Origin: an uncultured Verrucomicrobiae bacterium
GTDB lineage: Bacteria > Verrucomicrobiota > Verrucomicrobiia > Limisphaerales > UBA11358
Direction: 5' to 3'
Length of the DNA: 64,000 nt
Assembly (NCBI GenBank): GCA_963827815.1
Contig: CAWHCL010000010.1
Location: 128,482 to 192,481 of the forward strand
Shown: in pieces, positions 1 through 64,000 of the stretch
Position numbering within the stretch: the first letter of the stretch is position 1
How the letters are laid out: each line of letters begins with the position of its first letter
Notes under the pieces: model-generated
The model's database searches: none
The model's input: the letters and a program-made list of their open reading frames with translations, nothing else
What the model was told of the DNA's origin: nothing
Program-made: the position numbers and the translations under genes

Positions 1-131
1 ATCAGCAAATCGCCGCCGCACACCAAAGCTATGCCCGCACTGTCATAGCCGCGATATTCCAGCCGCCGCAATCCTTCAAGCAGGATGGGCGATGCTGCTT
101 TCTTTCCGACGTATCCAATGATGCCGCACAT
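1..131 (-). CDS. glmS: glutamine--fructose-6-phosphate aminotransferase, N-terminal fragment (gene runs off the left edge)
   Basis: Reverse translation from the ATG at 131..129 gives [37 protein letters not shown]. This is the Cys2 class-II glutamine amidotransferase N-terminus typical of GlmS. It is too short to appear in the ORF track. Confidence 0.8.
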
Positions 132-141
132 AAATTTAAAG

Positions 142-237
142 TAGGGCAGGCGTCTCGCCTGCCACCGTCGGTAAAGCCGACGAACCATTTCAATATCGCG
201 CTGATGCACTCGCTGGGCAGACGGGACGCCTGCCCTA
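142..237. repeat. Inverted pair of a REP-like palindromic unit (TAGGGCAGGCGTCyCGyCTGCC)
   Basis: 142-163 tagggcaggcgtctcgcctgcc. The reverse complement of 215-237 is tagggcaggcgtcccgtctgccc. Each unit is itself a short hairpin (ggcaggc/gcctgcc). The pair lies between glmS and the gmhB-like gene, and the same core recurs at 11583-11654. Confidence 0.6.
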
Positions 238-783
238 TTTTGATTGTTTCAAAATCCACTCCGCCGCGCCGTTCAAATCGTCCACGATTGCGGCGCGCGT
301 CAGTTTGCCTGGTTCCGAGCGTTCAAGTTCCGCGCCGTAGCCGGTGCGGACGAGGATGGACTGCTTCACGCCGGCATTCCAGCCGCATTCCAAATCAATC
401 AGCTTGTCGCCAACCAGGTAGCTCTGCGCCAAATCCAAGCCGAACTCATCCCGCGCGTCGAACAAAAACTGCGGCGACGGCTTGCGCCCACGGCTCGGCG
501 CATCCGGCTTTTCCGGCGCGATGTAAATTTTCTCAAATTGGATTCCATCGCGTGCCAGTTCGTCGCAAAGGCGCGCGTTGACACGGTCCACGTCAGCCAT
601 CGTGAAGTAGCCGCGCCCTACACCGGACTGATTCGACACGATGAAAAGTTTGAAGCCCGCGCCGGTCATCCTTTTCAAGCCAATTGGCGTGGCGGGAAAG
701 ATTTCAACATCCTCCGGGCGGCACAAATAATTCTTTTCGGCAATCATCGTTCCGTCGCGGTCAAGGAAAGCAGCCCGATTCAT
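235..783 (-). CDS. gmhB: HAD-IIIA phosphatase, D-glycero-D-manno-heptose 1,7-bisphosphate phosphatase-like
   Basis: ORF 235..852 trimmed to the ATG at 783 ([13 protein letters not shown]...). It has HAD motif I (DRDGT), [10 protein letters not shown] and GRKPSPQ motifs. The Cys-rich Zn motif I associate with many GmhB proteins is not visible, so the exact substrate is uncertain. Confidence 0.7.
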
Positions 784-860
784 CAGGCAAATTGTGGTTG
801 GTTTTTGACAATAATGGAATTGAATTCTTCCCGGCGCGCCCGCATCCTGCAACCCATCTT

Positions 861-2150
861 ATGACCACCAAAGGCAGATTGGGCATTTTAGTCGGGGGCG
901 GCCCGGCCCCGGGAATCAACGGCGTCATCGCCGCCGCCACCATCGAAGGCATCAACAATGGATTCGAAGTCATCGGTTTCCGTGACGGCTTCAAACATCT
1001 TGCGGCGGGTGACACCACGCAGATCAAGCCGCTGGCCATCCGTGATGTGCGGGACATTCATCTCAAGGGCGGCTCCATTCTCGGCACCGCGCGCACTAAT
1101 CCGACCAAGTCCGAGGAGCACATGAAAAATCTTTTCACGGTGTTTCACAAGCTCGGCATCACCGCGCTGGTCACCATCGGCGGTGACGACACGGGGTTTT
1201 CCGCCAGCGTTGTCCGCAAGCGTAGCAATGGCGAGATCAAGGTCGCCCACGTTCCGAAGACGATTGACAACGATCTGCCGCTGCCAGGCGCGACGCCGAC
1301 GTTCGGTTTTGAAACAGCGCGGCATTACGGAGTCCATCTCGTGCGCAATCTGATGGAAGACGCCCGCACCACCTCGCGCTGGTATCTCATCATTTGCATG
1401 GGCCGCGCGGCGGGGCATCTTGCGCTCGGCGTCGGCAAGGCGGCGGCGGCGACGCTCTCCATCATCCCGGAGGAATTTCACAAGCGGCAGGTGACGGTGG
1501 ATGAAGTATGCGACATCATCATCGGCTCCATCATCAAGCGCCGCGCCGAAGGTTCGCAATACGGCCTCGTCGTCCTCGCCGAGGGTTTGATCGAGGCAAT
1601 GGGCGAGCAGGGTTTGATCAAGGCTCTGCCTGAAGGGGAATTAAGCCGCTACGGCAAGGTGCTGCGCGACGATCACGGCCATTTGCGCCTCGGCGAAATC
1701 GAGTTCGGCCGCCTGATGAAGGATCTCTTGAGTGCGCGCCTCGAAAAGCTCGGCGTCAAGACGACGTTCATTGACAAGGACCTCGGTTACGAACTGCGTT
1801 GTGCCGACCCGATTCCGTTCGACGCCGAATACACCCGCGACCTCGGCTACGGCGCGGTGAAATTCCTGCTCTCACCCGAGGCGGATAAATATGGCGCCAT
1901 CATCAGCTTCGTGGACGGCAAGATGAACCCCCTCCAGTTCGAGAAAATGCTCGACCCCAAGACCGGCCGCATGCAGAACCGCAAGGTGAACGTGGACGGC
2001 GAGTCCTTCGAATGCGCCTGTGCCTACATGATCCGGCTGGAGCGCGAGGACTTCGAGGACGTCAAGAAACTCGCCAGGCTGGCTGCCGTCATCAAGGTGA
2101 CACCGGAACAATTCCGCGCGCAATTCGGCTATCTCGTCGGCGTGAAGTAA
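861..2150 (+). CDS. pfp: 6-phosphofructokinase, probably pyrophosphate-dependent
   Basis: ORF 684..2150 trimmed to the ATG at 861 (MTTKGRLGILVGGGPAPGINGV...). It has the PFK motifs TIGGDDT and PKTIDNDL. The Asp in GGDD and the Lys before TIDND are the residues linked to PPi rather than ATP use. Confidence 0.85.
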   Translation: MTTKGRLGILVGGGPAPGINGVIAAATIEGINNGFEVIGFRDGFKHLAAGDTTQIKPLAIRDVRDIHLKGGSILGTARTNPTKSEEHMKNLFTVFHKLGITALVTIGGDDTGFSASVVRKRSNGEIKVAHVPKTIDNDLPLPGATPTFGFETARHYGVHLVRNLMEDARTTSRWYLIICMGRAAGHLALGVGKAAAATLSIIPEEFHKRQVTVDEVCDIIIGSIIKRRAEGSQYGLVVLAEGLIEAMGEQGLIKALPEGELSRYGKVLRDDHGHLRLGEIEFGRLMKDLLSARLEKLGVKTTFIDKDLGYELRCADPIPFDAEYTRDLGYGAVKFLLSPEADKYGAIISFVDGKMNPLQFEKMLDPKTGRMQNRKVNVDGESFECACAYMIRLEREDFEDVKKLARLAAVIKVTPEQFRAQFGYLVGVK

Positions 2151-2163
2151 AATCAACTTCCTC

Positions 2164-2203
2164 AAACGGCGGCGGAAGCAATTCTGCCGCCGTTTGTGCT
2201 TTT
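2164..2203 (+). terminator. Rho-independent terminator candidate downstream of pfp
   Basis: Perfect 10-bp stem aaacggcggc (2164-2173) / gccgccgttt (2186-2195), followed by gtgctttt. Confidence 0.6.
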
Positions 2204-2273
2204 CGGTGTGGCGAGCGTCCTCGCGAGCCGAATCTTTCGTGTATTTCGTGTATTTCGCGGTTAAATTATCTCC

Positions 2274-2918
2274 GTGAAACCGCTCGCTGAATGCAAGCTC
2301 TACACCTTCGTTGACACGGCTTATTTGAATGGCCGCACTCCCGAACTTGTCGCGCAGCAGCTTTGCGATGGCGGTAGTGATTTGATTCAGCTCCGCGCAA
2401 AAAAATCTTCACCTGACGAAATTCGTGCAATGGCCGAAAAAATCCTACCCATCTCCCGACGCGCGAAAGTGGGCCTTATCATCAACGACTATCTGGAAAT
2501 CGCTCGCGACCTTGGCGCGGAATTCTGCCATTTGGGACAGGAGGATTTCTTTGACGCCGGATACACCCATATATCCCAGATCCAAGACGCCAGGCCCAGG
2601 ACCTTGATTGGTCTTTCGACGCACTCGCCCGAACAGGCAAAACGCGCGCTGGCTGCAGAACCGGATTACATCGCCATCGGACCGGTGTTTGCGACGGGCA
2701 CAAAGCCGACCGCCAAGCCCGTGACACTCGACTACGTCCGCTGGGCGGCGGCCCCGCAAAGCGGGGTGACCGCCCCATGGTTTGCCATCGGCGGCATCAA
2801 TCTGGAAAATCTGGACGACGTTCTGGCGGCGGGCGCGAAGCGCGTTTGCATCGTCTCCGCTATTCTCAATGCGCCGGATGTAACCAAAGCCTGCGAGGAA
2901 TTCCGGCGGAGGCTTTGA
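2274..2918 (+). CDS. thiE: thiamine-phosphate synthase
   Basis: 214 aa with a GTG start. Motifs: LIQLRAKK, GLIINDYLEIA, IGLSTHS, DYIAIGPVFAT.TK, FAIGGI. Confidence 0.85.
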   Translation: MKPLAECKLYTFVDTAYLNGRTPELVAQQLCDGGSDLIQLRAKKSSPDEIRAMAEKILPISRRAKVGLIINDYLEIARDLGAEFCHLGQEDFFDAGYTHISQIQDARPRTLIGLSTHSPEQAKRALAAEPDYIAIGPVFATGTKPTAKPVTLDYVRWAAAPQSGVTAPWFAIGGINLENLDDVLAAGAKRVCIVSAILNAPDVTKACEEFRRRL

Positions 2919-2950
2919 GGCTCGTTGATTGGAATCAAAGAATGTAACGC

Positions 2951-4807
2951 ATGAAATTCCTCCTGCCATTGCTCGCTGGCATTGTCCTGCAAACCGCCGC
3001 GGCGGCGCCGAACGAGACGCACGTCTGGGAAAAAGTGGAGTTGACGTTCCACGCGGAAAATGAATACACGAATCCTTACACGCAGATCATGGCTTGGGTG
3101 GATTTGAAGGGATCTGGATTTGACAGGCGTTGCTATGGTTTCTGGGACGGCAGCAATGTATTCCGCGTGCGCGTTCTCGCCACCGCGCCTGGCAAATGGT
3201 CGTGGCGCAGCGGCTCGAACCAGAAGGATTCCGGTTTGAACAACCAGCGCGGCAGCTTCACCGCCGTCGCATGGTCCGAGGCCGAAAAGGAATCCGTGCC
3301 CACGCGTCGCGGGCTTATCCGTCCAACCGCCAACGGCCACGCGTTTGAATACGCCGATGGCACACCCTTCCTCCTTCTCGGCGACACCTGGTATGCGGCG
3401 ATGACGTTTCGGTTCCCGTGGAATGACGATGACCAGCCGCGCCCCATCGGCCCGGAAGCCGGATTCAAGGATTATTTGCGCCTGCGGAAAAGTCAGGGCT
3501 TCAATGCCGTCGCCATTATTGCCGCTTTCCCGAACTGGGCCAACGACGGCCAGCCGTGGGAAGTCTGGCTGGATCAAAAAGCCGACCTCGGCATCCGCTC
3601 GGCGTGGGTGGACCAGGGCGACATCGCCAATGATTTCCCGCGCGGCACCTGGCGCGCGAAGGACATGACCAACGAGGGCGGACGCGCGTTTTTTCTGCCG
3701 GGCAAAATTCCGGGCTACGAACAAATCTATCCCGACGTGGACCGCCTCAACCCGGAGTATTTCCAATACATGGACCGGAAGATTGATTACCTGAACACGC
3801 AGGGATTCATCCCTGTCATCGAAGTCGCGCGGCGCGACCTGACGTCGGCATGGGCAAAGTATTACGAGTGGCCTGACTCTTACAGCCGATACATCGAATA
3901 CATCTGGAGCCGCTATCAGGCGAACAACTGCCTCTACAGCCCGGTTCATTACGATTATCCTGTGATGACCGCCACCACGAAGCAACTCAACCAGGCCGCC
4001 AACCGCGTCATCGAAAAATTCGGCCCGCCGCCGTTCGGCACGCTCGCCTCGTGCAATGCCTCGGTGTCCAGCCTGCTGGACTTCGGCGGGACGAACGAAA
4101 ACCACTGGCTGACATTCCACCAGATCGGCAACCTGCGGGAGCACGACGCCTACTGGTATCTTACCGAGATATTCAATTCCACGCCGCCCAGGCCCGCGTT
4201 GAACGGCGAACCGTATTATTCCGGCATGGCCGATAAACGCTATTCGCCGCCCTACAAGTACGGTGCGACGGGCGGGACGACGAACGATGACCGCGACGTG
4301 CGCTCCGGCATCTACGGCAGCTTCCTTTCCGGTGGCCTGGCCGGGCACATTTACGGCGCGGAAGGAATTTGGGGCGCGGACATCGAGCCAGGCTCGAATC
4401 CACTCATGTGGGAGGCGTTCCAGTGGAATTCGGCCAACATGATGCAATATCTAAAGACCTTCGCCTTCTCGGAAGGCCGGCGTTATCAGGATTTGGTTCC
4501 GGACGCGAACCTGGTTTCACCAAGCGAAACGTCGGTGACCAAGAGTTTCACCGGGTGGGCGTATTGCGCCCGCACGCCGGGGAAGGATTTTTTCCTCGCC
4601 TACTTTGAAAAGGATTACCCGGCGCACGGCATGATCCGCGGAGCGCTGCCGCAGTCCGACTATCGGGCGCAATGGTTCGACCCGCGCACCGGCCAATGGT
4701 CGGCGGCGGGCGTCGGCCTTTTGCGGGCAAACCAATGGGGCTGGATCCAACTGCCCGATTTCCCCTCCGCCGATGATTGGTGCCTGAAACTCACCTTGTC
4801 AAAGTGA
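2951..4807 (+). CDS. secreted glycoside-hydrolase-like protein (DUF5060-type beta-sandwich + DUF4038-type TIM barrel)
   Basis: Signal peptide MKFLLPLLAGIVLQTAAAA. N-terminal WEKVELTFHAE..NPY...GFWDG..FRVR..P...G.W.W, then GHAFEYADGTPFLLLGDTWY. The family assignment is from memory of those domain signatures. Confidence 0.6.
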   Translation: MKFLLPLLAGIVLQTAAAAPNETHVWEKVELTFHAENEYTNPYTQIMAWVDLKGSGFDRRCYGFWDGSNVFRVRVLATAPGKWSWRSGSNQKDSGLNNQRGSFTAVAWSEAEKESVPTRRGLIRPTANGHAFEYADGTPFLLLGDTWYAAMTFRFPWNDDDQPRPIGPEAGFKDYLRLRKSQGFNAVAIIAAFPNWANDGQPWEVWLDQKADLGIRSAWVDQGDIANDFPRGTWRAKDMTNEGGRAFFLPGKIPGYEQIYPDVDRLNPEYFQYMDRKIDYLNTQGFIPVIEVARRDLTSAWAKYYEWPDSYSRYIEYIWSRYQANNCLYSPVHYDYPVMTATTKQLNQAANRVIEKFGPPPFGTLASCNASVSSLLDFGGTNENHWLTFHQIGNLREHDAYWYLTEIFNSTPPRPALNGEPYYSGMADKRYSPPYKYGATGGTTNDDRDVRSGIYGSFLSGGLAGHIYGAEGIWGADIEPGSNPLMWEAFQWNSANMMQYLKTFAFSEGRRYQDLVPDANLVSPSETSVTKSFTGWAYCARTPGKDFFLAYFEKDYPAHGMIRGALPQSDYRAQWFDPRTGQWSAAGVGLLRANQWGWIQLPDFPSADDWCLKLTLSK

Positions 4808-5000
4808 CTCTTTGTTCGCCGCCTGCCGCTGCTGAAAGCGAACTCGCCTCCGGTCAAACGCTAAGCGTCTTGGAGTGCGCCAACCCTCTGGCGCTTTGGA
4901 ATGGAGGTTTGCCTGCTGCACCTGCCCGACGCCAAGGGCCTGCCGACGTTGTGATTTTTTTCGACATCAAGCCGCCTATGGCGATACTTCATAGGTTGAA

Positions 5001-6137
5001 ATGAACAGCAAAGAATATCTAGCTTGTTTAGATGAATTCCTGACTGCCGAATGTGAAACGGCGAATCTCAACTACAAATCCAGTTTTGACCCCAAATCGA
5101 AACGTGATTGGTGCGAGTTGTTAAAAGATGTGGTCGCAATGGCGAATAGCGGTGGTGGCGTTATCATTGTTGGCATAAATGACGATGGTTCGCAGAGCGG
5201 ATGCCAGATCCAAGGAATGCTCGATTTGGATTCTGCTGATGTATCTGACAAAATCAAAAGCTATACAGATTGCGTTTACTCAGATTTCAGAATTGTGTCG
5301 GCAGAACTTAAAGGGAAATCGGCGGGGTGTTTTGTATTGGGTGACGCGCAAATTCCAATGATTTTTACACGGCCAGGCACTTACCCGACTGACGGTCCCA
5401 AACAGCAAGAAACAGCATTTGGCCGAGGGACAATCTATTTTCGTCATGGTGCTAAAAGCGAAACTGGAACGGCGGAAGATTTGCGAATATGTGTCGAACG
5501 TGAAGTTGAACGGTTACGAAGTGCTTGGCTTGAGAATGTGAGGGAAGTTATCGAAGCTCCGCCAGGATCACATGTCGTAGTTATGGCCAGTTCAGGAGAT
5601 ATCACTAGCGAAGGGCGCTCCGTTCGTTTAACTACGAATCCAGAAGCTCCACTTGTGCGCGAGCTTGACCCTAACCAAAGTCACCCTCACCGGCAAATGG
5701 ATGTTGCTCGGAAAGTGACTGAAAAGTTGGGCTCAAATCATTCGGTCACGCGCTATGATGTCTTTTGTGTGAGAAAAGCTCGCGATATCGAAAATATGCC
5801 TCAGTTCTTTTATAAGCCAAAGCATTCTTCTGGGCAATTTAGTGATGAATTTATAGATTGGTTCGTTGACGAACATAAAACGAATCCCGGTCTAGTTGAG
5901 GAGTCAAAGCTACGACTTAAGAAACTAGGAGGATCATATTCTCATCTTGCGTCTAGCGATCAACGTCTCCAGAAACTTGAGGTATTCATGAAGAAAAATG
6001 GTCTGAGTAATTCAACGCTTGCACAGAAGGTTCGATTAAGCCAGACGACTATCAGTCAGCTTCGCAGCGGCAAATATCCGGGTGATGTAGAAGGTGTATT
6101 CAAGCGTATCGAAGAATTGCAAAAAGCAGAGGGCTAG
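5001..6137 (+). CDS. AlbA_2 (Schlafen-like) domain protein with C-terminal helix-turn-helix
   Basis: 378 aa. The N-terminus ...WCELLKDVVAMANSGGGVIIVGINDDG... matches the AlbA_2 'divergent AAA' core. The C-terminus LSNSTLAQKVRLSQTTISQLRSGKYPGDVEGV resembles MuB/XRE-type HTH segments. The gene is visibly AT-richer than its flanks. Confidence 0.55.
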   Translation: MNSKEYLACLDEFLTAECETANLNYKSSFDPKSKRDWCELLKDVVAMANSGGGVIIVGINDDGSQSGCQIQGMLDLDSADVSDKIKSYTDCVYSDFRIVSAELKGKSAGCFVLGDAQIPMIFTRPGTYPTDGPKQQETAFGRGTIYFRHGAKSETGTAEDLRICVEREVERLRSAWLENVREVIEAPPGSHVVVMASSGDITSEGRSVRLTTNPEAPLVRELDPNQSHPHRQMDVARKVTEKLGSNHSVTRYDVFCVRKARDIENMPQFFYKPKHSSGQFSDEFIDWFVDEHKTNPGLVEESKLRLKKLGGSYSHLASSDQRLQKLEVFMKKNGLSNSTLAQKVRLSQTTISQLRSGKYPGDVEGVFKRIEELQKAEG

Positions 6138-6160
6138 ACAATTGTTTGGGTGGCCTAAAT

Positions 6161-9554
<3,394 letters not shown>

Positions 9555-9558
<4 letters not shown>

Positions 9559-10340
9559 GCGAAAACCAGGACATCCCGGCCATCGAAATGCGCGGCATCA
9601 GCGTCGCTGCGATGCTCGATGCTTCATTCATCGTCGTCGAGGATGTGAACTGGTCGGTGGCGGCGGGCGAGTTCTGGGTGATCGCTGGCCAGGAACGTTC
9701 TGGCAAAAGTGATTTACTGATGCTGGCCGCCGGTCTAATGCCGCCAGCCGAGGGCAGCTATAAACTGTTCGGCAATGACACGGGTAATTTTGGCGAGGCG
9801 GAACTGGCCGAGCGATTGCGCGTGGGGTTTATTTTTCAAGGCGGACATCTTTTCAACCAGTTGACTATCGCCGAAAATGTTGCGCTGCCGTTACAGTATC
9901 AAAAGAATCTGACGTTCGCGGAGGCGATGCGCGAAGTGCGGGTGCTGCTGGAATTAATGGAACTCGCGCCGCTTGCGGACGTGACCCCGTCGAACATCGC
10001 AGCCAACTGGCGGCAGCGAGCGGCGCTCGCGCGGGCGTTGATCCTAAAGCCGGAAGTGCTGCTGCTCGACAATCCATTGAGCGGACTCGGCGCGCGGCAT
10101 TTGCAATGGTGGCTGCGCTTTCTCGACCAGTTGTCGCGCGGTCACGAGCAGCTCGGCGGCGGGGCGATCACTTTGGTCGCCACCGCTGATGATTTGCGTC
10201 CCTGGCAGAACGTGCGCCGGAAATTTGCGTTGCTGCGTGACAAAAAATTCATCCCGCTGGGCTCATGGAACGAAATTGAAACGGCCAATGATCCCATCGT
10301 AAAAGAATTGCTGGCCGTTCAGGTTGAGACGACAATCTAA
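9555..10340 (+). CDS. MlaF-like ABC ATPase subunit with degenerate catalytic motifs
   Basis: P-loop GQERSGKS and a Q-loop are present. However, the signature position reads SNIAANW (not LSGGx), Walker B is followed by Asn (LLLLDNP, not DEP), and the H-loop position reads VATAD. The start overlaps the mlaE stop by 4 nt. Confidence 0.75.
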
Positions 10341-10346
10341 AAAGTC

Positions 10347-11582
10347 ATGGCACTGCAAGATTTGACCCCGCAACTGCGCACGCGCTTGAGCAGGATGGAA
10401 CGCGCCGTGGGCTGGTTTGTGTTTCTGGCGACGGCGCTGCTGGCCTTCGGCTTCGGTTATTACATCTATCATACGGCGGAACGCAAGGGCTGGTTCGTCA
10501 TCAAGGCGCCATTTCACACATATCTCCAAAGCTCGGCCGGATTGAATCTGGGCGATCCGGTTTTCATGATGGGCTTTCAGGTCGGACAAATTACTTCGGT
10601 GCAGCCCAGACCGCCGCGCGACCCGCACAATGTCGAGGTGGATTTTGAAATCCGCGCCCCGTTTTTCCACTACCTCTGGACCGACGGTTCTTATTTGAAG
10701 GTGAACGCGGCGGATTTTCTCGGCAAACGGCAGTTGGAAGTCACGCGCGGCACGAACGGCTATGCGCTGGTCGTCACCCAGCCGGTTTTCGTGAAGACTG
10801 TTGACGAATTGAAACAACTGGCGACTGGGCAACCTGGCCAATGGCAACTTTCGCAGGATGTCTTCAACGCGGATTCCAATCTGGTCTTCGGCGCATACAC
10901 GGTGCTGGATGAATCCAATTTGCAGGTGCTCGCGGCAATGAACCTCGCATCTAATTCCCTTTACGCCTACAACAACCAGGAGAAGGACGATCATCACATC
11001 GTGGCGTCGTGGGATGGGCGGTATCACCACTACAAAATTTTCCAGCCTGGCGACGAAACCGCCTGGATGCGCGCCGTGGAGGCGCCGCCGGTTTCCGACC
11101 AGTTGCAGGCGATGGTCTCGCAGATTCAGACGGCGCTGCCAAACGTCCTCGCGCTGACCAATAAAATCGGTACGGTACTGGACAATGCCGCGAACGCGAC
11201 GTCAAATTTGAACGTCACCCTTGTCGAGACGCGGCCAATGCTCACGAACTTTGCGCTCATCAGCGCGCAACTGCGCGAGCCGGGCGGCCCGATGGTCTGG
11301 GCGCTGGGCACGAACGGCAACGACCAGTTGCAAGGCTCGCTGACCAACGTCAACTCGCTGCTCGGCCACACGGACACGAATATCACCGCACTGCTCATCA
11401 ACCTCGCCAATATCACCAGCAACCTAGATATGCAGGTGCAGGCCAACTCGAACATCTTGAGCAGCGTGTCCAAGATTGTCGTGGACACTGACGACTTCGT
11501 CCAGGGGTTGAAACGGCACTGGCTGTTCCGCTCCGCGTTCAAGACAAAGGCCACCAACTCGCCGCCGGTGAAATTAAAGTAA
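10347..11582 (+). CDS. mlaD: MlaD/MCE-domain protein
   Basis: N-terminal TM helix, then an MCE domain (LNLGDPVFMMGFQVGQITSVQ...VEVDFEI...) and a long Asn/Leu-rich helical C-terminal region. It is the third gene of the mla-like operon. Confidence 0.75.
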   Translation: MALQDLTPQLRTRLSRMERAVGWFVFLATALLAFGFGYYIYHTAERKGWFVIKAPFHTYLQSSAGLNLGDPVFMMGFQVGQITSVQPRPPRDPHNVEVDFEIRAPFFHYLWTDGSYLKVNAADFLGKRQLEVTRGTNGYALVVTQPVFVKTVDELKQLATGQPGQWQLSQDVFNADSNLVFGAYTVLDESNLQVLAAMNLASNSLYAYNNQEKDDHHIVASWDGRYHHYKIFQPGDETAWMRAVEAPPVSDQLQAMVSQIQTALPNVLALTNKIGTVLDNAANATSNLNVTLVETRPMLTNFALISAQLREPGGPMVWALGTNGNDQLQGSLTNVNSLLGHTDTNITALLINLANITSNLDMQVQANSNILSSVSKIVVDTDDFVQGLKRHWLFRSAFKTKATNSPPVKLK

Positions 11583-11654
11583 TGCAGGCGTCCCGCCTGC
11601 ACAGGTGAGCGCCCTAGAAATTTTTTCCTCGAGCGGCAGGTGGGACGCCTGCGC
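11583..11654. repeat. Inverted pair of the GCAGGCGTCCCGCCTGC REP-like unit between convergent genes (likely bidirectional terminator structure)
   Basis: 11583-11601 tgcaggcgtcccgcctgca. The reverse complement of 11633-11654 is gcgcaggcgtcccacctgccgc. The pair sits exactly between the mlaD stop (11582) and the epimerase stop (11654). Confidence 0.6.
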
Positions 11655-12607
11655 TACTTTTGACTCTTCCGAAACCAATCCGCAAACAGTTTGATGCCCG
11701 CTTCAAATTTCACCTGTGGATTGTAGCCAAGCTTCGCGCGAGCCTTGGAAATGTCTGCGAACGTGATGGGTACGTCGCCGGGCTGGAGCGGCTGCCGGTC
11801 AATCACAGCCTTATTGCCGAGCGCGGCTTCGAGCAGTTCAATCATCCGAGCCAGCGAAACCGTTTCCGATTCGCCGAGGTTGAAAATCTCAAAACCGAAT
11901 TCCTGCTTCGTGCAGGCGATGATGCCGTCCAGCGTGTCCGTGATGAATGTGTAATCGCGCGCCGCGCTGCCGTCGCCGAAGACTGGAATCGGTTTCCCCG
12001 CCGTCATCAGCTTGGCAAATTTGTAAATCGCGAGGTCAGGCCGCTGCCGCGGGCCATACACGGTGAAGAACCGCAGCATCGCCACGTCCATTTTATAAAT
12101 ATGATGCCATGTGTGGCCGAGCGCTTCGCACGCGAGCTTGCTCGCGGCATAGGGCGAAATCGCGGAGAAAATCGGGTCGCTCTCGCTGAACGGCACCTTC
12201 GAGTTCACGCCATAGACCGACGACGACGACGCGATGGTGATTTTCTTCACGCCGTTCTTGCGCGCCGCTTCGAGCACGTTCACCGTGCCCTCGACGTTCA
12301 CGCGCTGGTAAAGCGCCGGGTCGGCGAGGCTGGGCCGCACGCCCGCGCGCGCCGCGAGATGGATGACCTGGTCGAATTTGACCGAGGAAAATATCTCGTC
12401 GAGCGCGGCACGATCCGTGATGTCGCCGTGGACAAATTCAAACGGCTTGGCGAGCGATTGGATTTCGCGGAGATTGCGCTGCTTGAATTGCGGGTCGTAA
12501 AAATGGTTCAAGTCATCGAAAGCCCATACGTTATGGCCGTCGTTGAGGAGGCGTTCGCAAACGTGCGAGCCGATGAAGCCCGCGCCGCCGGTGACGAGAA
12601 AATTCAT
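11654..12607 (-). CDS. NAD-dependent nucleotide-sugar epimerase/dehydratase (UDP-glucuronate 4-epimerase-like)
   Basis: 317 aa. Rossmann motif VTGGAGFIGSH and the SDR catalytic YAASK. Confidence 0.8.
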   Translation of the reverse strand: MNFLVTGGAGFIGSHVCERLLNDGHNVWAFDDLNHFYDPQFKQRNLREIQSLAKPFEFVHGDITDRAALDEIFSSVKFDQVIHLAARAGVRPSLADPALYQRVNVEGTVNVLEAARKNGVKKITIASSSSVYGVNSKVPFSESDPIFSAISPYAASKLACEALGHTWHHIYKMDVAMLRFFTVYGPRQRPDLAIYKFAKLMTAGKPIPVFGDGSAARDYTFITDTLDGIIACTKQEFGFEIFNLGESETVSLARMIELLEAALGNKAVIDRQPLQPGDVPITFADISKARAKLGYNPQVKFEAGIKLFADWFRKSQK

Positions 12608-12721
12608 GGCCAGACGCTAACAATCACGGAGCGGGGTGTCGAGTGCAGGCAATTTAAGGGAATGATATTAGGTAGCAGTTAACCCCGCAATCCTCGTCGG
12701 ACTTTCGCCTGTTTTTTTGGC

Positions 12722-13234
12722 TTACCTTGATTTGTCCGGATGAGTTTCCAGCGCCAATTCTTTGAGTGGCTGTTCAAGTAATTCCGCCAAAACTTCAATG
12801 ATTAACTCGTGATCGGTTCGCTGTGGCAGGCCGGAAACGGTGATCGTGCCGATGCAACCTGAGCCTTTCAATCTGATTGGAAAGCATCCGCCGTGCGGTG
12901 CGTAGTCGCGGTCGGTCACGTCAATTTTCTCGGCGAGTGTTGTCTTCTGCTGGCGCAATTCCAAACCTATCGCATAGGAACTGCGGTGAAAGTGCAGCAC
13001 CACATTGCGTTTGCGGCGTATCCAATCAATGTTGTCGGGCGTAGTGCCCGGCATGGCTGTGAAAAACAACTGATGTCCGTTCACAGTGATGTCAATCGCC
13101 ACGGCCAGTCCGCGTGACGCGGCAAGTGCCCGGAGGCGTGTTCCTACTGTCCATGCGGCGTTGGCGTCGAAACCGGGGAACAGAAGCCGTTCCTCCTGCC
13201 GTGCGACGCGTTCAATGTCTTGTTCGATGGCCAT
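12722..13234 (-). CDS. UPF0303 / heme-degrading-domain family protein
   Basis: ORF trimmed to the ATG at 13234 (MAIEQDIERVARQEE...). Contains ...NIDWIRRKRNVV..F..SSY... and GGCFPI...G.IGTITVSGLPQ..DHELI, which I recall as characteristic of this family. Confidence 0.65.
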   Translation of the reverse strand: MAIEQDIERVARQEERLLFPGFDANAAWTVGTRLRALAASRGLAVAIDITVNGHQLFFTAMPGTTPDNIDWIRRKRNVVLHFHRSSYAIGLELRQQKTTLAEKIDVTDRDYAPHGGCFPIRLKGSGCIGTITVSGLPQRTDHELIIEVLAELLEQPLKELALETHPDKSR

Positions 13235-13421
13235 TTTGTGATTTTGGCTGGGTTCCGATTTTTGTCCAGCGTTCTCACGGCACAAAGTTCAGCAGGAAAA
13301 GATTTTAACAACAAAGCAACCAAGTAACAAAATTCTGGGATAATTCCGGTTCAACCTTTGTTGCTTCGTTCCTTGGTTGTTTAATTTCTTGCCGGATTGC
13401 ATTACACCCGTGTTTTGCTCA

Positions 13422-13449
13422 TTGACAATGGGCGCGGACAAACCATACT
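13422..13449 (+). promoter_or_regulatory. sigma-70-like promoter candidate upstream of rpsU
   Basis: TTGACA at 13422-13427 and CATACT at 13444-13449, with a 16-nt spacer, about 60 nt upstream of the rpsU start. This is a pattern match only. Confidence 0.35.
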
Positions 13450-13507
13450 GCGCGCCCATTTTGAATTCGCGGAACGCCAGGTTCCGCTGGAAAGGAAGTG
13501 AGTTGCG

Positions 13508-13705
13508 TTGACCGAAATAAGATTGAAAAAAGGCGAACCGGTGGATCGTGCGTTGCGGCGGCTTAAGAAAAAAGTCGACCGCGAGGGCACGCTTAAAATC
13601 GTGCGCGGGCACCGGCATTTTGAAAAGCCGAGCGAGAGGCGCCGTCGTAAGGAAAAAGTAGCGCGGTTCTCCGCGATGCTCGCGGCGCGTTACGCGGATT
13701 TATAA
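13508..13705 (+). CDS. rpsU: 30S ribosomal protein S21
   Basis: 65 aa with a TTG start: (M)TEIRLKKGEPVDRALRRLKKKVDREGTLKIVRGHRHFEKPSERRRRKEK. Confidence 0.9.
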   Translation: MTEIRLKKGEPVDRALRRLKKKVDREGTLKIVRGHRHFEKPSERRRRKEKVARFSAMLAARYADL

Positions 13706-13721
13706 TTGATTGAATTGCAGG

Positions 13722-13758
13722 GCCGGGTGCGGTTGAATTGCAGCCGCGCCCGGCTTTT
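13722..13758 (+). terminator. Rho-independent terminator candidate downstream of rpsU
   Basis: Stem gccgggtgcgg (13722-13732) / ccgcgcccggc (13744-13754) with one mismatch, followed by ttttaatttt. Confidence 0.55.
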
Positions 13759-13779
13759 AATTTTGCCGGGCATTGAACT

Positions 13780-14694
13780 ATGTATTCGCTTTCGACCTGC
13801 TGGAATTCCCACCGCCATACGGACGGGCGCACGATGCTGCGCGAAATCCGCGACCTCGGCTTTGAATACGCGGAGTTGAGCCACGGCATCCGTGTGAGCC
13901 TCGTGCCGGGCATCCTCGACGCGGTCCAAGCGGGCGAAATCAAAATTTCCAGCTTGCACAATTTCTGTCCGCTGCCGCTTGGCGTCAATCACGCGGCGCC
14001 GAACCTCTACGAATTTTCCGACGAGCGCCCCCGCGAACGTGAACTGGCCATCAAGCACACGCTCAAGACATTTGATTTCGCCGGTCGAGTCCGGGCGCCG
14101 GTCGTTGTGCTGCATCTCGGTAGTATGGACCTGAAGGATTATACCGGAAAATTATGCACGATGCTCGAACGCGGCCAGCGGGCCACGCCCAAATACGAGA
14201 AGCTGTGCGCCGAAGCCGCCAGGGTGCGCGAGGCCAAAAAGGAGAAATTCGTCGAAAACGTCTATGACACGCTCCGGAAAATCCTGCCTGAAGCCGAAAA
14301 GCGCGGCCTCAAGCTCGGCTGCGAAAACCGGCAGGCGCTCGAGGAAATCCCGATTGAAAGCGATTTCCAGTTTCTCTTCCGCGAGTTGAACAGTCCGAAC
14401 CTCGTCTATTGGCACGATTGCGGCCACGCGCAAATCAAGGAGAACCTCGGCTTTATCCATCACGCGCTGCATCTGGAGTCGCTCGCGCCGCGGCTCGCCG
14501 GATTCCACGTTCATGACGTGATTTTTCCGGCCGGCGATCACGCTGCGCCGGGTACAGGTATGATTGATTACGCCACCCTCAAGCCGTTCGTGAAGCCGGA
14601 GCACATCAAGGTCTTTGAATTAAGCCCGTCCCTGCCGGTGGAAGCCGTCAAAAAAGGCATCGCGCACGTCAAATCAATTTGGGGCGGGGAATGA
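13780..14694 (+). CDS. sugar phosphate isomerase/epimerase (xylose-isomerase-like TIM barrel)
   Basis: 304 aa. Contains GFEYAELSH, VVVLHLG, GCEN and FHVHD motifs typical of the AP-endonuclease-2 / TIM-barrel family. Confidence 0.7.
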   Translation: MYSLSTCWNSHRHTDGRTMLREIRDLGFEYAELSHGIRVSLVPGILDAVQAGEIKISSLHNFCPLPLGVNHAAPNLYEFSDERPRERELAIKHTLKTFDFAGRVRAPVVVLHLGSMDLKDYTGKLCTMLERGQRATPKYEKLCAEAARVREAKKEKFVENVYDTLRKILPEAEKRGLKLGCENRQALEEIPIESDFQFLFRELNSPNLVYWHDCGHAQIKENLGFIHHALHLESLAPRLAGFHVHDVIFPAGDHAAPGTGMIDYATLKPFVKPEHIKVFELSPSLPVEAVKKGIAHVKSIWGGE

Positions 14695-14696
14695 AT

Positions 14697-15074
14697 TTAT
14701 TTTTCATGTTCGTGCCACTTCATTTCTTCACGCTTTTCAAAATGTCCGCCACAAGGACATTGTAAAACGTTGTCTCTATATTTAATTTGCCCGCACTTGG
14801 GACAAACAAGTTCGCGCCTCCCTCCAAATTCAAACCAATCCATTATTATTGCGGCAATGATACCCATGATAATTGCGCCTGGAATTCTGAACGGGACTTG
14901 ATCGAGTGGAACAAATATCTCGTCAGCCGGCCCCTGATAAGAACGGACATTTGAATGCATGAAGAGAGTCAATATCGCTGATATGGCGCCTATAATAAGT
15001 GCTTGTCTTACCCGCATAGAACGCCGTTGTTTTTTGACCTTAACTATTTCCTCAGGTGTTCGTTTGACCCACAT
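14697..15074 (-). CDS. hypothetical two-TM membrane protein with C-terminal zinc ribbon
   Basis: 125 aa. Two hydrophobic helices (ALIIGAISAILTLFM; GAIIMGIIAAIIM) and CPKCG...CPCGG. AT-richer than the flanks. Confidence 0.5.
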   Translation of the reverse strand: MWVKRTPEEIVKVKKQRRSMRVRQALIIGAISAILTLFMHSNVRSYQGPADEIFVPLDQVPFRIPGAIIMGIIAAIIMDWFEFGGRRELVCPKCGQIKYRDNVLQCPCGGHFEKREEMKWHEHEK

Positions 15075-15086
15075 GATTGCGAAAAG

Positions 15087-15296
15087 TTAAATCATCGGGC
15101 GCCTGGACTGTTTCTTCAGATAGTAGACAATCCGGATGGTTTTCCCCCCTTCGACAATCGGGACCACCGAGACCAGTTCCCAGCCGTCGCTGCCAAGCCC
15201 TTCCAGCACTGCCTCGTCGTGAAGCAGGCTCCTGTGACTGTCCTGATAATCCATCAGACGGATTTTGTATTCAAAATGGTTTGAGTTGGAGGACAT
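15087..15296 (-). CDS. DUF4177-like small protein
   Basis: 69 aa with ...VLEGLGSDGWELVSVVPIVEGGKTIRIVYYLKK. The GWELVSV core is what I recall for DUF4177. It lies immediately upstream of and co-directional with 14697..15074. Confidence 0.5.
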   Translation of the reverse strand: MSSNSNHFEYKIRLMDYQDSHRSLLHDEAVLEGLGSDGWELVSVVPIVEGGKTIRIVYYLKKQSRRPMI

Positions 15297-15423
15297 GAAC
15301 TATAATGTTTTTAAAAGCGGCCCGGACAATTACACAGCCAGGCGGCCCGGTCAATTTGAAAGCGGGAGGAATATTCATCTGTGGTTTCTTAATCTGGCCT
15401 TTGTGCTAGGCTGAAATCGCAAG

Positions 15424-16779
15424 ATGCCCGGCACAAAACCAGATTCGCCCAAAGAAACCGCCGTAGAGATCGCGCGCCGCCTGCAAGCGGCGGGATTCGC
15501 CGCGTTCTGGGTCGGCGGCTGCGTTCGCGATTTTCTGCTCGGACGCGAACCGCAGGATTACGACATCGCCACCGATGCCAAGCCGGAGCAGGTCGAAAAA
15601 CTTTTCAAGAAGACCATTCCCGTCGGTAGGAAATTCGGCGTGATGATTGTTGTTGAAAACAAACAGCAATTCCAGGTTGCCACGTTTCGGGCCGAGGCGG
15701 ATTACCGGGATGGCCGCCGGCCGGAGAAGGTGGTTTTTGCCAGCGCAGAGGCTGATGCGCTCCGCCGCGATTTCACCGTCAACGGGCTTTTTTACAATCC
15801 GGCCACGGAAAAAATCCACGACTGGGTCGGCGGCGAAAAGGATTTGCGCGCCAAAATCATCCGCACCATCGGCGCGCCGGAGGAACGCTTTGCCGAGGAC
15901 CACTTGCGACTGCTGCGCGCAGTGCGGTTTGCAGCGCAACTGGATTTTGAAATCGAGCCGGGGACTTTCGCCGCCATCAAATCGCACGCGCCGAAAATCA
16001 AGCTCATCAGCGCCGAGCGGATTCGTGACGAGCTGTTGAAATTATTTCAGCCGCCGCACGCGGCGCGGGGATTGGTTTTGCTGTGCGACAGCGGATTGCT
16101 GGAGCAGATTTTGCCGGAGCTGGCGGCGACGGTTTCCTGCGAGCAATCGCCGGATTATCACCCCGAAGGCAGCGTCTTTGAGCACATCAAGCTGATGCTG
16201 GAAAAATTGCCGTTGGGCGCGGATGAATCCCTGCCGTGGGCGGTTTTGTTCCATGACATCGCCAAACCGGTGACGGCGGAGCGCGATGCCGCGACCGGCG
16301 CGATCCATTTTTACGGCCACGAAAAGGTCGGCGCGGAAATGGCCCGGGCCATTTTGAACCGGCTGCGCTTTCCGAAAAGGCAGATTGATGAAATTGTTGC
16401 GTGCGTTCTGCATCACATGCAGTTCAAGGACGTGAAGCAGATGCGCAAGGCGACATTGCGCCGGTTGCTGCTGCGCGAGACGTTTCCGCTGGAGCTGGCA
16501 TTGCACCGGCTGGATTGCCTCGGCTCGCACGGCGATTTGGAGCTTTACGATTTTTTGATTCAGCAGGCGGAGGAATTGAAAAAGAAGCCGGCAATCCGTC
16601 CACCGCTGCTCACCGGCGAAGATTTGATCAAGCTCGGCATGAAACCGGGTCCGGCGATGGGCGCTCTACTGAACGAAATCCGTGAGAAGCAGCTTGCAGA
16701 TGAATTGAAAACGTCGCGTCAGGCAAAAGCATGGACAAAACGAAAAATCGGAAATCGGAAATCGGAAATCGGAAATTAG
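15424..16779 (+). CDS. cca: CCA-adding tRNA nucleotidyltransferase with HD domain
   Basis: 451 aa. Contains GG.VRD.LLGR...D.DIATDA, RRDFT.NGL, and a C-terminal HD domain (LFHDIAKP). Confidence 0.85.
   Translation: MPGTKPDSPKETAVEIARRLQAAGFAAFWVGGCVRDFLLGREPQDYDIATDAKPEQVEKLFKKTIPVGRKFGVMIVVENKQQFQVATFRAEADYRDGRRPEKVVFASAEADALRRDFTVNGLFYNPATEKIHDWVGGEKDLRAKIIRTIGAPEERFAEDHLRLLRAVRFAAQLDFEIEPGTFAAIKSHAPKIKLISAERIRDELLKLFQPPHAARGLVLLCDSGLLEQILPELAATVSCEQSPDYHPEGSVFEHIKLMLEKLPLGADESLPWAVLFHDIAKPVTAERDAATGAIHFYGHEKVGAEMARAILNRLRFPKRQIDEIVACVLHHMQFKDVKQMRKATLRRLLLRETFPLELALHRLDCLGSHGDLELYDFLIQQAEELKKKPAIRPPLLTGEDLIKLGMKPGPAMGALLNEIREKQLADELKTSRQAKAWTKRKIGNRKSEIGN
16749..16776 (+). repeat. Perfect 4x tandem heptamer CGGAAAT at the 3' end of cca
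   Basis: cggaaat at 16749, 16756, 16763 and 16770, encoding the ...IGNRKSEIGN tail. It ends at the cca stop, which overlaps the stop of the convergent DUF1080 gene. Confidence 0.8.
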
Positions 16780-17438
16780 TTCAGCGGCTCCAGATAAATT
16801 TTTCGGATTTCAAAATCCGCGCCTTCGCTTTGGATGCCGACAAAGCCTGATGAGACGGTGCATTCGGTGATTTCGTTCAGCAATTTACCGTTGATTATGG
16901 CTTTGACGTTGTTTCCGGCGCATATAGTCACGTTGGTGTCCCATTCGCCAACGGCATGTTCGTTCGATGCGCCGCGCAACGGAACCGGCGTGTTGGCGTC
17001 CTTGCCCAAAGCCAGATGCTCCTTGCATTCAGCACCAGCCATCACGAACAAATCGCCCTGCCGCCCGGACTTGCCCTGGTTCTGGACGCACATCGGCCAG
17101 ACTTTGTCCGGCAACTGCATGTGGACGAGTACGCCGGTGTTGTTGGCTTTCGGAGTGACTTTGCGGAAGCGCCATTCGACGGTGATCACGTAATTGCTGT
17201 AGCTCTGCTTGGTCCGCAAATAACCGATTGCCGAGCCGTTGCAATGGATGACGCCGTTGGTGACTTCCCAGGTCTGCATCGGCTCGGCGTCATTCCTCAT
17301 GCAAAAGGTTAGGCCATCGAAATTAGTGCCGTTGAAAAGTTCAATGTGGCTGGTTGGTGTGATGATGTCCTCCGCGGAAGCGAGTCCGAAAAACGCGAAA
17401 CAAATCAAAACTGCGGCGGTGGTTGAAAGTCTTTTCAT
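16776..17438 (-). CDS. secreted DUF1080 (3-keto-disaccharide hydrolase-like) protein
   Basis: Signal peptide, LFNGTNFDG..F, W.V.NGVIHC.G...GYLRT...Y.NY....EWR, and a C-terminal GFVGIQSEGA.FE.RKI.L. Confidence 0.7.
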   Translation of the reverse strand: MKRLSTTAAVLICFAFFGLASAEDIITPTSHIELFNGTNFDGLTFCMRNDAEPMQTWEVTNGVIHCNGSAIGYLRTKQSYSNYVITVEWRFRKVTPKANNTGVLVHMQLPDKVWPMCVQNQGKSGRQGDLFVMAGAECKEHLALGKDANTPVPLRGASNEHAVGEWDTNVTICAGNNVKAIINGKLLNEITECTVSSGFVGIQSEGADFEIRKIYLEPLN

Positions 17439-17446
17439 ATGTGGAA

Positions 17447-18112
17447 TTATTGCAGCGGTTCAATGGAGACTTTGCGAAGATCAAATGCGCCGCCTTCGCT
17501 TTGGATGCCGATGTAACCCGATGAAAAATCGCTGCCGGTGACTTTATTCATGGACTTGCCGTTGACGACGATTTCAACGGTGTTACTCCGGCAAATACAT
17601 TGGAACGTCGTCCATTCGCCGGGCGGACTTTCATTCGACGGCTGGAGCATTTTAATCCCGGTCTTCCCCATGTTGGCCGGCTCGCTGACGGTCGCGCCCC
17701 CGTGCAGCCAGAAGTCGCCCATGTGGTCGTGCATTCCCTGGCATTCGATGCAATGCCCCCAGATGTCTTTCGGGCTGGCGGCCGGATCGCGGTCCTGCAT
17801 GTAGACGAGGACACCGGTGTTCACCGGTTTCGGCGTGTCTTTTGCCAATCGCCATTCGGCGGTGACCACATAATTGCCCCAGTTTTGCAACGTCCGCATA
17901 TAGCCGGTCGGTTTGCCAGTGCAATGAACCATGCCGCCGGAAATGCTCCATGTCTGCATCGGGTCGGCGTTGGTCTTCATGTAAAATGTCCAGCCGTCAA
18001 AATTTGTGCCGTTGAAAAGTTCAACGTGGCTGGTCGGAGTGATGACATCCTGCGCGCTGACAATTCGGGCCAGCGTGACAGCAAGGCAGAATGAAATGGC
18101 GATGCCTTTCAT
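17447..18112 (-). CDS. secreted DUF1080 protein, tandem paralogue
   Basis: ORF trimmed to the ATG at 18112 (MKGIAISFCLAVTLA...). It has the same motif set as 16776..17438 (ITPTSH.ELFNGTNFDG.TF). Confidence 0.7.
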   Translation of the reverse strand: MKGIAISFCLAVTLARIVSAQDVITPTSHVELFNGTNFDGWTFYMKTNADPMQTWSISGGMVHCTGKPTGYMRTLQNWGNYVVTAEWRLAKDTPKPVNTGVLVYMQDRDPAASPKDIWGHCIECQGMHDHMGDFWLHGGATVSEPANMGKTGIKMLQPSNESPPGEWTTFQCICRSNTVEIVVNGKSMNKVTGSDFSSGYIGIQSEGGAFDLRKVSIEPLQ

Positions 18113-18144
18113 GCGAGCGAAAATGACGCCGCCGCTGCGGCAAG

Positions 18145-19169
18145 TCAAGCACACGGCTGAAGCTGTTTCCGCATCCGCTCAAAAACCATCGCGGGCGAAA
18201 TGGCGTTCAGACACTCGTTTGGTTTCTCATAGGTGCAATGTCCTTTGAAGCACGGCGAGCAGGGAAGTTCGATGCGCAGAACATTTTCAAGCTGGCCGTA
18301 AGGTCCTGTGCGGCGCGGTTCGGTCGGGCCGAACAGGGCGATGAGCGGTTTGCCGAGCGCGGCGGCCACGTGCATCGGGCCGGTGTCGTTGGTCACCATC
18401 AAATCGCAGAGTCGCAGCCACTCGACCATTTCCGGCAGGGAGGTTTCGCCGCATAAATTCAGGCACTGCTCCGGCGCTGCGCGTGAAATGATTTCGCCGA
18501 GCGGTCTGTCTTCCGAGTCACCGAGGATGGCGAAGCGCATGGTGGGATAATGTTTCGCGGCCAGGCGAACCAGTTCGGCAAAATTACCCGCTGGCCAGCG
18601 TTTGGTCTGCCAGCGCGCGCCGGGTTGAATCGCGATCCATGCGGAAATGTTCGGTTCGCCATTTTGATTTTACTTCGGCCGCAATTTGCGAGCCGTTCGG
18701 GCAGCCATTCAAAATTTTGTTGAACGGGCACGCCGAGTTTCGGCAGCACGGACAGATACCAGTCCACGGCGTGCGTGTGAAAAGTTTTCCGGGGAACGGC
18801 AGCGTCGTAAAATCCCCGCGCGCCTTCGCGGACTTCGTCCAGGCCGATGAGAAATTTGCCGTCGGCGAGCCAGGCGAACGCGCCGCTGCGCGCGAGGCAT
18901 TGCAGATCAATGACCAGATCGAAGTCTTGTTCGCGCAGCCAGCGGATGCTGCGGAGCATTTCCGGCCAGTGCCGCGGGGATTTCCAGCGTTTGCGTTCAA
19001 AGCGGACAATGCCGGTCAGATCGGGATCGCCTTCGAGCAGCGGCGCGAGCGCGGAATCAATCCACCAGAAAATCTCCGCGTCGCGGAAATGCAGTTTCAA
19101 CAAACGCAGCACCGGCAGCGCCTGAATCACGTCGCCGAGCGAACTGGGTTTGAGAATCAGGATTTTCAA
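18145..19169 (-). pseudogene. glycosyltransferase family 9 (LPS heptosyltransferase-like), frame-disrupted as assembled
   Basis: The N-terminal half (19169 down to ~18700: MKILILKPSSLGDVIQALP...) and the C-terminal half (...WIAIQPGARWQTKRWPAGNF...TNDTGPMHVAAALG...FGPT) are in different frames. The ~60 nt between them read best in the third frame (IAAEVKSKW). That implies two +1 shifts, or one -1 shift in the T4 run at 18662-18665. Confidence 0.75.
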
Positions 19170-19255
19170 ATGAAGAATTCAAGAATGAAGAATGTGGAAA
19201 CAAAAATGGCGCGCTCCGCGCAACTTCAAATTCTTCATCCTGCATTCTTCACTTC

Positions 19256-19980
19256 TTATCTTCCGTATTCCAGCCGTTCGGCGAGGCGTTCGGGCAGGCC
19301 GGCGGCGAGGATTTTTTTCTGGGTGGTGGCGATGTCGTATTCGAGCCGGCGGAGTTCAATCGTCCCGGCGTCCATGTCGTAAATGACGTAGGCGGCGCTG
19401 CGGATTGTTGTCGCGGGGCTGGCCGACGGCGCCGACGTTGACGAAATATTTTTTGGACGGGTCCACTTTGAATTTGGAATAGGTGCCGCCGCGCACGGCG
19501 GTGTCGCGCATGAAGGCGACGGGCACATGCGTGTGGCCGAAGAAGCAGACCTGCGTGTTTTGATACGGAAAACTGGCGGCGGCGGCGAGCTTGTCGAAGA
19601 CATAGCCCCAGCGTTCCGGCACGTCGAGCGTGGCGTGGACGATGGTGAAGTTGGCGACCATCTTGGTGTATTTGAGGTCGCGCAACCATTGTTTTTCCTC
19701 CTCGTCCAACTGCGCGCGCGTCCAGTGGACGGCGTCGGCGGCGGCGGGATTGAAGCCTTCGAGATGATCGTTCGGTGGAGCAGTATTCGTCGTGATTGCC
19801 CTTCACGCAGGGGATGTTCATGTCCCGGACGATTTTGAGGCATTCCTTGGGGTTGGCGTTGTAGCCGACGATGTCGCCGAGACAGACATAATGCGTCGGG
19901 TTCTGGCTGCGGGCGTCCTCCAGAATGGTCTGGAACGCTTCCAGATTGCCGTGAATGTCAGCTATGATGGCGAACTTCAT
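19256..19980 (-). pseudogene. calcineurin-like metallophosphoesterase (YfcE/MJ0936-like), two frameshifts as assembled
   Basis: The protein is split across three frames: MKFAIIADIHGNLEAF...GNHDEYCSTERS, then LEGFNPAAADAVHWTRAQLDEEEKQWL...FFGHTHVP...GAVGQPRDNNPQ, then AAYVIYDMDAGTIELRRLEYD. The junctions at ~19765 and ~19400 each behave as a single extra nucleotide. Confidence 0.75.
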
Positions 19981-20012
19981 TGCATTAATGAACTATCTCG
20001 AAACCGCGAAAT

Positions 20013-20285
20013 TCATTTTGCGCGGCGCTCCACGTCACATGTTTCGTCGCGGATGAAACATTTCAGCCCCGCGTCGCGAATGGCCGCGCGGAAGGCTTCC
20101 AGCTCTTCGCGCGCGCCTTCGGCGATCAATTCCACGCGGCCGTCGGATAAATTACGCACAATGCCGGAAATTTCAAATCCGGCGGCGACCGTTTTCGCGG
20201 TGTAACGAAACCCGACGCCCTGCACGTGGCCGGAATAAAAAACTCGCATGCGACAGCGGTTTGCGACTGGCACTTGTTCCGACAC
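20013..20285 (-). CDS. acyP: acylphosphatase
   Basis: Contains VFYSGHVQGVGFRY......G.V.N..DG.VE. The true start may be the internal ATG at 20249. Confidence 0.8.
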   Translation of the reverse strand: MSEQVPVANRCRMRVFYSGHVQGVGFRYTAKTVAAGFEISGIVRNLSDGRVELIAEGAREELEAFRAAIRDAGLKCFIRDETCDVERRAK

Positions 20286-20369
20286 GCGGGGATGAAGCCA
20301 GAGCCGGACGCCGGATGCAATGTTAAACTGGCGGCGGCGCTCGGGATATTCTTCAAGTTTTAGAGAATT

Positions 20370-20408
20370 CTATTTGACCGGCGGGAAAATTTCCGGTAGT
20401 CAAAATAG
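20370..20408. promoter_or_regulatory. 39-bp imperfect palindrome upstream of the pilus-like cluster
   Basis: ctatttgaccggcgggaaaatttccggtagtcaaaatag. The arms are CTATTTGAC / GTCAAAATAG around a gaaaatttc centre, about 65 nt upstream of the pilM-like start. Confidence 0.3.
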
Positions 20409-20471
20409 GCTGTCCACTTACAAACGGAAAAGTCCGGGCGTTTTTGCGGGCGGCGCGTGACGCGAACGGCA

Positions 20472-22233
20472 ATGTTGAACACAAAATCATTTCTGGCGGT
20501 GGATTTTGGGGCGGGCAGCCTCAAGCTCGCGGAATTTGAAACCAACGAGGCCGGCGGCTTGCGTCTCAAGACTTTTTCCATCAAGCCTCTCGGCCCCGAA
20601 GGCGCCCAGGAAGCCACGCGCGAAAAAATAATTCTCAAGGCGCTCCAGGAGACGCTCGTCGAAAAGGGAATCAAGGCGAAGGATGTCAATGTCTGCGCGC
20701 CGGGCTTCCACGTTTTTTCCAAATTCGTCAAGCTGCCGCCGGTGGATGCGAACAAGGTGACGCAAATCATCCAATACGAGGCGCAGCAGAACGTGCCGTT
20801 TCCGCTCGTCGGAAGTCGTCTGGGATTATCAGATCCTGGGTTCCGCGCCCGGTGGCGAACTCGAAGTGCTCCTGGTTGCCGTCAAGACCGAAATCGTCGA
20901 GGGCTTGTTCCGCGTAGCGGCGCAGTCGAAGCTGCGGCTCCAGTTGTGCGACGCCTCGCCGGCCGCCCTGTGCAACGCATTCCGTTACAATTATGGAGAT
21001 CTCGAAGACTGCACGATGCTGCTGGACATCGGCGCCAAGACCAGCAACCTGCTGTTCTTTGAAAAGGGGAAGGTCTTCTCGCGCAGCATCAACCTCGGCG
21101 CGAATGCCATCACCCAGGATTTTGCCAGCGAGGCGAAATTGAAATTTGAAGTAGCCGAGCAGATTAAGATCGCCGAGGGCTTCGTCAGTCTCGGCGGCGC
21201 TTACGAGGAGCCGGAAAATCCCAACCAGGCGGCCATCGCAAAAATTGCCCGGCAGTTCATGACCAAGCTCCACATCCAGGTCAACCAGACGATGCAGTTT
21301 TACCGCGGGCAGCAGGGCGGCTCTGCGCCGCAGCGGGTGTTCCTGTCCGGTGGCGCCTCCATCATGCCTTACACGGCCCAGTTCTTCGCGGAAAAGTTGA
21401 ACGTGCCGGTCGAATACTTCAACCCGTTCCGCAATGTCCAGATTGATCCGGCGGTGAATCTCGAGGAACTGGCTCGCGTGGCCCATTCTCTCGGCGAGGT
21501 CGTCGGGCTGGGGTTGCGCAATCTGGCGAACTGCCCCGTGGAGATGAATTTGATGCCGGATAGCACGCTGCGCTGGCGCGCGTTCAACGAAAAGAAGCCG
21601 TATTTCATGGCGACGTTTTTTCTGCTGGCGCTGGTCGCGGGGGCGATTGGGTTCCTGTTCCAAAAACTGGCGTCTGCCAAGGAAGACTCAATCAGTGATA
21701 TACAGCCGCAGGTTGAGGCGATTCAGTCCCAGGTGACAAGGATGAATTCGGCCAATGCCCAGCTTCTGACAACCTCAAACCAGTTGAGTCAAATCACGAC
21801 TTGGATGGAGGATCGGTATTACTGGGGTGATATCCTGGCGGAATGTCGCCGGGTTCTTATCCGCTCCGAGGACGAGGTCAGGAAAAAGTATGCAGCGCAA
21901 AAACTGGGGATGGAAGCTGGCATCTGGATCGATCAGATGACACTGGGAGCCGCAAGTCCTGCTCCCGGCGACACCAGCGCACCCCAGGCGGCGGCAGGCG
22001 GCACACCCGGTCAAATCAGCGCCATCACACTGGTCTGCCGCGCGGTGGATTTGTCGGGCATCGATTCCGCCGCCAACAACGAAATTGTCTATGCCGTCGA
22101 GCGCGAGTTGAAAGCCTCGCCGGTGTTTGACCCCAAATCGGTGCAGCCCTCTGCCCAGATTTCGCCGGTGGACCCCAACGGCACGTTCACTTTCACCATC
22201 ACCGTCTCGCCGCAGAACCCGCTGCAATTGTGA
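20472..22233 (+). pseudogene. pilM: PilM-PilN fusion protein of a type-IV-pilus-like system, one frameshift as assembled
   Basis: It starts with an actin-like PilM N-terminus (FLAVDFGAGSLKLAEF). The frame shifts at ~20808 (..NVPFPL|SEVVWDYQILGS..). The PilM body then continues without a stop into a PilN-like NLMPDS...TM helix and periplasmic domain. Confidence 0.75.
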
Positions 22234-23144
22234 TTATGGGCTGGCTCAAACGAAATCTATTTTTTGTGATTGGCCTCGTCGTGGCGCTGGGGTTGCTCGG
22301 CGCCGCCGGCTATTACGATTACGCAGGCTGGTCCCACAATCAGGACGCGTTTGCCAGGTTGAATGAGGTCTACAGCCAGTGGTCCACAGCAGCCAGCTCA
22401 AAGCCCTCCCCCGGCTCCGGCCCGGTGGATAACATCGCCGCCGCCAGGGACCAGGAAGGCCGGCTCCGCCAGTGGATCAATCAGGCCACAAAATATTTCC
22501 AGCCGGTTGCGCCCATTCCCAGGCCGGCCAATGGCCCCGTGTCGGGCGAGTTGTTTGCCGGTGCGCTGCACCAGACCATAGCCCAGTTGCAGCATGAAGC
22601 CGACGCCGCGAATGTCGTGCTGCCCCCGCTATACGATTTTTCATTCACGGCGCACATGGACCGGCTCACGTTCGCCCCCGGCAGCCTTGACCCGTTGTCG
22701 GTCCAACTCGGCGAGGTGAAGACTATTTCGGAAATTCTTTTTGGGACGGGCATCAATGCGCTCGACGGCATCCAGCGCGTCCCCGTTTCGCCCGATGATG
22801 CGAGCGGGCCGCAGACGGATTATCTGACCGATCAACCCGTGACAAACGATTTGGCGGTGCTGGTGCCTTATGAAGTGACGTTCCGTGGGTTCAGCCCGGA
22901 AATCGCACGGGTGCTCGGGGCGTTTGCTTCCTCCCCAAACGGGTTCATCGTCAAGACCATCAGCGTTCAGCCGGCCGGCGCGGCGACTGATATCCAGCCG
23001 GCTGGCGCAACCGCCACCGACCCCAACGCGCCCCAGCCGGCCGCGCCCATGCCGGGCAAGGGCGGGTTGCAAACGGTGCTGAATGAACAATTGTTGCGCG
23101 TCACCCTGACGGTTGAACTGGTGAAATTGACGCCGAAAAACTGA
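22230..23144 (+). CDS. Amuc_1100-like pilus-associated protein
   Basis: N-terminal TM helix, a central domain ...YEVTFRGFSPEIARVLGAF...FIVKTISV, a Pro/Ala-rich linker, and a terminal ...LLRVTLTVELVKL. This architecture, and the position between the pilM-like and secretin genes, match my recollection of Akkermansia Amuc_1100. It has not been aligned. GTG at 22230 or ATG at 22236 could be the start. Confidence 0.55.
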   Translation: MIMGWLKRNLFFVIGLVVALGLLGAAGYYDYAGWSHNQDAFARLNEVYSQWSTAASSKPSPGSGPVDNIAAARDQEGRLRQWINQATKYFQPVAPIPRPANGPVSGELFAGALHQTIAQLQHEADAANVVLPPLYDFSFTAHMDRLTFAPGSLDPLSVQLGEVKTISEILFGTGINALDGIQRVPVSPDDASGPQTDYLTDQPVTNDLAVLVPYEVTFRGFSPEIARVLGAFASSPNGFIVKTISVQPAGAATDIQPAGATATDPNAPQPAAPMPGKGGLQTVLNEQLLRVTLTVELVKLTPKN

Positions 23145-23148
23145 ACGC

Positions 23149-23969
23149 ATGGAATTCATCAAAAAAAATTACGAGAAGATTATTTTGAGCCTCGTGTTGC
23201 TCGGATTGGTGGGCGTGCTGGCGTTCATGCCCGTGATGATTATTTCCGACCAGCAGCGGATGAGGGATTTGCGGGATACGGTCAGGCATCCAAAAGCCGT
23301 GCCGTTGGCGGATTTGGATTTGTCCCGGCAGACGAATGTGATGGATCGGCTGCAATCGCCGGAGGACTTGGATTTTTCGACCACGAACAAACTGTTCAAT
23401 CCGGTGCAATGGGTGAAGAACAAGGACGGCACCCTGATGAAAATCACGACCGGTCACGAAATCGGACCGGGTGCCGCAGTCATCGCCAGAATCACACCGC
23501 TCTATTTTACCATCGCGCTGGATTCGGTGATTACCAACGAACCGGGTGCGCGTTACGTTTTCAGTATAGAGGATCAGACGGCGCCGATCCCGGCACAGCG
23601 TCATAAGCGGCCCCATTACGCCTCGAAGGGCGAAACGGTGTCGGACAAGATGGTGGGTGGAAAAAATGAGGGATTCACCCTCAAGGACGTGAAAGGCGCG
23701 CCGGAAAATCCGGATCAGTTGGTCCTGTTGCTGGCCGGAACGCAGACGCCCCGTGACCTTGTCGAAGGACAATCCGTTCCGGCGCGTGGATGCCTATTCG
23801 GCGGATTTGAAATATGATCCGGAAAAAGTCAGCGTCACCGGGTTGCGGGTGGGAGATCATTTAAGTTTCGCCGGTGACGATTACAATGTTATTGCCATCG
23901 ATCAAAACCGAAGTGATATTGTTGGCGCAGTCGAACCAAAAAAAATACACTTTGCCTTACACACCTTGA
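23149..23969 (+). pseudogene. small N-terminally anchored protein of the pilus-like cluster (positional equivalent of Amuc_1099), two frameshifts as assembled
   Basis: TM helix IILSLVLLGLVGVLAFM. The frame changes at the C4 run 23749-23752 and at ~23909 (aaaacc). The three pieces read ...LLLAGTQTP|VTLSKDNPFRRVDAYSADLKYDPEKV...IAIDQN|EVILLAQSNQKKYTLPYTP*. Confidence 0.6.
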
Positions 23970-24023
23970 GTGCTAGAATTGTCGCATTACACGCCGCCGA
24001 TTTACGACGAACCTGAAACGACC

Positions 24024-26821
24024 ATGACAAAAGCTGTTTTTCTCCCGCTCGGTTTTCTTTTACTGCTCGCCACCGCGTTGCCGGCGCAAACCAACAGCCC
24101 CACCGACATGGCCGTCAACCGGGCGGTGATGGATCAGGCCAACACCATTCTCCTGCGCCAAAAACTCGAAGACGCCAAAAATGCCGCCGCGCGCGGCGAC
24201 CTGCTCGGTGCCGCCAAGCTTTACGAGGATGCCAAGGCGCTCGTTGACCAGATTGGTTCCGGCATCGACGCCGAGACCGCCCAGACTATTTCCGGCCTTG
24301 TGGCCACCCGGCTGGAACTCGCGCGCCAGGCCCAGCACAACGGCGATCTTCTCGAAGCCGATGCGCAAGTCACCCGCGCTTTGAGGGTGGACCCGCACAA
24401 TGCCGCCGCCATCGCTTTCAAAAAGGAAAACGACCAGACAATGGCGGCCATGAAAGGCCACATGCCCGACGTGGCCACATTGGAGCGGATTCCGCAGGTG
24501 ACCAATGACAAGACGGAGGCCGGCACACTGGTGCAGGACGGTAAACTGCTCTATGAAATGGGCAAATTTGAGGAGGCCGAGGTCAAATTGAATCAGGCCT
24601 TGAAATTGGATCCGGACAACGAAGGCGCATTTTACTATTTGAACCTGGTCAAGCAGGCCAACTACGCCCGCGAGGAAAACAACCGCACCACCCAGGCGCA
24701 AAACAGCATGGTGCAGGTGGCCAAGTCATGGTCGCCGAAGGTTGGTATTGGGCTGCCCGTGCCCAATCCTTACGTCACCAACGACGACATCCACACCGGG
24801 GTCGGGCGCGAAGTCATATACCGCAAGCTGAATAATATCCAGTTGGATTCGATTTCCTGGCCGGACGGCCTGCCGTTGAGCGAAGTCATCCGTTACCTGA
24901 CGGAACAGTCCAGATTGCGCGACCCGGAGAAGAAAGGCATCAACTTTATATTCAATCCGAATGTGGAATCCAGTTCGGCAGCCGCTGCTGGCGGGCTGGG
25001 CGCCGGGGCTCCGGGTCCGCTCAACGCCACCACCGGGTTGCCTGAAGCGCCGGGGGCCAGCGCCACCCCCGAAACTGTGGACGCCAGCACCATCAACGTC
25101 AGGCTGACGCTGAATAACATTTCACTTCACGATGCGCTCGACGCGATCGTGCTGGTTGCCGATCATCCCATTAAATATTCCGTTGAAGATTATGCGGTGG
25201 TCATTTCAGCCAAGCCGTCTGGGCCGGAACCGCCGGTGCTTGAGATGCGCGTGTTCAAGGTGGATCCAAACACCTTTTACGAAGGCCTGCAAAATGTGTC
25301 CACATTGAATTTTGGCAGTGCTAACAGTTCCTCAAGCGGCAACGGCGGCAGCAGCGGCGGCAGCAGCGGCGGCAGCAGCGGCGGCAACAGTGGCGGCAAC
25401 AGTGGCGGCAACAGCGGCAACAGCGGCAACGGCAGCAGCGTCAGTGGCGCTACAGTGCCGGTGATATTGGTAACGGGAAGTAGCGGTGGCGGTGGCAACG
25501 GGGGTGGCGGCCGCACAGGTGGCGGTGGTGGCGGTGGCGGTGGCGGTGGCGGTGCCGGTGGCACTGCCGGTGGCACTGCCGGCGGTACAGTTGGTGCCAA
25601 CTCCGGCGTCGGCGGGTTGAGTTACATCAATCCGTCTCCCAATCAGATGCAAAATGTCACCGCGGTGGCGCAGGCTTTCTTTACCGCCATCGGGGTGAAT
25701 TTGTCAGCGACCGCGCCTGGCAGGAGTATCGCTTTCAACGACCGTTTGGGATTGCTGTTCGTGAAGGCTACGCCGGGCGAACTGGACACCATCGAACGTG
25801 CCGTTCAGGCGTTGAACCAGGTGGCGCCTCAAGTGCATATCAGGACCCGGTTCATCGAGGTGGGACAGGATGACAGCACCGCGCTGGGCTTCGACTGGTA
25901 TCTGGGCAATTTCATCAATGGAAATGTCATTGCCAACGGCGGCAGTGCGCCTTCGCTCACCGTGCCGGTCTCGACGGCCAACCCGCTTGGCAGCCTTCCC
26001 CGGCAATACCACGGCGAGCGTCATCGCGCCCTCTGCCAACGATCAACTGCTCACAAGCGGATTGCGCAATACCGGTCCAACTCTCGCCACCATCACCGGC
26101 ATTTTGACAGATCCGAATTTTCGCGTGGCCATTAGGCGCTTTGTCACAGCGCACCGGGGTGGAAACCCTCGCCGAACCGGAAGCCGTCACCACCAGCGGT
26201 CGCCAGACCCAGATGCGCGCGACCGACCTCGAGTTTATCCTCACCGGTTTCAGCTTCCAGACGGGCACGCCAGGCACGGTGGGAACGGCAACAACGGCTG
26301 CCACCGCCGCCGGCACCTCCGCCGTCACGCCGAACACGCAGCAGTTTGAGATCGGCCCCACGCTGGACGTGGTGCCTTACGTTTTGTCCGATGGTTACAC
26401 CATCAATCTCACGTTGATTCCCCAGGTGTTGCAGTTCCTGCAATACGACACGGTGCCGACGGTTCCCGGATACACGCCCAATACCGCCGTGTCCGCCGGT
26501 GGCACCGCCACGTTGCCGACGGTTCTGCCTCACTTCACCGTGCGCGAAATCGTCACCGAGGTGAACATCTGGGACAACCAGACCGTCGTCCTGGGCGGAT
26601 TGATTTCCTCGGCCATCAACACCACCAAGGACAAGGTGCCGTTCCTCGGCGATTTGCCGCTCGTCGGTCGGCTCTTTCAAAGCCAGTCCAAGACGAGCGC
26701 GAAGAATAACCTGATGATTTTTGTGACGGCCACGATTGTGGATCCGGCGGGCAACCGCGTGCATTCGGACGACGAGCTGCCGTTCAACCCGGTCGACCAT
26801 TCCGGCGCAGCCGGTGGTTGA
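24024..26821 (+). pseudogene. pilQ: secretin (PilQ/GspD family) with TPR-like N-terminal region and Gly/Ser-rich insert, two frameshifts as assembled
   Basis: Signal peptide MTKAVFLPLGFLLLLATALPA. Secretin core: VHIRTRFIEV..., GILTDPNFRVAIR, LSQRTGVETLAEPEAVTTSGRQ, VPFLGDLPLVGRLF. The frame changes at the C4 run 25998-26001 and the T3 run 26140-26142. Confidence 0.8.
25335..25600 (+). repeat. Gly/Ser/Asn-coding simple-sequence tract inside the secretin gene
   Basis: Tandem ggcagcagcggc, ggcggcaacagt, ggtggcggt and ggtggcactgcc units. They encode SSSGNGGSSGGSSGGSSGGNSGGNSGGNSGNSGNG...GGGGGGGGGGGAGGTAGGTAGG. Confidence 0.85.
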
Positions 26822-26937
26822 AGGCCAGGCGTTTCAGCCCAACCCGGCTGCCACTGGCGCCGCCGCGCCGCCGCCGCAATAGTGTGAAAGTTGAGCGTTT
26901 GAAGGTTGCAAGGCGTTTGAACTCTCAACCCTCAACC

Positions 26938-27834
26938 ATGAAGCCTCAACCGATTTTGCTGATCGTTGACGGGCACGCCTACGCCTATCGCGCGTTTTAC
27001 GCGATTCGCGGGTTGCGGTCGCCGTCGGGCGCGCCGACGAATGCCATTTACGGCTTCGTCAAGATGCTGGCGAAAATGCGCGCGGCCATCGGGCCGACGC
27101 ATTTGATGGTGGTGTGGGACGGCGGCTTGAGCGCCGAGCGCACCGCGGTGCTGCCGGAATACAAGGCGCATCGGCCTGAAATGCCGGACGACTTGAAGCC
27201 GCAGTTGGATGAGATTGTGGGCTATTTGAACGCGGCGGGCGTCGCGTCGTTCTGCCGCGACGGGGTCGAGGCGGATGACTACATCGCGTGCCTGGCGCGG
27301 CGCGCGGCGGACGCGGGCATGGCGGTGGTCATCGCCAGCGCCGACAAGGATTTTATGCAGTTGGTGTCGGCGCGGGTCGGATTGCTGAACCCGGCCGACA
27401 AGAGCGAGACGGTCTGGACGGACGAGCAGGTGCGCGCCAAAACCGGCGTGGAGCCGTCGCAGATCGTGGACTGGTTGAGTTTGATGGGCGACAGCGTGGA
27501 CAACATTCCGGGCGTGCCCGGAATCGGGCCGAAGACGGCCGCCGATTTGTTGAACCAGTTCGGGTCGGTCGCGGAATTGTTCCGGCGGCTGGACGAGGTG
27601 AAGTCGGAAAAAGTGCGCGGCGCGTTGCGCGGGGCGGCGGACGCGGTGCGGCGCAACCGGGAACTGGTGCGGTTGCGGGACGATTTGCCGTGCGATTTTT
27701 CGCCGGCGGAACTGGCGGTAAAACCGGCGGATGCCGGGCGGCTGCGCGAATTGTTCGCGCGCTGGGGATTCAAGGGAATGCTGGCCGCGCTGGAAGCGGA
27801 ATCGCCGCGCGAGCGGCAGACGGCGTTGATTTGA
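26938..27834 (+). CDS. stand-alone 5'-3' exonuclease (PolI N-terminal / FEN-like domain)
   Basis: ORF trimmed to the ATG at 26938. Contains LLIVDGHAYAYRAFYA, YKAHR, EADD, DKDF.QL, and the H3TH motif GD..DNIPGVPGIGPKTA. There is no polymerase domain. Confidence 0.85.
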   Translation: MKPQPILLIVDGHAYAYRAFYAIRGLRSPSGAPTNAIYGFVKMLAKMRAAIGPTHLMVVWDGGLSAERTAVLPEYKAHRPEMPDDLKPQLDEIVGYLNAAGVASFCRDGVEADDYIACLARRAADAGMAVVIASADKDFMQLVSARVGLLNPADKSETVWTDEQVRAKTGVEPSQIVDWLSLMGDSVDNIPGVPGIGPKTAADLLNQFGSVAELFRRLDEVKSEKVRGALRGAADAVRRNRELVRLRDDLPCDFSPAELAVKPADAGRLRELFARWGFKGMLAALEAESPRERQTALI

Positions 27835-27980
27835 AAAAATGAATTTGCGAAGTTCGATGGAAGATGAAGCGGCAATTTGCCGCGAAGCGCGGCTGCGCGG
27901 GCAGCCGCGCCGGACGCGTTTTGTCGAAAGAATTTTTGGACAAAATGCCCTGATGCGTTTAGCGTTCTGCGGTGTTGCCC

Positions 27981-29983
27981 ATGTCGTTGTCGTTTGCCCG
28001 CAAGGCCGCCATTTGCTTTTGCTGGGGGTTGTTCCTCGCGGTTCCCGCCGCCGTTTTTGCCCAGACCAATTATTACACCACCAACGGGACGGAATACGCC
28101 GTCGTCGGCCAGTTGCCGGGCGATCAAGTCTGGCCCGACGTGGCGGTGAACACCAACGGCGGGTTTGTCGTGTGGCAGGACAACGCCACCGACGGCAGCG
28201 GCTGGGGCGTCAGCGCGCAGCGGCTGGACGGCACCCTGTCCGGCACGTTGAGCACCTTCCGCGTGAATGTGACGGGCACAAACGACCAGGAAAACGCGCG
28301 CGTGGCGCTGTTGAAAAACGGCGGCGCGGTTTTCGTCTGGCAGGGCGGTGTGGAGGGGCTGAATCAGCACATCTACGCGAGATTCCTGAATTCGAGCAAT
28401 ATTTTTATTGACCATCCACGGACGTGATGGTCAACACGTTCACCAATAATTTCCAGATCAACCCCGCCGTGGCCGTGCTGAACAACAGCAACGTCGTGGT
28501 CGTCTGGGGCAGTTATGACGAGGCGGGATCCAACAGCTTGCAGGATGTGTATGGCCAGACTTTTTCGACGGCGGGACAGAAGATCGGCGGCGAGTTTTTG
28601 GTGAACCAGTTCACGAATTACAACCAGCGCACGCCGGCCATCGCGCCGCTCGCCAACGGCGGGTTCGTTGTCGCCTGGGTTTCGGAGCAGGAACAGGCGG
28701 TGGCGCCAGTTTTGGGGACCAATTCAACCTATATTATAAGCAGCACCGCCACGGTCCCGAGCGTGGATGTTTACGCCAGGCTTTATAATAGCAACAGTCT
28801 TCCCCAGGGCGGCGAATTACTCGTGGACACAAACAGCTTGAATCCCTGCGCGAATCCTAGCGTGGCGGTTGCGGCGGACGGCAGTTTCATGGTGGCATGG
28901 GGGGGCTTCGACATGGTCAACCAGACCAACGGTTGGGACATCTATGCGCGGACTTTTTCCAGCGCGGGTATTGGCGGGGCGACTCTCCGTGTCAATACCC
29001 ATTTGCCGGGCAATCAATACGAGCCGCGCATCAGTTCCATTGGCGGGGATTATCTGGTGGCCTGGACGAGCATGGGACAGGACGGTTCGCGCGAGGGCGT
29101 TTATGGACAGTTCGTACACGAGAACGGTTCGCCGGTGGGCGGTGAATTTCTTGTGAACACAACCACCGCCGGCCAGCAGATGCAGCAGGCTGTGGCCTCG
29201 GATGGTGTGAGCCAGTTTCTTGCCGTCTGGACCAGCTACGCCGGCAGTCCCTACGGCTTTGATTTGTTTGCGCAGCGTTATATCAACGTCGCCGCCATTC
29301 TGCTGCCGATGAATGCGCCGATTGTCGTCGCGCCGTTCACCTTGAGCAACAATGTATATCAGCCGCAGTTGCAGGTCTCGTGGCCCGTGTTGCTGGGAAT
29401 TTCCGTCTCCAATTTTGAGGTTTACGTGGATGGATCGGGAACGCCCACTGGCGTCGTCACCAGCAATTCTTGGACGATGACCGCCGCGAATGGCTTGACC
29501 ACCAATAGCACGCATTCATTCACGGTGGATTACGTGAGGACGGACGGGCGGCGCTCGCCGCTGTCGCCTTCAGCCAGCGGTTCGACTTGGAGCGGGCTGA
29601 ATTGGGGCGGCATTCCGTATGAATGGATGGCCGCATTTTTCGGCGGATACTACGGCGGGGCTTATCACACAAATGGCTGGCCGGCTCCAAACCTGCCCCC
29701 GCCGGGCAGTTCGTCCGGTTCGCCCACCACTCTGCAGTTGTTTTTGAGCGGCGGCATCCCGTATGAGCCGGCCACATGGCTGCAACAGGTGCTCACCCGG
29801 ACGCCGCAAGGGATGTTCTTGAACTGGAACACGCAGCCGGGGCTGACCTACCAGGTGCAGGTGACTACGAATTTGACCTCGTGGAGCAATCTGGGTTCGC
29901 CGCGGTTTGCGGCGGGCACGAACGATTCGATTAATGTCGGCGGCACTCCGGCGGGTTACTACCGCGTGCTGTTGCAGCGTTGA
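27981..29983 (+). pseudogene. secreted beta-propeller protein (about seven G-G-F-V-V-x-W blades) + Fn3-like domain + [FY][FY]RV C-terminal module; one frameshift as assembled (locus gene A)
   Basis: Signal peptide MSLSFARKAAICFCWGLFLAVPAAVFA. Repeating ~55-60-aa units (NGGFVVWQD..., NGGFVVAWVSE..., DGSFMVAWGG..., GDYLVAWTS...GEFLVNTTT). Junction at ~28412 (NIFID|PSTDVMVNTF), consistent with one missing C. Ends ...GYYRVLLQR. Confidence 0.65.
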
Positions 29984-29987
29984 TGAA

Positions 29988-32357
29988 ATGAGTATGCAGC
30001 AAGTGATGAAACAATTTGTCGCGTTGGGTTTGATGGCGCTCGGCCTTCAAACTGCCGGGGCGTTTTCGCTCGGCGGGCCGATTGGCAACGCCGGTGACTC
30101 TTGGCAGCAGGCGGTGATCGGGTATGCCTTGGGTGGCGACCTCAATGCGCCGAAGAACATCGGCGAGGAATATCGCCGCAACCTGCCCGTGATGTATTAC
30201 GCTTGTAATGCGAATTTTCTGGATTTCTTCGGTTCAAACGGTGTTTCGGCGGTGGACAGCTCCTTTGCCATTTTGAACGGACTGACGAACGTGGACAGCT
30301 ACAGCCCCAGCCTTTCTGAGTTTCCCTTGGAAACGCGGCACTTGAATTATCAGGCGGAGGCCCTCGGGTTGTTCGATTTGAAATCGTGGACGCTGGGGGC
30401 GATGGTGGAGCAGTTGGGGCTGGCCGACCCGGTGCGCTACGACTGGACCCTGCATGATCGCGCTCATGTCGGCAATATTGCCTGTCCCGTGGGCATGGAA
30501 TATCTCGTGGTGCAAAGAAATTTTGATTCCATCACCAGCCCGTTGAATCAGCTTCAATACTCGCCTTACGTCAACAACACCCTCTACAGCTACTACATTG
30601 TGGAGTTTTGCACGGGGCCGAATCCCCTGGCTTTGTCCGTCCCTTTTTCCGTGGATCCTTTGGCGGACACCTATTCACCGGTCGCTTCGTTTCAGTCCGT
30701 TGGCTTGACGTATGGTCAATTTTACACCGGCCTGACGCGGGATGACGTGGCCGGGTTGCGTTATGATTTGACCGCCAACAACATCAACTTTGAAAGCCCG
30801 CCCGCAGGGGGGTTGTTGCTGACCACCAATCTCGGCACAGTTCAGGTCATCACCAGTTCCAGCCTCACCGCATTGATGTTGTCCGCCCAAACCAATGCTC
30901 CGACCCTGATTCCAGCCTTGTTCCCGGGCGTGTTGGTGGCGGGTTCTTCGAGTTATTTTGCCGAAGTTTGCACGACCAATTACGTCGCATCCATCCCAAG
31001 CCAGAATTATGGCGCGCCGTATCCTGCTAATTTTGGCGCGTTGGTTCTCTCGCCCGTGGTCAATTGCGGTTACCAGCAACTGTATGTGACCACTTTTGCC
31101 AATGTCATCACCAATGGCAATCTGACCAACAACCCGAACATCACTCTCGCCAGCACCAACATCGTTTTGAGTTTTTCTACCAACAGCATTGTCACCACGT
31201 TGACGACTTCGCTCACCCCGAACACAGCGCCGGGCCAGCCCTATCCGCCGCCCCCGGTAACGAATGCCAATTTCACCTATTCGACGACAACCGTCAATGT
31301 GCCGTCCGGGGAATATCTCATCCTTCCGACCGGCGCGTGCGGGTTCAACATCCTTGGCGAACTGCCTTTGCCTCCGGTTTTTACCACTAACTTTGTTTCC
31401 ACGGCCACCAACGCGAACGGTTTTGTGGACACGGTCAGCACCGTCACTTCGTTCACGCCCCACCAGTTTCTTGTCCAGCCAATCAATTGCGGGACTGCCA
31501 CGCCGGCCCCGGGTTTGCGTGAGGGCATTGAGCGGATGCAATTTGTTCGGGCCAATTATGATTCGCTCCTCGGCCAGTTCTTCCAGCCCATCACCAATGC
31601 CTTCACGATCGGTCCTGGTCACCAACAGCCAGGCGGTGAATCAGGCGTTCCAGCGCGTGGTGACCACTCCTGATTTCATCTTTTCCGCCGCGGATTTGGC
31701 TACGGGTCCCTCCAGCACTCCTCATCCCGTGGTTGCTTTAGTTTTTCGCGCAACCTCAATTTTGACCAGTCCCAAATTTTGCCGGGACTGGCCGGGCCGG
31801 GGCTTATCACCCCGTCCACTACCATCACATTCGACAAGGTCGGTCCGGTGTATTACAACGAATACAACACCGATATCATGGATGGAACGCCCTATTTCAC
31901 CGAAACCCCCGGCAATGACGGAAACGATTTGTACTATTCATTTTACTTTGTCTGGGCGTCCTACGATGGCACGACCAATGACCCGGTGGTTTATCCCAAC
32001 GGCAGTAGCATTCAGAATCTGGAGAACCAGGTTTTGGTCCAGATTGCCCCGGCTGGTCTGCCGAATGGGACGAACGGGTCGCCCTATTTATTCGTCTACA
32101 CGAACTCCGTCGGCATCGTTTACACAAATACCATCACGGCCACGGGTGGTGCGTTTACCTATTCCCCGCCGCCCACTTGGACGGCAACGGGACTGCCGTC
32201 GGTCCCCTCATCGGGATTGCCTCCGGGACTGACATTGTCGCCCGCCGGGGTGCTTTCCGGCACCCCCACGCAATCCGGCACATTTGATTTCTACCTCGTT
32301 ATGACCGATGCTTTGGCCCGAAGCGTGCAATGGTATTTCTCGATCACCATCCCATGA
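29988..32357 (+). pseudogene. secreted protein of unknown family (locus gene B); frame excursion 31610-31745 as assembled
   Basis: Signal peptide MSMQQVMKQFVALGLMALGLQTAGA, then FSLGGPIGNAGDSWQQAVIGY...NIGEEYRRNLPVMYYACNANFLDFFGSNGVSAVDS. The frame goes 0 -> 1 at ~31610 and back at ~31745. The C-terminus has an Ig-like PPGLTLSPAGVLSGTPTQSGTFDF segment. Confidence 0.55.
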
Positions 32358-32401
32358 GCGCTATGACACATAACTTTTACACAACTCTTCCGGGCCGGCT
32401 G

Positions 32402-35400
32402 ATGAAATGGCCCCGGTTGTGCGCAATGTTGGGCCTGCTGATGACGCGCGCCGCATTGGCCACGGACCCAATGTATGAAAATGACGGCACCGTGGATTAT
32501 ACCGGCGCAGCAGGTACCTATCCACCCCAGATTGACGCGACTAATTTTGTCAACGCTAACGGCGGTGTGTTCATCATTGATTGGAATATTATCTCGGATC
32601 TGGCCAACAACTATTACGAAACTTTGAACACCGTCAATTACACCAACAACAATTTGATGAGCAGCGACGACGGCTTCTGGTTCATGACGCAGACAACCAA
32701 TGTGATTTCACAGCAGATGGCCGGCACCTTCTATAATGCGGGCGAGGTGGATTGCAGTTATCAGTGCGTCGTCTGGGCAACCAACATCCTGAATCCCGGG
32801 ACCGTGAACGTGCCGGGCTATTTGACCATCGTGAATCAGGGCACGCTCGCGACGGGTACGTCCGCCCTGTTGCAATTCACCGGGCAAAATGTGGATTTGA
32901 CCGGCAGCGCGCTCAGCATAGCGGGTGGCCAGGGATCCGCCCAGGCGGTCGGGCTTTTTGGCAAGATCGGTCAGGACACAAACAGTGATTGGGATGCAAG
33001 TTTTGATTTGGGGTCAACCTACGCGTTCCCTTCATTTCCCGTGAGTGGTTTGTTGCCGCCAAGCTCGGGCGGTTATGGCTTCCCCAACCTGCCGCTGAAT
33101 ACGACGCCTTATTTTAATGTCACAGCGGTCGGGACAAACACCATCATATACCGGGCGGTTTTCCTGCAGGATACCAGTGGTGCCGGCGTCTCCCACAATA
33201 CCTACTTCGACAGCGCCGGTTTTGTTGGCGGCGGCAACGCCACCGTTGAATGGGTCGGCTCCTATGTGGACCCGGCGACAGGTATTCCGGCCACACATTA
33301 CCTCTATCTGAACGATAATTATCTCCAGTCTGTCGCCACCAACGATCCGATTGCCAATGGCGTGCCGTTTAATTTCACGTTCACAGAGAGCCCCACGCAA
33401 ATAGGCCTTGGCACCCCCACCGCCGCCGGCTTTTTGAATGTGTTCGATTCCGGTTTCGTCAGCAATCGTTTTGCCTATGTCAGCGCGCAGTTGATCGCAA
33501 CGAGTGCGGGTACCAACAGCATTCCAAATCACTCCATCACGAATCTCCCCGCCCGGATTCAGATCAATGCCAGCCACGAGCTGAATTTGGCGCTGGCCCA
33601 GATTACCCAGCCGGATTATCTTTCGTTGCGGGCAACCAATCAATATGATGGCAATGCGGGCGCGCGAATCGCCGCGCCGTTCAGCGACATCAATCTCGGC
33701 GTCACCAATGGATTCAATGGGCCTCTTGCCTTCACCAATCTTCTGCCCCAGTCGTTTCCAATCTGGGGCGGCACGTGTCAGGCTTGGAGTACGCGCTGGT
33801 TTGTCCTGACCACCAACACCTCCATCGTATTTTCCAACGCCATACCCATTGCCACCAACAACTTTGCAGTGACTAACGATTTTCGCATCGAAATTGTTGC
33901 CAGTCAGCTCGCGCCAACATCCATCGCCCAGGTGCAGAACCTGGTTTTGCATGACACCAACAGCGTGGTCATAAGTGACGCGCTCAATGTCCTGCAATCG
34001 CTGTCCATTAACGCGCAAAGCCTGACCTTGACGACCAATGTCTTTGGCAATGGCGCGAGTTCCGCCGACGGCGAGTTGAACTTGGAATCAGCCGGCATAC
34101 TCTGGCCGGGTTCGTTGCCGAATCTGCTCTGGCTCACCAACAACGGCGGCATCAGCACCATGAATCTCGCCAATTTTGGCTCCGCCGCACAGCCTTATGG
34201 CGCCTTCGTCAACAGCGGCCGCGTAAGCAATTTGGGCGGCTCCGCCATCTGGGCGCTGGATTTTGAAAACTACGGGACGTTCTTCTCCGGCACCGGCAGC
34301 TTTAACCTGCAATCCCTGGCCACGACCATGACGAATGGCTCGGTTGTTGCCGGTGGTAACATCACCATTGGGACAGCCAGCTTGGTGGCAAGCAACTCGG
34401 TCTTGTCCGCTGGGGCCGCGCTGAATCTTACGGTCACCAATTTGCTGGCGGATACCGGTGCCACCAACGGCAATATCTGGCAGATTGGCGGCAAGGCCCC
34501 AAGCGCCAGCCCGGGTATTTATTTTAACAACGGCTTCAATCTGCCTATCAAGCCGCCGGTCAGGCGATTTGCTGGGGACGACGGTTTCCAACGTGGTGCC
34601 TCCTCAGGCAGTTAGTGGCCTTGTCACAAATCTCAATGTCACCATCAATAACCTTTGGTCGGGCTTGGATGATGGCGTTTCCAATTCGGGCTACACGAAC
34701 AATGTCGCGGTGGGACATCTCATTTTGGATGCGCAGGGGAAAAACAGTATGTTCAAATTCTACGGTACCGGCGCAAGCAACGCGATTTATGTGGACCGTT
34801 TGGAACTGCGCGATTATGCCAGTTGGACCAATTTGGCCGGCAGGGACATCCACAACAATCTGCTGGCGCTGTCGTTTAATACCAATCTGGTGATTTATTA
34901 TGCCGATGCGATTTCCCAGGGCGCTGGTGATGTGTCGGAGGAACTGGATCAAAAGAATAACGGCCATCTTCGATGGGTCCCGTCTTACGCCGGCTATTTC
35001 AGTTCCACCAACATCGTTATCTGCCGGCGTGACCAATACGGTAAATGTTGCGTTGGCTCAGAGCCATGACATTGATTCCAATGGCAATGGTATTGCCAAC
35101 GTCTCTGACCCCGTGCCGTTCTTCTTGGCGGGCATGATCAATTTGGCGGTGTATCCGACCAATCAGCCGGCAAACACCGTGGCGATCAGTTGGGATGCTG
35201 TTCCGCTGGCAACCAACACCGTTCTCTATTCGACCAATCTTGTGAACTGGCAGCTTTTGTCGAATGTTTATATTCCGACAAATCCTTTTATCACGCCGAG
35301 TCCATATCCCGGGCCGGTGACAAACATCATTATTTTTGACCCGAAATCCGTTCCTGGACGGTTTTACAGGGTTTCGATTTATCCGTGGCTGACATATCCA

Positions 35401-35406
35401 TATTGA
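32402..35406 (+). pseudogene. secreted ~1000-aa protein of unknown family with [FY][FY]RV C-terminal module (locus gene C); two +1 frameshifts as assembled
   Basis: Signal peptide MKWPRLCAMLGLLMTRAALA. N-terminus DPMYENDGTVDYTG...PPQIDATNFVNANG. Asn/Thr/Ser-rich beta-helix-like body. Junctions at ~34559 (gg) and ~35025 (cc). Ends ...GRFYRVSIYPWLTYPY. Confidence 0.55.
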
Positions 35407-35506
35407 TGAATGCCGAAACTGTGCACAACGAACGTTGATTTGTTTGGTGAATGTCTGGCGCTTTGCGTTGCGTCAGGCTCGAAGGAATAAACTTGTGAAA
35501 ACGAAC

Positions 35507-38500
35507 ATGCAAACATTTGCAGGCCGGGGGCTGGGAAGCCTACTCCGGAGCGCTGGCTTGGCAAGGCTGGGACTTATGGCTCTGGCCGGTTTGACGTTGA
35601 GCGTCGCCCATGCGCAGCCGGCAAATGATAATTTTGCCAGCGCGATTGACCTCACCCCCTATGGCGACACGGGTTCAACGACCAATAGCAACGTGGGAGC
35701 AACCATAGAGCCGGGTGAACAAAATTTAGATGGTATTACTGTCTTCGCTTCGGTCTGGTATTCATGGACGGCCTCCACCAATGAAACCACGGAGTTTGAT
35801 CCCAACGGCAGTGCTTTTGGCACGAATCTGGCCTTTGTACAGGTTTTTACAAATAAGGCTGGCGGTAGTATCAGCAATCTGCAGTTTGTGGCCTATAGCT
35901 ACTCCGGTTATTATGGTGGAACTTTTTATAATTCCACAAATAGCTTCCAGGCGGTGGCGGGGCGGACATACTACATATCCGTGGCGGGTTATCAATTTCA
36001 GAGTGCCACCGGGGCCATTCAGTTGAATTGGTCCTCTGGCCCGCCTATTCCTCCGCCCTCCAACGACAACTTTACCAACGCCGCCGTTCTGACGGGCGAT
36101 TGGGGCACTACAAATGTGAACAACAGCCGGTTGCCACCCATGAGCCCGGCGAACCAAGTATCGCCGGTTCTCCGCCAAACGCCTCGGTTTGGTATCAGTG
36201 GACTGCGCCGTCGGATGGCGAAGTAACCTTGGATACCATCGGCAGCAGCGTTGGACACGGTGCTGGCGGTTTATACTGGCACCAGTCTGGCGGACCTTAA
36301 CCAGATATCGGCCAATGACGACCTTTTCCCGGTCAACACCAGTCTTGCGCAGTCCAGTGGAGCCGCTAATGAAACAGCCGACAGCTCGGAAGCGGCGCTC
36401 TTTGGTCCCGGCTCCACCCCGGTATTTGGTTACTATCAGCCTTACTATGGTCCCAGCGGCCTTCGCTTCAATGCAAAGGGTGGAACGACTTATGACTTTG
36501 CGGTGGATACAAAAAGCGGGACGGCGGGTCCCATTTCGCTGAATTGGGCCTACAAGTCTTCAGGCGTTTTCCGCTGGGCCACGGAAGATCGGGATCTGCA
36601 GACGGGGCAGCAGCTTTATCAAACGGCGCAGACGGAAAGTGCCACGCCCGCGGGGCTTAATAACCAATCTCTTTCAGCCGTGTCCACCTATTACACTTAC
36701 AACGTCCCCGGCGTTTTGGTGACGGTCACCCGCGTCGCCGGCTCTACTGGGCGCGTGACGGTGGATTATTCTACCGAAGATGGTACTTTTGTGCCCATTC
36801 CGTTCAATGACGTTCCCGCCTTCGCCGGAATTGATTATCAATCCGTTCATGGCACTCTTGTTTTTGACGATTACGAAATGAGCAAGACCATTCTCGTTCC
36901 AATTGTTAATTCTGGGGCCAACTTGTATAACATGGATTTTGGAGTGGTGCTGTCAAATCCCCAGTTGGACCCGTCCGAATCCAGCGACGTGTCCCCGCCC
37001 CGCGTGGATCCGTCGTTCAGCACCGCCATGGTGAAAATCTTGAATACAGGCGCCGATCCTTACGGTCCTGACTACGTTCCGCAGTTGTTAACCAACATGG
37101 TTGCTGTTTATGATACCAATGTTCCGCCGAATTTCTTGTACAATACCAACGTTGTTTCCACCAACACGTGCTGGCCCTTTATCCCACCAATGCCATTTTC
37201 AACTTTGAGAAGGCCAATTATCGCGTGCCGGCGGATGTGAATGGAACCAATAGTCCGTGGACACAGGTCACTCTTTGGGTGGAGCGGTTTGGAACGAATG
37301 CCAGCGCTCAGACCCTCAATTATCGGGTCAACAACTTCCTCGGTGTATGATCAGCAAGTCTGACGAAGAGGAGAACGCCTTAATTTCCGCTCCAGCCGGG
37401 TTCCGACTATGCCGTCCCGACTCCGCCCAGCCAGCAATGTGTTTAAGGGGAGAAATTCCGATTTCAACCTGGCTTACGGGCACCATCAGTTTTCCGGCGC
37501 ACTGGCGCCGGCGAAGCCCTTACCAACCCATCACCTTCACCGTGACCAACGCGCAGCCTCACGAAATTCAACAAGGATTTCAAGATCGAGCTGTTTCAGA
37601 CAAAAACTGTTGGTGGCCACAATGTGCCGGTGCTCGTGGGCATGAACAGCGAAACGACGGTGACCATTTTGTTCAATGATCAAAATCCCCCGGCGGGTTC
37701 CGTGGACGAGCTTTACAACGCGGATTTCAACGGCGACCTTGCCCTGCCGCCCGCCCAGGTCCCACAAACCTGGCCGGTCAACAATCTGGAAAATCCCGGC
37801 GTTTCAGGCCAGGTGTATGGCTCTGGCGGTTCTCACCAATGACGAGACCATCATCGCCGGCAATTTTTTCATCCTATAATGGCTATGCCCAGAACAACCT
37901 CGCGCTGCTCAACACCGATGGTTCGATGGACACCTCCTTCAATCCGGGCGACAGCGCCAGCGGCGCCATCAACGCCCTCGCGCTTTACGGCAGTCAATTT
38001 GTCATCGGTGGCGCGTTCACGTCTTATAACGACCAGGGCGTCGGCAACTTTGCCCGGGTGAACTGCGGATGGTTCGCTGGACTCGGCCTTTTCCATCTCC
38101 CAGGGTTCGGGCGCGGATGCCGCCGGTTCGCGCGGTCGCGGTGCAGCCGGATGGCAGGGTGGTCATCGGCGGTGATTTCACCCACGTGGATGGAGTCGCG
38201 CGCAATTATCTGGCAAGGTTGAATGCCGATGGTTCGTTGGACGCGTCCTTCAACCCCGGCAGCACTTTGAACGGTTCGGTTTATGCCTTGGCGCTCCCCC
38301 AGTCCACGGTTTTTAGCCTGATCCGCAATGATCCCACCAACAGTCCCAATGAGGACGTTCAGTATATCAATCTCGGCACGTTGACGTCCGGCACCTTGAC
38401 AATTAATTACAACAGTTATCTCTACACGAATTTCATGGGCGTTTTTTACGGTGGCACCAACACCGTCACGGGGGCTGGGGTCAGTCTGGGCGCTTTCACC

Positions 38501-41500
38501 AACATCGGCGCCGGCACGATTGTGATTCCCTTTGGCCCTACGGGACTTCTGCGTACCGTCAGTACCAATCAGTTGGCCATCGTTATGAATCAGGGCGGCT
38601 CGCCTTACCCCGTGTTGACGTGGACTTATACCGCCTCGGTGACTGCGTCGCTACGTCAGCGGGATGCTCGTTGGCGGACAGTTTAATGTCGCCGGGCAGT
38701 CCTACGCCAACATCGCGCGCTTCACCACCAATGGGGTGCTGGACACCACCTTTAATCCCGGCACGGGGCCGGACAACACGGTGCTGGCGCTCGGGTGGCA
38801 GTTGAACAATCAGGTCGTCGCGGGCGGCGTCTTCACCCATGTCAATGGCAACTCCTATAATCATATCGTCCGGTTCAATGCGGATGGTTCGATTGACACG
38901 ACCAACTTTTTTGTCGGCACCGGCGCGGACGACGTGGTTTATAACATCACCCTTCAGCCGCTGTTCGGTTCGATGTATGTCGGCGGGGCGTTCTCATCGT
39001 TCAATGGCACGCATCGCCGTGGTTTCACCCGCTTGTATTCCAACGGCACGGTGGACACCACGTTCCTGGACATGGCCTACAATCAGTTTGCCGGTTTGAA
39101 GCGGATTTATTCCTATGACTCGCCCGCGGTCTATGCCTCGGGTTTTGAGAGCGATGGCAATGTGCTGATCGGCGGCTCCTTCGAGCAGGTGGGCGGCGGC
39201 CAGGCGGATACAAATGTCTGCGACGTTTTGGATGACGAATTGGGTTATGACGAAAGTTTTGACCGATTCCGAATTTGTGGGTGGAGCCCAAGACGCGCGA
39301 TGGCGTTCGCAACCGCAGCGGCATCGCCCGTTTGATCGGCGGTTCGACGCCGGGCCCCGGCAATATCAGTTTGCAGCAGACCAGTTATTCGGCGAATAAA
39401 AGCTCAGTCGTCGCTTTCCGTGGGTCTGGTGCGGACCAATGGAAATTTGGGTCCGATTTCGGCCGCCTTTTCCGTGCTGCCGGGGCTGGCACAAAGCGGC
39501 AGCGACTACGCTTATAGCGGCGCTCCGCCACTGTTTTGGATAGACTGGGATATACCGTGATATCCTATCCGTCGCGCATGCACGAGGACGGCTTGTCCGG
39601 CGTGAACGGTTTTCTGGTGGATCCTTACGGCATGTAGTCTGACAACGGCTACGAAGGATAAGGCCATGAACAACCTGTCCACGGTCACGGTCAGCATCAT
39701 TAAAGACACCCAGAACCCGGGCAATCTGAATGCCCAGTTCCAACTGGCCAACCCCGCGCAGGCAGGATCAATTTTATCTGGGCGGTGAAAACATTCCGCT
39801 CGGCGCCGCATTGGGAACCTCCCTCTCGCCGCTCACCATCATTGACGATACCCAGAAGCCGGGCGTCTTTGGTTTCAGTTCCTCAACTTATGTCGCGACC
39901 AACGCCAGCCCTTCCATCAGCGTGCTTCGCAGCAACGGCATTGCGGGCAGCATTTCCGTGAAATACTCCACCATCAACAGCAACAGCACGGCGGTGGTGG
40001 GCACGGATTATACGGGCCTTACCAATGCCGGACCTTTGGTTTTCAACCAGGGTGTTGTCAGCAACGCATTTCATGTAGCGGTCAACAATAATGGCCTCAT
40101 TTACACAAACATTGTGGAAAAGACGGTTGATTTGGCGCTGTCGTCCCTCGGAACCTCGCCGGCAGGCGCGACCTATGGAATATCAAACGCCATCCTCCGC
40201 CTCATCAATCCCAATTTCCGGGGTTACCTGACTCTGGCCGCCACCAACTTCAGCGCCACTGAAAGCTCCGGTTCCATCGCCTTTGTCGTCAACCGCGTCG
40301 CCGGCAGTTTGGGCAGCGTTTCCGTCCAATACTACACCACCAACGGCTCGGCCCTGAATGGGAGGGATTACACCGGCTCCACCAACACCTTGAATTGGAA
40401 CAGCGGGGACGTTTCGCAAAAAATCATCAGCGTTCCGCTCATCAACACCGGCATCGTTGGCACCAACAGGCAATTTCGGGTTCTGTTGTTCAATCCCATC
40501 GGTGGGCACTCACCAATACTCCCGCGCTCATGGGCGCCATCAGCTAACGCCACGCTCACCATCAGCAATAACAACAGCTACGGCGCGTTGCAGTTCAGCG
40601 CGCCGGTTTACAACGTCAATGAAAACGGCGGTTACGCCACCCTCACCGTCACCCGCACGGGCGGCGCCGTCGGGCAGGTGTCCGTCAACTACGCCACCAG
40701 CGATGGCCAGAATACCACCAGCGGCGTCAATTACTCCAACACCCTCGGCACCCTCGTTTTTGCCGCCAACCAGGTCAGTGCCAGCTTTGCCGTGCCGGTC
40801 ATGGATGATGGCATCGTGGACGGCCCGCCCACCAATTTCTATTTCAATGTCACCCTGTCCAATCCGACCAATGCCGCCCTGGGTTCGCCAGCAGGCGCGC
40901 AGGTGCAGATATTGGATGCGGAAAGCTACAACCGGCCGCCTGGCTCGCCGGACACCGGATTTCAATGCCGCCGGCATGAATGGAAGCGTCTTCTCGCTCG
41001 CCCTGCAGCCCGGCGGGCAGATTCTCGCCGGTGGCAATTTCACCGCCGTGGGCACCACGGGCGAAGGCAGCTTTGCCCGCCTGAACCCGGACGGCACGCT
41101 GGACACCACGTTCCTCTCCGGCCTCGCCGGGGCGAATGGTTCGGTGCAGTCCATCGCGTGCCAGACCGATGGCCGTATTTTGCTGGGTGGCTCCTTCGGT
41201 TCCGTTGACGGCGTCTTCCGCAATTTCATCGCGCGGGTGCAGACCGATGGTTCCCTGGACACCAGTTTCAATCCCGGCCCCGGCGCGGACAACATGGTGA
41301 ATGCCGTTGCGGAAACCTTTATCAACGGCGTCCGCGAAATTTACGTCGGCGGCGCCTTCGGCAACATCAGCAGTGAATATCAGTCCCGGCATCGCGCGCT
41401 TGAATAATGACGGTTCCGCGGACGGTTCGTTCTCCGTCGGTTCGGGCGCGGACGGCGCGGTGTATGCCGTCGCCGCTTATCCGACCAATTCTCTTTACGC

Positions 41501-44500
41501 CGGCAAGCTTGTTGATTGGCGGCGCGTTCGCGCACTTTAACGGAACGCCTTTGAACGGTCTGGCGCGATTGAATGTGGATGGTTCGCTCGACACGAATTT
41601 CAACGCGAACCTCGGCCTCGGCGCGACCGGCGGCGTCGTCCGGGCGCTGGCCATTCAACTGGATGGTCGCGTGCTGGTGGGCGGCAGCTTCACCAATTTT
41701 AACGGCGCCAACGTGAATTATGTTCTCCGTTTGAACACCGACGGGACCGTGGACACGAATTTTGCCGCCGGCACGAGCGGCTCGGTTGAAGGCATCGCGT
41801 TGCAGGCGGACAACCGGATTATTTTGGTCGGCCAGTTCACCCAGGCCAACGGCGTCACGCGCAATCACATCACCCGCCTGCTGCCGACCGGCGCGACGGA
41901 TCCAACGATTAATTTCGGGGATGGCGCCAACGGCGACGTGGACGCCGTGGTTGTTCAGCCGGCGGATGGCATGTTGGTGATTGGCGGCAATTTCAGCCAG
42001 TATGACGACCAGCCGTATGCCAACATCGCGCGGATTTATGGCGGTTCCATCACCGGTTCGGGCCAGTTCGAATTCACCTCGCGCGAATTTTCAGGTGCAT
42101 GAATACGGCGGTAATGGCGCTGATCACCATCCTGCGCACGGGTGGCACCAGCGGCACCAATGCCGACGGTTCGGGCGACGTTTTCGTCAATTTTTCCACG
42201 ACCAACGTCAACTCGGCCGTGGCGGGTGTCAATTATACGCCCCAAAATCTCAATGTTGATTTCCCGGCGGGCGAGGTTTTGCGGACGGTGGCGGTTCCGG
42301 TGATGGACGACATGGCCATCACGACCAATTTGCTGGTGGGTCTGGTGCTGTCCAATCCCACGCCCGCGGGCGGTTTGGGCAATCAGCCGACTGCCACGTT
42401 GACGATTGTGAACGATGACAGCGCGGTGAGCTTTTCGTCCACTTTCTATTCGGTGCTGAAAAATGTCCAGAACGGGGTGGCGTCCATTGACATCATCCGC
42501 CAGGGCGGCACGAGCAATGCCTGCACGGTGGATTTCTACACGACCACCAACGGCACGGCCATTCGCCGGCATGGATTACGTCCCGACGAATGTGAACCGT
42601 GACTTTCAATCCCGGCGATTACGGAGTGGCCGTTCCCGCTTGCCGTCATCAACAACGGTTTGGCGGAGGGCAATCAAACGGTCGGTCTGGCGTTGACCAA
42701 CGCCGCGAACACGCTCCTGTTTGCGCCTTCCAACGCGACGTTGACCATCATTGACACCACACCCGCGCCGGGCCGGTTGAGTTTTTCCGCGACCAATTAC
42801 ACGGTCAATTCAACAGATCCGAATGCTTATGTCACCGTCATGCGCACGAATGGTTCCGTCGGCTCGGTTTCCGTCAACTACGCCACCGTTCCCGGCACGG
42901 CTTTGCCGGGCATCAACTATAATTCTGTCAGCGGCTCGCTGACCTTTGGCGCTGGCGAAACCGTCAAGACCTTCCCCGTGCCGCTGGTGAACCAATAGTC
43001 TCAGTGCATCCTCCGCGTGACGCTTCTCCGCTGGTGTTGTCGAATCCAACCAGGCGGCGCCACGCTGATTAATCCGACCAACACCACCGTCACCATTCTG
43101 AATAATAATTTCGGCGTCTCATTCCTCAATGCCACCAATTACGTCAGCGAGACCAACAGCACCGGCCTCATCTTTGTCCAGCGCATTGGCAATCCCACCA
43201 ATGGCTTCCAGGTCAACTACGCCACCACCAACGGCACAGCCCTTGCGGGAATTAATTACAATACCACCACCGGCGCGCTGAACTTTGTCAGCGGCGAAAT
43301 CCTCAAGACGATCTCCGTGCCCCTCATCAACAATCAGTTGACGACCAATCTGGCGTTCGGTATGACCCTGTCCGTTCCCACCTCCGGCGCCCAGTTGGTG
43401 GCGCCAAGCAACACGCTGGTGGTACTCCAGGCGGGCGCGGCGGGATTGAGTTTCACCAACTCAACCATGAGCATCTTCAAATCCAGCGGCGTTGCCGTCA
43501 TCCCCGTCGTTTGCTCCAATCCGGGCATCGAGCCGGCGATTGTGAATTCCAACTCCGTGCCGCTCTCCGTGCAATATTACACCGTGGATGGCACTGCCGT
43601 CAGTGGTCAGGATTATACCGGCCAGAGCGGAACGCTCGTCTTCACCAACGGTGCCGTGACCAACTCCATCACCGTTCCCATCAGCAACAACAGCCTGATC
43701 ACCGGCAGCCGCGCCTTCTCCGTGGTTCTTACCAACGCGACCGCCCCCGGCAAAATCACCTCGCCCAGCAACCAGGTCGTGACCATCATTGACAACAATT
43801 CCGGCTTGAGCTTCTCAAGCCCGACTTACACCGTGCAACAAGACCAACGTGGCCGTGACGATTACCATCCTCCGGACGGACAACACCAATACGGTCTCGA
43901 TGGTCAACTTTGCCACCGCCAATGGCACGGCCGTTGCCGGCACGGATTATATCGCGACCAACGGCACCTGCATTTTCACCAACGGCGTCACCAGCCAGAC
44001 GTTCTCCGTGACGGTGATTGCCGGCACAACCGTTCAGCCGGATAAAACGGTGCTCCTGCAATTGTCCAGTCCCACCGGCGGCATCCTCGCTCCGCCCAGC
44101 GCCGCCACGCTCACCATTTATGACACCAGCGGCAGTCTGGTGGTTCCGGCGGGCTCCGCGTTCTACCAGCCGGGAGGCGATCCCAACAACAACGGCATCA
44201 TTGACCCGGGCGAGGCGGTCAAGCTGTGGTTCGCGTTCCGCGCCGAGGGCGGAAACACTGTGACCAACCTGTATGCCACGCTCCTGGCCACCAACGGCGT
44301 CACCTCGCCGTCACCAAACACTGCCGTCAGTTATGGCCAGTTGAATGTCGGCGGTCCGTCCGCTTCGCGCGCTTTCAGTTTTACCGCCGTCGGCACCAAC
44401 AGCCAGCAGATCGTCGCGACGTTCCTCCTCACCAACGGTGTGACCAGCCTCGGCACTGCCGTGTTCACCTACACCTTGGGCACTTGGACGACCGTTTTCT

Positions 44501-44841
44501 ATAATACCAACGCCATCATCATCAATGCCGCAGCAACCGGTTCGCCTTATCCGTCCTCTATTACCGTCAGCAATCTCGGCGGTGTGCTCATCAAGGCCAC
44601 GGTCACGCTTACGAACATGTCCCACACCTTGCCATCGGCCATCAACACTCTGCTCGTGTCGCCTAATCAAAATGACACCTTGTTCATGTCCCACGCGGGT
44701 GGCGGGGGGAATGGCGGGCCGATTAATAACGTCACGCTCATGTTTGACGACGCGGCCACCAATTCCCTGCCGAACAACGGCCAGATCACCAACGGCGTTT
44801 ATAAACCCACCCGATACGGCGGGGCGCCCATTTTCCCATGA
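35507..44841 (+). pseudogene. giant (~3100 aa) secreted Calx-beta / delta-60-repeat propeller protein (locus gene D), fragmented into >=22 ORF pieces as assembled
   Basis: Signal peptide MQTFAGRGLGSLLRSAGLARLGLMALAGLTLSVAHA. There are two ANDNF...SVWY.WTA modules and many Calx-beta-like units (G.V.V.Y.T..GTA..G.DY....G.L.F..G). It also has delta-60-type repeats (DGSLD.SFNPG...) and a C-terminal P-domain-like segment. The translations of the ORF-track pieces from 35435-36226 through 43849-44841 continue one another across frame changes. Confidence 0.7.
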
Positions 44842-44874
44842 CAGCCATGCGCAACCTCAATCCAATCAGCCTTT

Positions 44875-47388
44875 ATGAGGAACAGACTTTTTAAGATGGG
44901 CACGGGTCTGGCGGCGTTGACGGCGGTCTTTCTTTCCAGCGCCGCCGCGCAGCAGCCGGCCATGAAGACCTTGTCCGGCCATGTGCCGGCTGTGGTTTCC
45001 CGTTTGCAGGCAAAGGGGCTGCTGCCGGCCACGAACAACCTCTATCTGGCCATTGGCCTGCCGTTGCGCAACCGGGAGGCGCTCACCAATTTGCTTCAGC
45101 AAATCTATGATCCGGCCAGCTCCAATTATCATCATTACCTCACGCCGGAACAGTTCACCGCGCAATTTGGCCCGTCAGCGCAGGATTATCAGGCAGTGAT
45201 AAATTTTGCGAAGGCCGCTGGATTGACGGTTGTCGGTACGCACCCCAATCGCATGTTGCTGGACGTTGCCGGAAATGCCGCCGATGTCGGAAGGGCTTTC
45301 GGCGTAACGTTGCGCGTCTATCATCACCCGACGGAAAACCGCGACTTCTTTGCGCCGGATGCCGAGCCTTCCGTCCCTTCCGCTCTTCCGGTCCAGGATA
45401 TCAGCGGTTTGGATAGTTACCGCCGGCCGCATCCGAATTACAAACTCAAACCGGCAAACGTTCCCTCGAATGTGACGACGGGTTTGCAGGGGAATGTCAC
45501 GCCGAATGCCACCACCGGTTCCGGGCCGGCTGGCAATTACATCGGAAATGATTTTCGGAATGCCTATGTTCCCGGCACCTCGCTCGACGGAACCGGCCAG
45601 ACCATCGCCCTGGTTCAGTTCGATGGCTATCTGGCCAGCGACATCAGTGCTTATGAAAGTTTGGCTGGCCGCCCAAGTGTGCCGTTGCAAAACGTATTGA
45701 TAGACGGGTTTAATGGGTTGCCCACCGGCAATGGTGGGGAAGTTGAGGTGTCGCTCGATATTGAAATGGTGATTTCAATGGCGCCGGGGCTGTCCAAGGT
45801 GATTCTTTACGAAGGCGACCCCTATAATTTTCATCCGAATGATGTGCTGAACCGCATTGCATCGGACGACTCGGCTGCCCAGGTCAGTTGTTCTTGGGGT
45901 TGGACCGGTGGACCTACCCCGACCACCGACCAGATTTTTCAGCAAATGGCAGTTCAAGGCCAGACCTTCTTCACAGCTTCCGGTGATGGCGATGCCTATC
46001 CCGCAGGAACGGTTGATAGTCCATTTGGCTTTGGCACGCCTTCGGATAGCGCCTATTTGACTTCTGTTGGCGGCACAACCTTGAGGATGCAGGGTGCTGG
46101 TGCTTCCTATACTTCGGAAACTGTTTGGAATTGGGATGTCCGCTATGGCTCCGTTTATGATGGGGTCGGCAGCAGTGGTGGCATCAGCACCTACTATTCA
46201 ATTCCAAGCTGGCAGACCAATATCAACATGGCCAGACCGCAGGGCTCGACAACCTTCCGTAATTTCCCCGATGTGGCGCTGACGGCGGACGATGTTCTGG
46301 TCATTGCTGATGGCGGCCTCGAATACATCGGGGTGGGCGGCACCAGTTGCGCAACGCCGTTGTGGGCGGGTTTCACCGCGCTGGTCAATCAGTTGGCCGC
46401 GAGCGGGGGCCGCGCATCGGTCGGTTTTATCAATCCGGCGCTCTATGCCATCGCTACCGGGCCAAATTATGCAAATTGTTTTCACGACATCACCACCAGC
46501 AATAATAAATGGAGCGGCAGCCCGAATTTGTTTAACGCAACCAATGGCTACGACCTTTGCACCGGCTTGGGAACTCCCAACGGCACCAATTTGATCTTCG
46601 CCCTGGCTGCAACGGTTAATCCCATTACCCATGTTTCTGCGCCGGCGGGGCCTTATGGCTCCACTCTTGCCTCCCTTGACGGTGCAAACCCGAACGGCTC
46701 TTGGAATCTCTTCGAGTTGGATGACGGCGACTCGTTCGATTCTGGTGTGATCTCCAATGGATGGATCCTGGCCTTGACCACCGCCAATCCCGTCGGCGCG
46801 GCCGCGGATAATCAACTTTTGATGACGGCCTCCATTGGCACTGTGCCGGTTTTTAGCAATGGTGTTTATGTTCTTACGGTCACCAATTATGGGCCTTCCG
46901 TTTCCAGCAATGTGCTTGTGTCGGAAACCCTCCCGTTGGGTGTCACTTTGATTTCGGCAACGCCCACAATTGGGTCAACAAATCGCAGTGGGACATCGCT
47001 CACATGGAATGTCGGCAACCTCAACACCAACGCCGGTGGCCAGCTCACCGTGACCGTTCAGCCCGGCTCCGCCGGTTCTTTCACCAGCACCGCCATCGTC
47101 AATGCCAATACGCCCGATCCGAATCCTGATGACGATTTTGCCTCCGCTACCATCAACGCGGGCACCACCCCGCCGCCGCAGCTTTCCGGAACCGCAACGG
47201 CCGCCGGCGGCAAGTTCCTGTTCTCCATCACCAGCGCGGCGGGCCAGACCAATATCATTGAGACAACAACCAATCTGGCCGTCGGGCCTTGGGTTCCTAT
47301 ATTTACCAACATCGGTCCCTTCACCTTTACCAACTCGATTGTCCCGGGTCATCCCGACGTGTTCTTCCGTGACCGGATAGGTCCGTGA
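44875..47388 (+). CDS. secreted S53 (sedolisin/kumamolisin-type) serine peptidase with pro-domain, P-domain-like segment, DUF11-like repeat and C-terminal module (locus gene E)
   Basis: 837 aa, intact. Signal peptide. Pro-kumamolisin activation-domain-like region (YLTPEQFTAQFGPSAQDYQAVINFAKAAGLTV). Catalytic Ser context GVGGTSCATPLWAG. Then ...GANPNGSWNLFELDDGDSFDSG..., a DUF11-like segment, and it ends ...DVFFRDRIGP. Confidence 0.8.
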   Translation: MRNRLFKMGTGLAALTAVFLSSAAAQQPAMKTLSGHVPAVVSRLQAKGLLPATNNLYLAIGLPLRNREALTNLLQQIYDPASSNYHHYLTPEQFTAQFGPSAQDYQAVINFAKAAGLTVVGTHPNRMLLDVAGNAADVGRAFGVTLRVYHHPTENRDFFAPDAEPSVPSALPVQDISGLDSYRRPHPNYKLKPANVPSNVTTGLQGNVTPNATTGSGPAGNYIGNDFRNAYVPGTSLDGTGQTIALVQFDGYLASDISAYESLAGRPSVPLQNVLIDGFNGLPTGNGGEVEVSLDIEMVISMAPGLSKVILYEGDPYNFHPNDVLNRIASDDSAAQVSCSWGWTGGPTPTTDQIFQQMAVQGQTFFTASGDGDAYPAGTVDSPFGFGTPSDSAYLTSVGGTTLRMQGAGASYTSETVWNWDVRYGSVYDGVGSSGGISTYYSIPSWQTNINMARPQGSTTFRNFPDVALTADDVLVIADGGLEYIGVGGTSCATPLWAGFTALVNQLAASGGRASVGFINPALYAIATGPNYANCFHDITTSNNKWSGSPNLFNATNGYDLCTGLGTPNGTNLIFALAATVNPITHVSAPAGPYGSTLASLDGANPNGSWNLFELDDGDSFDSGVISNGWILALTTANPVGAAADNQLLMTASIGTVPVFSNGVYVLTVTNYGPSVSSNVLVSETLPLGVTLISATPTIGSTNRSGTSLTWNVGNLNTNAGGQLTVTVQPGSAGSFTSTAIVNANTPDPNPDDDFASATINAGTTPPPQLSGTATAAGGKFLFSITSAAGQTNIIETTTNLAVGPWVPIFTNIGPFTFTNSIVPGHPDVFFRDRIGP

Positions 47389-47401
47389 CGCGCCCCGCTC
47401 G

Positions 47402-48016
47402 ATGAAAGTCTGCGGACTCACCGGTGGTGTGGGCATGGGTAAATCCACCACCGCCGCGCTTCTCCGCAAGCACGGCGCGCAGGTCGTGGACACCGACGAA
47501 ATCGCACGCCAGCTCGTCCGGCCCGGGCAGCACGCCCTCGCAGCCATCCAGTCCGCCTTCGGCAAAAAGATCATCAGTCCCACCGGCGAACTGGACCGCG
47601 CTGGACTCGCCCGGATCGTCTTCGCGGACGCGGACGCCCGTAAACAACTCGAGGACATCCTCCATCCGCCCATCCGCGAACATTGGCTAGCCCAAATCGA
47701 AGCCTGGCGTGTCGCGCCAAAGCAGGGCGACGGCGGGTGCAGCGCAGGCCATTCGCTCGCCGTTGTGGTGATTCCATTGTTGTTTGAAACGCAGGCCGAA
47801 TCACACTTCGACAAAATCCTGTGTGCAGCGTGTTCCACTTCAGCCCAGCGCGAACGTCTGCTCGCTCGTGGCTGGTCATCGGAACAAATCCAACAACGCA
47901 TCGCCGCCCAGATGCCCGTCGAGCAGAAAATCGCCCGCGCCGATTTTGTGGTCTGGACCGACGGCACGCTGGACGCCCATGCCCTGCAGATTGATCGGAT
48001 TCTCGCCTCGCTCTGA
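47402..48016 (+). CDS. coaE: dephospho-CoA kinase
   Basis: 204 aa. Contains GLTGGVGMGKST and D.D.IAR.L..PG, typical of CoaE. Confidence 0.85.
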   Translation: MKVCGLTGGVGMGKSTTAALLRKHGAQVVDTDEIARQLVRPGQHALAAIQSAFGKKIISPTGELDRAGLARIVFADADARKQLEDILHPPIREHWLAQIEAWRVAPKQGDGGCSAGHSLAVVVIPLLFETQAESHFDKILCAACSTSAQRERLLARGWSSEQIQQRIAAQMPVEQKIARADFVVWTDGTLDAHALQIDRILASL

Positions 48017-48192
48017 CATTCGGCAGGACACACCCGCTCATTTTCCTCCCTCTCCGCTCCCTCCGAGGGAGGGGACTTGAGTTGCTTGGGAAGCAACGAA
48101 AGGAATTCGGCGAAGCCGAAGGCCCGCTGCGGGCCGAGTGAGCGGGCGCGAGCGAGTCATTGGGCCGGGGTGGTGCGTGGAACCCATCAGCT

Positions 48193-48290
48193 GATTAGCG
48201 TTTATAAGCGTCCATTAGCGGTTAAAAAATCCGTGTCCATCCGTGATCATCCGCCTGCCGCGCCGAAGTCAGACGAAGGGGGGTGGTTAA
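48193..48290. repeat. Mosaic intergenic repeat (ATTAGCG..TTAGCGGTTAAAAAATCCGTGTCCATCCGTG + CCGCCTGCCGCGCCGAA.TCAGA.GAAG..GGTGG hairpin)
   Basis: gattagcgtttataagcgtccattagcggttaaaaaatccgtgtccatccgtgatcatccgcctgccgcgccgaagtcagacgaaggggggtggttaa. The same modules recur at 50581-50887, 51727-51958, 54207-54273 and 54571-54642. Confidence 0.75.
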
Positions 48291-48383
48291 ACCATTTTCT
48301 CCTTCTCTGCTCCAAATGGATGCCGATTGTTTCAAACAATCAGCATTGGGTTTGTAAACAAACTTTGCTAACCTTTGCTCGTC

Positions 48384-50580
48384 ATGTTGCTGACCAAAGA
48401 TGAGTTGCGCAGCCTCGTTGGGTTGACGCACCAGTCGCCCCACACGCTGCTCGGAATGCACCCGCTCGGCGACGGTTCCGGTCTCGTCGTCCGTGCCCTG
48501 CTCCCCGACGCCGCCAAGGTCGAAATCCAGCCCACCCACGAAAAGGACAAACCGAAGTTGGATCTGAAACGGATTCCTAAAACCGATGTCTTCGAGGCCG
48601 TCACCAAATCGGCGGACAAGGTTTATGCCTATGATTTGGTCATTACCAATCATCAGGGACAGACGCGCCGCACGCGAGATGCGTTTTCCTTTCTGCCGAC
48701 TCTCGGCGAATCGGATTTGTTCCTCTTCGGCAAGGGTGACGAACGTAAAATCTTCGAGAAGCTCGGCGCTCAATTACGCACGATTGACGGTGTTCATGGC
48801 GCCAGCTTCGCCGTTTGGGCGCCGAACGCCCAGCGCGTCAGCGTCGTCGGTGACTTCAATAATTGGGACGGGCGGTTTCATCCCATGCGGCTGCTGGGCG
48901 CGTCCGGTGTCTGGGAAATCTTCATTCCCGGCGTCGGACAGGGCGCCCATTACAAATTCGAGATTCGCGATGCCCACGGCGACATCAAGTTGAACACCGA
49001 CCCCTTCGGGTTCTTCTTCGAGGTCGCGCCCAAGCAGGCCGCCATTGTCTGGGACAGCAAACATTTCAAGTGGAACGACGCCGCCTGGCTCAAGAAACGA
49101 CGCGAGCGCGACGCGCTGCGCTCGCCGATGAGCGTCTATGAGGTCCACGTCGGCTCGTGGCAGAAAAAATCGGCGAATGAATCGTGGAGCTACCGCGAAC
49201 TGGCAAAACCGCTCGTCGAATACGTCACGCGCCTCGGCTTCACGCACGTCGAATTTCTGCCCGTGGCCGAGCACGCCTATTATCCGTCGTGGGGCTATCA
49301 GGTCACCGGATTTTACGCGCCCACCAGCCGGTTCGGTACGCCGGACGATTTCCGGTTTCTCGTCAACGCGCTGCATGAGGCCGGCATCGGCGTCATCGTG
49401 GACTGGGTGCCAGCGCATTTCCCGCGCGACGACCTGGGCGCTCGCAAAGTTCGACGGCACCGCCCTGTTCGAGCACGAGGACCCCCGCAAAGGAGCGCAT
49501 CAGGACTGGGGTACCCTCATTTTCAATTTCGGCCGGAATGAAGTCTCCAATTTTCTCGTCGCCAACGCGCTGTTCTGGTGCGAGCGATTTCACATTGACG
49601 GCCTGCGCGTGGACGCCGTGGCCTCGATGCTTTATCTCGATTACTCGCGCAAGGAGGGTCAGTGGATTCCAAACCAGTTCGGCGGGCGCGAAAATCTGGA
49701 GGCGATTGAATTCCTGAAAAAGTTCAACCACATCACGCACACGGAGTTTCCCGGCGTGATGACCATTGCCGAGGAATCCACCGCATGGCCGTTGGTGACG
49801 CGCCCGCCGTATCTCGGTGGCCTCGGCTTCTCCTTCAAGTGGAACATGGGCTGGATGCACGATACCCTCGGCTACTTCAAGCGCGAGCCGGTCCATCGCA
49901 AATATCACCAGAACGATCTCACGTTCGCGATGCTCTACCATTTCAACGAAAACTTCATCCTGCCGCTCTCCCATGACGAGGTGGTTCATGGCAAGCTTTC
50001 CTTGATTGGCCGTATGCCTGGCGACGATTGGCAGAAATTTGCCAATCTTCGTGCATTACTAGCCTATCAATGGCTGTTCCCAGGCAAAAAATTGGTGTTC
50101 ATGGGCGGCGAAATCGGCCAGCGCGCCGAGTGGAACGAGAACGCCCAATTGGATTGGTGGCTGCTCGACGCCGGGCCGTTCCATCGCGGCCTGCAAAAAT
50201 TTGTATGCGATTTGAACCGGCTTTATGCCGCAACGCCCGCGCTATGGCAGGCGGATTACGACCACGCTGGTTTCTGGTGGATTGACTGTAACGACCGTGA
50301 AAACAGCATTCTTTCGTTCATGCGCCAGACAGCCGATGGTGCGAACCAGGTCGCGGTCATCCTGAATCTCACGCCGGTCCCGCGTCCGGGTTATCGCATC
50401 GGCCTGCCTCGCGCGGGCAAATGGCGCGAAGTGCTGAACAGCGACGCCGGAATCTACGGCGGAAGCAACAAGGGCAATTTGGGCGGCGTTACGGCGGGAA
50501 ACATTCCATGCCACGGCCAGCAGCATTCGGCCGAATTGTATCTGCCACCGCTAAGCGTTATCGCATTTGTCCCGGAATAG
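48384..50580 (+). pseudogene. glgB: 1,4-alpha-glucan branching enzyme, one frameshift as assembled
   Basis: The two ORF pieces (48375-49541 and 49138-50580) join at ~49433-49434 (..VPAHFPRDD|[17 protein letters not shown]..) with one extra C. GH13 motifs: [30 protein letters not shown]. Confidence 0.85.
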
Positions 50581-50887
50581 TGGGACTCGGCGGCTAATAT
50601 TCTGTGCCTCTTCGTATCTTTCGTGGTTAACGATTAGCGTCCATTAGCGGTTAAAAATCCCTGTCCCCTTTGGGACTCCATATTGTGGAGGCTCTTCATT
50701 CGATGTTCAAAGTTCGGTGTTGGATGTTCGATGTTTTCCATTTCAGCAGTTATATCCGTGTCCATTCGCCTGCCGCGTCGAAATCAGATGAAGGTGGATG
50801 GTTGCTTCTCCTGTATTCTATTAGCGTTTATTAGCGGAAATTAGCGGTTAAAAAATCCGTGTTTGTCCGTGTCCATCCGTGGTTAGA
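50581..50887. repeat. Intergenic region composed almost entirely of the mosaic repeat family
   Basis: It contains five module types: ttcgtatctttcgtggttaa; attagcgtccattagcggttaaaaatcc; gatgttcaaagttcggtgttggatgttcgatgtt; atccgtgtccattcgcctgccgcgtcgaaatcagatgaaggtggatgg; attagcgtttattagcggaaattagcggttaaaaaatccgtgtttgtccgtgtccatccgtggtta. Confidence 0.75.
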
Positions 50888-50964
50888 AAGATCCTTACCC
50901 TCGGCGTCTTGGCATTCGACCCGGTTGAAAATAATTCGCGTAAATTCGTGTCTCGTATCCTCGG

Positions 50965-51669
50965 CTAAAGTGCTGGAAACCTATCCAATTTCGGCACAAC
51001 GCCTGTCCGCGCATCCGGTTGAAATTCCGCCGTGAGCCAGTGGGCGGTAAAGGTCGTCTTGCCCGCCAGCGCCAGCGATTCCAGCATCTCCCAATCCGTG
51101 AGGTCGTATGCTGCAAAGCTGTGCCGGTAGAAATGCCACGTCTCCGGATCGCTCTCAAACGGGCGCAGGCCGATGCTTAGTTTCCACTTGAGCGCGGTCC
51201 GCACGGCCCCCCAATCGGCGTCGTTGAAGACCATGCGGCCTGGCACGAGCCGTTGATGCAATTTCGCCGCTGTGGATTCGTTTTTGACGACGGCAATCAC
51301 GTCCAGTGAATCTTCCGTCGTGTGCAGCAGCAATAGTGGCGGCTGGAATGTGGCTTGGATGTAGGTTTGATTCGTCAACGCCGTCACCGCGTCAAGCAAC
51401 GAAGGATTGGCATTGGTCAGCGTCGCATGCGCCCGCCGGAAAAAATAAAGCTCATCCGTTGCGCCCGGCATGAAAATGAGTGCCTTCACGACACCGTTGG
51501 ATTGAAATGCGCCCAGCATCAATGGCACACAGTTCGTCCGGTTCAATTCCGTCACGCCCGCAGCCAGCGGCATTTGCCCGAGCGCATCCTGCCATGGTTC
51601 GCCAGCAAACGCGCCTTGTGCTGTAATAAGCAGGAGGATTAAACCGCTCCATGTTGTGAGGTTCTTCAT
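50965..51669 (-). CDS. hypothetical secreted protein
   Basis: ORF trimmed to the ATG at 51669. Signal peptide MKNLTTWSGLILLLITAQGAFA. I recognise no family. Confidence 0.5.
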   Translation of the reverse strand: MKNLTTWSGLILLLITAQGAFAGEPWQDALGQMPLAAGVTELNRTNCVPLMLGAFQSNGVVKALIFMPGATDELYFFRRAHATLTNANPSLLDAVTALTNQTYIQATFQPPLLLLHTTEDSLDVIAVVKNESTAAKLHQRLVPGRMVFNDADWGAVRTALKWKLSIGLRPFESDPETWHFYRHSFAAYDLTDWEMLESLALAGKTTFTAHWLTAEFQPDARTGVVPKLDRFPAL

Positions 51670-51726
51670 TCCGGTCGCCAAAAGTAGCCATCTGCCCTCA
51701 CGCCGTCAACGTCCGCCCCGTACAAC

Positions 51727-51958
51727 ATCCGTGTTTATCCGTGTCCACCCGCCTGCCGCGCCGAAATCAGATGAAGACGGGTGGTTGAACTGTCTTCTCC
51801 CTCTCCTCCCCAAGAGGAGGAGAGGGCCGGGGTGAGGAGACCGTTCACTTCTGTTATCTTGCCGCCCATTTCAGCTTTCAGCATTTCAGTGTTTCAGTTC
51901 TTCTTCGTGTATTTCGTGGTTAATAAATCCGTGTTTATCCGTGTCCACCCGTGGTTTA
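51727..51958. repeat. Mosaic intergenic repeats upstream of xth
   Basis: It contains four module types: atccgtgtttatccgtgtccacccgcctgccgcgccgaaatcagatgaagacgggtgg; a GEG/SPLP-type palindrome at 51794-51840 (related to the ligA insert); tttcag iterations; ttcgtgtatttcgtggttaataaatccgtgtttatccgtgtccacccgtggtt. Confidence 0.75.
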
Positions 51959-51968
51959 TCCTCTGCTC

Positions 51969-52724
51969 ATGAAACTGATTTCATGGAACGTCAACGGCCT
52001 GCGCGCAGTGCTGAAGAAAAACTTTCTGGAGTTTCTCGACGCCGAGAAGCCCGACGTCCTTTGCCTGCAGGAAACCAAATGCACGCCTGACCAGGTGGAG
52101 CAACTCTGGCCTGCCAAATACACCACCTACTGGAACAGCGCGGAGAAAAAGGGCTACTCCGGCACGGCCATCTTCACCAAGATGCGACCGCTCAATGTCA
52201 TCCCGCACATTGACATCGCCGAGCATGACAGGGAAGGCCGCGTCCTCGCCGCCGAGTTCGCCGATTTCTTCCTCGTGAACGTTTATGTGCCGAACTCCAA
52301 GCGCGATTTGTCGCGCCTGGCTTACCGCCAGAAATGGGACAAAGACTTTCTGGCGTACCTGAAAAAGCTGGAGAAACGAAAGCCCGTGATTTTCTGCGGC
52401 GACCTGAATGTGGCGCACACCGAGATTGACCTCGCCAATCCCAAGGCCAACGTCCACAACCACGGCTTCACCGATCGAGGAGCGCGACTGGCTTTGACTC
52501 GCTTTGTGAAGGGCGGTTTCCTCGACACCTTCCGCGAATTCGAGCAGGGCGGGGGACATTACAGTTGGTGGAGCGTAATGGGCGGCGCTCGCTCCCGCAA
52601 CGTCGGCTGGCGCATTGATTACTTCCTCGTCTCCAAGGCGTTGCGCCCGCGCCTCAAACGCGCCTTCATCCGCCCGGAAGTGACAGGCAGCGACCATTGC
52701 CCCGTGGGCATCGAAATCGCCTGA
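51969..52724 (+). CDS. xth: exodeoxyribonuclease III
   Basis: ORF trimmed to the ATG at 51969 (MKLISWNVNGLRA...). Contains CLQETK, GYSG.A, NVY.PN, GDLNVAH..IDL, and a C-terminal SDHCPV. See the finding on the 52476-52496 patch. Confidence 0.85.
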   Translation: MKLISWNVNGLRAVLKKNFLEFLDAEKPDVLCLQETKCTPDQVEQLWPAKYTTYWNSAEKKGYSGTAIFTKMRPLNVIPHIDIAEHDREGRVLAAEFADFFLVNVYVPNSKRDLSRLAYRQKWDKDFLAYLKKLEKRKPVIFCGDLNVAHTEIDLANPKANVHNHGFTDRGARLALTRFVKGGFLDTFREFEQGGGHYSWWSVMGGARSRNVGWRIDYFLVSKALRPRLKRAFIRPEVTGSDHCPVGIEIA

Positions 52725-52735
52725 CGCTTTTAAGA

Positions 52736-53938
52736 CTATTTGCGCCCTCGAAATTCATCCATCAACTTGAGGATGCCCTCGCGGATTTCAAACAACTCTT
52801 TCCTCGCTTCAGTAATCATTTTCCCCGGCAAAAGCCGTTTCGGTGCGACAGCTTCAAGTCCGGCCTGTGATTTGTGCAAATGATCCAGTGCGCGTTTCAG
52901 GCACGCAACGGTGAACGCCGGATTGGCAGTGCCGCGGTCTTGGGCGATGCCGTTCAGCGCGCCCGCCAGTTTTGCACCCGTTGTTTGAAATTCAAAGATG
53001 AACTGCTGTAAATCATCATCCTCGCATTTCTTCAACCCTAGCTCGTCGGTTTCATGCCAGAACTTCACCGCGCTTTCAAAGCAACGATGCTGGAGCGGAT
53101 GCCGGATGTCGCCATCCTTCGTGCGAATCCAGTCAATCCCCTCGCGATGCGGTTCGGGTTCAGGCGGCGGCTCGTTCAATGCTTCCTCGCACGCGCGATT
53201 CATTTCCTCGATCCGCTGGTTTTCTTCCTCGGCCTCCTCCTCCGTCAACTCGCGCAACCAGCCCATCTCTTTCGCAATTTTTTCCTCGGCCTCGTCAGAG
53301 TCGCCGTATTTCTCCAGAAGTTCCATGTGTTTGTCCGTGCGCGCGTCGGATTCCTTCAGAAACTTCTCATAATCGTGTTCGTCCCATTCCGCTTCCGGGT
53401 CTTTCTGCCCCCGTTGATGTCGCTCGATGGCCTCGGTTAACTTCCGCATGAAATCATCCATGCCGACCGCGGCTTGTTTTGCGCGCTCCGCGTCCTCTTC
53501 AGGCGTAAGCCGCCATTCCGGCGCTGAAATGTTCAACTTGTAATCCGTGCTTTCGATCACCACGCGCCCGTTTTGTTCGCTGAACCATTCGAGGTAAAGC
53601 GAATTGGCCATGTGTTCCGGTGGTTTCTCCCCGCGCTTGCACATCAGGTAGGCTTCCGGCATTGGAATGTCAAACACGCGAACTTTCCGCGACGCCGTGA
53701 GGTCGCCGATGCTGCCGCGCTGGATGGGATTCAATGTGCCAATGTGTGGGTGTGGAATGCGTTTGAGCGGATTGGTGAAGGTGAGCAGACAACCGGCGAG
53801 ATCGGGCCAGGCATTGCCCTTGAGTTCGAGAATCACCGGCTCGGCGCGTCCTTCGACCCAGATTTTACCGCGAACAATCCCCTTCACGCGGTTGTCAATC
53901 TCGCCACGAATCACGCTGTCATGAATGCGCCAGGCCAT
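52736..53938 (-). CDS. conserved-looking hypothetical protein with acidic coiled-coil centre
   Basis: ORF trimmed to the ATG at 53938 (MAWRIHDSVIRGEIDNR...). About 400 aa with a Glu/Asp-rich middle. I recognise no family. Confidence 0.5.
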   Translation of the reverse strand: MAWRIHDSVIRGEIDNRVKGIVRGKIWVEGRAEPVILELKGNAWPDLAGCLLTFTNPLKRIPHPHIGTLNPIQRGSIGDLTASRKVRVFDIPMPEAYLMCKRGEKPPEHMANSLYLEWFSEQNGRVVIESTDYKLNISAPEWRLTPEEDAERAKQAAVGMDDFMRKLTEAIERHQRGQKDPEAEWDEHDYEKFLKESDARTDKHMELLEKYGDSDEAEEKIAKEMGWLRELTEEEAEEENQRIEEMNRACEEALNEPPPEPEPHREGIDWIRTKDGDIRHPLQHRCFESAVKFWHETDELGLKKCEDDDLQQFIFEFQTTGAKLAGALNGIAQDRGTANPAFTVACLKRALDHLHKSQAGLEAVAPKRLLPGKMITEARKELFEIREGILKLMDEFRGRK

Positions 53939-54206
53939 GCGCGCAGAATAATCACAGCACGTGCGCAGCGCAAAAGAGTTTTTTGACTGTTGATTTCTCG
54001 GGCCGCCCTGTATTGAAACGGCCTTGTAGTGTATCATAAAAAATGATACTTTTTGTGCTTGCGTTGCCGACTGGCTGATGGCATTATGCGCCGGTTCTTT
54101 GATATAAGAATTTGATTTATCCCGTTCACCTGGTACAAAGCCGGTATTGTGCGTTGCAGCGACGACCCCTCGTCGCCGCAACCCCGCTCCCTTGTTCCCT
54201 TTGCGC

Positions 54207-54273
54207 CTTCAGCATCTTTCCGTTCTTTGTGCTTTTTTTGCGGCTAATACCAATCCGTGTCTATCCGTGGTTG
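54207..54273. repeat. Copy of the CCGTGT.TATCCGTGGTT repeat module
   Basis: ccttcagcatctttccgttctttgtgctttttttgcggctaataccaatccgtgtctatccgtggttg. Confidence 0.6.
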
Positions 54274-54288
54274 AAAAAATTGAATTTA

Positions 54289-54560
54289 GGTAACCGGAAG
54301 TAACCGCAGGTAACCTCAATGGGGCCAATCCCTCATGAAAAAGCCGGTTTCTGGTGCAATTAGGTGCAATTGGGTGTAATTAGGTACAGTGGTCAGCCTG
54401 TAAGACGATGTAAGGTGTCAGGGCGATCTGAATGGAAGGCAAACAGGAACTGTACCGTGAAAAACACCCCTTTTTTGGTCAAGAAACGGTCAAGCTTTGA
54501 GCGCCCTATCAACCACTTACGACGATTCACCCTCCACCTGGTAAAGAAAAGGTAAAGTAA
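54289..54560. repeat. Array of helically phased 10-11-bp direct repeats (GGTNNA-type cores) in a long intergenic region
   Basis: Four repeat groups: ggtaaccgga/agtaaccgca/ggtaacctca (54289-54318); ggtgcaatta/ggtgcaattg/ggtgtaatta/ggtacagt (54353-54390); ggtcaagaaac/ggtcaagc (54477-54495); ggtaaagaaaa/ggtaaagtaa (54540-54560). Confidence 0.7.
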
Positions 54561-54570
54561 TTTTTTACGC

Positions 54571-54642
54571 TCTTTGCGGTTAACGATTCCGCGCGATTAG
54601 CATTTATTAGCGGTTAAAAGAATCCGTGTCCATCCGTGGTTA
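54571..54642. repeat. Copy of the TTAGCGGTTAAAA..ATCCGTGTCCATCCGTGGTTA mosaic repeat
   Basis: tctttgcggttaacgattccgcgcgattagcatttattagcggttaaaagaatccgtgtccatccgtggtta. It abuts the 3' end of the aldo/keto reductase gene. Confidence 0.7.
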
Positions 54643-54653
54643 CAGTCCCCGCG

Positions 54654-55646
54654 CTATTGCGAAAGAATGGATTCAATTTGAGCCAGTTCCCCGCTCGTGA
54701 ACGACAGGTTGCGGGTTGCGCCCACGCAATCGTCCACTTGGCTCACGCGGCTAGCACCAATGAGCGCGCTTGTCACGGCCTTGTGCCGCAATACCCACGC
54801 CAAGGCCATTTGCGCCAGCGTCTGCCCGCGCGATTGCGCGAGGTCGTTCAGCCTTTTCGTCTTCGCCAGCACTGTATCAGTGATATCGGCGGGGCGGAGG
54901 AAGCGGGTGTCATGGCCAGCGCGGGAATCGGCGGGAACGCCCTTGAAATAACGGTCGGTGAGCAGCCCCTTGGCCAGCGGCGAAAATACCGTGCAGCCGA
55001 TGCCTTCCTGCTCCAGCGTGGCAAGCAGTTGCGGTTCAACCCAGCGGTCGAACATGCTGTAACGTGGCTGATGGATGAGGCAGGGCGTGCCCAGTTCGCG
55101 CAGCAGCTTCGCGGCGCGGACGGTGTCGGCGGGTTGATAATTTGAAAGCCCGACGTAAAGCGCCTTGCCGCTACGGACAGCATGGGCGAGCGCGCCCATC
55201 GTTTCCTCCAGCGGCGTGTCGGGATCGGGCCGGTGATGATAAAAGATGTCCACGTAAGCCAGCCCCATCCGCTTGAGCGATTGGTCAAGCGACGATAGCA
55301 GGTATTTGCGCGAACCCCATTCACCGTAAGGCCCCGGCCACATGTAATAACCCGCCTTAGTGGTGATGATGATTTCATCGCGCCATTTGCCGAGGTCGTC
55401 GCGCAGGATGCGGCCAAAGGTCTCCTCCGCCGAGCCGTCCGGCGGGCCGTAATTGTTCGCGAGGTCGAAATGCGTGATGCCCAGGTCAAACGCCCGACAC
55501 GCGATGGCGCGGGCATTGTCATAGGAATCTTTCGCGCCAAAATTGTGCCATAAGCCAAGCGATATCAGCGGCAGCTTGACGCCGGAGCGGCCGCAACGGC
55601 GATAGAATTCAGTCGAGTCGTAACGTGTTGACGTGGGCGAATACAT
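54654..55646 (-). CDS. aldo/keto reductase (YghZ/Tas-like)
   Basis: 330 aa. Contains LSLGLWHNFG, FDLANNYGPP.GSAEE.FG, IIITTKAG and GLSNY motifs. Confidence 0.85.
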   Translation of the reverse strand: MYSPTSTRYDSTEFYRRCGRSGVKLPLISLGLWHNFGAKDSYDNARAIACRAFDLGITHFDLANNYGPPDGSAEETFGRILRDDLGKWRDEIIITTKAGYYMWPGPYGEWGSRKYLLSSLDQSLKRMGLAYVDIFYHHRPDPDTPLEETMGALAHAVRSGKALYVGLSNYQPADTVRAAKLLRELGTPCLIHQPRYSMFDRWVEPQLLATLEQEGIGCTVFSPLAKGLLTDRYFKGVPADSRAGHDTRFLRPADITDTVLAKTKRLNDLAQSRGQTLAQMALAWVLRHKAVTSALIGASRVSQVDDCVGATRNLSFTSGELAQIESILSQ

Positions 55647-55665
55647 ATTGGCTGCAGCTTAATGA

Positions 55666-55827
55666 AGCCTCGATTCCGCTTCGACAACAAAATGCGCCGA
55701 CTGCATCCGGCAATCCTACGAAGTGACCGGACTGGAGAGCGGGGTGAAATACTGGTTCCGCGTGGCGGCTAGCAACGCGCACGGCCAAGGCCCATGGAGC
55801 CAGCCCGTCAGTGCGTGGGTGAAATAA
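55666..55827 (+). pseudogene. orphan C-terminal fragment of a fibronectin-type-III domain gene
   Basis: A 53-codon stop-to-stop frame reads ...YEVTGLESGVKYWFRVAASNAHGQGPWSQPVSAWVK*. There is no in-frame ATG, GTG or TTG codon anywhere in the frame, and it is wedged between two minus-strand genes. Confidence 0.4.
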
Positions 55828-55836
55828 ACCTCAACA

Positions 55837-57891
55837 TCACTGCACGCCGACGCGGTAGAAGAATGAACCTGAACCGACAGCATTGGTGTCGGTGTAACTT
55901 GTTGTGTTAATCTGGCCGACGATGTTGCTTTGGATGGATGAAAAGCTTGATTGTGACAAATTACTGCTGCGTTGGACGTAGTAAGTTCTATTGGTGACAC
56001 TGCTCCAGGTGATGGTGGCGTTGGAGACTGTGACTGCGGGTGGTTTCAGTGCCAATACAGATGCGATATTGGTGGGGTTCAGTCCGGCTATCCACTTCTG
56101 CCAGTTATTCATGCCGGTCCCATCCGAATCGGCATAATCCGCCGATCCGTCATCAGGCAAACCGTATTGATCAAGCCATACAACGAATGGTTCCAGATTT
56201 GTTCCCTGAAATTCGTATGCTCCGATGTCCACGGTTCCATTCACGACACGAGGACGCCCATCCAGATCTGTGATGGAATTTGTGTAAGCGTTGTTCCCCG
56301 CGTCGATGCAGGGTGAATTGGACTGCAAATGGTAATCGCCGCCGTCACGGTTTACAAATGCTGGGTCATTGGTAATCCAACTGGCTCCCGGACTAATTCC
56401 GGGTTCATATATGCAACAATTGAGTATGGTTCCCCCGACACCTCTCGCTGGGCCAACGGGTATGATGATACAATTCACGGAAGTGCCGCTGGCTGGTCCT
56501 CCACCGCCAGCGCCAAAATCTTCAATTATTGTGCAGTTGGTTGAATTGCAGTTATCTGCTGCGGTGGCTGCGCCGCTGGGTCCATAGATAGAATTGTGGA
56601 TGAGGAGACAGTTATTCAAATTGCCACCTTCAGCGCCACCGCCATACATGGAAACCCGATTTCCATTCAGAACACAACCATTCAAAACTCCTCCATAGCT
56701 GCCGCCTCCTTGCGAGCTCGCTGTGTTATTGGTCAGGATACAGGAATTCAATGTGGATGAAAAAGCACCGCCGCCATCAGCAGCCGTGTTGGAAAATAGA
56801 ATGCAGCCAGTGAGGCAATTGGACGCCACGCCGCCGCCATGGACGGCATAATTATTTGAAACCACACAACTGTAGAGCATTCCTCCGTATGCGCCGCCAC
56901 CCATGGTAAATCCACTGCCGAAAGCACTATTCGCTGACAGAGTGGAGTTGCTCAATGTGCAGAAGAATGTTCCGCCACCGTTTGTAATAGCCTTGTTATT
57001 TATCAACAAACATCCGATAAGCCTGTTGGAACAGGCCCCACCGCCGTTACCAGCCGAATTGTTTGTCAACGTGCAACCAACCAGCATGCCGAAAGCCGCC
57101 CCGCCGCCGTTTGTTGACCAGTTGCCGGACAAGGTGCAATTCGTCAGCGCGCTGGAATATGTTGCCCCGCCGCTTACAGTTGCCCAGTTGCCGGCCAGTG
57201 TGCAGTTTAAAAGGGTGTTGGAAGCAGCGCCGCCGCCGAAAGCAGCCGAATTATGCACGATGATGCAATTGGTCAGTATGCCTGCCAACGCCCCGCCGCC
57301 TTGTGAAGTGGCGGGCACGGAAGTTGTATTATTCGTCAATGTGCAACTAATCAAAGTGCCGGAAACCGTTCCACCTCCCCACAAGCTAGACTTGTTGTTA
57401 ACGACGACACAATTGGACACGGTTGAGCTGGTGGATTCGCACCAAATGCCACCGCCGGATCGTTCTTCGTAGTTGTCGCCAGACGACCTTGTCGTGCCGT
57501 TGGTCAGGGTAAAACCCAGAAGTGTGGCGTTGTTGGTCAAATACACGCAGCGTACTGCGAAGTTGCCTAAAGAAGAATTGCCCCGGATGAATGTATTTGC
57601 CGGGCCGTTGACGCTTTGCACGGTGACTGCTTTGTTGATGACCACCCGATTTGTCAACGAGCCGTAGACCACGCTTCCGCCGGTTGCATAAACACCATTG
57701 GTCACGAAAATCAAATCACCATCAGAGGAAGCATCAATGGCGTTCTGAATGTTCGTCGCGGCTGTTGCCCATGTGATGAAAGGCGATGCCGGAACAGTGT
57801 TGCTGACATTGACATAAAACGTCGTGGCCCCGGTTCGGAAGGCAGGAATGATAAACACCGCCGAAAGCAACAGCAGCGTCAGGGTTTTCAT
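55837..57891 (-). CDS. secreted right-handed beta-helix repeat protein (choice-of-anchor-Q-like) with [FY][FY]RV C-terminal module
   Basis: ORF trimmed to the ATG at 57891 (MKTLTLLLLSAVFIIPAF). Many GGG(A/I)...N(C/S)(T/I)L..N.A units, and DLDGRPRVVNGTVDIGAYEF. A calcium-site-like DDGSADYADSDGTGMNNWQKWIAGLNPTN. Ends ...GSFFYRVGVQ. Confidence 0.65.
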   Translation of the reverse strand: MKTLTLLLLSAVFIIPAFRTGATTFYVNVSNTVPASPFITWATAATNIQNAIDASSDGDLIFVTNGVYATGGSVVYGSLTNRVVINKAVTVQSVNGPANTFIRGNSSLGNFAVRCVYLTNNATLLGFTLTNGTTRSSGDNYEERSGGGIWCESTSSTVSNCVVVNNKSSLWGGGTVSGTLISCTLTNNTTSVPATSQGGGALAGILTNCIIVHNSAAFGGGAASNTLLNCTLAGNWATVSGGATYSSALTNCTLSGNWSTNGGGAAFGMLVGCTLTNNSAGNGGGACSNRLIGCLLINNKAITNGGGTFFCTLSNSTLSANSAFGSGFTMGGGAYGGMLYSCVVSNNYAVHGGGVASNCLTGCILFSNTAADGGGAFSSTLNSCILTNNTASSQGGGSYGGVLNGCVLNGNRVSMYGGGAEGGNLNNCLLIHNSIYGPSGAATAADNCNSTNCTIIEDFGAGGGGPASGTSVNCIIIPVGPARGVGGTILNCCIYEPGISPGASWITNDPAFVNRDGGDYHLQSNSPCIDAGNNAYTNSITDLDGRPRVVNGTVDIGAYEFQGTNLEPFVVWLDQYGLPDDGSADYADSDGTGMNNWQKWIAGLNPTNIASVLALKPPAVTVSNATITWSSVTNRTYYVQRSSNLSQSSFSSIQSNIVGQINTTSYTDTNAVGSGSFFYRVGVQ

Positions 57892-58011
57892 TTGTTTCAC
57901 TTTAACGGCAGCTTTTAGCAATTCAATGAAAAACTGAATTTATCTAATGCTGATTACCGTCGGCATGGTTCAAGAAAGCAGCCGGGGATTGGCGTTCCCC
58001 GTCGCGACAAT

Positions 58012-59346
58012 TCAAAGCCCCAGTTTCTTGAACCTGTTCTTCACTTCCTTGAGATGGAAGTCGAGGGAGCAAAGTTTTTCCAGCTCGCCCTTCTTGAAAT
58101 GTTTCGCCACGTCGGGGTCGGACTTGAGTTGCTCGACAAAATCCGCGTCGTCGCGTCCGGCGTGTTTTACTTCCCATGTCTTCATGGCGTTGTCTTGAAC
58201 TAGCTTGTAGGCGGCTTCGCGTGTCAGTCCTTTTTTGATGAGCGCCAGCAGCACGGTCTGCGAATTCCACATGCCGAGCGAGAGGCCGAGGTTCTTCTTC
58301 ATGTTCTCGGGATAGACGTTCAAGCCGTCCATCAGGCGCGTGAGCAGGCCGAACATATAGTCGAGCAGCGTGCAGGAATCGGGGAAGATGATGCGCTCAA
58401 CCGACGAGTGCGAGATGTCGCGCTCGTGCCAGAGGGCGACGTTTTCAAGGGCGGCGATGGCGTTGCCGCGCAGCACGCGGGCGAGGCCGGTGAGTCGTTC
58501 CCAGGTAATGGGGTTGCGTTTGTGCGGCATGGCGCTGGAGCCTTTTTGTCCCTTCGTGAAGGGTTCCTCGGCTTCGAGAACCTCGGTGCGCTGGAGGTGA
58601 CGGAATTCGACTGCCCAGCGCTCAATGCTCGCCCCGACAAGGGCCAGCGTGGTCTGGAATTCAGCATGGATGTCGCGCTGGACGACCTGCGTGGCGATGG
58701 GTGCGGGGTGCAGGCCGAGTTTTTTGCAGACGAAATTCTCGACGTCAGGTGACAGGTGCGCGTTGGTGCCGACGGCGCCGGAAAGTTTGCCAACGGCGGC
58801 GATCTTGCGGGCGCGTTCGAGGCGTTCCAGCGCGCGGCCAAATTCATCGTGCATCAGCGCGAGCTTGAGACCGAACGTGGTCGGTTCACCGTGGATGCCG
58901 TGGCTGCGACCAATGCACGGCGTCATCTGATATTCCTTTGCGCGCCGGGCGATGATGGGCAGCAACTTTTTCACGTCGGCGATGAGAATGTCCGCGCTCT
59001 GGACCATCTGGACGGCGAACGCAGTGTCCACGATGTCGCTGGACGTGAGGCCGAAATGAAACCAGCGGCTGGCGTCGTCGTTGATTTTCTCGGCGACGGC
59101 GGTGGTGAAGCCGATGACGTCGTGGTTGAGCGTTTTTTCGAGTTCACGCTGGCGCGCGACGAGGCCCGGAAGGTCGGCGAACCATTTGTCCCCGCCGGCC
59201 TTGATCTTGGTGAGGTCGGCCTTGGGCACGACGCCTTCGGCGGCTAGCGCCTCGCTGGCAAGCAGTTCGATTTGCAGCCAGAGGCGGAGCTTGTTTTCGT
59301 CCGTCCAGATGGCCCGCATCTCCGGCCGTGAATAGCGCGTAATCAT
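58012..59346 (-). CDS. purB: adenylosuccinate lyase
   Basis: 444 aa. N-terminus [19 protein letters not shown], and the fumarate-lyase signature [11 protein letters not shown]. Confidence 0.9.
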
Positions 59347-59402
59347 GGCCTAATGAAACGGGAAAACTGCGGGAAAGTGAATCGTTAAATCGCTGAATCG
59401 TT

Positions 59403-60272
59403 TCAGCGGCCCGTCATTTTCTTGCGCGCATTTTCGAGGGTTTCGCGTTCGCGCGCCGTCAGGCTGTGAATGCCATGCGCGGAGATTTTTTCAAGGATCG
59501 GATCCACCTCGTTTTTCAGAAATTCGTCGGTGGATTCGTCGTCCCGCTTGACCGCCGCCGAATGCCAGAACGCGCTTTTGCCAGCACGCTTGACTGCGAG
59601 TTCTCGTGGCGCGGCACGGCGGGTGGGGAAATTCCAGCGCGGCCACTGGCCCTGAATGAACAGGCGCACGTAATATCCACCCGTCAGGATGCCGCCGAGG
59701 TGCGCGGCGTTGGCGATACCGCTGTTGGGTATCAACATGCCGACAAATGCCAGTCCGAGGCTGACCATGAGCAGGGTTTTCCCTGTCATGTTAACGGGAA
59801 TGAAATAAATCAGTATGCTGAATCGCTCTTCCCAATGCAGGATGGCAAAGGCCGCAACCAATCCGGCTGCGCCCGCTGAAGCGCCGACCACGGCGCCGTC
59901 GAAGGCGGGAATCAAATACGCAAAGAGCATTTGCACGAGACCGCCGATGACTCCGCTCAACAAATACAGCGTGAGGAAGTGGCGGCGGCCCAGGGCGATT
60001 TCCACCGGCCGTCCAAAAAAATAAATGGCCAGCGAATTGAAAAGGATGTGCATCAAGCCGGCGTGCATGAATTGAAACGTCAGCAACTGCCAGACATAAC
60101 CGTGCTTCAACCCGGTCAGGCTCAGCGCAAAATATCTGCCTTCAATTTCCGAGTTTGACGCCACCAATTGCACGAGAAAGACCGCTGCGTTGATAATCAG
60201 CAGCGCAACAGTGAGCGACATGCGCGGCTCATGATAAGCCGGCTGGCGCATATAATCTCGATCTTCAAGCAT
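59403..60272 (-). CDS. rhomboid-family intramembrane serine protease
   Basis: Contains WQLLT..F.H....H...N, GASAG (catalytic Ser) and AHLGG..TG (catalytic His). There is a soluble C-terminal extension. Confidence 0.8.
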   Translation of the reverse strand: MLEDRDYMRQPAYHEPRMSLTVALLIINAAVFLVQLVASNSEIEGRYFALSLTGLKHGYVWQLLTFQFMHAGLMHILFNSLAIYFFGRPVEIALGRRHFLTLYLLSGVIGGLVQMLFAYLIPAFDGAVVGASAGAAGLVAAFAILHWEERFSILIYFIPVNMTGKTLLMVSLGLAFVGMLIPNSGIANAAHLGGILTGGYYVRLFIQGQWPRWNFPTRRAAPRELAVKRAGKSAFWHSAAVKRDDESTDEFLKNEVDPILEKISAHGIHSLTARERETLENARKKMTGR

Positions 60273-60305
60273 GACAGCTAAAATTTAAGGCCGGGCTGGA
60301 AATTA

Positions 60306-60890
60306 TCAACCGGCTTTTCGACGCCACCACAACAATAATTCCAACCCCGTCCGGTTCGGATAGGAGCGCGGCACGAGTTCCTCGACCAGCTCAAAATGCG
60401 GCGAAAACCGCCGCCACAATTCTTCCCGGGTCGTGCCGAACGGCGGGCCGTCCTTGTCGGGAATCATATAATTCACCGCCAGATATTGGCCGTCCGGCTT
60501 CAGCCAGCGTAAAGCCGCGCGGTCGTAATCGTCTCGTTCCTGTGGTTTGATGGCGCAGAAGAGAGTATGTTCAAACAGCCAGTCAAATTTCTGCGGCGGC
60601 TCGTCGTGCAGGAAATCGGCAAGCTGGAATTTCGCCTCAAGACCGGCTGCTTTTGTCTTCTCCGCAGCGATCTGAATGGCGCTCGGTGCGATGTCAAATC
60701 CGTAGGTGTCAAAACCTGCCCGCGCAAACTCGCGCGCGTCGTGGCCGGTGCCGCAGCCGGGCACGCAGACGGTTCCGCGTGGTAAATCTGGATGCGCTGC
60801 CAGGAAATCTACAAGTCCGGGCGACGGCGCGCCTTTTTCCCATGGCATATCGCTGGATTGATAACGGGATTCCCAGTAGTCGCGGCTCAT
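60306..60890 (-). CDS. SAM-dependent methyltransferase (TPMT-like)
   Basis: 194 aa. Contains YWESRYQSSDMPWE, the SAM motif VPGCGTGHDA, and FEHTLFCAI. Confidence 0.7.
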   Translation of the reverse strand: MSRDYWESRYQSSDMPWEKGAPSPGLVDFLAAHPDLPRGTVCVPGCGTGHDAREFARAGFDTYGFDIAPSAIQIAAEKTKAAGLEAKFQLADFLHDEPPQKFDWLFEHTLFCAIKPQERDDYDRAALRWLKPDGQYLAVNYMIPDKDGPPFGTTREELWRRFSPHFELVEELVPRSYPNRTGLELLLWWRRKAG

Positions 60891-60937
60891 TCTTCCTCCT
60901 AGTCGTCGTTGTTGTCGTCCTCGATTCCTGTTTTCGG

Positions 60938-61627
60938 TTACGAAGACGAGGAGGAACTAATTTGTCCATCCACGAGTTCTATCACCCTCGGCGCCGAAGC
61001 TGCCACATTCGCATCGTGTGTGGCGATGACGAGGGTGGTCTGCTTGTCGGCATGAAGAGTCTTGAGCAGCGCGATGATTTCACCACTGGTGCGAGAATCG
61101 AGATTGCCCGTCGGCTCGTCGGCGAGCAGCAATTCCGGTCTGTTGATGAGTGCGCGGGCAATGGCGACGCGCTGCTGTTCGCCGCCGGAAAGTTCGAACG
61201 GCTTGTGTTCGGTACGTTCCCCAAGGCCGACGCGCGCCAGCAGTTCGCGTCCGCGCGTCGTGGCCTGCGCAGCGGACACGCGGGCAACGCGCGCAGGCAG
61301 GCAGACATTTTCAAGCGCGGTGAGTTCGGGCAGGAGATGATACGCCTGAAACACAAAACCGACGCGGCGGTTGCGGAAGTGCGTCAGTTCAGATTCGGAA
61401 AACGCGGCGAGATTCTGGCCGTTGAAGGAAATTTTGCCCGCGTTTGGCGAATCAAGCCCGCCAATCAAATGGAGCAGGGTGCTTTTGCCGGCGCCTGACG
61501 CGCCGCGCAACGCGAGAAACTCACCACTGACGACGTCGAGATCCACGCCGCGCAGGACTTCGAGCGTGCGCCTGCCCATCGTGTAAGATTTTGAGAGGCC
61601 GCGTGCGGAAAGCAGTGGTTCATTCAT
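60938..61627 (-). CDS. lolD: ABC transporter ATP-binding protein, LolD-like
   Basis: All motifs are canonical: [41 protein letters not shown]. The gene overlaps the upstream permease gene. Confidence 0.8.
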
Positions 61628-62900
61628 AGCGCAACGCCTCCACGGGTTTCAAACGGCCGGCGCGGAACGCCGGAATGACGCCGCCCAGTATGCAAATGAC
61701 AAAGGAACTGACGCAAATCACCACGATGTCGCGCGGCGCGAGGATGGCCGGAAGTTCGCCGAAGCCGTAAATGGACGCGGGGAAAAGCTCCCAGCCGGTT
61801 GCCCGGCGCATGAATTCGAGAAATTCATTGCGATAGGCAATTGCGAGGATTCCCAGTGCCAAACCCGCCAGCACGCCGAGCACGCCGATGATGGCGCTCT
61901 GGGTCAAAAAAATTCCGGAGATTTGGAGGTTGGTTGCGCCGAGCGCCTTGAGCATCCCGATTTCGCGCGTCTTCTGGACGACGAAGGTGATTTGCGCGCT
62001 CAAGATGCACAGCGCGGCGACGAGCACGATGAAAAAGAGCAGGTAAAACATGACGTTCTTTTCAACGATCAGCGCACCGAGAATCGCGGAGTTATCCTGC
62101 ATCCATGTGGTGACGTGATAATTATCGCCCAGTGAATGCTGCAACTCGCCCTGTACTTCCGGTGCTTGATACGGGTCATTGAGCATGACCATCAAGCCAT
62201 GAACGCTGTCGCCGAGGTTGTAAAGGTCCTGCGCGTTTTCAAGCGAGACGGCGATTACGTTGGCGTCGAAATCATAATAGCCCGTGCTAAAAATGCCTGT
62301 CACGGTGTAATCATCCGGCAGGACGGCTTCCTCGTTCGGCTTGCCTTGATGCTCTCTCATCCGTTTCAAATCGGCGGGCGAATAAATCAAAACACGATCA
62401 CCGACTTTCAAATTCATATTGTTTGCGAAGTCGCCGCCAATCACCAGACCGCGTCCGCTCAAGTCGAAGCTGCCGGCTACAATGCTTTTGGGCAGAACGC
62501 TCACGGAATCTTCCGTGTTCACATCAACGCCGCGAATCCACGGCGCGGCGGTGAGCGATTCCTCCTTATTCGTATCCACTGGCTCCGTCTCCACAAGCAC
62601 CTGGCCGAGGACGAAGGGCGCGACGCCGCGCACGTTTTTATTCGATGAGACGGAACGCATCGTGTCCGCATAATTTTCGATCAACTGGCCGCGGCCATAA
62701 ATTTTCAAATGCGCGTTGAATCCAAGGATTTTTCCGCGCAAATCGTGGTCGAACCCGCTCATGACGCTGATGACGATGATGAGCACCGCGACACCGAGCG
62801 CAACGCCGACGATGGAGATGAGCGTGATGATGGAGACAAATGTCCGTTTGGGCCGCAGATAGCGCAGCGCGAGGAGCAATTCAAACGGCAGGTTTGACAT
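61620..62900 (-). CDS. LolC/E-family lipoprotein-releasing system permease
   Basis: 426 aa. N-terminus LALRYLRPKR, a large periplasmic loop, and a C-terminal FtsX-like 3-TM bundle with REIGMLKALGA. Confidence 0.8.
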   Translation of the reverse strand: MSNLPFELLLALRYLRPKRTFVSIITLISIVGVALGVAVLIIVISVMSGFDHDLRGKILGFNAHLKIYGRGQLIENYADTMRSVSSNKNVRGVAPFVLGQVLVETEPVDTNKEESLTAAPWIRGVDVNTEDSVSVLPKSIVAGSFDLSGRGLVIGGDFANNMNLKVGDRVLIYSPADLKRMREHQGKPNEEAVLPDDYTVTGIFSTGYYDFDANVIAVSLENAQDLYNLGDSVHGLMVMLNDPYQAPEVQGELQHSLGDNYHVTTWMQDNSAILGALIVEKNVMFYLLFFIVLVAALCILSAQITFVVQKTREIGMLKALGATNLQISGIFLTQSAIIGVLGVLAGLALGILAIAYRNEFLEFMRRATGWELFPASIYGFGELPAILAPRDIVVICVSSFVICILGGVIPAFRAGRLKPVEALRYE

Positions 62901-62981
62901 GGATGCAGGCTAAATGTTTTGCGTTGGAGTTCAAGCTTCGGCTCATGCGCGTTGACAGGAGAAAACCTTAACTTCTGCAGA

Positions 62982-63786
62982 TTATTTGAAAGGGTTTGCC
63001 TTCGTCTTTGTTGCAGGAATCCGCGGCAGGAAAAGCTGGCTCAAGAACAGGTAAATCCAGCCCAGCGCGAAATGCGCCGCGAAAACGAATCCGAGCGAAA
63101 CCAGATCAAGAAGGCCGGCGTCGTAAAGCAGGATGCCTGCCGCCATTAACAACGCGCCCGGCAGCAGCGCCGCGCCGGATAATTTCCAACTCGCGCGTAA
63201 ATTCAAATCGCGGTTGGTAAAGAATCCGAGAATCCAGACGGGCAGAAAATACACCGTCGCCAGAATCCACCAGCGCAAGCAGCAAACCAACTGTAACCGC
63301 TGCGGCGGCGATGAACAAAATTTCCACCGCCCATGCGCCCCAGAGCGGTTCGAGTTCCGTCCGGTTGAACGGCGCGACCCGGTCCGGGACATAAAAAATC
63401 TCTGAATAGCCTGGCAGCAGCGAAAAAATGCGGATCGAGTCTTCGCCAAATTCAATTTGCGCGTCAGCGGTGGAATGAATCTGGCCGGAATGGTTCATGT
63501 CAACATCGAACGCCAGAAATTTCCCCTCGGCAAGCAATTGTGCCGGGTCACCATGCCAGTCCAGTTTGCCGGAGTGGATTTCTCCTTCAGCGGGAAGCTT
63601 TTGGATCGCTGTGATAATGGTTGGGAAACAGCCGTCGTCAAAAAACCAGACCACCGAAGCGGCGGCGAGCAGCGCGACGATGAATTGCACGAGCAGGAGC
63701 CGGCTTAATTTCGCGCGCGCGAACGCCGCGACGCCACGCGGCGTTAGCGGTTCCCATGCGAAGGTTGATTCGGCAGGCAAACTCAT
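62982..63786 (-). pseudogene. hypothetical multi-pass membrane protein, one frameshift as assembled
   Basis: ORF pieces 63106-63786 and 62982-63455 overlap in different frames. Both encode hydrophobic helices (WAVEILFIAAAAVTVGLLLAL / WWILATVYFLPVWILGFF). The junction is near 63280. Confidence 0.45.
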
Positions 63787-63885
63787 CCAGCCGCAGTTTA
63801 TCCCAAACGATTGATACGTTAAAGCGTTGAACGGTTGAAGCGGTAGGCTTCGAGCCGGTTCAAAATTTCAACACGCCCTAAGAAA

Positions 63886-64000
63886 TCACGACTTTTTTTC
63901 CTCCGGCGGAGTTTGTGGATTTTTGGTGGATGGCGGTGGCGCGAGGATGACCGGCACGGGATAGCGCAGCTTCATCACGTCGTCCACCATCACCTCGACG
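63886..64000 (-). CDS. C-terminal end of an unidentified protein (gene runs off the right edge)
   Basis: The reverse frame from 63999 reads VEVMVDDVMKLRYPVPVILAPPPSTKNPQTPPEEKKS*. There is too little sequence to name it. Confidence 0.35.
   Translation of the reverse strand, partial: VEVMVDDVMKLRYPVPVILAPPPSTKNPQTPPEEKKS

What the first reader, a model, noticed from the sequence alone, without database searches (positions are those of the whole stretch)
20472..26821. Amuc_1100-type type-IV-pilus-like cluster lacking pilin, ATPase and platform genes
Four co-directional, nearly abutting genes encode:
- a PilM-PilN fusion;
- a protein whose architecture matches my recollection of Akkermansia Amuc_1100 (TM anchor, FRG...ARVLGAF...V.TISV core, P/A-rich linker, terminal LLRVTLTVELVKL strand);
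- a small TM-anchored protein;
- a ~930-aa secretin with a TPR-like N-terminus.

The order mirrors the Akkermansia Amuc_1101/1100/1099/1098 arrangement, in which Amuc_1100 is a host-active outer-membrane protein. No pilin, PilB/PilT ATPase, PilC platform or prepilin peptidase lies within or next to the cluster, so what the secretin exports is open.

The cluster is followed on the same strand, after one exonuclease gene, by five large secreted proteins. That prompts the speculative idea that those proteins are cargo.
Basis: partly seen in the sequence, partly recalled or inferred. Interest (0 to 1): 0.6.

Follow-up and report, generated by a model that had tools for sequence, protein, structure and literature searches.

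The report
Amuc_1100-type pilus machinery gene cluster
Four adjacent genes in a soil or peat Verrucomicrobiota genome encode the membrane scaffold and outer-membrane pore of a type IV pilus-like machine that is distantly related to the Akkermansia cluster holding the host-active protein Amuc_1100, so it is a new member of a known family, not a new system.

Summary
Window 20472-26821 carries four co-directional, nearly abutting genes:
- a PilM domain fused through one membrane helix to a periplasmic domain;
- a 302-aa Amuc_1100-family protein;
- a 272-aa membrane-anchored protein;
- a 931-aa secretin with a TPR-like N-terminus.

Three of the four are broken by five 1-nt frameshifts. Housekeeping neighbours carry the same kind of insertions, so these look like assembly noise.

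Each protein's best NCBIfam hit is Amuc_1101, 1100, 1099 and 1098, in that order, but all score below the curated cut-offs. The Amuc_1100 link rests on three results: Pfam PF28028 on close relatives, a profile comparison (E 4e-7), and a confident model whose top PDB matches are Amuc_1100 crystals, followed by PilO.

The cluster is therefore the alignment-plus-secretin module of a type IV filament machine. Such modules are usually encoded apart from pilin and ATPase genes. The same order occurs in 80 related (mostly Limisphaerales-titled) genomes. No Amuc_1102 pilin-like gene is present.

Two further results. Three unannotated secreted proteins follow the cluster in 59 of 60 relatives, which gives the cargo idea some support but not proof. 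In 55 of 68 relatives the secretin is split into two genes.

The parts
20472..22233 (+). PilM-like actin-fold domain (aa 15-355) fused through one TM helix (aa 383-401) to a periplasmic coiled-coil plus alpha/beta domain. This is an Amuc_1101-type, GspL-like architecture. One 1-nt insertion at 20808 breaks the frame.
   Evidence: Pfam PilM_2 E 7.8e-37 and FtsA 6.4e-11. NCBIfam Amuc_1101_fam 482 bits (cut-off 650) and TIGR01175 pilM 143.9 (cut-off 133). TM segment. Frameshift. 32% identity to Amuc_1101 over residues 1-464.
22236..23144 (+). Amuc_1100-family, PilO-like bitopic protein (302 aa from the ATG, 304 from GTG 22230). It has an N-terminal TM helix, a long helix, an alpha/beta core with two alpha-beta-beta motifs, a P/A-rich linker and a C-terminal strand. 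The ORF is intact.
   Evidence: NCBIfam Amuc_1100_fam E 1.5e-11, 44.3 bits (cut-off 180). PF28028 on relatives. hhalign to Amuc_1100: probability 92.8, E 4e-7. AF2 pLDDT 89.3. Foldseek: Amuc_1100 structures E 2e-10, then PilO.
23149..23969 (+). Bitopic protein (272 aa) in the Amuc_1099 / PilP / GspC position. It has an N-terminal TM helix, a linker and small beta-barrel domains. 1-nt insertions at 23748 and 23910.
   Evidence: NCBIfam Amuc_1099_fam E 0.006, 16.2 bits (cut-off 50), N-terminal 108 aa only. No Pfam or PDB sequence hit. AF2 model of a close homologue (P0316), pLDDT 80.7. Foldseek finds no PilP or GspC. Present in 80 of 80 related loci.
24024..26821 (+). Secretin (931 aa reconstructed) with signal peptide, TPR-like N-terminal region, N3-like domain and C-terminal secretin domain. 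Amuc_1098 type. Frameshifts at about 25991-25995 and 26134-26141.
   Evidence: Pfam Secretin E 5.4e-29 and TPR_11 E 2.3e-7. NCBIfam Amuc_1098_fam 320.7 bits (cut-off 750), GspD 137, MshL 110, PilQ 95. PDB secretins GspD/PilQ E 6e-17 to 1e-13.
25314..25589 (+). Gly/Ser/Asn-rich low-complexity tract inside the secretin (aa 431-522), encoded by short tandem DNA repeats.
26261..26338 (+). T/A/G-rich linker inside the secretin domain (aa 746-771). It sits at the site where most relatives have a stop codon, a short gap and a new signal peptide (split secretin).
26938..27834 (+). Stand-alone 5'-3' exonuclease (Pol I N-terminal type). It is a conserved neighbour, presumably unrelated in function.
   Evidence: NCBIfam DNA polymerase I N-terminal region and 5'-3' exonuclease models. 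Present in 60 of 62 loci.
27972..29983 (+). 'big1': secreted protein of about 670 aa, made of ~55-aa repeats plus C-terminal beta domains. No known family. Linked to the cluster by synteny.
   Evidence: No Pfam, NCBIfam or PDB hits. Signal peptide. Present in 59 of 60 loci, mean identity 63%.
30006..32357 (+). 'big2': secreted protein of about 780 aa, no known family. Linked by synteny.
32402..35069 (+). 'big3': secreted protein of about 890 aa, no known family. Linked by synteny. Frameshifted near its end.
35507..47388 (+). Two more secreted-protein genes: a giant Calx-beta repeat protein (35507-44841, many frameshifts) and an S53/sedolisin-type peptidase with DUF11 repeats (44875-47388). Their conservation next to the cluster could not be tested because the loci end earlier.
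   Evidence: Pfam Calx-beta E 1.9e-43; Pro-kuma_activ E 6.2e-28; DUF11 E 7.4e-20. Signal peptides.
47402..48016 (+). Dephospho-CoA kinase (coaE). In Akkermansia, coaE (fused to rho) directly follows the secretin. Here about 20 kb of genes lie in between.
   Evidence: TIGR00152 152 bits. Akkermansia locus. L039 has secretin, exonuclease, then coaE.
20013..20285 (-). Acylphosphatase gene, divergent. It marks the upstream boundary. No Amuc_1102-like gene lies between it and the cluster.

Best explanation

Shown:
- Gene 1 has a PilM actin-like cytoplasmic domain tied by one membrane helix to a periplasmic domain.
- Gene 2 has the Amuc_1100/PilO fold on an N-terminal membrane anchor.
- Gene 4 is a secretin with a TPR-bearing N-terminus.

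Inferred:
- The periplasmic part of gene 1 plays the PilN role and pairs with gene 2, as PilN pairs with PilO and GspL with GspM.
- Gene 3, a bitopic protein in the PilP/GspC position, links this inner-membrane pair to the secretin.
- The pore lets a filament, or material pushed by one, cross the outer membrane.
- The pilin or pseudopilin, the assembly ATPase, the platform protein and the prepilin peptidase are encoded elsewhere in the genome, as is usual for pilMNOPQ-type operons.
- The frameshifts are sequencing or assembly errors, so the genes are functional in the organism.

The cluster is the Limisphaerales-type counterpart of the Akkermansia Amuc_1098-1101 (MUL2) genes, without the Amuc_1102 pilin-like gene.
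For: - Domain hits: PilM_2, TIGR01175 above its cut-off, Secretin, TPR.
- NCBIfam best hits are Amuc_1101, 1100, 1099 and 1098, in order.
- PF28028 'Amuc_1100' is recorded on a 92%-identical protein and on genuine Amuc_1100.
- hhalign gives a collinear 231-column match to Amuc_1100, probability 92.8, E 4e-7.
- The AF2 model (pLDDT 89.3) matches Amuc_1100 crystals at E 2e-10, TM 0.7-0.78 on the target. PilO follows: 2RJZ, 5UVR and chain O of the Myxococcus pilus machine 3JC8.
- One TM helix per inner-membrane protein, and a signal peptide on the secretin.
- The Akkermansia locus has the same order and a TPR-secretin.
- The four genes are intact and contiguous in 80 of 80 related loci.
- A PilT-family ATPase gene sits divergently next to the cluster in L076, L059 and L087.
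- Frameshift insertions are spread over housekeeping neighbours too.
- Literature: Amuc_1100 is described as structurally PilO/PilN-like and the cluster as pilus biogenesis machinery (bioRxiv 10.64898/2025.12.30.696933; PMC13174399; PMC13119276).
Against: - The PilN identity of the gene 1 C-terminus is not detectable by sequence. There is no PDB hit. hhalign to the gene 2 family covers only the TM and coiled-coil part, at probability 67%.
- The gene 3 model does not match PilP or GspC. Its best hits are tandem Tudor/KOW-type barrels, E about 5e-3, TM below 0.2.
- All Amuc_109x/110x equivalog cut-offs are missed.
- No pilin, ATPase or platform gene could be shown in this genome, because only 64 kb is available.
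- Akkermansia literature places Amuc_1100 at the cell surface or outer membrane (PMC5332112), not in the inner membrane as a PilO analogy predicts.
- Pilus versus secretion function is not resolved. Apart from the Amuc_1098 family model, the secretin scores higher with GspD (137 bits) than with PilQ (95 bits), both below cut-off.
Confidence: 0.8

Rival explanations
1. The module works mainly as a type II secretion-like exporter or surface-display device. The Sec-dependent proteins encoded just downstream (big1, big2, big3, perhaps also the Calx-beta protein and the S53 peptidase) are its substrates or its surface-attached partners.
For: - big1 follows the cluster in 59 of 60 relatives with enough flank. 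Upstream synteny holds in only 54 of 67.
- The order persists in a member only 35% identical in gene 2, which has a different upstream context.
- In L064 and L073 the exonuclease is absent and big1-3 directly follow the secretin.
- All downstream proteins have Sec-type signal peptides. They are on the same strand with short gaps.
- The architecture is GspL/GspM/GspC-like: a fused PilM-PilN and a TM-anchored third protein. GspD outscores PilQ.
- From general knowledge there are precedents for substrates encoded beside T2SS operons (pulA, sslE).
Against: - An unrelated 5'-3' exonuclease keeps its position just as well (60 of 62). Conserved order in this clade therefore does not prove shared function.
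- All surveyed loci belong to one related clade.
- Akkermansia and L039 lack big1-3 next to the secretin.
- big1-3 have no recognisable family or fold assignment.
- I could not test whether big1-3 ever occur without the cluster.
Confidence: 0.2
2. The cluster is decaying. The five frameshifts are real and three of the four genes are pseudogenes.
For: As given, genes 1, 3 and 4 are interrupted.
Against: - The same 1-nt insertions hit neighbouring housekeeping genes at a similar density.
- Outside the indels, the reading frames stay open and alignable to intact homologues.
- Close relatives have intact genes.
Confidence: 0.05
3. The Amuc_1100-like protein is not an inner-membrane scaffold. It is a surface-exposed or pilus-associated protein exported through the secretin, as Amuc_1100 is usually described in Akkermansia.
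For: Akkermansia work finds Amuc_1100 enriched in outer-membrane fractions and labelled on whole cells (PMC5332112; PMC10688800).
Against: - The fold is that of PilO, a periplasmic domain on an inner-membrane anchor.
- The N-terminus is an uncleaved-looking TM helix that continues into a 55-residue helix in the model.
- Its gene sits in the PilO position.
- Nothing in this window bears on localisation directly.
Confidence: 0.15

Closest known systems
Akkermansia muciniphila Amuc_1098-Amuc_1102 cluster (MUL2 locus; Amuc_1100 'pili-like' protein)
   Same: - Same gene order: PilM-fusion, Amuc_1100-family protein, small bitopic protein, TPR-secretin.
- Each protein's best NCBIfam model is the corresponding Amuc family.
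- Shared Pfam PF28028.
- Shared fold for the Amuc_1100 homologue.
- coaE lies downstream in both.
   Different: - Very low sequence identity: about 15% for Amuc_1100 and 32% for the PilM part.
- All equivalog cut-offs are missed.
- No Amuc_1102 (MUL2A) pilin-like gene.
- Gene 3 is not demonstrably homologous to Amuc_1099.
- An exonuclease and about 19 kb of secreted-protein genes are inserted between the secretin and coaE.
- The organism comes from soil or peat, so host-related roles (TLR2 signalling, mucin use) cannot be transferred.
Type IVa pilus alignment sub-complex PilM-PilN-PilO-PilP with secretin PilQ (Pseudomonas, Myxococcus, Neisseria)
   Same: - PilM domain above the TIGR01175 cut-off.
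- PilO fold for gene 2.
- Secretin domain.
- Operon encoded apart from pilin and ATPase genes (general knowledge).
   Different: - PilM and the PilN-like part are one polypeptide.
- The third protein is TM-anchored and does not match PilP.
- The secretin has a TPR N-terminus and a Gly/Ser-rich tract, and scores far below the PilQ cut-off.
Type II secretion assembly platform GspL-GspM-GspC with secretin GspD
   Same: - From general knowledge, GspL is architecturally a PilM-PilN fusion, GspM corresponds to PilO, and GspC is a bitopic protein that contacts the secretin. This matches the one-helix topology of genes 1-3.
- Apart from the Amuc_1098 family model, GspD is the best-scoring secretin model.
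   Different: - No GspL, GspM or GspC family hit.
- No pseudopilin, GspE or GspF genes nearby.
- GspD is below its cut-off (137 against 351).
Split secretin RhcC1/RhcC2 of rhizobial-type type III secretion systems
   Same: In 55 of 68 relatives of this cluster the secretin is encoded by two genes. The Rhc T3SS family also has this (PMC3574062).
   Different: - It is a different secretion system.
- Here the two genes are adjacent and the second carries its own signal peptide.
- The split lies inside the secretin domain, at GspD model positions 463/475.
- The window itself has the fused form.

Membership tests
Amuc_1100 family (Pfam PF28028 / NCBIfam NF038287) | Match to Pfam PF28028 'Amuc_1100' | tested here: met
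   Indirect. The local Pfam copy lacks this model (no hit). Precomputed hits put PF28028 on all 120 listed relatives, including P0001 at 92% identity, and on genuine Amuc_1100.
Amuc_1100 family (Pfam PF28028 / NCBIfam NF038287) | NCBIfam equivalog score of at least 180 bits | tested here: not met
   44.3 bits, E 1.5e-11, full-length alignment 3-301 against 1-324 of 326. It is the only family hit.
Amuc_1100 family (Pfam PF28028 / NCBIfam NF038287) | Amuc_1100 three-dimensional fold | tested here: met
   AF2 pLDDT 89.3. The ten best PDB matches are all Amuc_1100 chains: E 2e-10 to 2.5e-9, TM on target 0.69-0.78.
Amuc_1100 family (Pfam PF28028 / NCBIfam NF038287) | Detectable pairwise sequence similarity to Amuc_1100 | tested here: not met
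   BLASTP gives no significant alignment. phmmer and the family profile against PDB sequences do not find 6KNY or 6LAD. Only hhalign does: probability 92.8, E 4e-7.
Amuc_1100 family (Pfam PF28028 / NCBIfam NF038287) | Host-active function (TLR2 agonism, outer-membrane exposure) | not testable with these tools
   This is known only for the Akkermansia protein (PMC5332112). The organism here is environmental.
Akkermansia MUL2 / Amuc_1098-1102 cluster | Gene order PilM-like, Amuc_1100, Amuc_1099, secretin on one strand | tested here: met
   Window compared with the Akkermansia locus L086.
Akkermansia MUL2 / Amuc_1098-1102 cluster | Amuc_1102 (MUL2A, archaeal-pilin-like, PF28178 / NF042424) at the head of the cluster | tested here: not met
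   An acylphosphatase gene lies upstream instead. There is no tblastn or phmmer hit to Amuc_1102 in the window or in 85 related loci. Remote homologues could be missed.
Akkermansia MUL2 / Amuc_1098-1102 cluster | Amuc_1101, Amuc_1099 and Amuc_1098 equivalog cut-offs | tested here: not met
   482 against 650, 16.2 against 50, and 320.7 against 750. Each is nonetheless the best-scoring model. An intact gene 3 homologue gives no hit at all.
Type IVa pilus PilMNOPQ module | PilM | tested here: met
   TIGR01175 143.9 bits (cut-off 133); Pfam PilM_2 E 7.8e-37.
Type IVa pilus PilMNOPQ module | PilN | tested here: inconclusive
   The topology fits: a TM helix, then a coiled coil and an alpha/beta domain. 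No sequence or profile match was found.
Type IVa pilus PilMNOPQ module | PilO | tested here: met
   By fold only: 2RJZ E 9e-5, 5UVR E 1.5e-3, 3JC8 chain O E 7.5e-4.
Type IVa pilus PilMNOPQ module | PilP (lipoprotein with beta-sandwich domain) | tested here: not met
   Gene 3 has a TM anchor, not a lipobox. Its model gives no PilP or GspC match.
Type IVa pilus PilMNOPQ module | PilQ secretin | tested here: inconclusive
   The secretin domain is clear (PF00263 101 bits; PDB PilQ/GspD E about 1e-15). TIGR02515 scores 94.9 against 284, and GspD scores higher.
Type IVa pilus PilMNOPQ module | Pilin, PilB, PilC and PilD present in the same genome | not testable with these tools
   Only 64 kb is available, with none in it. 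A PilT-like gene lies beside the cluster in 3 relatives.
Type II secretion system | GspD, GspL, GspM and GspC family matches | tested here: not met
   GspD 137 against 351. There are no GspL, GspM or GspC hits. The resemblance is architectural only.

The most novel reading that the evidence does not exclude
In this Limisphaerales lineage the Amuc_1100-type module, which lacks the Amuc_1102 pilin-like gene, forms one functional unit with the three family-less secreted proteins that almost always follow it. Those proteins would be exported or displayed through this secretin. That would make it a substrate-linked, secretin-based export system distinct from classical T2SS. Its pore can be built from one polypeptide or two.
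Probability: 0.2. Interest if true: 0.6.

Novelty: new member of a known kind. Interest (0 to 1): 0.35.

Why it matters
Amuc_1100 is studied almost only as a host-active Akkermansia protein. This window shows that it belongs to a widespread family: about 1,300 clusters at 50% identity match the gene 2 profile. The family is built on the PilO fold and always sits in a PilM, X, Y, secretin operon in free-living soil and peat Verrucomicrobiota. This supports reading Amuc_1100 as a structural part of a pilus-type machine, not as a dedicated host signal.

Two results give testable handles on what this machine handles and how its pore is built. One is the tight linkage to three unknown secreted proteins. 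The other is the repeated splitting and re-fusion of the secretin gene.

Tried and rejected
- phmmer of gene 2, and a 98-sequence family profile, against PDB sequences found no Amuc_1100. BLASTP to Amuc_1100 found nothing significant. Similarity appears only with profiles and structure.
It was rerun with A1.
- Profiles of gene 3, the gene 1 C-terminus and big1 against PDB sequences gave only chance-level hits. Pfam on 52 gene 3 homologues gave nothing consistent.
- hhalign of gene 3 against Amuc_1099 gave probability 19%. The gene 1 C-terminus against the Amuc_1101 C-terminus gave 7.5%. These are not evidence.
- The promoter and terminator scan was at chance level.
- My Walker-box regex missed the PilT of L076 (GSTGCGKST). 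I replaced it with tblastn.
- The PilT metagenome scan showed that PilT orthologues are mostly solitary, so it did not reveal pilB, pilC or pilin clusters.
- Exact-sequence look-ups of window proteins found no record, so the source assembly is not in that collection.
- The papers by Davey et al. 2023 and Hughes et al. 2025 were not held.
- The pseudogene reading was rejected on the indel pattern.

Full report
**1. What is in the sequence**

ORF listing and three-frame translation show four genes on the + strand:

| Gene | Coordinates | Notes |
|---|---|---|
| 1 | 20472-22233 | PilM-like fusion |
| 2 | 22236-23144 | alternative GTG start at 22230 |
| 3 | 23149-23969 | small bitopic protein |
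| 4 | 24024-26821 | secretin |

- Gaps between the genes run from a 4-nt overlap to 54 nt.
- Genes 1, 3 and 4 are not open as given. The frame changes near 20808, 23748, 23910, 25991-25995 and 26134-26141.
- I aligned the window to a close relative (L082, 86.7% nt identity). The first three breaks are single-base insertions in the window; the two in the secretin are a 1-nt deletion plus a 2-nt insertion (net +1). They are not in homopolymers. The same kind of insertion also breaks the neighbouring heptosyltransferase, metallophosphoesterase and acylphosphatase genes.
- In L081-L083 the four genes are intact, at 586, 302, 272 and 954 aa.
- I therefore treat the frameshifts as assembly noise and used reconstructed proteins of 591, 304, 272 and 931 aa.

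**2. Identity of the four proteins**

*Gene 1*
- Pfam PilM_2, E 7.8e-37 over aa 15-355, plus FtsA. TIGR01175 pilM scores 143.9 bits against a cut-off of 133.
- One hydrophobic helix at aa 383-401, followed by about 190 residues.
- I could not tie those residues to PilN by sequence.
- The 'PilM-PilN fusion' is therefore an architectural reading. From general knowledge, GspL of type II secretion has the same layout.

*Gene 4*
- It has a signal peptide, TPR hits at aa 173-206, a Gly/Ser-rich tract at aa 431-522 encoded by tandem repeats, and a Secretin domain at aa 705-906.
- It matches solved GspD and PilQ chains at E 6e-17 to 1e-13.

*Genes 2 and 3* have no hit in the local Pfam copy.

*NCBIfam* gives, as best hit for genes 1 to 4, Amuc_1101_fam, Amuc_1100_fam, Amuc_1099_fam and Amuc_1098_fam, in that order. 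All are below the curated cut-offs: 482 against 650, 44.3 against 180, 16.2 against 50 and 320.7 against 750.

**3. Is gene 2 an Amuc_1100 homologue?**

- Single-sequence methods say no. A 98-sequence family profile also fails to find the Amuc_1100 chains among PDB sequences.
- Three other lines say yes:
  - All 120 listed homologues carry the precomputed Pfam family PF28028, including one at 92% identity. Gene tables name that family 'Amuc_1100'. Genuine Amuc_1100 carries the same family. I recalled its sequence and then verified residues 31-317 against 6LAD and 6KNY.
  - hhalign aligns the family collinearly with Amuc_1100 over 231 columns: probability 92.8, E 4e-7, 15% identity.
  - An AlphaFold2 model (pLDDT 89.3, pTM 0.77) was searched against the PDB. 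The ten best matches are Amuc_1100 chains, E 2e-10 to 2.5e-9, TM on target 0.69-0.78. Next come PilO of Pseudomonas (2RJZ, 5UVR) and the PilO chain of the Myxococcus pilus machine (3JC8).
- Gene 2 is thus a remote but real member of the Amuc_1100/PilO-fold family.

**4. Gene 3**

- Its only link to Amuc_1099 is its position and a short N-terminal motif.
- An intact homologue has no NCBIfam hit. hhalign to Amuc_1099 gives probability 19%.
- An AF2 model of a close homologue (P0316, from the search seeded with L082's intact gene 3; pLDDT 80.7) shows a TM helix, a poorly defined linker and small beta-barrel domains.
- Foldseek finds only Tudor/KOW-type barrels at E about 5e-3 with TM below 0.2. 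It finds no PilP or GspC.
- Its PilP/GspC-like bridging role is an inference from gene order and topology.

**5. Comparison with Akkermansia and the literature**

- The real A. muciniphila locus (L086) reads: Amuc_1102 (PF28178), PilM-like protein of 612 aa, Amuc_1100, a 337-aa protein, a 906-aa TPR-plus-Secretin protein, then a CoaE-Rho fusion.
- The literature calls this the Amuc_1098-1102 type IV pili cluster or MUL2 locus.
  - It describes Amuc_1100 as structurally PilO/PilN-like and Amuc_1102 as archaeal-pilin-like.
  - It has already surveyed synteny in Akkermansiaceae and other Verrucomicrobiales.
  - Sources: PMC5332112; PMC10688800; PMC13119276; bioRxiv 10.64898/2025.12.30.696933; PMC13174399.
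- Three differences here:
  - There is no Amuc_1102 homologue. An acylphosphatase gene lies upstream instead.
  - Sequence divergence is very high.
  - An exonuclease gene and about 19 kb of secreted-protein genes are inserted between the secretin and coaE.

**6. Synteny survey**

- A scan of species-representative genomes returned 80 loci. Identity in gene 2 is 43-73%. Record titles are mostly Limisphaerales or Verrucomicrobia subdivision 3, from peat, bog and soil.
- All 80 have the four genes in order.
- Counting only loci with enough flank:

| Neighbour | Present |
|---|---|
| Upstream acylphosphatase/phosphoesterase | 54 of 67 |
| Exonuclease | 60 of 62 |
| First downstream secreted protein (big1) | 59 of 60 |

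- A member only 35% identical in gene 2 keeps the same downstream order, although exosortase genes replace its upstream context.
- In L064 and L073 the exonuclease is missing and big1-3 follow the secretin directly. L039 has secretin, exonuclease, coaE and no big genes.
- big1-3 have Sec-type signal peptides and no Pfam, NCBIfam or PDB-sequence match.
- This is real support for a link between the module and big1-3. However, the equally conserved and plainly unrelated exonuclease shows that order conservation alone is weak evidence in this clade.

**7. Missing partners**

- Neither the window nor the 10-kb flanks of 83 related loci show a prepilin motif.
- A PilT-family ATPase gene lies divergently upstream in L076 and L059 and in one metagenome contig, L087. 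It lies nowhere else near the cluster.
- The other large window ORFs that I scanned are housekeeping or unrelated: PFK, LigA, MlaEFD, GalE-like, glycogen-branching-like and LolCDE.
- Separation of the alignment/secretin operon from pilin and ATPase genes is the norm for type IV pili (general knowledge). The absence is therefore expected, not anomalous.
- Whether this genome has those genes could not be tested.

**8. Side finding: a split secretin**

- In 55 of 68 relatives the secretin is two adjacent genes.
  - The first gene stops right after the '...ILTGFSFQ' strand.
  - The second usually starts within about 35 nt of the stop (sometimes overlapping it) with its own clear signal peptide.
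- In L017 the first ORF covers GspD-model positions 275-463 and the second covers 475-591.
- The window and 13 loci have a fused gene, with a T/A/G-rich linker at this site (window 26261-26338).
- In a rough neighbour-joining tree of the PilM proteins, rooted on Akkermansia, the basal lineages are mostly fused (one, L073, is split) and the crown group is split. Fused forms reappear in at least four sub-clades, including the window's.
- Split secretins are known in rhizobial-type T3SS (PMC3574062). A five-phrase literature search found no such report for pilus-type systems.

**9. Verdict**

- The Amuc_1100-type assignment is supported at the family and fold level, but not at the equivalog level.
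- The 'missing parts' puzzle is largely ordinary.
- The cargo idea is strengthened but unproven.
- The finding is a new member of a known kind, with two side observations worth follow-up.

Noticed in passing
Related loci, e.g. L017:11791-13971 plus 13999-14600, L007:11779-14031 plus 14055-14621; window equivalent 26261-26338: In 55 of 68 relatives the secretin is encoded by two adjacent genes. The split lies inside the secretin domain, and the second gene has its own signal peptide. The window and 13 loci have a fused gene with a T/A/G-rich linker at that site. A rough tree suggests an early split followed by several re-fusions.
   Followed up: partly
window 27972-35069 and the matching positions in L001-L085: Three large secreted proteins with no Pfam, NCBIfam or PDB-sequence match follow the cluster in 59 of 60 relatives. 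This conservation is higher than that of the upstream flank (54 of 67). big1 (mean 63% identity) is better conserved than genes 2, 3 and the secretin.
   Followed up: partly
window 18150-28414, for example 18640, 18692, 19397, 19776, 20041, 20808, 23748, 23910, 26795: There are many single-base insertions relative to a close relative. They are not in homopolymers and they break housekeeping genes as well as cluster genes. The window looks like an unpolished or noisy assembly.
   Followed up: yes
L076:6652-7740 (-), L059:6791-7876 (-), L087:1198-2283: A PilT-family ATPase gene (Walker A GSTGCGKST) lies divergently next to the cluster in three relatives. In dozens of other contigs its orthologue stands alone, without pilB or pilin genes.
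   Followed up: partly
L084/L085:3803-7979; L064:3586-7833: In basal relatives the cluster is preceded by exosortase (EpsH), EpsI, a sugar transferase and an epimerase, that is, PEP-CTERM system genes. The secretin N-terminus of L017 also has a weak, sub-threshold match to the PEP-CTERM TPR lipoprotein PrsT (24.9 bits).
   Followed up: no
window 16776-17438 (-) and 17447-18154 (-): Two tandem 3-keto-disaccharide-hydrolase-like (PF06439-type) genes occur where the close relative L081/L082 has one. The DNA alignment overlaps on the relative, as expected for a tandem duplication.
   Followed up: no
window 25314-25589: A long Gly/Ser/Asn tract, including a run of 12 Gly, lies in the secretin between the N-terminal domains and the N3/secretin core. 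It is encoded by 6-12-nt tandem repeats. Akkermansia Amuc_1098 has only a short counterpart.
   Followed up: no
record titles of L001, L009, L010, L018, L031, L064 and others: Several public MAG records that carry this Verrucomicrobiota locus are titled Bifidobacteriaceae, Methylomirabilota, Acidoferrum or Dongiaceae. The titles look wrong.
   Followed up: no
window 55837-57921 (-): Another secreted protein without a Pfam match has a choice-of-anchor Q domain. Its C-terminus ends in '...FFYRVGVQ', which by eye resembles the tails of big1 and the S53 peptidase. BLAST does not support homology.
   Followed up: partly
L086:14890-16911: In Akkermansia the gene after the secretin is called as a single 673-aa CoaE-Rho fusion protein.
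   Followed up: no

Follow-up and report, generated by a model that had tools for sequence, protein, structure and literature searches.

The question raised by this locus is whether four exported proteins of otherwise different content end in one and the same domain and, if so, what such a domain does at the end of a secreted chain. The window (the whole stretch of DNA analysed, 64,000 nt, forward strand) derives from an uncultured Verrucomicrobiae bacterium (assembly GCA_963827815.1, contig CAWHCL010000010.1, positions 128,482–192,481). An earlier note on this DNA had aligned the four C-termini by eye, described the carriers as secreted and otherwise unrelated, and suggested a sorting or anchoring domain.

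Carrier proteins in the window

The four carriers and their terminal modules, in coordinates of the window, are:

27981–29983, forward strand: gene A, exported repeat protein with a signal peptide at 27981, MSLSFARKAAICFCWGLFLAVPAAVFA
29756–29980, forward strand: end module of gene A (stop codon 29981–29983)
32330–35406, forward strand: gene C, exported protein without a Pfam family, in overlapping ORFs; signal peptide MKWPRLCAMLGLLMTRAALA
35149–35403, forward strand: end module of gene C (stop codon 35404–35406)
44875–47388, forward strand: gene E, with signal peptide, pro-kumamolisin activation domain (PF09286), S53 peptidase, DUF11 (PF01345) and end module
47164–47385, forward strand: end module of gene E (stop codon 47386–47388)
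55837–57921, reverse strand: gene H, with signal peptide, parallel beta-helix, choice-of-anchor Q domain, Asp-rich linker and end module
55840–56079, reverse strand: end module of gene H (stop codon 55837–55839)

N-terminal signal peptides are visible by eye on all four proteins, and the passengers (an RTX-like repeat protein in A, an unknown protein in C, an S53 sedolisin with DUF11 in E and a choice-of-anchor Q beta-helix in H) are unrelated, in agreement with the description given in the earlier note. Gene A shows an apparent frame change near 28400–28420, beside a T5 run, followed by the ORF 28424–29983; its signal peptide lies upstream of this main ORF in a different frame, and the same repeat motif in both frames suggests that the two frames make up one gene. 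Gene C is spread over three overlapping frames (32330–34615, 34458–35069 and 34900–35406) and, judging from the overlaps, is apparently also one gene. In gene H, the choice-of-anchor Q domain occupies aa 530–572 (NCBIfam NF041518, E=1.7e-11). The translated tails end in ...GYYRVLLQR (A), ...GRFYRVSIYPWLTYPY (C), ...VFFRDRIGP (E) and ...FFYRVGVQ (H). All four endings had been quoted with correct residues and end positions; the module starts proposed for gene C (35133) and gene E (47172) proved to be out of frame.

Homology of the four tails

An HMM built from 322 domain copies outside the window was run against the 923 six-frame ORFs of the window and recovered the tails of H (95.1 bits, E=1e-28), A (55.8 bits, E=2e-16), E (34.0 bits, E=1.5e-9) and C (19.6 bits, E=4.7e-5). 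The next window ORF reached only E=0.11, and no fifth copy was found in the six-frame window with two different HMMs. A profile of E-type orthologue tails aligned in register with an H-type profile, with an hhalign probability of 84% (E=7e-6). At the level of sequence profiles, the tails of A, C, E and H are confirmed as one homologous module of approx. 65–80 aa, as the by-eye alignment had claimed. The gene C module, the weakest of the four members, has approx. 12 inserted aa after strand C' and before strand E, and its C-terminus is longer by 6 residues. That the tails merely have a compositionally biased beta-strand pattern in common is hardly credible: pairwise BLAST between them is weak (14–23 bits) and the gene C tail scores low, but the profile E-values with the gap before the next ORF, the in-register hhalign alignment and the identical predicted strand order of H and E speak against chance, which is already contradicted for the A, E and H tails.

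No Pfam or NCBIfam family covered the tail in the four window proteins, 10 further carriers or 33 isolated modules. The four proteins had no match at E<=1 to PF00041 (fn3) or the members of its clan, none of the 33 module sequences matched this clan, and whole carriers showed only sub-threshold FN3-clan matches (Tissue_fac and fn3_SORL1). The earlier note had named no assigned function, which is in line with these scans, and we found no published description of the module in the literature on FYRV endings or on C-terminal sorting in Verrucomicrobia.

Fold of the module

The module is a divergent, truncated FN3 beta-sandwich with strands A-B-C-C'-E-F. A profile of the short type (A6, from 33 diverse copies) matched 3mpc_A at E=3.2e-6, the FN3 module of 5g56 at 6.8e-5 and the neuroglian FN3 domain 1cfb at 0.005, and a second profile (A2) matched 3mpc_A at 2e-4. 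The tails of H (AlphaFold model m64d447b428da, pLDDT 87.6) and E (me0dae889f696, strands A, B, C, C', E and F, block-mean pLDDT 79–92) show the same six-strand order in two independent models, and this order (A,B,E / C',C,F) is that of FN3. The top Foldseek matches of both models were FN3 domains with probabilities of 0.9–0.99 and TM scores of 0.5–0.59, the gene E model matching FN3, Tencon and 3MPC; the E-values were all >0.05 because the domain is short, and the fold call therefore rests mainly on the sequence profiles. The motif recorded in the earlier note is the FN3 core itself, comprising the strand-B Trp, the strand-C Tyr, the 'TNL..W' turn and the strand-F Tyr-Arg.

The FN3 features that the module lacks are the G strand after the FG loop and the length of approx. 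90–100 aa. Neither AlphaFold model, H or E, has a strand after F, and the chain stops 4–6 aa past the conserved strand-F Arg in about 95% of carriers (four data sets). Tandem copies of the short form have a period of 81 aa (77–84), versus 93 aa (89–96) for classical FN3 arrays, which keep 'A.N..G.S' and the G strand. The first approx. 19 residues of the model have lower confidence, and this N-terminal segment may stand in for the G strand. Compared with FN3 domains of the type of 3MPC (a Clostridium thermocellum Fn3-like protein) and 5G56 (the FN3 of CtXyl5A), the module is alike in core residues, strand order and profile similarity from A to F, and both occur on secreted multidomain enzymes or proteins. 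It differs in the absence of FG loop and G strand, in its ~81-aa instead of ~93-aa repeat, in its terminal instead of interdomain place, and in that no Pfam FN3 model reaches it.

Distribution, position and copy number

The first profile search gave only proteins <150 aa, and internal positions were assessed by an exhaustive search, which returned 14,843 cluster representatives, part of them ordinary FN3 arrays. Carriers come mostly from Verrucomicrobiota, and the hosts found belong to Verrucomicrobiota/PVC; among the genome contigs matched, the best tail identity was 66%. In a top-150 sample dominated by one paralogous (H-like) family, 128 of the 149 representatives had a terminal module and 72 had from 2 to >8 copies. 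The module lay <=10 aa from the C-terminus in 75/77 single-copy and in 53/72 multi-copy representatives of this sample, and short-form tandem arrays with up to 8 or more copies also extend to the C-terminus. Read from DNA, 34 Verrucomicrobiota loci contained 47 carrier ORFs, of which all stop-terminated ones end 1–7 aa past the module. Gene A-type tails have many near-identical copies in metagenomes, every one terminal. An exclusively C-terminal position, which the earlier note had proposed to check, holds for nearly all single copies but not within tandem arrays, where internal copies occur. The generic internal Fn3 domain that it had named as a refutation is found in part: the module does belong to the FN3 superfamily and its profile also retrieves internal FN3 arrays, while single copies are almost always terminal.

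By a crude signal-peptide test, 20/34 carriers were positive, versus 25/136 control ORFs, in line with the co-occurrence with signal peptides that the earlier note had proposed to test. Passengers across carriers include S53 peptidase, beta-helix, PKD, PPC/subtilisin and RCC1-like domains. The module is a very common yet unnamed end-domain of Verrucomicrobiota.

Relatives of genes E and H

The tail was kept in 117/117 orthologues of gene E. Of all folded domains in these sedolisins it varies most (identity 0.42, versus 0.72 in the catalytic domain), diverging as fast as the linker and conserved mainly at core positions. The gene H family comprises >3500 homologues, with the tail present in 116/117 top matches; here its conservation (0.55) equals that of the other conserved domains of the family, versus 0.40 for the beta-helix, and includes likely surface residues in 'SNIVGQ.GTTSYTDTNA'. 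The choice-of-anchor Q domain occurs in gene H and in 50/54 relatives, and no PEP-CTERM, LPXTG or T9SS model matched in gene H and its 54 relatives. The top 120 matches each of H and E were all close tail-bearing relatives, so that homologues from other phyla with a known anchor in its place did not appear among them.

The Asp/Asn-rich segments preceding the module in H and C had been likened to calcium sites; these linkers have no Pfam match, and PF18884 (TSP3_bac) did not match those of H or C even at E<=10, but H paralogues do match PF18884 at the linker position. Amuc_1099 profile matches in H-like carriers lie on the Asp-rich linker and outside the module, and were set aside. A nearby cluster of pilus and secretin genes resembling Amuc_1098–1101 was set aside as a link to secretion, since a gene for a 5'-3' exonuclease lies between.

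Function of the module

The explanation that we tentatively prefer, at somewhat below even confidence, is that the truncated FN3 module has no catalytic part and keeps the exported passenger attached non-covalently to the envelope or to a polymer. In Verrucomicrobiota it is the final folded unit of Sec-exported proteins that have several domains and are located at the surface or outside the cell, and it would act by analogy like the C-terminal surface-retention repeats of the GW, SLH and CWB type, not as a sorting peptide that is cleaved off. Whether single or in several tandem copies, it would both space and attach the passenger, and the likeliest contact surface would be the exposed edge of strand F beside the free C-terminus. 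Repeats for non-covalent anchoring or binding typically vary in number at the C-terminus, and sorting tags typically do not; copy numbers from 1 to >8 at the C-terminus therefore favour the former. With its C-terminal place, variable copy number and varied exported passengers, the module has the marks of the anchoring-repeat class; like GW modules, SLH and CWB2, it also has no membrane-spanning segment. In this comparison of modes of action the likeness would be functional, whereas sequence and fold are unrelated and the host envelope is diderm.

The architecture of gene H points in the same direction. The 'choice-of-anchor' domains are named for standing before anchors such as PEP-CTERM and LPXTG (bioRxiv 10.1101/2023.03.06.531300), and the module of H, following choice-of-anchor Q, sits where an anchor is expected. 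The module thus shares an architectural slot with PEP-CTERM and LPXTG, from which it differs as a folded domain of approx. 70 aa without signature motif, hydrophobic helix or basic tail; its sequences end in ...[FY]YR[VIL]x(3-5) and contain no stretch of hydrophobic residues there. PEP-CTERM ORFs adjoin carriers in related loci. PPC (PF04151) is likewise a C-terminal beta-sandwich extension of secreted proteases such as gene E, but a Pfam scan gave no PF04151 match on the tails, and some carriers (P0124, P0164) have a PPC domain elsewhere in the protein; the two are therefore distinct.

Fast divergence of the tail and conservation confined to its core in the sedolisin orthologues would fit an inert structural domain too. 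An FN3 spacer without a specific partner, brought to the end by domain shuffling or by 3'-end tandem duplication, is possible but not likely, at about one chance in four; its FN3 ancestry is clear, classical FN3 arrays are co-retrieved with it, and tandem repeats occur. At the end of a chain, however, nothing is left to space. Nearly all single copies are terminal, as is the module in each carrier ORF with a stop codon in the 34 loci, and this, together with the fixed chain end, argues for selection on the terminus, and the almost invariable retention of the tail among sedolisin orthologues and H relatives also speaks against an inert domain.

A dedicated secretion or sorting tag, the sandwich being recognised by a putative outer-membrane machinery of Verrucomicrobiota and the tail perhaps removed later, in the way that PorU cleaves the T9SS CTD in Bacteroidota, appears rather unlikely. 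We regard as equally doubtful its specific form, in which the FN3 end-domain without G strand would be the signal of a putative sorting system specific to Verrucomicrobiota/PVC, with a partner possibly supplying the missing strand. An outer-membrane partner would then recognise the free strand-F edge and the C-terminus, the module playing the role that the T9SS CTD has in Bacteroidota. Such a tag would agree with the near-absolute C-terminal position and the fixed end 4–6 aa past the Arg, with varied passengers on exported carriers, with the slot after choice-of-anchor Q in which known anchors sit, and with H-family tails that are better conserved than the beta-helix, likely surface residues included. 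Against it stand the tandem arrays, of which we know no example among sorting tags, the poorly conserved sedolisin tails, the want of a match to any sorting-domain model, and PEP-CTERM proteins in related genomes, which mean that a sorting system is already there. The type A T9SS CTD (TIGR04183/PF18962) resembles the module as a small C-terminal Ig-like sandwich on many unrelated, Sec-exported passengers. It is, however, a compact seven-strand (3+4) fold (PMC11285876) of a system described as limited to Bacteroidetes (PMC5445135, PMC11611037), whereas the module is predicted to be six-stranded, occurs in tandem arrays and has Verrucomicrobiota as hosts. TIGR04183, PF18962 and related T9SS models gave no match on the module at E<=1, and no T9SS CTD structure was among the top 50 Foldseek matches of the H and E models. 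The sorting or anchoring domain suggested in the earlier note is thus supported in part: its place at the chain end, the signal peptides and the slot after choice-of-anchor Q agree with it, and tandem copies and FN3 ancestry agree less well. FN3 membership, tandem copies, the lack of a model match and low conservation of the sedolisin tails weaken this reading, and a sorting or anchoring role is a possibility.

Least probable of the functional readings, and quite improbable in our view, is an incomplete Ig-like fold whose G strand is donated in trans by an envelope anchor or by the next subunit, giving donor-strand-type attachment or polymers. The G strand is indeed missing in every copy and strand F forms a free edge beside the C-terminus, but AlphaFold predicts the monomers with confidence even when no donor strand is present, and no candidate donor was seen.

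Significance

In soil and water, Verrucomicrobiota are abundant polymer degraders with large repertoires of secreted enzymes, the targeting of which is, to our knowledge, poorly understood. With its strict positional rule and its presence in thousands of protein clusters, the module described here would merit a dedicated model, which would improve annotation of Verrucomicrobiota genomes and offer a concrete handle on how Verrucomicrobiota retain enzymes at their surface or export them. Should the module be only a structural variant of FN3, the gain would not go beyond one more domain model and a case of an FN3 that is stable with six strands.

Carrier proteins and their C-terminal modules

Translation placed all four C-terminal tails (approx. 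65–80 aa) where the earlier note had put them, with exact ends, although the starts it gave for genes C and E were out of frame. The in-frame positions are listed below.

In-frame coordinates of the C-terminal module in the window
29756-29980, + strand, module of gene A
35149-35403, + strand, module of gene C
47164-47385, + strand, module of gene E
55840-56079, - strand, module of gene H (beta-helix protein)

Gene A encodes a repeat protein with the signal peptide MSLSFARKAAICFCWGLFLAVPAAVFA; its true start is at 27981, in another frame than its tail, and an apparent frame change is located near 28400-28420, beside a T5 run. Gene C appears to be a single gene distributed over three overlapping frames (32330-35406), with a signal peptide and without a match to any Pfam family. 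The product of gene E consists of a signal peptide, pro-kumamolisin activation domain, S53 peptidase, DUF11 and the tail, and that of gene H of a signal peptide, parallel beta-helix, choice-of-anchor Q domain (aa 530-572), Asp-rich linker and the tail. The module is absent from the end of gene B (about 29985-32357) and from that of gene D, which encodes, in several frames between genes C and E (35435-44841, + strand), a giant exported protein rich in Calx-beta domains and DUF5122 beta-propeller repeats. It should be noted that many long genes of the window (the PilM-like gene, secretin, gene A, gene C, gene D and glgB) are split into overlapping ORFs in different frames, with breaks at ~21000, ~26135, ~28400-28420, ~34500-35000, 35435-44841 and ~49140-49540; such breaks would fit indel errors in a long-read assembly better than pseudogenes.

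In H and C, the Asp-rich linkers look similar to bacterial TSP3 repeats; neither matched PF18884, and paralogues do match it. Furthermore, 23 of 54 H-like carriers matched positions 111-153 of the NCBIfam Amuc_1099 pilus-like profile (best E=1.7e-13), with the match falling on the linker ‘DSDGDGMxNWQEWxAGTxP’ just before the module (e.g. aa 184-225 of the outside carrier P0125), probably due to a shared TSP3-like motif.

Homology and terminal position

As pairwise BLAST between the tails was weak (14-23 bits), outside sequences were brought in. A profile of the four tails retrieved 165 short proteins (among the 120 listed, 117 end <=5 residues from the module), and an exhaustive HMMER search, started from a profile of 18 sequences, yielded 14,843 cluster representatives with E<=1e-3, of which 1,289 had E<=1e-10. 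An HMM of 322 domain copies, taken from outside proteins only, was run against the 923 six-frame ORFs of the window and detected tails H (95.1 bits, E=1e-28), A (55.8 bits, E=2e-16), E (34.0 bits, E=1.5e-9) and C (19.6 bits, E=4.7e-5), the last being by score the weakest member; no fifth copy was found among these ORFs. With the next-best ORF at E=0.11, chance resemblance of the four tails can practically be dismissed. The profile of sedolisin-orthologue tails aligned in register with the H-type profile (hhalign E=7e-6), and the module proposed to be common to the four proteins was hence confirmed.

An exclusively C-terminal position, a point the earlier note had put up for testing, held for nearly all single copies, with 75 of 77 such representatives ending <=10 aa from the C-terminus. 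Tandem arrays, which reach up to eight or more copies, contain internal copies as well; among multi-copy representatives, 53 of 72 end within the same distance. In 34 genomic loci with ORFs taken straight from DNA, 47 ORFs bear the module, and wherever such an ORF reaches a stop, the last copy always lies 1-7 residues before it, non-H-type tails included. The tail is kept in 116/117 relatives of H and 117/117 sedolisin orthologues. Across four data sets, the chain ends 4-6 residues past the conserved Arg in ~95% of cases; rare exceptions are the H-family relatives P0306 and P0346, which run on past the module (‘...YYRVSVRFGPPPPPPNS’).

A short fibronectin type III fold

None of the Pfam and NCBIfam models touched the module in the four proteins, ten other carriers or 33 isolated module sequences. 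The module profile, however, matched solved fibronectin type III (FN3) structures, namely the C. thermocellum ‘Fn3-like protein’ 3MPC (E=3.2e-6), the FN3 module of CtXyl5A (5G56; E=6.8e-5) and neuroglian FN3 (E=0.005), in alignments that begin at strand A and break off at the ‘YYY’ of strand F. AlphaFold predicted six strands (A, B, C, C', E, F) for both the H tail (pLDDT 87.6) and the E tail (pLDDT 79-92 across the module), with none past F. The best Foldseek matches of both were FN3 domains (DSCAM, Tencon, monobodies and 3MPC), with probabilities of 0.9-0.99 and TM-scores of 0.5-0.59, yet every E-value was >0.05 because the domain is small. Judged from profiles and predicted models, the module is a member of the FN3 superfamily, and the motif noticed earlier therefore maps onto the FN3 core (strand B Trp, strand C Tyr, the TNL..W turn and strand F Tyr-Arg). 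Unlike canonical FN3 domains, it has neither a G strand nor a Pfam fn3 match.

Chitosan-binding modules of Paenibacillus chitosanase/glucanase (2rv9/4zxe/4zy9) matched A6, a profile of 33 short-type copies, over positions 16-66 only (E~2e-4), and also occurred in the Foldseek list of the H tail model m64d447b428da; these matches are a weak hint that the module may bind carbohydrate.

The exhaustive search also drew classical bacterial FN3 arrays, in which ‘YYYRVRA’ is followed by ‘xNxxGxS’ and the G strand, and whose last copy lies away from the C-terminus. They repeat every 93 aa (89-96), as against every 81 aa (77-84) in proteins ending with the module; in the latter, FYRVxL leads through a short Pro-rich linker directly into strand A of the next copy. 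The difference of ~12 residues corresponds to the FG loop plus G strand, which makes the module a distinct short FN3 subclass. On the sequence evidence, strand G is missing from every array copy and not from the last alone.

Hosts and genomic setting

Genomic matches were almost all from Verrucomicrobiota (Verrucomicrobiae, Pedosphaera, Limisphaerales and subdivision 3), plus one Kiritimatiellia, in a scan that used the H-type peptide pattern only and so undersampled other subtypes. The window, too, has the appearance of a Verrucomicrobiota genome. At 20457-26821 (+ strand), it carries an Akkermansia-type cluster that matches, in this order, the pilus-like families Amuc_1101 (PilM-like), Amuc_1100, Amuc_1099 and Amuc_1098 (secretin), with all matches under the NCBIfam cut-offs and with the PilM-like gene and secretin split over two frames each. 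Gene A lies ~1.1 kb downstream of the cluster and is separated from it by a 5'-3' exonuclease gene. Module genes often occur in twos or threes within 12 kb (loci L006, L007, L008, L009, L011, L017, L018, L023 and L032), in parallel to the four in 28 kb of the window.

Possible function

The analysis shows the module to be an end-domain of FN3 type, devoid of strand G, on proteins exported by Verrucomicrobiota. Its placement on secreted proteins was borne out by signal peptides on all four window carriers and by a crude signal-peptide test, positive in 20/34 carriers vs 25/136 control ORFs. A targeting or anchoring role is favoured by this export, the mutually unrelated passengers and the fixed end. 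It is further favoured by the position of the tail after a choice-of-anchor Q domain in H and 50 of 54 relatives; choice-of-anchor domains are named for a following PEP-CTERM, LPXTG or T9SS anchor (bioRxiv 10.1101/2023.03.06.531300), and no model of these three matched H and its relatives (54 screened). In the H family, tail conservation (0.55) is on par with other conserved domains and exceeds that of the beta-helix (0.40). As the likeliest reading, we tentatively consider the module an end-domain for non-covalent retention or binding, which would work like variable-copy-number C-terminal anchoring repeats, the probable contact surface being the free strand F edge beside the C-terminus.

An inert FN3 spacer is rather unlikely. 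The sorting interpretation of the earlier note finds partial support, sharing that from export, fixed end and choice-of-anchor Q context; however, a tag dedicated to secretion or sorting, in the manner of the T9SS CTD, is unlikely in view of the tandem copies, the plain FN3 ancestry, the lack of a hydrophobic or basic tail, and six predicted strands against seven in the T9SS CTD (PMC11285876). In sedolisin orthologues, moreover, the tail shows the lowest conservation of all folded domains (0.42; catalytic 0.72, DUF11 0.56), with conserved positions mainly in the core. Canonical PEP-CTERM ORFs (VPEPS, hydrophobic helix, RRRR) adjoin module genes in three related loci (L002 6273-7187, L019 1813-2433 and L020 1776-2648), so that a sorting system is already present in these bacteria, which also argues against such a tag. 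None of the tests run identified the module as a T9SS CTD, PEP-CTERM signal, LPXTG signal or PPC domain. Completion of the missing strand in trans is very improbable.

The importance of the module would be high only if dedicated partner machinery were found; this FN3 subclass is very common, follows a strict rule of C-terminal position and is undetected by any Pfam or NCBIfam model tested.
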